Shown here: positions 1 to 21,553 of the stretch, piece after piece
Layout: the number at the start of each line of letters is the position of its first letter
Position numbering within the stretch: position 1 is the stretch's first letter
Assembly (NCBI GenBank): GCA_032249315.1
Contig: JAVVGB010000016.1
Location: forward strand, 1 to 21,553
Direction of reading: 5' to 3'
DNA: 21,553 bases
Source of the DNA: Thermoproteota archaeon
GTDB taxonomy: Archaea > Thermoproteota > Thermoprotei > Gearchaeales > Gearchaeaceae
Program-made: the position numbers and the translations under genes
The notes under the pieces: model-generated
What the model saw: only the letters and a program-made list of their open reading frames with translations
Databases searched by the model: none
What the model was told of the DNA's origin: nothing

Positions 1-1401
1 TTTGTTTTAATTTTCGGAACAGTTATTGTTTCTTTTTTAAATATCTGGAAAAAATACATTGTTGCCAAAGCAATCTCTTATTTATCTCTTTTAATTTCTC
101 TTTTGTTAACTTGGTATTTCCTTTCTTACATTTCTTACTATGACAAACTATTTCTGTTTAATGCCACAACAATAATTATTGACAAATTTTCTCTATTAAT
201 TTGGTTAGCTATTTTAATTGGTGGTATTGTAGCCTTAGCTTCCATGCATGAAGAATTGTTAAAAAGGGAAGCGCAACCTTTGCTTTTATTATCAGTAGCA
301 TCAGGTCTTATGGTAATTTCTTCGAGAGACTTGTTAATATTATTTGTAGCCTTAGAAGCTACAGTTTTTCCTACTTATGCATTGGTAGCTCAATTTAAAA
401 AAGATGTAATTGCAGCAGAGGCTACTGTAAAATATTTTGTATTTGGAATTTTATCTACGCTTCTATTTGGATATGGAATTGCTTTAATTTATGGTGCAGT
501 AGGTTCAACATTATTTATAGAAATAGATAATTTCATTCGTATTGAAGAATCTTCTAATTTTATCATTTTAGGTTTTATTTTAATTATTTTATCTTTAGCT
601 ATAAAAGCTACATTGTTTCCCTTACATGTATGGGCTATAGATACTTATCAAGGTTCTCCTACGAGTATTTCAGCTTATCTTTCTTCTTCTTCAAAAATAA
701 TAGGGATAGCTGCTATAGCTTTATTATTAACAGGACCTTTTTACAAGCTTTATCATGTTCCAGGCTTTGAGTTAAGGTATATAATGAGTATTTTAGCTGT
801 AGCTACAATGGTTTTACCTAATATCGCTGGTTTAGTTCAAAGGAATATTAAAAGATTGCTTGCTTATTCTTCAGTAGCTCATTCAGGCTATATGGCTCTT
901 GTTTTCGTTTTTCCAGAAGTTGCTTTACAATATTTAGCATATTATTTAATAACATACAGTATAGCTAAGTCGGTTAGTTTCTTGATAACTAATTTGATAA
1001 CTGGCGAGGGGAGTTATAGTCCTTACGATGCTTTGAGAGGTTTATTCAAATACAAAAAAACTTCTTTAGCTGCAACTGCTTTTGCAATATCTTTACTTTC
1101 ATTAGCAGGTATTCCTCCTTTTGCTGGATTTATGGCTAAGCTTTTAATTTTCCTTTATGTTGCCTCTACAGGTAATTTAGGTATAGCTTTAGCGTTAATT
1201 GCATTAATAATGAGCGCAGTTTCAGTTTACTATTATGTTTATCTAATTCGATTGGGAACTTTACCTATAACGAATGGTGGCAACATAACTTTTGTTTCAA
1301 GAGGGGATGCTAATTTTATAATGGTAATTTCTATCTTATTGCTACTAATTCTTACTTTTTATCCTAATTTATTTATTATAGAAAGATTTCCAATTATTTA
1401 A
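1..1401 (+). CDS. nuoN: NADH-quinone oxidoreductase (complex I) membrane subunit N, 5'-partial at the window edge
   Basis: Polytopic membrane protein of the proton-antiporter (NuoL/M/N) family. It has the NuoN-type motif LFVALEATVFPTYALV and a length of about 470 aa, and it is the last gene before a convergent gene. The ORF track starts it at a TTG (103), but the same frame is open with no stop from base 1 (FVLIFGTVIVSFLNIWKK...). That upstream stretch reads as a further N-terminal transmembrane helix, so the true start is probably upstream of the window. Confidence 0.8.
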   Translation, partial: FVLIFGTVIVSFLNIWKKYIVAKAISYLSLLISLLLTWYFLSYISYYDKLFLFNATTIIIDKFSLLIWLAILIGGIVALASMHEELLKREAQPLLLLSVASGLMVISSRDLLILFVALEATVFPTYALVAQFKKDVIAAEATVKYFVFGILSTLLFGYGIALIYGAVGSTLFIEIDNFIRIEESSNFIILGFILIILSLAIKATLFPLHVWAIDTYQGSPTSISAYLSSSSKIIGIAAIALLLTGPFYKLYHVPGFELRYIMSILAVATMVLPNIAGLVQRNIKRLLAYSSVAHSGYMALVFVFPEVALQYLAYYLITYSIAKSVSFLITNLITGEGSYSPYDALRGLFKYKKTSLAATAFAISLLSLAGIPPFAGFMAKLLIFLYVASTGNLGIALALIALIMSAVSVYYYVYLIRLGTLPITNGGNITFVSRGDANFIMVISILLLLILTFYPNLFIIERFPII

Positions 1402-1509
1402 CGATCAGGCTCTAAATCTCTTTAAAACTTATTTCTTTGTTATCATTATCAGTTTCAAAATAATTATATATATTTTGATAGATTAAATTAAATTTACTCT
1501 TATATTATT

Positions 1510-2424
1510 TTAATAATAAATTGTTAAATCACAAATATCAATGATTAAATTTAAAATATTTTTTAAGCTAAATAAAAATTCTGAAGGTATATCCTTTATT
1601 GAATTTAATCTATAAAACAGAAAGTTTATCCTTTCTTTTATTTCTTCAACACTTTTCTTATTTAAGAAACGAATTATTGCTCTTTCCTGAATTTCTTGTA
1701 TTTCTTCTGTAATTTTTTTCAATGTTTGCAATGTTCCTTTTCCTATTTTATTATTTAATAAATATTCAGCAATTTTTACACTCTCATCTCCTATTTTTTC
1801 AAGTATTAATCCTGCGATTCTTAAATCAAGACAATCAGTATAAGTTAAATTTAATTTATTAAGAATAGTTTCATTTTGCAATAAGCTTCTTATTTGTCTT
1901 ACCATAAGGAAATATAATCGATCAACCTCGTTATCTCTATCTATCACCTGTTTAATAAGTGTTTCATCTTCTTCATAAAAACCCTTAATAATTTCAACAT
2001 ACATTGTAGAAGTAATTGCATTAAGCCTTAATAAAAGCTTGATAGGATTTATTGAAGCATCGTTTATTAAATTATGAAGAGTAATAGAATTCATTGTTTC
2101 TTCAACGATTTCTAATCCAATTAAATTCTTTGCGGTGTTTAAAATTTTTTGTCTCTCTTCTTCAGTAAATTTTTGATCTGAAATAACATTAATTGTATGA
2201 TAGCCCAGTAAATAATAACTAAGAATTCTTCTATCTATATACTTATCAAATTTTATGTTTACAGTTTTCTCTTCTGGAAGCTTGTTAGAATAAATTAAAA
2301 TATTTCCATCATGCCTAATGGTTAGTAATATTTCTTCTCCTTTTTTTAGTTTATTCTCTTCAACCCATTTTGTAGGGATCGCTACATAATATGTATTACC
2401 TATTTTTTGCAGTTTTCTCAACAT
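1510..2424 (-). CDS. AbrB/SpoVT-domain plus PhoU-domain regulator (archaeal PhoU-like phosphate-uptake regulator homolog)
   Basis: The N-terminus KIGNTYYVAIPTKWVEENKLKKGEEILL is a swapped-hairpin AbrB/SpoVT DNA-binding motif. The C-terminal helical region carries the PhoU-type repeat signature (DRDNEVDRLYFLMVRQIR and a second helical repeat). No pst transporter genes are adjacent. Confidence 0.7.
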   Translation of the reverse strand: MLRKLQKIGNTYYVAIPTKWVEENKLKKGEEILLTIRHDGNILIYSNKLPEEKTVNIKFDKYIDRRILSYYLLGYHTINVISDQKFTEEERQKILNTAKNLIGLEIVEETMNSITLHNLINDASINPIKLLLRLNAITSTMYVEIIKGFYEEDETLIKQVIDRDNEVDRLYFLMVRQIRSLLQNETILNKLNLTYTDCLDLRIAGLILEKIGDESVKIAEYLLNNKIGKGTLQTLKKITEEIQEIQERAIIRFLNKKSVEEIKERINFLFYRLNSIKDIPSEFLFSLKNILNLIIDICDLTIYY

Positions 2425-2514
2425 ACATTTTAATTATTTAAAGTTTTTAATATGATTAAATCTCGAGTCATCAGATTAATTAATTAAATTAAACGTTGTC
2501 ATTGGAAGGTAATA

Positions 2515-2522
2515 TTTATAAA
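2515..2522 (+). promoter_or_regulatory. TATA-like box for xerA (leaderless or very short leader)
   Basis: TTTATAAA ends 24 nt upstream of the ATG at 2547, which is archaeal TATA spacing if transcription starts at or next to the start codon. Confidence 0.45.
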
Positions 2523-2546
2523 TTATAACTATTAAGTTTTTTTGCA

Positions 2547-3362
2547 ATGGAATTACCAGATTCAGCTTTAGAATTCCTTTTTACTTTAGTTGGTAAAAGT
2601 AAAAATACTAAAAAAGTTTACGAAACTATTCTAAGAAAATTCTTTAATTATGTTAATAAAACTGAAATAAACGAAATAGATGTAATAAAATTTCTTAATT
2701 TTCTTGAAAATAAAGGTTATAAAGTTTCTTCATTAAGAATTTATGCAATAGTTTTAAGAAGATATTTAAAATTTTTATCCAAAAATTATAAAAAAGTTGT
2801 TTTGCCTTCTTTAAGAAATGAGCAAAAGAATATATATATTAAAAAAGAAGACCTTAGACGATTTATTGAATCTTTTGAAGATGTAAGAGATAAATTATTA
2901 GTTAGGTTCATTTTATTAACTGGATGTCGTGTTGGAGAAGTTGCTAATTTACATATTGAAGATATAGATTTTGATAAAAGAATAATAAAAATTGTAGATC
3001 ATGGTAAATATGAAATTAAAAAACCTAGAATTATTCCTATAGATTCAGAAACATTAAAAATGTTAAAGGAATTTATTGGTGATCGAAAAAGCGGTCCTGT
3101 TTTTAATATAGGTCCAAGAGCTATTCAGAAAATAATTAAAAAAGGAGCATTAAAATCTGGAATTCCTTATGCTAATTTAATTACACCACATAAACTTAGA
3201 CATACGATGGCAATCTACTTTATAACAGAAGGAGGAGATATAAGGAGTTTACAAAGAATTTTAGGTCATAATAGTTTAAGAACAACTGAAATATATTTAG
3301 ACTATGATTTATCAGATTTAATTAAAGTTTATGATAGAGTAGCTGAAAGATTAAAATTTTGA
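2547..3362 (+). CDS. xerA: Tyrosine recombinase, XerA/XerC/XerD-like
   Basis: Complete catalytic signature: R in LTGCRVGEVANL, HxxR in HKLRHTMA, and H plus the nucleophilic Y in LGHNSLRTTEIYL. At 271 aa with an N-terminal SAM-like core-binding domain, it has the size typical of archaeal single-copy Xer rather than a viral integrase. Confidence 0.8.
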   Translation: MELPDSALEFLFTLVGKSKNTKKVYETILRKFFNYVNKTEINEIDVIKFLNFLENKGYKVSSLRIYAIVLRRYLKFLSKNYKKVVLPSLRNEQKNIYIKKEDLRRFIESFEDVRDKLLVRFILLTGCRVGEVANLHIEDIDFDKRIIKIVDHGKYEIKKPRIIPIDSETLKMLKEFIGDRKSGPVFNIGPRAIQKIIKKGALKSGIPYANLITPHKLRHTMAIYFITEGGDIRSLQRILGHNSLRTTEIYLDYDLSDLIKVYDRVAERLKF

Positions 3363-3381
3363 TTACGATAAAAAAGAAATC

Positions 3382-3391
3382 TTTTTAAATA
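3382..3391 (+). promoter_or_regulatory. TATA-like box for the LplA-like gene
   Basis: TTTTTAAATA is centred about 25 nt upstream of the ATG at 3411. Its T5 run may also serve as the xerA terminator. Confidence 0.4.
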
Positions 3392-3410
3392 CATTTTAAA
3401 AGTCTTTTCA

Positions 3411-4436
3411 ATGGATAAATGGAGATTTCTTAGTGAAACAGGAGATGTCGGTTATTACTTAGCTGTTACAGAAGTGCTTTTAAGGAGTGTAGAAAATGAA
3501 AGATCTTTAAATACTGTAAGAGTATTTCAATGTAATCCTAATGCAGTAATAATAGGAATCCAACATGACCCTTCATATATTTTAAACATTCAAGCATTAA
3601 GAGAAATGCGTTTTAATATTGGTAGAAGATTGACCGGAGGGCCTCCTTTACTTTTTACCGATAAACAATTTGCAATTCAATTTTTTGTATTCGATGAAAG
3701 ACCTTCAAAGGATGAAATGAGAAGAAAATTAATAAACTCTTTTTTAAGAGCTTTAGAAGAACAAGGTATAAAGGCTTATTTTGAAGAGCCTTATAAGTTG
3801 CTTTACAATAAAAAAATGCTAGGATATGTAGATACAATGAGACTAAATCATTCCTTATGCTTAACTTTTTACATTAATGTTGAAAATGATGATGAATACA
3901 GAAAACGAATTTTCTCTGGATTAAATTATGTTCCTTCCATATTTAGTTTTACCACAAATATCAAAAATGAACTTGGGGAATTTTCTAAAACTTCTTTAAT
4001 AGAAGGAGTAAAATCACAGATTAAAAAGGATTTTAGTATTAATTTTACTAATTCAGCTTTAACTCCATATGAAAATCTTTTATTAAAGTCTCATGTTGAA
4101 AAACATACAATGAGTGAGTGGATATATGGTTATAGAAATGTAAGAAGCTTTCTTTCTGGAAATGTTAAGAGTGTAACTATAAATACAAAAGAAGGATATT
4201 TAACGGTAATAGCTTCATCTAACAGAGGATTAATTACGAATGTTTATATTACAGGTGATTTTTACATTTATCCTCCTGAAGCACTTAATGCACTTGAAAC
4301 TTCCTTGCAATTTGCTCCTGCAGATGATAAATATATTCAAGATTGTATAGAAAGATACATTAAACTTGGAAAAGTAAAGCTTTATGGGATAGATACCAAC
4401 GATTTAGTGGAAGGTATTAAGAGAGCTGTTATTTAA
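3411..4436 (+). CDS. Lipoate-protein ligase A family (BPL/LPL catalytic domain plus C-terminal domain), divergent
   Basis: Collinear with LplA: N-terminal RFL...YLAVTEVLL, VRVFQCNPNAVIIGIQHD, then RRLTGG and a candidate catalytic lysine in NKKMLGY. The 341 aa length matches two-domain LplA. The motifs are degenerate (see findings). Confidence 0.6.
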   Translation: MDKWRFLSETGDVGYYLAVTEVLLRSVENERSLNTVRVFQCNPNAVIIGIQHDPSYILNIQALREMRFNIGRRLTGGPPLLFTDKQFAIQFFVFDERPSKDEMRRKLINSFLRALEEQGIKAYFEEPYKLLYNKKMLGYVDTMRLNHSLCLTFYINVENDDEYRKRIFSGLNYVPSIFSFTTNIKNELGEFSKTSLIEGVKSQIKKDFSINFTNSALTPYENLLLKSHVEKHTMSEWIYGYRNVRSFLSGNVKSVTINTKEGYLTVIASSNRGLITNVYITGDFYIYPPEALNALETSLQFAPADDKYIQDCIERYIKLGKVKLYGIDTNDLVEGIKRAVI

Positions 4437-5121
4437 TAATTTCTGATAAATTTTTCGCAGTTTTTGTTGCTAATTCATGGGCTTTTAATAAAGGATAAAG
4501 ATAACAATTTTGAATGCATTTAAAAAATACTTTTATACAAGAATCTAAATCTATTAAATTTCCTACGCTAATATAGTAATCTTTATTGCAGACCTTAATT
4601 ACCTTTCCTAAAATTTCGTTTTCATGTGTAACATCTCCTAAATTTTCGTTAATCCATTTAATGTTTCCTATCAATTTCTTTTTAGCAACACCTACTGTGG
4701 GTTTTTCGATTAAATATCCTACATAGCATGCCAAACCTGCTTTATAAGGATGAAGTTTACCATGACCGTCTATTAAATAAACATCAGCGCGATATTTTGA
4801 CTCTTTAATTAATTTAACCATATGCGGGCCTTCTCTTAAAAATAATAAGGTAGGAATATAAGGAAAATTAACTGTATTTATTTTTACTTTCTCTTCTATT
4901 ATTTTATGATTAATTACATCGTAGGTTATCATTGCGGTTACTATTTTATTAGAAAAATAAGAACAATCCAAGGCAGCTACAGTTTGAAAATCCATCAATT
5001 TTTCTTCTTTAATCTTGGATGCAATGAATGTTTGAATCTCTCTTGCTTTTTTAATATCACTCTTGAATTTGTTAATTATTTCTTCTATATTCTCCAAATA
5101 TTCATGCGAAAATTCTTTCAT
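4429..5121 (-). CDS. nfi: Endonuclease V (deoxyinosine 3' endonuclease)
   Basis: Family motifs are present: VAALDCSY (catalytic Asp), FPYIPTLLFLREGP, YLIDGHGKLHPYKAGLACYVG and PTVGVAKKKL. Confidence 0.9.
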   Translation of the reverse strand: MKEFSHEYLENIEEIINKFKSDIKKAREIQTFIASKIKEEKLMDFQTVAALDCSYFSNKIVTAMITYDVINHKIIEEKVKINTVNFPYIPTLLFLREGPHMVKLIKESKYRADVYLIDGHGKLHPYKAGLACYVGYLIEKPTVGVAKKKLIGNIKWINENLGDVTHENEILGKVIKVCNKDYYISVGNLIDLDSCIKVFFKCIQNCYLYPLLKAHELATKTAKNLSEIIK

Positions 5122-5212
5122 TTGTATTTCAAAACTAATGTAGTTTAATTAAATAAAATAATTGATTGAATAATTAATTTAAAATAATTTGTTTTTCTTA
5201 CAGTAAATAGTT

Positions 5213-5224
5213 ATATTTTAAATA
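5213..5224 (+). promoter_or_regulatory. TATA-like box for the MBL-fold hydrolase gene
   Basis: ATATTTTAAATA is centred about 27 nt upstream of the ATG at 5246. Confidence 0.4.
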
Positions 5225-5245
5225 GTTTATCTTATTTTATTTGAT

Positions 5246-5863
5246 ATGGAAATCTTTAAACTTGTAGTACCACCTTTAGATAACAATGTATACGTAGTTT
5301 ATGATAAAGAAACAAAAGAAGGTTATATAATAGATGTTGGATTAGGAGCAAACGAATTGGCTTCCTATGTAAAATCTCATGAAATAAAAATCCTAGGAAT
5401 CTTATTAACTCATGCACATATAGACCATACTGCACATGCTTTTTTAGTAAAAAAGCTAATCGGTTCTAAAGTCATGATACATTATGAAGATTATAATTTA
5501 CTTAAGGAATTCTTTTCCAGAGACTATCCTTATATTGATGAAAAATTAGAATATGAAGAACCAGATTATTTGTTTAAAGATGGAGAAGAATTCAAATTTG
5601 GAAAGTATAGTTTAATTGTTATAGAAACACCGGGACATACACCTGGTTCTGTATGTTTTTATGAAAAAAATGAAAAAGTATTATTTTCAGGTGATACTTT
5701 ATTTGCTGGTACTTATGGAAGAGTAGATTTTCCTTACAGTGATGAAAATAAAATGATGGAAAGTTTAAGAAAACTTGCAAGATTACCTAAGGAAGTTAAA
5801 GTATATCCTGGTCATTATGAAGAAACTAAGATAGAATATGAATATTGGTTGCTAGAGATTTAA
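5246..5863 (+). CDS. Metallo-beta-lactamase fold hydrolase (glyoxalase II-like)
   Basis: Metal-binding motif THAHIDH, later TPGHTPGS, GDTLF and a terminal PGH. The 205 aa single domain is typical of hydroxyacylglutathione hydrolase-like MBLs. Confidence 0.85.
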   Translation: MEIFKLVVPPLDNNVYVVYDKETKEGYIIDVGLGANELASYVKSHEIKILGILLTHAHIDHTAHAFLVKKLIGSKVMIHYEDYNLLKEFFSRDYPYIDEKLEYEEPDYLFKDGEEFKFGKYSLIVIETPGHTPGSVCFYEKNEKVLFSGDTLFAGTYGRVDFPYSDENKMMESLRKLARLPKEVKVYPGHYEETKIEYEYWLLEI

Positions 5864-6257
5864 GATCTCTTCCAACATAGTATAAATGAGATTTGCATTT
5901 GCAATCACTGCATCCAAATCTATTTATATATTTGAACTTATTGTTATAAAGTGTATTTGATATATCACATTCATTTTTGTTTAATAATAAAATAAAACCT
6001 ATTATAATTATGTTTTTATTTATAATTAAATAATCTATATGCCAATGTTTTCTTTTTATTTTATTTAAATATCTTAAAATTCTTGATTTATATGTTTTCT
6101 TTGCAGAGCCTATATATAAATAGTAGCCTTTTTTAAAGGTAATTTCTCCTATTTTTCCTATATTAGCTTTAAATTTTTTCTTAATTTTTATAATTAAAAT
6201 GTATGATCCTTTTAATTTTAAAATATTATTAAAGTTATTTAAATAACCATTTTTCAT
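5826..6257 (-). CDS. DUF123 protein (GIY-YIG nuclease superfamily)
   Basis: Near-consensus DUF123 pattern: GSYILII...IGKIGEITFKKGYYLYIGSAKK...RILRYL...KHWHIDYL...FGCSDCKCKSHLYY. Confidence 0.8.
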   Translation of the reverse strand: MKNGYLNNFNNILKLKGSYILIIKIKKKFKANIGKIGEITFKKGYYLYIGSAKKTYKSRILRYLNKIKRKHWHIDYLIINKNIIIIGFILLLNKNECDISNTLYNNKFKYINRFGCSDCKCKSHLYYVGRDLKSLATNIHILS

Positions 6258-6993
6258 ATGGCATATTTAACTTACTTGCATCTTCATCTTCGTTTGTTAA
6301 TATATTTAATCCTCGAATTATTGCAACAGGTATTCCCTCATCTCCTTGTCCCATAATTAATTCAGCTGCAGAAGCCAATTCATCAGCTATAGCAATATTT
6401 TTTACTTGTAAAATATATCCTGATCTATCAGCTTTTCCTCTATAATCTTTAAAGATTTTAACTCCAGAGACTCCTATAGCTAAGTTTATTTGGCCTTCTC
6501 TTAAAGGTCTACCGTAAGTATCTGAAATTATTATGCCTACTTTTTTACCTGTTCTTTTTTCAATTTCATTTCTTATAATTCTTGCACTTTTATTAGGGTC
6601 TTCAGGTAATAAAGTAACATATTCTCCTCCTTTTACATTAGATCTATCTATACCTGCATTTGCGCAAACAATGCCATGTTTAGTTTCAACGATCAAATGT
6701 CCAGCTTTTGCTTTAACAATTCTCCTAGATTCTCTTAATACTAGCTCAACAAATCTTGGGTCTTTTTGAGTAATTTTAGATAATATTATGGCTTTTTGTG
6801 AAGGTATAACATTATTTAAATTAACTATTTTGCCTTCCCATTTTGAAATTATCTTTTGGGAAATAACAATAATATCATTATCTTGAAGTTCTATATTTTC
6901 AGATTTTATTCCGTCTAAAATTAGTCCTACAAGGTCATCGTTTTCTTTAATTTCTGGTAAACCTTCAATTCCTATAATTTCGACTTTTTTCAT
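6235..6993 (-). CDS. cofE: Coenzyme F420-0:L-glutamate ligase
   Basis: The N-terminus VEIIGIEGLPEIKENDDLVGLI...DIIVISQKIISKWEG and the internal GIVCANAGIDRSN and GIIISDTYGRPLREGQINLAIG match the CofE family. At about 250 aa it is a stand-alone form with no fused nitroreductase domain. Confidence 0.9.
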   Translation of the reverse strand: MKKVEIIGIEGLPEIKENDDLVGLILDGIKSENIELQDNDIIVISQKIISKWEGKIVNLNNVIPSQKAIILSKITQKDPRFVELVLRESRRIVKAKAGHLIVETKHGIVCANAGIDRSNVKGGEYVTLLPEDPNKSARIIRNEIEKRTGKKVGIIISDTYGRPLREGQINLAIGVSGVKIFKDYRGKADRSGYILQVKNIAIADELASAAELIMGQGDEGIPVAIIRGLNILTNEDEDASKLNMPYEKWLFK

Positions 6994-6996
6994 TTT

Positions 6997-7650
6997 TTAA
7001 TTATTTGCTAATTCTTTTATGTATTTAATGCTTTTTTTGTTGGAATTTAAAGTTTTAAAATATTTAAACCGAATAATATCATCTAAATCTAAACATATTC
7101 TTTCATTACTATAAATGGTTACGTTATAATTATTATCTAAGGCATTTTTCAAATGTAATAAAAAACTAGTTTTTCCTTCGCCAAATTCTAAATTAATTTT
7201 AACATAATTTCTAAGCATTAGAATATTTGTGCCTCCGTCACAAGAAGGTCCTAATATAATTTCATAGTTTTCTATAAGTTTTCCCAGATTACTAATGTCT
7301 ATAGGTTCGATTAAAGGTAAATCTGAAGGAATTACTAGTGTAGCATCGTTTTCTTCTTTTCTCAAATAGTCTAATGCAAATTCTAAAGCTTTATTTAATT
7401 CTTCTTTATTAATCAAAATTTCAATTTCTTTATATTTTTTAAATTCGCTTAAATCATCATAGCTTACTAGATATATTTTATTTATCGATTGAGATGAAAT
7501 ACAGCTCTCTAATATATCTTCAAGCATTAACAAAGTAAGGGTTATTCGAGAATTTTCATCTAAATATTTTATTAATCTACTTTTTGTCTCATTTAACTTT
7601 TTTATAGGAATTAAGATGTTAATTTTCATTTTATCATGTTCTCTCCACAT
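6997..7650 (-). CDS. cofC: 2-phospho-L-lactate (or PEP) guanylyltransferase
   Basis: KINILIPIKKLNETKSRLIKYLDENSRITLTLLMLEDIL is the CofC/FbiD N-terminal nucleotidyltransferase motif, and about 210 aa is the expected size. The second Met (MKINILIPIK, position 7629) may be the real start. That would leave a 4-nt gap after the upstream stop instead of a 17-nt overlap. Confidence 0.85.
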   Translation of the reverse strand: MWREHDKMKINILIPIKKLNETKSRLIKYLDENSRITLTLLMLEDILESCISSQSINKIYLVSYDDLSEFKKYKEIEILINKEELNKALEFALDYLRKEENDATLVIPSDLPLIEPIDISNLGKLIENYEIILGPSCDGGTNILMLRNYVKINLEFGEGKTSFLLHLKNALDNNYNVTIYSNERICLDLDDIIRFKYFKTLNSNKKSIKYIKELANN

Positions 7651-8395
7651 TAAAGTGTTCTATTATTGTTTTTAATTTGTTTACATCTTCTATAGCTAGC
7701 CTTCCTATTGATATATAGTCGCTACCTCTCCTTAAAAATAAGTTAGCTGTGTCAATATCACGAATGGAATTTCCGCCTATTATGGTAATATCTTTGTTTT
7801 GATTCCTTATTCTTTCTATGACATTTATATCAGGTAAATTTAAATAAGGATGCATAGCATCTATATGAAATATTTTTACCCCAATTTCTTTGAATAATTT
7901 AACTAATCTGAGTTCATTAGTAACATTGGCTCTAAATTTGATAATTAAAGGAATATTAACTTTGTCTAAATGTTTTTCCAGCCAGTCTAATAATAATGCA
8001 GGATAAAATGCAAAATATTGCCCCCCTCCCCTTAAAATTATCTCGGGCTGTCTACAATGAAGATTTAATTCAATAATATCTCCATATTTATTAGATATCT
8101 CAATTGCTCTTAATAATCCTTCTTCTGTAGCAAATCTTGCGTTTATTATAACAGGGGCTAAACCTTCTATTATCTTTACCTCATTCTCTATATATTCTTC
8201 TAATTTATTCAGCTCTATTACAAATTCTTTTCTTCCTCTTTTAACCATTAACATAGAAGCTTCCATTGTTTCTCTATCAAAATCTATTCCTCCTAAGGTA
8301 ACAGCTCCTGCACCTAATTCTGCAACCTTTCTACAGAATTTTCCATCTGTTATCCCTCCTAACGCAGCCAATATAACCTTGTTTTTTAATCTCAT
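7634..8395 (-). CDS. Dus/dihydroorotate-dehydrogenase-like FMN TIM-barrel oxidoreductase, barrel only (function unassigned)
   Basis: Collinear with the Dus family: VILAALGGITDGKFCRKV (cf. LAPMAGvTD..FR), IIELNLHCRQPE (cf. iDiNmGCP, Cys retained), PLIIKFRAN (cf. PvtvKiR), and IIGGNSIRD...ISIGRLAIED (cf. NGdI...vMiGRgal.nP). At only 253 aa there is no C-terminal helical tRNA-binding domain. Confidence 0.6.
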   Translation of the reverse strand: MRLKNKVILAALGGITDGKFCRKVAELGAGAVTLGGIDFDRETMEASMLMVKRGRKEFVIELNKLEEYIENEVKIIEGLAPVIINARFATEEGLLRAIEISNKYGDIIELNLHCRQPEIILRGGGQYFAFYPALLLDWLEKHLDKVNIPLIIKFRANVTNELRLVKLFKEIGVKIFHIDAMHPYLNLPDINVIERIRNQNKDITIIGGNSIRDIDTANLFLRRGSDYISIGRLAIEDVNKLKTIIEHFNVERT

Positions 8396-9318
8396 TATTT
8401 ATAATAATGTTCTATGATAAATTTAGCTAATCTTATTCTATCTTCTTGGGTTTTTAATGAAATATTAGTTTTAACTAACTCCATATTTAATTTTTCAAGT
8501 CTCTCATCGTCTTCTTTTTCATCTACAATAAAAACATCTATAATATCTTCGTAAAGTTTTGCTACTTGATATGCGCTAACCTCTAAACCTAAACTTTCCA
8601 TTAATTTAGCAGCAGGGCCGCTGAAAGGTGAACCTTTAACAATGGGACTTACAGCAATTTTTTTAGCTTCACTGCTAATTATTATGTTTCGCATTTTAGG
8701 TAAGCTTAATATTGGATTAATGCTTGTAATAGGATTGCTAGGTCCAATAATTATTAATTTAGACTTTAATATTGCTTCTATTGCCTCGTTAGAAATGTTT
8801 GCATTTTCAATATTTTCAAATATGACTGATTTTATTGGCATATTGCCTCTATGCAAAACCCAAAATTCTTGAAAATGTCTTTTTTTAATGCCATCAAATA
8901 TGTATGTAGTAACTTTATCATTTGTCATAGGAATTATTTTGCAATCTATGTTAAGTTTTTCACATAAGAACTTTGTAACTTCTGTTAATTTCATTCCAGA
9001 TTTTAATAAATTAGTTCTTAAAACATGTATGGCTAAGTCCCTATCACCAATATGAAACCATGAATAGGTAGGAACAATTTTAGTTATCATTTCATGAAAG
9101 TTAAAAGTATCATTTTTTATTCCCCATCCTCTTTCTTCATCAAAAATTCCAGCTAAAGTATACATAACTGAGTCAACATCAGGACTTATATGCAATCCGT
9201 AAATTTCTATATCATCTGCAGTATTAACAATTACATTTATTTCTCTTTGAGGAATAACTTTAGCTAAACCATCTATTAGTTTTCTTGACCCAGTACCACC
9301 ACTTAGTACGGTTAGCAA
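8395..9318 (-). CDS. cofD: 2-phospho-L-lactate transferase (LPPG:FO transferase)
   Basis: The N-terminal LTVLSGGTGSRKLIDGL glycine loop, NTADD and IIGPSNPITSINPIL match CofD/FbiA. The start is a TTG at 9318-9316, and no in-frame ATG was found in the 43 nt upstream. Confidence 0.9.
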   Translation of the reverse strand: MLTVLSGGTGSRKLIDGLAKVIPQREINVIVNTADDIEIYGLHISPDVDSVMYTLAGIFDEERGWGIKNDTFNFHEMITKIVPTYSWFHIGDRDLAIHVLRTNLLKSGMKLTEVTKFLCEKLNIDCKIIPMTNDKVTTYIFDGIKKRHFQEFWVLHRGNMPIKSVIFENIENANISNEAIEAILKSKLIIIGPSNPITSINPILSLPKMRNIIISSEAKKIAVSPIVKGSPFSGPAAKLMESLGLEVSAYQVAKLYEDIIDVFIVDEKEDDERLEKLNMELVKTNISLKTQEDRIRLAKFIIEHYYK

Positions 9319-9361
9319 TTTCTTATTATTTTTATATTTTATAACCTTAAGAATATTTAAT
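9319..9361. promoter_or_regulatory. 43-bp bidirectional promoter region between cofD (-) and the rhomboid gene (+)
   Basis: This is the whole intergenic space, and it is almost pure A/T. The element TTTTATATTTTATAA (9329-9343) lies about 20-30 nt from both divergent start codons. Confidence 0.4.
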
Positions 9362-10039
9362 ATGTTAAGTGGAAGAGGATTTTTAAGTAGTCATACAAAT
9401 AAGCTTATTTTAGCTAATGTTTTGGTGTTTATTTTTATAATAGTTACATACAATCTTATATCTGTTTATTTTGGCAAAAGACTCTATTATGCAACTTCTC
9501 CTTTAGATATAATTACAGGAAGAAGCATGTCTGGGCTACAATTCCTTCTTTCCCAAGTAAATTATCTCGTTATTAATGGTTTTGTATGGCAGTTGTTTAC
9601 TTCAATGTTTATTCATATAGGTATAATTCATTTAACGTTTAACATGCTCGCACTTTACATTTTTGGGAACATGGTAGAGAATGGATATGGCAAAAGGAAT
9701 TTTTTACTAATATATTTTATCTCAGGATTTTCTGGAAATATAGCTACTTTATTTCTTCTTAAATATCTTCAACCTATGGGTGATTTTATTCCTTCTGCAG
9801 GTGCTTCAGGAGCTATTTTTGGTTTAATAGGAGCTTATGCTATGCTAGGAAGATTAAGCGGAAGTTTCGCTGCAGGATTATCTTATGCTATAATTATTTT
9901 CCTTTTTTCTTCATTATTTCCTGGTGTAAATATTTTTGCTCATCTCTTTGGTTTATTAGGAGGATTAATTGTAGCTTTTTTCTTAACTAGAAAATTAAGA
10001 AAGCATGAAGAAATTATTTACGCTATTGATTATTATTAG
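9362..10039 (+). CDS. Rhomboid family intramembrane serine protease
   Basis: WQLFTSMFIHIGIIHLTFNMLALYIFG, the catalytic Ser in GASGAIFGLIGA, and the catalytic His in AHLFGLLGG. The protein is polytopic. Confidence 0.9.
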   Translation: MLSGRGFLSSHTNKLILANVLVFIFIIVTYNLISVYFGKRLYYATSPLDIITGRSMSGLQFLLSQVNYLVINGFVWQLFTSMFIHIGIIHLTFNMLALYIFGNMVENGYGKRNFLLIYFISGFSGNIATLFLLKYLQPMGDFIPSAGASGAIFGLIGAYAMLGRLSGSFAAGLSYAIIIFLFSSLFPGVNIFAHLFGLLGGLIVAFFLTRKLRKHEEIIYAIDYY

Positions 10040-10955
10040 CATATTTTAAAAAAGATACCATACATTTTAATATAACATAAGCAGCAAATTTTGAAGAATA
10101 TCCTTCATCAAGTATAGGATTTATCTCTACGATATCAATTACTTTAACGTTTTTAATTTTTAGAAGTTCATAAAGTAAATTTATTACCTCATGAGGATAT
10201 AATCCATTAAAACTTAAAGAGTTAACACCTTTTATGTAATGCGCATCAATAACATCGAAATCTATGCTTATATATAGTGATTTCACATCTTCAAAAAATT
10301 CTTTAATTTCTTTTACTACATTTCTTTCCCTTATTTCTTCTACGATGTAGAATTTAATTTTCTCCTTTGCTTTAAGAGCATAATATTTAGAATTGTAAAA
10401 ATCCCTTATTCCTAATTGTGCGACTTTTATATTGTTAACTTTGTCCATTATTTTTCTTAAGAATGAACCGCTTGTATCATAATTTTCTTTTGTTTCTCTT
10501 ATATCGTGATGAGCATCGAAAATTAGTAAGCCTAGCGGGCCTTCTTTAATGTATTCTTTTAATGACAAAAAACTTGGAAATGATATACTATGATCTCCTC
10601 CCAATAATATAGCTAATTTCGATTTTTTGTAGATTTCGTAAGTAGCATTAAATATATGATTAATAGTAAATTCATGGTCTGTATGAGAAACATTAATATC
10701 ACCAAAATCGCATATTTTAAATGAAGCTAAATCTAAATTTTCATAATACGAATATGTATTTAAACTATAAAGATATTCTCTAATGTATTTTGGTGCATAT
10801 CTTGCCCCTGGTCTTCCAAAAGTTAAAGAATCGTAAGGCACGCCTAAAATTGCTACATCGCAATCTTCTCTTGATTTTCTAATTATATGTTTAATTTTTA
10901 TTTCATTTTCATCTATTTTTGATATATCATATACTGGTTCAATAAATACATCCAT
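10023..10955 (-). CDS. speB: Arginase/agmatinase-family ureohydrolase (agmatinase-like)
   Basis: Mn-binding motifs GGDHSISFP, DAHHDIR and SIDFDVID are present. The substrate-loop region after the last motif is divergent, so assigning agmatine as the substrate is tentative. Confidence 0.7.
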   Translation of the reverse strand: MDVFIEPVYDISKIDENEIKIKHIIRKSREDCDVAILGVPYDSLTFGRPGARYAPKYIREYLYSLNTYSYYENLDLASFKICDFGDINVSHTDHEFTINHIFNATYEIYKKSKLAILLGGDHSISFPSFLSLKEYIKEGPLGLLIFDAHHDIRETKENYDTSGSFLRKIMDKVNNIKVAQLGIRDFYNSKYYALKAKEKIKFYIVEEIRERNVVKEIKEFFEDVKSLYISIDFDVIDAHYIKGVNSLSFNGLYPHEVINLLYELLKIKNVKVIDIVEINPILDEGYSSKFAAYVILKCMVSFLKYANNNQ

Positions 10956-10999
10956 AAAATTATTTCTTTTTGAAACTTATAACTCCTAAAGCTTGAAAA

Positions 11000-11251
11000 T
11001 TAGCTTGAATCTAACTCTTTTTCCATATCTTCTTTAATTTTAATAATTTTTTCATAAAGTATATTAAGCATTAGTTCACTTGAAAGAGGAGGCTCTACAC
11101 GATCAACGTTTTCTATAAATCTATGAATATCTTCTATTTCTTTTGATACTGTTTTACCATTTTTTGATAAAACAAGAACCAAAGTTCCTTTAGGTGTTAA
11201 ATAAACTTTATCAAAACCAAATATTTCTTCTAAAAACTTTAACTCTTGCAT
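11000..11251 (-). CDS. Hypothetical small protein (83 aa)
   Basis: An ATG-initiated ORF lies 4 nt downstream of the frhB-like stop on the same strand, and its codon and amino-acid usage match the neighbouring genes. I recognise no motif. Confidence 0.45.
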   Translation of the reverse strand: MQELKFLEEIFGFDKVYLTPKGTLVLVLSKNGKTVSKEIEDIHRFIENVDRVEPPLSSELMLNILYEKIIKIKEDMEKELDSS

Positions 11252-11255
11252 TATA

Positions 11256-12326
11256 TTACTGCATTAGTTTGCTAAGCTGGAAAGAATGCCCTCTAAATTT
11301 TTGTTCAATTGCTCTTTTTGCAACAAATTTAACCTTTGGTTTCTCAGTGCTTTTTACTATTTTACCCGCTCTTAAAGCACTTTCGATTAACTGTTTTCCA
11401 ACTTGAGATCTAATTATTGCAAAATTCCATCCATCCGGTGCACCATTTGCACCTAAGGATATATCACTAGCTTCAGCTGTAAAATCTCTGCAAACATAAC
11501 ATGAGCCAAAAACAGCTTCTTCTAATTCATCAATATGAATTTTTTTCACTTCACCATTTTTCAACCTAAATATTACATTCCTTTTTACAAGAATGTTATT
11601 AACATCCTTAGGTTCAATGTTTAGTTTTTCCTTTGCTATTCTAAAGAATTCTTCTCTTCTCCACGTTTTTGAACAAAATAATCCTAATGTTAAAGCTACT
11701 TTTCCTTTAAATTTTGGAACTCTTTCTGTTAATTTTGCAGCTGCAGTTTGGCATCCTGTTCCTACAATAGCTATTTTATTTAATCTTAATTTATCTATAG
11801 CAGTTCTTAAAGGAGTTACCATTGGAACATGCCAATATATTGTTTGTGAATATTTCCTTAATTCTTTAGGATCTGTTACAATTACTGCTTTAGCATACCA
11901 TTCTTCATCTTTTGTAGCTACTATTGCACCATCAATTAAGCCTATTTCAAAAGCATGTTCTAATAATGCAGTTGTAACACCACCATCTGTTGCATTTTTC
12001 CAAAGTTCATGTTCAGCAGCTTTATATATACCATATTCAATGTAATCACCTAGAGGTTTATCTATGGGAGCTTCGTAAGGATTTACCACAGGACATGCTA
12101 ATGGACAAAGTTGACATAAAATACATACACCTATTAACTGAGCTCCTTCAGAACTTCTTTCATCTACTTCTAATACTTGAGGCGGACATACTGCAACACA
12201 ACCGCCACATAAGCAACATAGATCAGGTTTTACAACAAAAGCTGCTAGATCCCCAAATGTCAATATTTTAGTAGTTGATAAATTAGGTCTATAAATATCA
12301 GGTGAACGTATTTCTACTTTTGACAT
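11256..12326 (-). CDS. Coenzyme F420 hydrogenase/dehydrogenase beta-subunit family protein (FrhB/FdhB-like) with an N-terminal 2x[4Fe-4S] ferredoxin domain
   Basis: Two ferredoxin Cys clusters (CCLCGGCVAVCP and CILCQLCPLACP) are followed by the FrhB_FdhB N-domain motif ATDGGVTTALLEHAFEIGLIDGAIV. The C-domain motifs are IVGTGCQ, LGLFCS and CYVCRDFTAEASDISLG. Confidence 0.8.
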   Translation of the reverse strand: MSKVEIRSPDIYRPNLSTTKILTFGDLAAFVVKPDLCCLCGGCVAVCPPQVLEVDERSSEGAQLIGVCILCQLCPLACPVVNPYEAPIDKPLGDYIEYGIYKAAEHELWKNATDGGVTTALLEHAFEIGLIDGAIVATKDEEWYAKAVIVTDPKELRKYSQTIYWHVPMVTPLRTAIDKLRLNKIAIVGTGCQTAAAKLTERVPKFKGKVALTLGLFCSKTWRREEFFRIAKEKLNIEPKDVNNILVKRNVIFRLKNGEVKKIHIDELEEAVFGSCYVCRDFTAEASDISLGANGAPDGWNFAIIRSQVGKQLIESALRAGKIVKSTEKPKVKFVAKRAIEQKFRGHSFQLSKLMQ

Positions 12327-12366
12327 ACAATTTCTTCTTCTTTCAAAGAACTTATAAGTTTATCTC

Positions 12367-12393
12367 TTATATAAATTAAAAAAATTTATATAA
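12367..12393. promoter_or_regulatory. Mirrored TATA boxes (11-5-11 perfect inverted repeat) between the frhB-like gene (-) and pckG (+)
   Basis: TTATATAAATT aaaaa AATTTATATAA. The right arm is 27-37 nt upstream of the pckG ATG (12420). The left arm is 41-51 nt upstream of the frhB-like ATG (12326). Confidence 0.45.
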
Positions 12394-12419
12394 TATAAAA
12401 TAATTTTATTTTTCATTCA

Positions 12420-14183
12420 ATGGCAGTAATTCTTGAAGAAGCGAAGGGATTAAATAAAGAATTAATAAAATGGGTTAAAGAAGTTGCTGAAATTACCGAA
12501 CCTGATGAAATATTAATTTGTGATGGTTCGGATGAGGAATTTAATTATTTGATTAATATTTTGTTAAAGGAAGGAAGTTTAATAAAGTTAAACGAAGAAA
12601 AATATCCAGGATGTTATCTTTACAGAAGTGCTCCTTTTGATGTAGCTAGAACCGAAGAAGCTACTTATATATGTACTAAAAAGAAAGAAGAAGCTGGTCC
12701 AAACAATAATTGGATGGAACCAAATGAAGCAAAAAGTAAGCTGTTTAAATTGTTAAAAGGTTGCATGAGAGGAAGAAAAATGTTTGTTGTACCTTACATC
12801 TTAGGTCCTGTTTCATCAAAATATTCACAAATAGGTGTTGAAATAACCGATAGTCCTTATGTTGTAATAAATTTGAGATTCTTAACAAGGATGGGTAAAA
12901 TAGCTTTGGAAAAAATAAATGAAACAAACAATTTTGTAAAAGGAATTCATTCTATGGGCAATTTAGATCCTAAAAATAAATACATATGCCATTTTCCTGA
13001 AGAAATGCTAATAATAAGCATAAATTCAAATTATGGAGGAAATTCTTTATTAAGTAAAAAATGTCATTCATTAAGGTTGGCAAGCTTTCAAGCAAGGAAA
13101 GAAAAATGGATGGCTGAGCATATGCTTGTAATAGGATTGGAAAATCCTGAAGGAGAAATAATATATATTACTGCAGCATTTCCTAGTGCAAGCGGAAAAA
13201 CAAACTTAGCAACTTTATCTCCTTCAGGTAAATATTCAGATTGGAAAATATGGTTAATAAGTGATGATATAGCTTGGATGTATGTTGGTAATGATGGAAG
13301 ACTTTATGCAATAAATCCTGAATATGGTTTCTTTGGTGTAGTTGTTGGTATAAATGAAAAAGTAACACCAAATTTAATGAAAACTATAAGTAAAAATACG
13401 ATATTTACAAATGTTGCGCTAACTAAAGATTTAACTCCTTGGTGGGAAGGTCTTGGAGAATATCCAGAGGAATTATTAGATTGGCAAGGTAAACCGTGGA
13501 AAAAGGGAAAGCCTGCTGCTCATCCAAATTCAAGATTTACAACATATTTAAAGCAATATCCTTATATTTCACCTTACTTTGAAGATCCAAACGGTGTTCC
13601 GGTATCTGTTATACTTTTTGGAGGAAGAAGAAGTAAAACTATTCCTTTAGTATTTGAAACTTTTAGCTGGGAACATGGTGTTTTAGCTGGTGCTATGATG
13701 CGTGTTGAAACTACAGCTGCTGCTGAAGGTGAAGTTGGAAGATTGAGAAATGACCCTATGGCAATGTTGCCTTTCTGTGGCTATAATATAGGAGATTATT
13801 TTGCTCATTGGCTAGAAATGGGTGAAAGAATCAAACATAAACCAAGAATTTTCTATGTTAATTGGTTTAGAAAAAATGAAAAAGGTAAATTCATTTGGCC
13901 AGGTTTTAATGAAAATATTAGAGTTTTAAAATGGATATGGGATAGGATAAAAGGAAAAGTTGGCGCTGAAAAAACACCTATTGGATATATTCCAAGGAAG
14001 GAAGATTTTGATTTTGAAGGTTTAAATCTTAAAGATGAAGATATTAATGAGTTATTTAAAATAGATAAAAATGAATGGATAAAAGAATTTATGGAAGCGA
14101 AAAAGTTTTTTGAAAAATTCGGTAATAGATTTCCTAAAAAATTATGGGATATATTCTACGAAATATTGGAAAATCTTAAATGA
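12420..14183 (+). CDS. pckG: Phosphoenolpyruvate carboxykinase (GTP)
   Basis: GTP-PEPCK hallmarks across the full length: GPNNNW, the P-loop AAFPSASGKTNLA, DDIAWM, NPEYGFFGV, HPNSRFT, LFGGRR and VNWFRK. Length is 587 aa. Confidence 0.92.
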   Translation: MAVILEEAKGLNKELIKWVKEVAEITEPDEILICDGSDEEFNYLINILLKEGSLIKLNEEKYPGCYLYRSAPFDVARTEEATYICTKKKEEAGPNNNWMEPNEAKSKLFKLLKGCMRGRKMFVVPYILGPVSSKYSQIGVEITDSPYVVINLRFLTRMGKIALEKINETNNFVKGIHSMGNLDPKNKYICHFPEEMLIISINSNYGGNSLLSKKCHSLRLASFQARKEKWMAEHMLVIGLENPEGEIIYITAAFPSASGKTNLATLSPSGKYSDWKIWLISDDIAWMYVGNDGRLYAINPEYGFFGVVVGINEKVTPNLMKTISKNTIFTNVALTKDLTPWWEGLGEYPEELLDWQGKPWKKGKPAAHPNSRFTTYLKQYPYISPYFEDPNGVPVSVILFGGRRSKTIPLVFETFSWEHGVLAGAMMRVETTAAAEGEVGRLRNDPMAMLPFCGYNIGDYFAHWLEMGERIKHKPRIFYVNWFRKNEKGKFIWPGFNENIRVLKWIWDRIKGKVGAEKTPIGYIPRKEDFDFEGLNLKDEDINELFKIDKNEWIKEFMEAKKFFEKFGNRFPKKLWDIFYEILENLK

Positions 14184-14683
14184 AAATAGAAAATCTTGTA
14201 GATTTTTTGCTAGAAGTTTATAAATTAAAAGAAATAAAGAGAAAAGGTTGGATAGTTAAAGTAAACATTAACGAAGCTGAAAGTGTTGCAAGCCATACTT
14301 TTGGAATGTTACTTTTAGCTTCGATAATCTATAACAAGTCTGATTTAATGAAGAATATATCTTTGCACGATATTGCTGAGATAAAGATAGGAGATTTGCT
14401 TCCAGAGGAAAAAGATAAAGAACTGGAGAAAAAAGTGTATGAAGAGATTGTTAAAAATGTAGCAAAAGATTGGAATTTACCTAAGAGTTTAGATGAAATA
14501 TTTAGATTAGAGAAAATTAAGGAACTAGATAGATTAGATATGGCTTTGCAAGCTCTTTATTATAAAGAAAAAGGCTATCCTAAAGAAAAGCTCAGAGAGT
14601 TTATTGTTTCAGCAGAAAAGGAAATCAAAAGTAAGGAGTTAAAAGAGATATTAGAAGAAATAAAGAAAAGATTTGAGAAATAA
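14180..14683 (+). CDS. HD-domain phosphohydrolase (YfbR/HDDC2-like 5'-deoxynucleotidase family)
   Basis: LKEIKRKGW, ESVASHTFGMLLLA and LHDIAEIKIGDL supply the H...HD...D metal ligands of the YfbR-like HD family. The start ATG overlaps the pckG stop (ATGA). Confidence 0.75.
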   Translation: MKIENLVDFLLEVYKLKEIKRKGWIVKVNINEAESVASHTFGMLLLASIIYNKSDLMKNISLHDIAEIKIGDLLPEEKDKELEKKVYEEIVKNVAKDWNLPKSLDEIFRLEKIKELDRLDMALQALYYKEKGYPKEKLREFIVSAEKEIKSKELKEILEEIKKRFEK

Positions 14684-14688
14684 ATTTC

Positions 14689-15302
14689 ATGGAAAAAATT
14701 AAAATCTTTGATTTATCTCATTTTGATATTCATAAAATCTTTCAAGAGCTAAAAGAAATAGGTGCTACTTCGTTTAAGTTGCTTAGGGATGATTTCAGAA
14801 CTCTTCTCTATAACGAAGCATTAAATTTTAATTATAAAAAAGAGCCAGAGGAAGTTAATGCTAAAAAATATGTTGTAAAAATGGAAGTTGAATCATGCAC
14901 AAATTTTCCTAATAAGAGTTTATTTTATACATTAAAGGAAACATTTCAGAATTTTATGATCAATGAATTTAAAAAAGTTGGCGAAGAAATTTTCGAAACT
15001 CCCTTAAATTTTAATTCGATGATTCTTCTTAGGTATCCCAAAGGTTCAATAGGAATTTCTCCTCATCAAGATAATCCTAAATACATCAATTTGATTTGCA
15101 TTTTTGTAATAAAAGGTAAAGGCAAATTCTTTATCTGCAAAAATGAAAAGGGGACGATGCTATAGAAATAAGCTCGAATGAAGGTAACGTTATAATTCTT
15201 AGAGCACCAGGGTTTTTAAAATCAAAGCAAAGACCCTTTCATTTTGTAAAGGATATTGAAGAAGAAAGATATACCTTTAGTTTAAGACAGGAAAAGCTTT
15301 AA
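14689..15302 (+). pseudogene. 2OG-Fe(II) oxygenase superfamily gene interrupted by a -1 frame change (pseudogene, homopolymer sequencing error, or recoding)
   Basis: The frame-1 ORF 14689-15165 carries LLRYPKGSIGISPHQD (the HxD ligands) and then stops. The reading frame one base back, open from 15150 to the stop at 15300-15302, continues as GDDAIEISSNEGNVIILRAPGF..RPFHFV..ERYTFSLRQ. That supplies the distal His and the RxS 2OG-binding motif at normal spacing. The junction lies in gaAAAGGGGac (15146-15153). Confidence 0.7.
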
Positions 15303-15343
15303 ATTTAAAAGAATTACACTTCTTCTTGCGGATTTATTTTAGG

Positions 15344-15407
15344 CTGAATCTGAATTTTTAGGAATAAATTTAAGAAATTGTTTCATAAAATTGAATTTGA
15401 ATTTTCA
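15344..15407 (+). repeat. Two 17-nt direct repeats, each a TGAAT-N-TGAAT doublet, upstream of osmC
   Basis: cTGAATcTGAATTTTta (15344-15360) and tTGAATtTGAATTTTca (15391-15407) match at 14 of 17 positions and start 47 bp apart. The second copy abuts the putative osmC TATA box. Confidence 0.4.
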
Positions 15408-15409
15408 TG

Positions 15410-15420
15410 TTTTTATTTAA
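15410..15420 (+). promoter_or_regulatory. TATA-like box for osmC
   Basis: TTTTTATTTAA is centred about 25 nt upstream of the ATG at 15440. Confidence 0.4.
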
Positions 15421-15439
15421 TATTAATTAAATCTTAAGT

Positions 15440-15832
15440 ATGAGTGTTAAAGTCACATGGAAAGTTAATGAAGGATATATAGGCTACGATTCTAAAGGAA
15501 ACACCATAGAACTTGGTAAAGATAAATTTTCTCCAATGGAACTTTTATTAATTTCCTTAGCAGGATGTACAGCAATAGATGTTGTCGAAATATTAACTAA
15601 AATGAGGAAAAAAATAAAAGAAGTAAATGTCTATGTTGAAGGAGAAAGGAATGAAGAATATCCAAGATATTGGAAAAAAGCAAAAATAAAATATGAGATT
15701 TTAGGAGAAGATATCACAAATGCGGATGCTGAAAAAGCAATAAAGCTTTCAATGGATATTTATTGTTCAGTAGCTGCAACAATTTCAGGCAAGACTGAGA
15801 TATCTTATAGCTATGAAATTAAAAAAGTATAA
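15440..15832 (+). CDS. OsmC/Ohr family peroxiredoxin-like protein
   Basis: The two conserved Cys contexts, LAGCTAIDV and IYCSVAATI, are present. The 130 aa length is typical of the OsmC fold. Confidence 0.85.
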   Translation: MSVKVTWKVNEGYIGYDSKGNTIELGKDKFSPMELLLISLAGCTAIDVVEILTKMRKKIKEVNVYVEGERNEEYPRYWKKAKIKYEILGEDITNADAEKAIKLSMDIYCSVAATISGKTEISYSYEIKKV

Positions 15833-15895
15833 TTAAAAGTTAAGTTAAAAAATTACTTTTTCAAAAATATTAATTCTATTTCGTAATAATCTTTC

Positions 15896-16750
15896 ATGAA
15901 TATAGGATTTATAGGGCTTGGCAGAATGGGAAGTAGAATTGCAAAAAACTTACTTAAAGAATATGGAAATATTAACGTTTATAATAGAACAAAAGAAAAA
16001 GCAAAAGAACTAATTGAATTAGGAGCAAAGTTTTTTGATACTCCAAAAGAACTTGCTAAATATTCAAATGTTATATTTACAATAGTTTCAAATTCCGAAG
16101 CTGTAAAAGAAGTACTTTTAGGTTCCGAAGGTGCTTTTCATTCAGCTTCAAAGGATACATATTTTATAGATATGTCAACAATTGAACCAGATGTTTCAAT
16201 AGAAATCTACAATATAGCTAAACAAAAAGGATTTCATTTTTTAGATGCTCCATTAATTGGAAGTGTAGATGCTGCTGAAAAAGCAACTTTGACTATAATA
16301 GTAGGAGGTGATAAAGAAGATTTTGAACATGTTTTGTCAATATTACAAAAAATAGGCAAAAACATATTTTATGTAGGGCCTGCAGGAAGTGGTTCAAAAC
16401 TTAAATTAATAAATAACGTTTTAATTGCTAATACACCTGTCATATTTGGAGAAATTTTAAATATAGCTAAAAAATCAGGTCTAGATTTACAAGTAGTATT
16501 GAATGTATTAAAATCAGGAATTTTTGGACAAATTTTAACTTATTATGAAAATAGGATAGTATATAAAAACTTTTCTACTAGATTTAGTTTAGAATTAATG
16601 TTAAAAGATTTAAAATATGCAAAAAAATTAGCCTCAACGTTTAATTGCAAAACAGCTATTATAGATAGTCTAGTTCAAGTTTATGATGAAGCGTTTAAAA
16701 AAGGTTTATCGCAGCTAGATTATACTTCTGTAAGTACAGTTTTTGAATAA
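15896..16750 (+). CDS. NAD(P)-dependent beta-hydroxyacid dehydrogenase (3-hydroxyisobutyrate / 6-phosphogluconate dehydrogenase-like family)
   Basis: The Rossmann motif IGFIGLGRMGSRIA, DAPLIGS and the catalytic-Lys motif GSGSKLKLINN are present. Length is 284 aa. Confidence 0.85.
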   Translation: MNIGFIGLGRMGSRIAKNLLKEYGNINVYNRTKEKAKELIELGAKFFDTPKELAKYSNVIFTIVSNSEAVKEVLLGSEGAFHSASKDTYFIDMSTIEPDVSIEIYNIAKQKGFHFLDAPLIGSVDAAEKATLTIIVGGDKEDFEHVLSILQKIGKNIFYVGPAGSGSKLKLINNVLIANTPVIFGEILNIAKKSGLDLQVVLNVLKSGIFGQILTYYENRIVYKNFSTRFSLELMLKDLKYAKKLASTFNCKTAIIDSLVQVYDEAFKKGLSQLDYTSVSTVFE

Positions 16751-16763
16751 AAAATAAAAAATT

Positions 16764-17006
16764 TTAATAAGTTTCTATTACTACTGAAGTAGAAGTTTTT
16801 ATTACTCCAGGCACTGAAAGTATTCTTTCTTTGATTGTTTTGGACAATTCTGAGAAATCTTTTGCATCAAGCTCTACAACTAAATCAAATTCTCCTGTTA
16901 CTGCTTTTACTGATTTAGCGTTTTCTATTTTTTTAATTTCTGTACCTACTTTGTCAATCTTATTAGGCTCTACCACAACAAATACGTATGCTTCTACCAT
17001 AAACAA
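16764..17006 (-). CDS. Stand-alone Lrp/AsnC ligand-binding (RAM) domain protein
   Basis: This 80-aa protein has the beta-alpha-beta-beta-alpha-beta RAM pattern (AYVFVVVEP...VKAVTGEFDLVVEL...DFSELSKTIKERILSVPGVIKTSTSVVIE) and no helix-turn-helix domain. Confidence 0.8.
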   Translation of the reverse strand: MFMVEAYVFVVVEPNKIDKVGTEIKKIENAKSVKAVTGEFDLVVELDAKDFSELSKTIKERILSVPGVIKTSTSVVIETY

Positions 17007-17115
17007 ATTAATTTTTGTAAAGTATATAAATTTAAAGAGTTCATAAAGATTAATTTAAGCTTAAAAAATGTTATAACGCCTACTTTTTAATAAATTTCGT
17101 ACTATTTCATAAAAA

Positions 17116-18741
17116 TCAATTCCAACTAATTCTTTTAACTTTTTCAACATCAAAGCCTAATTTTTCTCCCCATTTTTCTATACTCCTTAGGATTGTATTA
17201 GCCCCAACAAAGGATAAAAACTGCATGAATATTTTAAAGAATGGATTTACGTTAAATACTTCTCTTGAAGCTCTTAATATTTCAATTAATGTATGTCTCC
17301 AACATCTGTATATTACTGCAAAAGAACCTTCATTTACTTGCTCATCTATATTAAAGAAACTTTTCTCTTTTAGTAATCCAACAGGAACGAAACTTAAAGG
17401 AGTAGCTGTAAAATGAGCTTTATTACCAACTTTTTTCGGCAACTCTTTTTCCATTCTATCAATAAATCTAACTGTATCCCAGCAATCTTCCTCAGTTTCT
17501 CCAGGTAAACCAATTATTAAAGTATATGCTGGGAACCAATAGTTATCATTTAATACTGCATTACCTTCCAATATTACTTCTTGCCATTCATCTGCATCAA
17601 AAGGTTTAGCCTTTAATGGCATATAGTTACTAAAAATTCTATTTGAGCCTGTTTCTAAGCCGCATTGAATTCCGATCCAATTTCTTGAATTAGCTCTAAG
17701 TATTTTAGATAAGTCTTTTATTAAATCAGGATCTGCTGCTGCAGCTGAAACGGTACCGTGTGTAGGATTCATATGCTCAACTCCTTTTATATCCATTATT
17801 GATTTAAACAAAGCTATCAATGCATCTCTATTGGGATAGAAATATTTTTTATCCTCTACTTCGTATAGAAATATATCTTCGCTATGTAACCAAACGCTAC
17901 CGTATCCTCCCAATCTTACATTTACCAACACTTCTTTTTTTATTTTCTCAATAGGCATATATCTTCCAACCCTTAGATTTGGCTCACAAAAATGACAATT
18001 CCTTCCGCATCCCCTCATAGCTTCTACAAAACCATGAGTAGCTGGACGAAGTATAGTAGGTATTTGATATATTTCAGGATGGCCTCTAGATTTTATTATT
18101 CTATTTAGTGATTTATCTAATGAAAGTATTTCAGAAACAATGTTGCCTCCATTTGTAGTGTAATAATATATATCTTCCTTCTCTATTTTAAGGAACAAAT
18201 CAGGCAATAAATGATCGATTTCACCCATTATTAAATGATCAATTTGAAGTTCATCTAAATAATTCCTCTTAACATCAAGTTGCCAAGCCCCACTTCCGCC
18301 CACTACAATTTTAAATTTTAAATTTCTTTTTCTCCTTATTTGTGCTACAGTTCTAACAAGTTTAAGAAAATAATATTTTGTATAAGCAGTATAATATCCT
18401 CCATAAGTAAACATCATCGATACTGGCCCTAAACCCAAAGGATCCATCGAATTTATTCCTACAATTTTTGTATCTTCATTTATGAACTTATGAATATGAT
18501 CAGGATGAACAACTGCAATCTCGTTTGGTTTATATCCTCTTAATAATCCAGCTTCTATTTTTCTTAAAGGATATGGAGCTCTTATTAATAAACCATTATA
18601 AGTAGGTAGTTGACCTGTAAGAAAATCATATAAGAACTTAGGTGTTTTTTCAACTGGAGCGCAACTAAAGAAATCAAGTAAGGGAATATGATGAAATTCT
18701 CCAGTTAATGTTTTATCACTTGTTAAAACAATTCGAACCAT
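17116..18741 (-). CDS. Radical SAM protein with an N-terminal B12-binding-like (Rossmann-type) domain, function unknown
   Basis: The CxxxCxxC cluster motif is in EAMRGCGRNCHFCEP (encoded around 17985-18010). The N-terminal KIVGINSMDPLGLGP...KIVVGGSGAWQ resembles the B12-binding-like domain of class-B-type radical SAM enzymes. Length is 541 aa. Confidence 0.75.
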   Translation of the reverse strand: MVRIVLTSDKTLTGEFHHIPLLDFFSCAPVEKTPKFLYDFLTGQLPTYNGLLIRAPYPLRKIEAGLLRGYKPNEIAVVHPDHIHKFINEDTKIVGINSMDPLGLGPVSMMFTYGGYYTAYTKYYFLKLVRTVAQIRRKRNLKFKIVVGGSGAWQLDVKRNYLDELQIDHLIMGEIDHLLPDLFLKIEKEDIYYYTTNGGNIVSEILSLDKSLNRIIKSRGHPEIYQIPTILRPATHGFVEAMRGCGRNCHFCEPNLRVGRYMPIEKIKKEVLVNVRLGGYGSVWLHSEDIFLYEVEDKKYFYPNRDALIALFKSIMDIKGVEHMNPTHGTVSAAAADPDLIKDLSKILRANSRNWIGIQCGLETGSNRIFSNYMPLKAKPFDADEWQEVILEGNAVLNDNYWFPAYTLIIGLPGETEEDCWDTVRFIDRMEKELPKKVGNKAHFTATPLSFVPVGLLKEKSFFNIDEQVNEGSFAVIYRCWRHTLIEILRASREVFNVNPFFKIFMQFLSFVGANTILRSIEKWGEKLGFDVEKVKRISWN

Positions 18742-18788
18742 AATGTAAAAAAATAATAGTTTATCATTGATATAAACTTTTCGTTATC

Positions 18789-18814
18789 TTTTTAATATTT
18801 GTCAATATTAAAAA
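18789..18814. promoter_or_regulatory. Perfect 11-4-11 inverted repeat in the radical-SAM / hyuA divergent promoter region (candidate operator overlapping the hyuA TATA box)
   Basis: TTTTTAATATT tgtc AATATTAAAAA. The right arm lies 29-39 nt upstream of the hyuA ATG (18843). Confidence 0.4.
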
Positions 18815-18842
18815 TTTAGGATGTTAAAATGATAAAAGGAAT

Positions 18843-20888
18843 ATGGTTAATAGGGCTACCTTATGTATAGATGTTGGAGGTACCTTTACTGATTATGTTA
18901 TGTTATTTAATGATGATATTATTACGTTTAAACTTCCTACAGAAACAAAGAGTCTAGAAAATATAATTTCAAATTTTTTAAATTTATTAAAAACCGATTT
19001 TAATGTTAAAGAATTAATCTATGTATCTACAATAGCTTCAAATTTACTTTTAGGACAACTGGGTATAGCGATGCCTAAAGTTTGTTTAATAACAACAAAA
19101 GGATTTAGAGATGTTATAGAAATAGGAAGACAAAATAGACCCGAGTTGTACAATTTATTCTTTGAGAAAAAGAAACCTTTGGTAGAAAGAAGATATAGGT
19201 TTGAAGTAAACGAAAGAGTAGATTCAAAAGGAAAAATAATTAAAGAAGTAGATGAGAAAGAAATTGAAGAGATAGCAAAAATAATAATTCAAAATAAAAT
19301 AGAAAGTGTTGCTATTTGTTATATTAATTCTTATGTTAATCCTTTTAACGAGTTTAAAACAAAAGAGCTACTTAAAAAGTTAATTCCCTATAATATTTAT
19401 ATAGTAACTTCATATGAAGTCTGTCCAGAAATAGGAGAATATGAAAGATTTTCCACTACTGTATTAAATGCTATATTAATGCCAGTTATGAGCTCTCATA
19501 TGGATAAATTATTGGAAGAAGCTAAAAAAAGAAAAATTAAAAAGTTTTATGTTATGGGTTCAATAGGAGGATTGTTAAGTTATGATAAAGTTTCCATGAA
19601 ACCTGTTTATACTATTGAATCAGGACCGATTGCAGGCATATTAGGTTCTTTATATTTATCAAAAATTTACAATCTTGATAATGTTGTTTCTTTTGATATG
19701 GGAGGCACAACAGCTAAGAGTTCTTTAATCCAAAATTTTTCTCCTTTTATAACTACGGAATATGAATTTGATTCAAGAAGAATAGGAGGACGTTCTTTAA
19801 AAGGAACAGGTTATCCTATAAAGATTCCTTTTATAGATATTGTTGAAGTTAGTGCAGGCGGAGGAACTATCGTTTGGATAGATGAAACAAATTCTCTTAA
19901 AGTAGGGCCTTTAAGTGCAGGTGCGGATCCAGGACCTGCTTGTTATGGTAAAAGTTTGATACCAACAATAACAGATGCTAATTTAATTTTAGGAAGACTT
20001 AGCGAAAAACTATTGGGTGGAAATATGATCGTTTATAAAGAAAGATCTATTAAGGCTTTTGAAAAGTTAAGTAAAAATTTGGGATTAAGCATCGAAGAAA
20101 CTGCTTATTCTGCTATAAAATTAATAAATTTTAAAATGGGAAAAGCTATTAAGATTATTGCGGTAGAAAGAGGAATTGAATCTCCTAAATTAACTTTAAT
20201 AGCTTACGGAGGAGCCGGCCCTATGCATGCTTGTGAAATATGCGAAGAACTTGGAATAGAAAACATAATCATACCAAGATATCCTGGACTATTTTCTTCT
20301 TTTTCTTTACTTTTCTCAGACATAAAATATGTTTATTCATCTAATATAATTAAAAAATTGGAAGATTTAAAAGTAGATGAAATTGACAAAAAATTTAAAG
20401 AATTAGAAAATTTAGCTAAAATAGATATTAAAAATGAAGAATTAAAAGAAATTATTTTTCAAAAATATTTAGATGTAAGATATTATAAACAGTCCTATGA
20501 GCTATTAATTCCTATAGAAAATATAGATGAAAAGTTTTTTGAAAATGTTAAAAATGCTTTTTACAAAAAACATAAAGAAATTTATGGTTGGAGCTATGAA
20601 GCACCTGTTGAAATTGTGAATATTAGATTGTACTTAATTGGAATCAGAGATAAACCAACGCTTAAAAAATATGAATTAAGTTATGAGAAAGCAAAAGAAA
20701 AAGATGTAAGAGAAGTGTACTTTAATGAGAACTTTGTAAAAACAAAAATATATTGGAGAGAAGATTTAAAAGCAGGTTATGAGATCGAAGGTCCTGCTAT
20801 AATTGAACAATATGATTCTACAGTCGTTATACCTCCAAATTGGATTTGTTTCGTTGATGAATATTTAAATCTTAGAATTAAAAAATGA
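18843..20888 (+). CDS. hyuA: Hydantoinase/oxoprolinase family, A (ATP-hydrolysing) subunit
   Basis: The N-terminus [78 protein letters not shown] and [10 protein letters not shown] are HyuA/OplA-N motifs. Length is 681 aa. Confidence 0.9.
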
Positions 20889-21553
20889 AAGTAATCTCTG
20901 AAATATTAGGCTATTCTTTGATATCTATTGTTGAAGAAATGGGAATTTCTTTAAGGAAATCTTCTTACTCTCATAATATTAAGGAAAGAGCAGATCATAG
21001 TTGCATAATTGCTGATAAGGAAGGTAAAATTTTAGCACAAGCTGAACATTTACCAGTACATTTAGGTTCATTTTATGTAGGTTTAAAGAATTTTATTGAT
21101 TACCTTAACAAAAATGATATAAAAATTGAAGAAGGAGACATGTTCATAGTTAACGATCCTTATATTATTGGAACTCATTTAAATGATGTTACTGTTATTA
21201 GACCAGTATTTTATTCCAATGAACTATTATTTTTTGTTGCAAATAAAGCCCATCATGTTGATATAGGAGGAATTTATGCTGGGGGAATAAATTGGAATTG
21301 TAGAAGCCTTTACGAAGAAGGAATTGTTATCGAGCCTGTAAAAATTATGAGAAAAAATAAATTATGTAAAGAAATATTAAAAGCAATAAAATTTAGAATA
21401 AGAACTTATGATATATTTGCTGGAGATCTTTTTGCTCAGATATCATCTAACATGCTAGGTGAAAGAAGATTAATAGAATTGATCAATAAATATAGTTTGC
21501 AAGTATTTAACAATGAAATCTTAAATTTTTTAGAAAATACTAAATTAAAAGTA
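20885..21553 (+). CDS. hyuB: Hydantoinase/oxoprolinase family, B subunit (3'-partial, runs off the window)
   Basis: This gene is not in the ORF track because no stop is reached. My translation from the ATG at 20885 (ATGA overlap with the hyuA stop) gives [62 protein letters not shown]...GDMFIVNDPYIIGTHLNDVTVIRPVF...KAHHVDIGG. These are Hydantoinase_B family motifs. Confidence 0.85.
   Translation, partial: MKVISEILGYSLISIVEEMGISLRKSSYSHNIKERADHSCIIADKEGKILAQAEHLPVHLGSFYVGLKNFIDYLNKNDIKIEEGDMFIVNDPYIIGTHLNDVTVIRPVFYSNELLFFVANKAHHVDIGGIYAGGINWNCRSLYEEGIVIEPVKIMRKNKLCKEILKAIKFRIRTYDIFAGDLFAQISSNMLGERRLIELINKYSLQVFNNEILNFLENTKLKV

Follow-up and report, generated by a model that had tools for sequence, protein, structure and literature searches.

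A cof operon lies on the reverse strand of the window, the 21,553-nt stretch of Thermoproteota DNA (contig JAVVGB010000016.1) that was analysed here, and encloses between cofD and cofC a gene, called X below, for a predicted flavoenzyme. The gene order in this window is cofD-X-cofC-cofE, and the locus comprises the following features:

9319..9361, no strand: 43-bp intergenic spacer separating cofD from a divergent rhomboid gene, the sole space for an operon promoter.
8395..9318, minus strand: cofD (2-phospho-L-lactate transferase), the operon's first gene, with a TTG start; TIGR01819 353 bits, Pfam CofD 180 bits.
8393..8397, minus strand: TAATG junction, a translational coupling in which base 8395 is common to the stop of cofD and the start of X.
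7634..8395, minus strand: X, a 253-aa barrel-only predicted flavoenzyme of the MJ0144/'archaeal Dus' family; TIGR00736 177 bits.
8222..8239, minus strand: RGRKEF, residues 53-58 of X, within a 25-residue insertion missing from canonical Dus (tRNA-dihydrouridine synthase).
8048..8065, minus strand: NLHCRQ motif, residues 111-116 of X; the Cys114 codon (8054-8056) corresponds to the catalytic Cys in the NxGCP of Dus.
7931..7945, minus strand: IIKFR, residues 151-155 of X, a KxR motif common to Dus; aligns to LKIR of DusB.
6997..7629, minus strand: cofC (guanylyltransferase), with its ATG 4 nt beyond the stop of X; TIGR03552 124 bits.
6235..6993, minus strand: cofE (F420-0:gamma-glutamyl ligase), stand-alone, 252 aa; TIGR01916 285 bits.
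5826..6257, minus strand: DUF123 gene, the block's last co-directional gene, with a 23-nt overlap with the cofE end; Pfam DUF123 86 bits.

The alignment shows a conserved LSGGTG motif near the N-terminus of CofD, and the cofD stop shares one base with the ATG start codon of X, as had been claimed in the initial annotation and as can be read from the sequence (AAATAATGAGA). For the other end of X, that annotation had left two options, a stop either 4 nt before or 17 nt inside cofC. The stop codon TGA of X occupies 7634-7636, and cofC could begin at the ATG at 7629 or at an alternative upstream ATG at 7650, which gives the 17-nt overlap; the Pfam match in the longer cofC frame begins only at residue 11. 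A close relative from the same lineage (L005) lacks a start codon for the longer version, so the start 4 nt after X is the real one and the overlapping version falls away. In the cofE product, Pfam F420_ligase (residues 12-228 of 252) is the sole domain, and the nitroreductase domain is missing as originally read. The DUF123 gene was found in this position elsewhere only in L005. Upstream of the operon, an A/T box at 9331-9344 lies ~22 nt before the cofD start, which is weak evidence at 27% GC, and a scan of the operon for bacterial-type promoters and terminators, which is not applicable to archaea, gave counts equal to those of shuffled sequence.

Among other features sought in the window, tRNA genes, a CitG-like gene, DUF447 and a Cys-rich module were all absent. 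A radical-SAM gene at 17116-18741 was considered as CofG/CofH and set aside as being of the B12/MiaB-like type, not Fo synthase. The GTP-PEPCK gene at 12420-14183 was likewise rejected as a functional neighbour: it accompanies X in the same-lineage L005 and at none of the remaining loci, and its proximity is therefore the coincidence that had been suspected from the start.

By our own arithmetic, the chance of a 253-codon open frame at 27% GC is ~2e-10. X is under purifying selection, with a dN/dS of 0.11 against its L005 counterpart. All five motifs quoted for it initially are present in the translation: LAALGGITD (9-17), ELNLHCRQPE (109-118), IIKFR (151-155), IIGGNS (205-210) and IGRLAIED (230-237). 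The AlphaFold model (pLDDT 94.7) shows one (beta/alpha)8 barrel and one terminal helix, with no extra domain. Foldseek places Dus structures on top (3b0p/3b0v, 6ei9, 4bf9), sharing this barrel with X, followed by DHODB, DPD and DHODH, so that class 1 DHOD and the FMN domains of DPD (5ksw, 5ue9, 1ep3, 1gth) form a second tier. Profile scores agree: Pfam Dus reaches 26 bits on X, above its cutoff of 20.4, and DHO_dh (16.5 bits, cutoff 27), TIGR01037 (32 bits, cutoff 270) and IMPDH all stay under their curated cutoffs. When aligned to canonical Dus by hhalign (probability 100), residues 1-250 of X match Dus 1-228 of 307, and therefore the C-terminal helical tRNA-binding domain of Dus is absent from X, which ends at residue 253. 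The claim of a Dus/DHOD-class barrel that retains the Cys and lacks the tRNA-binding domain is thus borne out by Pfam/NCBIfam, AlphaFold, Foldseek and hhalign alike.

Judged by its sequence, X belongs to an already named family, MJ0144/TIGR00736 (NCBIfam TIGR00736; UniProt Q57608; Kasprzak et al. 2012), which work on dihydrouridine calls 'archaeal Dus'. TIGR00736 matches X nearly end to end (X 13-239 to model 2-228 of 231; 177 bits, E 4e-52). This full-length score is under the curated cutoff of 218.7, and X therefore represents a divergent clade of the family. Like other members, which are archaeal, barrel-only and 240-270 aa long, X has NxHC[RK]Q, HxD and RGRxEF. All 15 residues that are invariant across 38 family members are found in X, as are all positions conserved in >=90% of members, bar N208, which is Gly in X; as a result, X reads GGNS where 37/37 of the other aligned members read GNNS. 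Invariance across these 38 diverse members extends to N111, H113, C114 and Q116 of the Cys motif and to K153 and R155 of KxR, and R53, R55, E57 and F58 of the insertion are each kept in >=90%. Identity to X is 33-40% for the aligned methanogen members and 41-45% for the Asgard members. An exhaustive HMMER search yielded 58 family clusters (50% identity) at E <= 1e-30, and M. jannaschii (MJ0144), M. thermautotrophicus, M. maripaludis and Haloferax volcanii all have members. The initial annotation did not recognise this named family.

The family departs from canonical Dus in several motifs, of which NxHC and the replacement of HxR by HxD have already been described for 'archaeal Dus', classed as the eighth Dus subfamily (PMC3674756; PMC9775027 for the classification). 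X keeps both the NxGCP Cys and the KxR motif of Dus. HVDAM, however, replaces the HxR found after strand 6, with the Dus His corresponding to D179 and the Dus Arg to M181 (hhalign), and across the family VNVR stands for VQxFG, HCRQ for GCP, HVDAM for VHgRT and GNNS for GNGD. Conserved residues that are new relative to Dus include R87, H113, R115 (R/K in the family signature), Q116 and the RGRxEF insertion, for which hhalign places the gap at ~ residues 45-69. In some methanogens, X is moreover fused to, or lies beside, a module with eight invariant Cys (the 'long form'). In a structure model of the long form, the barrel is good and the Cys-rich part, built on a 3-sequence alignment, has pLDDT <50. 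Such a module fits a dedicated electron input, unlike RNA binding. TIGR00736 is still a hypothetical equivalog in NCBIfam (June 2026), and our literature search found neither an experiment on the MJ0144/'archaeal Dus' family nor a paper linking it to F420.

Unlike bacterial and eukaryotic Dus (DusA/B/C, Dus1-4; PF01207), this family sits in cof operons. Searching from X, cofD was directly upstream, or separated by arfA (GTP cyclohydrolase III) only, in 55/95 loci, made up of 48 of 84 loci and 7 of 11 more diverse ones, the latter all with cofD directly upstream; arfA intervenes at 40 loci. The linked lineages are Asgard groups, Halobacteria, Methanobacteriales, Methanococcales, Hydrothermarchaeota and the present Thermoproteota lineage. 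Gene orders vary among them: cofE-cofD-X-cofC in Asgard archaea including Baldrarchaeia and in Thermoproteota S9B3, cofD-X-cofC in Heimdall, cofE-cofD-arfA-X in Methanobacteriales, cofD-arfA-X in Methanococcales, cofE-cofD-X in Hydrothermarchaeota, and cofD-X-CitG-DUF447 in Halobacteria. Where cofD and X are directly adjacent, their spacing runs from -14 to +53 nt and is often a 1-nt overlap, the same as here in L005, L085, L086, L087, L094 and L095. The initial annotation had counted a lack of conserved cof linkage in other genomes against its reading; synteny of orthologues with cof genes was found in no fewer than six deep lineages of Archaea, and linkage is therefore conserved. Its wording that X is 'locked' into the cof operon was too strong: X is coupled to cofD here, but a syntenic sister lineage (L097) has cofD-cofC-cofE without X. 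Furthermore, cof genes are missing from the neighbourhood of ~40% of X loci (Methanosarcinales, Methanocellales, Methanopyri, L091-L093), and searching from cofD, X was adjacent in 5/80 loci, or in 4/24 where cofC or cofE was also adjacent. X is also found near arfA, a CitG-like/DUF447 pair and fpo, so other associations are possible.

Among 34 tabulated archaeal genomes, those with the family are all F420 producers, and no member occurs in Pyrococcus, Thermococcus, Picrophilus, DPANN or Crenarchaeota (PMC9775027 Table S1). Thaumarchaeota and Methanospirillum make F420, yet they are scored as lacking it in the same table; zeros there call for some caution, since the long form is present in Methanosarcina and Methanocella, both scored 0, but with Thaumarchaeota scored without the family, X cannot be the universal archaeal solution. 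Lokiarchaeum GC14_75 also lacks the family (PMC9775027 Table S1) and carries a CofE:NTR fusion of the FbiB type (PMC6450877). This genome is the one data point for the expected anti-correlation with FbiB-type nitroreductases; at cofD loci without X, no nitroreductase-fold protein was found among the ten commonest neighbour families, so this part of the initial proposal depends on Lokiarchaeum.

Why would such a gene accompany the cof genes? The proposed source of 2-phospho-L-lactate (2-PL) in Archaea, the lactate kinase 'CofB', has been sought since 2001, and the step has been missing for 20 years: the kinase was never identified, and an archaeal 'CofX' has been postulated (PMC6450877; PMC8498797). 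Earlier cell-extract work, as relayed in these two papers, attributed 2-PL to GTP-dependent lactate phosphorylation. 2-PL is the specific substrate of cognate archaeal CofC/CofD pairs (PMC8764529), and MjCofC with MjCofD produced only dehydro-F420-0 in yeast (PMC10949242). In bacteria, FbiB's C-terminal domain and the stand-alone nitroreductases of Thermomicrobia use FMNH2 to reduce the enolpyruvyl C=C in dehydro-F420-0 (PMC6450877). The FbiB domain and X are both genetically attached to F420 tail-building genes. The former has a nitroreductase fold and the latter is a TIM barrel that may act one step earlier, on PEP; since the folds are unrelated, X would be a non-homologous analogue.

We propose that X is an FMN-dependent C=C reductase in the F420 side-chain branch, which would turn the PEP-derived enolpyruvyl group into a saturated L-lactyl group. 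That X reduces this double bond, on either PEP or dehydro-F420-0, seems to us somewhat more probable than the opposite, and X is the best candidate so far for the missing step of F420 synthesis. As to the substrate, free PEP is slightly favoured, though tentatively; X would then supply 2-phospho-L-lactate for CofC and stand in for 'CofB', and to our knowledge no enzyme is known to reduce free PEP. A little further down the scale of plausibility, X may act on dehydro-F420-0 from CofC and CofD and be the 'CofX', an archaeal dehydro-F420-0 reductase, that Bashiri et al. postulated in 2019. The hedged reductase reading of the initial annotation is supported by sequence comparisons, structure models and synteny, and every part of it that could be tested computationally held.

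In Dus, FMNH2 gives a hydride to a C=C beside a carbonyl, with the proton coming from Cys, and in DHOD and DPD the catalytic Cys is located in the loop after strand 4. By analogy with these enzymes, the FMNH2 hydride in X would go to the terminal methylene carbon (C3), and Cys114, in the loop after strand 4, would protonate C2. The carboxylate and phosphate might be held by a group of invariant Arg/Lys residues, R87, R115, K153, R155 and R232, together with R53 and R55 of the RGRxEF insertion. FMN binding and the electron donor, like the substrate and the individual residue roles, are what we infer for X. DHODB and DPD take electrons through Fe-S clusters, and by comparison the Cys-rich module of some methanogen X proteins could serve as an Fe-S-like electron input. 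The feasibility of the chemistry is suggested, by analogy only, by MurB (UDP-N-acetylenolpyruvoylglucosamine reductase), a flavoenzyme that turns an enolpyruvyl into a lactyl group, and by ComA (phosphosulfolactate synthase), a methanogen TIM barrel in which attack of a nucleophile on C3 of PEP yields a 2-phospho-lactate derivative. Neither matched X in Pfam/NCBIfam scans or among the 50 best Foldseek PDB matches.

Other enzyme identities were considered for X and rejected. It is not 'CofB' itself, the hypothetical L-lactate kinase, having no kinase or GTP-using phosphotransferase fold: Pfam and NCBIfam gave no kinase or P-loop match, and only FMN-barrel families matched. X may nevertheless be a functional, non-kinase replacement for CofB. 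Class 1 dihydroorotate dehydrogenase was dismissed on the sub-cutoff DHO_dh and TIGR01037 scores, and no pyr genes lie near X. An FbiB-type nitroreductase is not a TIM barrel, and its domain is found in neither X nor cofE. Finally, alpha-hydroxy-acid oxidase/dehydrogenase as the closest fold was discarded with none among the best 50 structural matches.

Among explanations that do not involve the side chain, the one that survives best, improbable as we hold it to be, is another step in deazaflavin, flavin or pterin cofactor synthesis, for example in the riboflavin/Fo precursor branch near ArfA or in common with the CitG-like/DUF447 pair, with the cofD link reflecting a mixed cofactor gene cluster. 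The 40 loci with arfA between cofD and X speak for it, as do Methanococcales contigs that show only arfA beside X (e.g. L064), the CitG-like/DUF447 pair that follows X in Halobacteria, Hydrothermarchaeota, Methanocellales and Methanosarcinaceae, a locus with this pair directly after cofD and without X (L165), and the haem and sirohaem genes downstream in Methanobacteriales. A riboflavin step, however, would be expected in F420-less archaea too, and Pyrococcus, Thermococcus and Crenarchaeota do not have the family. Halobacteria use folate rather than methanopterin, and cofD-X in these organisms argues against a methanopterin role. E. coli with the Fo synthase FbiC makes Fo, and no extra redox enzyme is known to be needed there. 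In addition, Asgard archaea and this window have X between cofD and cofC, with arfA, CitG and DUF447 not nearby.

Less probable still is that X is an RNA (tRNA) dihydrouridine synthase as annotated, perhaps with F420H2 rather than NADPH as reductant, which would explain why X is limited to F420 producers and lies near cof genes. Homology to Dus, the retained catalytic Cys and KxR, and the classification as the eighth Dus subfamily (PMC3674756; PMC9775027) agree with this, and in most archaea the family is the sole member of the Dus family. Against it stand the missing tRNA-binding helical domain and the replacement of HxR and of the strand 3 Gln. The family is also present in the hyperthermophiles Methanocaldococcus, Methanotorris and Methanopyrus, though dihydrouridine is scarce or missing in hyperthermophilic archaea (PMC7668247), a general statement for which we found no organism-by-organism data in the archaeal dihydrouridine literature. 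In many lineages the start codon moreover overlaps the stop of cofD inside a biosynthetic operon, an arrangement typical of enzymes of the pathway rather than of those that use the cofactor, and the literature search gave no experiment on this subfamily. Very unlikely, finally, is an unrelated small-molecule flavin oxidoreductase (e.g. acting on a pyrimidine or 2-hydroxy acid) in a functionally meaningless neighbourhood, which the ~40% of X loci without cof neighbours, the X-less operon of L097 and the weak DHOD and IMPDH matches would allow, but against which stand the recurrent cofD-X adjacency in varied gene orders in Halobacteria, Asgard archaea and Methanobacteriales, the overlapping start and stop codons, the confinement to F420 producers and the DHO_dh and IMPDH scores under curated cutoffs.

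F420 is central to methanogenesis, anaerobic methane oxidation and many reductive biocatalytic reactions, and the reductase proposed here for its side chain is a concrete, easily cloned candidate that is present in model organisms. If the proposal is true, the archaeal F420 pathway would be complete, and an all-archaeal gene set could be used to make F420, not dehydro-F420, in other hosts. X would then be the non-homologous counterpart of the nitroreductase domain of bacterial FbiB, and many archaeal 'tRNA-dihydrouridine synthase' entries (hundreds in the searches here) would need re-annotation. A PEP reductase would moreover represent a reaction without a known enzyme and supply the substitute for CofB. 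In its boldest form, which we put forward as a possibility short of an even chance, 'archaeal Dus' would be a PEP reductase that makes 2-phospho-L-lactate and does not modify RNA, and most Archaea would then be without a genuine dihydrouridine synthase.

The cof genes of the window form a minus-strand block of five head-to-tail genes, in which neighbours overlap or have at most 4 nt between them:

8395-9318, minus strand, cofD (profile match)
7634-8395, minus strand, X, a 253-aa barrel-only putative flavoenzyme resembling tRNA-dihydrouridine synthases (Dus) (ORF and profile match)
6997-7629, minus strand, cofC (profile match)
6235-6993, minus strand, cofE, 252 aa, with the ligase domain only in Pfam
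5826-6257, minus strand, a DUF123 gene sharing 23 nt with the cofE end, the last of the co-directional block

One base belongs to both the stop of cofD and the start of X (TAATG), the cofC ATG lies 4 nt past the X stop, and promoter space for the operon is limited to the 43-bp intergenic region upstream of cofD. The initial annotation described the locus correctly in every checkable detail. Of its two X-cofC junctions, the 4-nt gap is upheld over the 17-nt overlap, because the upstream ATG of the longer cofC is not conserved in L005, the closest public relative of the window (MAG 'Thermoproteota archaeon PSS.bin.9'; L-numbers denote fetched genomic loci). L096, a 283-kb JGI metagenome contig, is as close to the window as L005, with a CofD 99% identical. 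The dN/dS against L005 is 0.11 for X, 0.10 for cofE and 0.15 for cofC; X is therefore under purifying selection at a level similar to cofE and cofC. The DUF123 gene after cofE is confined to the window lineage (window and L005).

The window has a GC content of ~27%, and its DNA identity to L005 over 3844-16424 is a mosaic of 100% blocks alternating with 86-93% blocks (protein identity 99% for cofD, 92% for X and 86% for cofC), a pattern suggestive of recombination at the strain level or of an assembly that is a chimera of co-existing strains. A second F420-related locus, between the cof operon and PEPCK, consists of a gene at 11256-12326 (minus strand) for a FrhB/FpoF-like protein of the F420-binding-subunit family, with 4Fe-4S ferredoxin matches (Pfam Fer4 families) below cutoffs at its N-terminus, followed by an 83-aa ORF (11000-11251, minus strand) without a family match. 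Elsewhere (1510-3362), a gene with PhoU and MazE-like domains lies beside a XerC/D-type tyrosine recombinase gene (2547-3362).

In Pfam, X matches Dus and His_biosynth, both weakly. In NCBIfam it matches TIGR00736 over its full length (177 bits, under the curated cutoff of 218.7; E 4e-52), a family titled 'MJ0144 family RNA dihydrouridine synthase-like protein' and still a hypothetical equivalog. Its AlphaFold model, from an 18-sequence alignment, is one (beta/alpha)8 barrel (pLDDT 94.7), with T. thermophilus Dus and E. coli DusB and DusC as best PDB neighbours, followed by DHODB, DPD and human DHODH; the PDB holds no X-family structure, the top sequence match being DusB (62 bits). An exhaustive HMMER search delimits a compact family of 58 clusters (50% identity) at E <= 1e-30, with members of 240-270 aa matched in a single stretch; beneath it, scores fall to ~100 bits, where canonical Dus (300-330 aa) start. 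The family is already known and named: Kasprzak et al. made this very group their eighth Dus subfamily, 'archaeal Dus', with the signatures NxHC[KR] for NxGCP and HxD for HxR (PMC3674756), and later work took Q57608 (MJ0144) as its representative (PMC9775027). No experiments on MJ0144 or this family were found in the literature searched.

Profile-profile alignment of the X family with 52 canonical Dus proteins places X 1-250 on Dus 1-228 of 307, leaving X without the helical tRNA-binding domain. Together with the profile search and the model, this bears out the predicted FMN-type barrel lacking that domain. Both groups share the strand-1 (A/P)M(A/G)G motif, the Cys (C114), KxR (K153, R155) and the strand-8 Arg (R232), whereas X has VNVR for VQxFG, HCRQ for GCP, HVDAM for VHgRT and, across its family, GNNS for GNGD, as well as a 25-residue insertion with RGRxEF that canonical Dus lack. 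Among 38 family members, from Halobacteria to Asgard archaea, G14, G35, R87, E109, N111, H113, C114, Q116, G125, K153, R155, D179, N209, S229 and R232 are invariant, and R53, R55, E57, F58, N85, R115, E118 and H177 are conserved in at least 90%; nearly all conserved residues lie at or directly past the C-terminal strand ends of the model. Alignment and model suggest that the hydride- and proton-transfer machinery is kept and that the substrate pocket has been rebuilt into a strongly cationic one, which would suit a small polyanionic substrate.

A one-genome-per-species scan found at least 583 genomes with X relatives, of which the best 80 were taken and combined with four loci obtained earlier (n=84). 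cofD adjoins X, directly or across arfA (GTP cyclohydrolase III), in 48 of these 84 loci; arfA adjoins X in 40 and sits between cofD and X wherever the contig includes cofD; 38 loci have cofE close by and 8 have cofC. In eleven further contexts, all of divergent members, a cofD-X pair occurs seven times (three Halobacteria genera, Heimdallarchaeum with a complete genome, Baldrarchaeia and two uncultured lineages) and X is unlinked four times. The proposed synteny with cof genes thus holds in several gene orders, with cofC (cofD-X-cofC-cofE, cofE-cofD-X-cofC, cofD-X-cofC) or without it (cofE-cofD-arfA-X, cofD-arfA-X, cofE-cofD-X, cofD-X-CitG-DUF447), and since the surrounding order varies among lineages, the cofD-X pairing is not one inherited block. 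When the two are directly adjacent, their spacing is -14 to +53 nt, with the 1-nt overlap recurring in the window, L005, three Halobacteria, L094 and L095. X was never found beside cofC without cofD among the X loci examined. One family member, P0136 (L093:221-1270), carries a C-terminal gamma-glutamyl cyclotransferase-like (GGACT/AIG2) fusion, which may be a further hint of an F420 link because F420 has a gamma-glutamyl tail.

Searching from cofD, X was directly downstream in 5 of 80 archaeal metagenome loci, chosen by similarity to the window CofD and seen as contig neighbourhoods with the rest of the genome out of view; it was present in 4 of the 24 with adjacent cofC or cofE. In the closest distinct lineage, L097/L098 (CofD 66-67% identical to the window's), L097:4001-6308 reads cofD-cofC-cofE with nothing between cofD and cofC, flanked by rhomboid and arginase genes as in the window, so at this position either the window lineage acquired X or the L097/L098 lineage lost it. 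X lies apart from cof genes in Methanosarcinales, Methanocellales and Methanoperedens; in Methanoperedens and relatives it is divergent from an fpo/nuo-type F420H2 dehydrogenase operon (FpoA, B, C, D, H and I homologues; about 7300-8000 in L018, L024, L028, L039, L044-L047, L052, L054, L073 and L079).

X of these same three groups has a C-terminal extension of ~120 aa with eight invariant Cys in two C...CC-x5-C units, matching no Pfam family (fused form at L079:7938-9098, L061:7905-9098 and L081:7965-9104). The module is also a separate ORF (L060:8744-9238, L015:10508-10984), of 158-164 aa with a UBA-like tail directly after X in Hydrothermarchaeota and ~1.8 kb downstream of X in Methanobacteriales; it is absent from the window. 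It may provide Fe-S electron input to X in the lineages carrying it. A CitG-like (triphosphoribosyl-dephospho-CoA synthase family) and DUF447 gene pair lies after cofD-X in both Halobacteria and Hydrothermarchaeota, after X in both Methanocellales and Methanosarcinaceae, and, in L165, directly after cofD without X (L085:6732-8152, L086:6774-8242, L060, L062:2399-4167, L165:4325-5776); the pair may itself be F420-related. The Methanobacteriales cluster is of mixed cofactor content (cofE, cofD, arfA, X, an ABC-type ATPase, the Cys-rich ORF, a sirohaem-type NAD-binding protein and hemA, glutamyl-tRNA reductase) and is conserved in L015:5390-12882 and ~30 other Methanobacteriales loci.

Among 34 archaeal genomes in a published table of MJ0144 orthologues, Pyrococcus, Thermococcus, Picrophilus, Aciduliprofundum, DPANN and Crenarchaeota are groups not known to make F420. 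All of them are scored absent, and Archaeoglobus, four haloarchaea, Methanopyrus and Methanothermobacter, all F420 producers, are scored present; Methanocaldococcus, the query, reads 0 in its own row (PMC9775027 Table S1). The F420 makers Cenarchaeum, Nitrosopumilus, Methanospirillum, Methanosarcina and Methanocella are also scored absent there, and since Methanosarcina and Methanocella carry the long form of X despite this score, the zeros are not fully reliable. X holders make up part, but not all, of the F420 producers. Lokiarchaeum GC14_75, scored absent (PMC9775027 Table S1), is the one archaeon with an FbiB-like CofE:nitroreductase fusion (Bashiri et al., PMC6450877), a single data point that agrees with the predicted anti-correlation.

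The classical archaeal F420 route requires 2-phospho-L-lactate (2-PL); CofB, the lactate kinase proposed for this route, has yet to be found (PMC8498797, PMC6450877). Bacteria start from PEP, and the resulting dehydro-F420-0 is reduced by the FbiB nitroreductase domain; Bashiri et al. postulated an archaeal reductase, 'CofX', and confined their search to nitroreductase folds near cofE (PMC6450877). Yeast expressing MjCofC and MjCofD made dehydro-F420-0 only (PMC10949242), so the archaeal pair needs one further activity for the natural cofactor. The cofD-coupled flavoenzyme, from a class that reduces C=C bonds adjacent to a carbonyl or carboxylate, would fit this need, and the balance leans slightly towards X acting on one of PEP and dehydro-F420-0. 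Singly, conversion of PEP to 2-PL is a tentative reading, favoured by the high specificity for 2-PL that cognate archaeal CofC/CofD pairs show (Hasan et al., PMC8764529, who note that CofC assays alone cannot distinguish the physiological substrate), the compact barrel, in which six Arg are conserved (four of them counted as invariant) along with one invariant Lys, and the fact that in Asgard archaea and the window X sits between cofD and cofC. Reduction of dehydro-F420-0, itself somewhat doubtful, is favoured by the bacterial precedent, the yeast result, and the fact that linked X follows cofD even with cofC elsewhere, as genes for consecutive steps tend to neighbour.

A different role in cofactor biosynthesis, linked to arfA or the CitG-like/DUF447 pair that accompany X in many loci, is unlikely, as the family is absent from riboflavin-making archaea without F420 and the Asgard and window operons contain cof genes only. 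A genuine RNA dihydrouridine synthase, perhaps F420H2-dependent, would fit the shared barrel motifs but is improbable given the missing tRNA-binding domain, the altered Dus motifs, and the presence of family members in hyperthermophiles, a group in which dihydrouridine is rare or absent (PMC7668247). The recurrent cofD-X pairing and the restriction to F420 producers make it very improbable that X is an unrelated flavoenzyme carried along in the operon. Action on PEP or dehydro-F420-0, the function put forward in the initial annotation, thus finds support at the level of comparative genomics; what is new for this already named family is the proposed function, which would be an archaeal solution non-homologous to the bacterial one.
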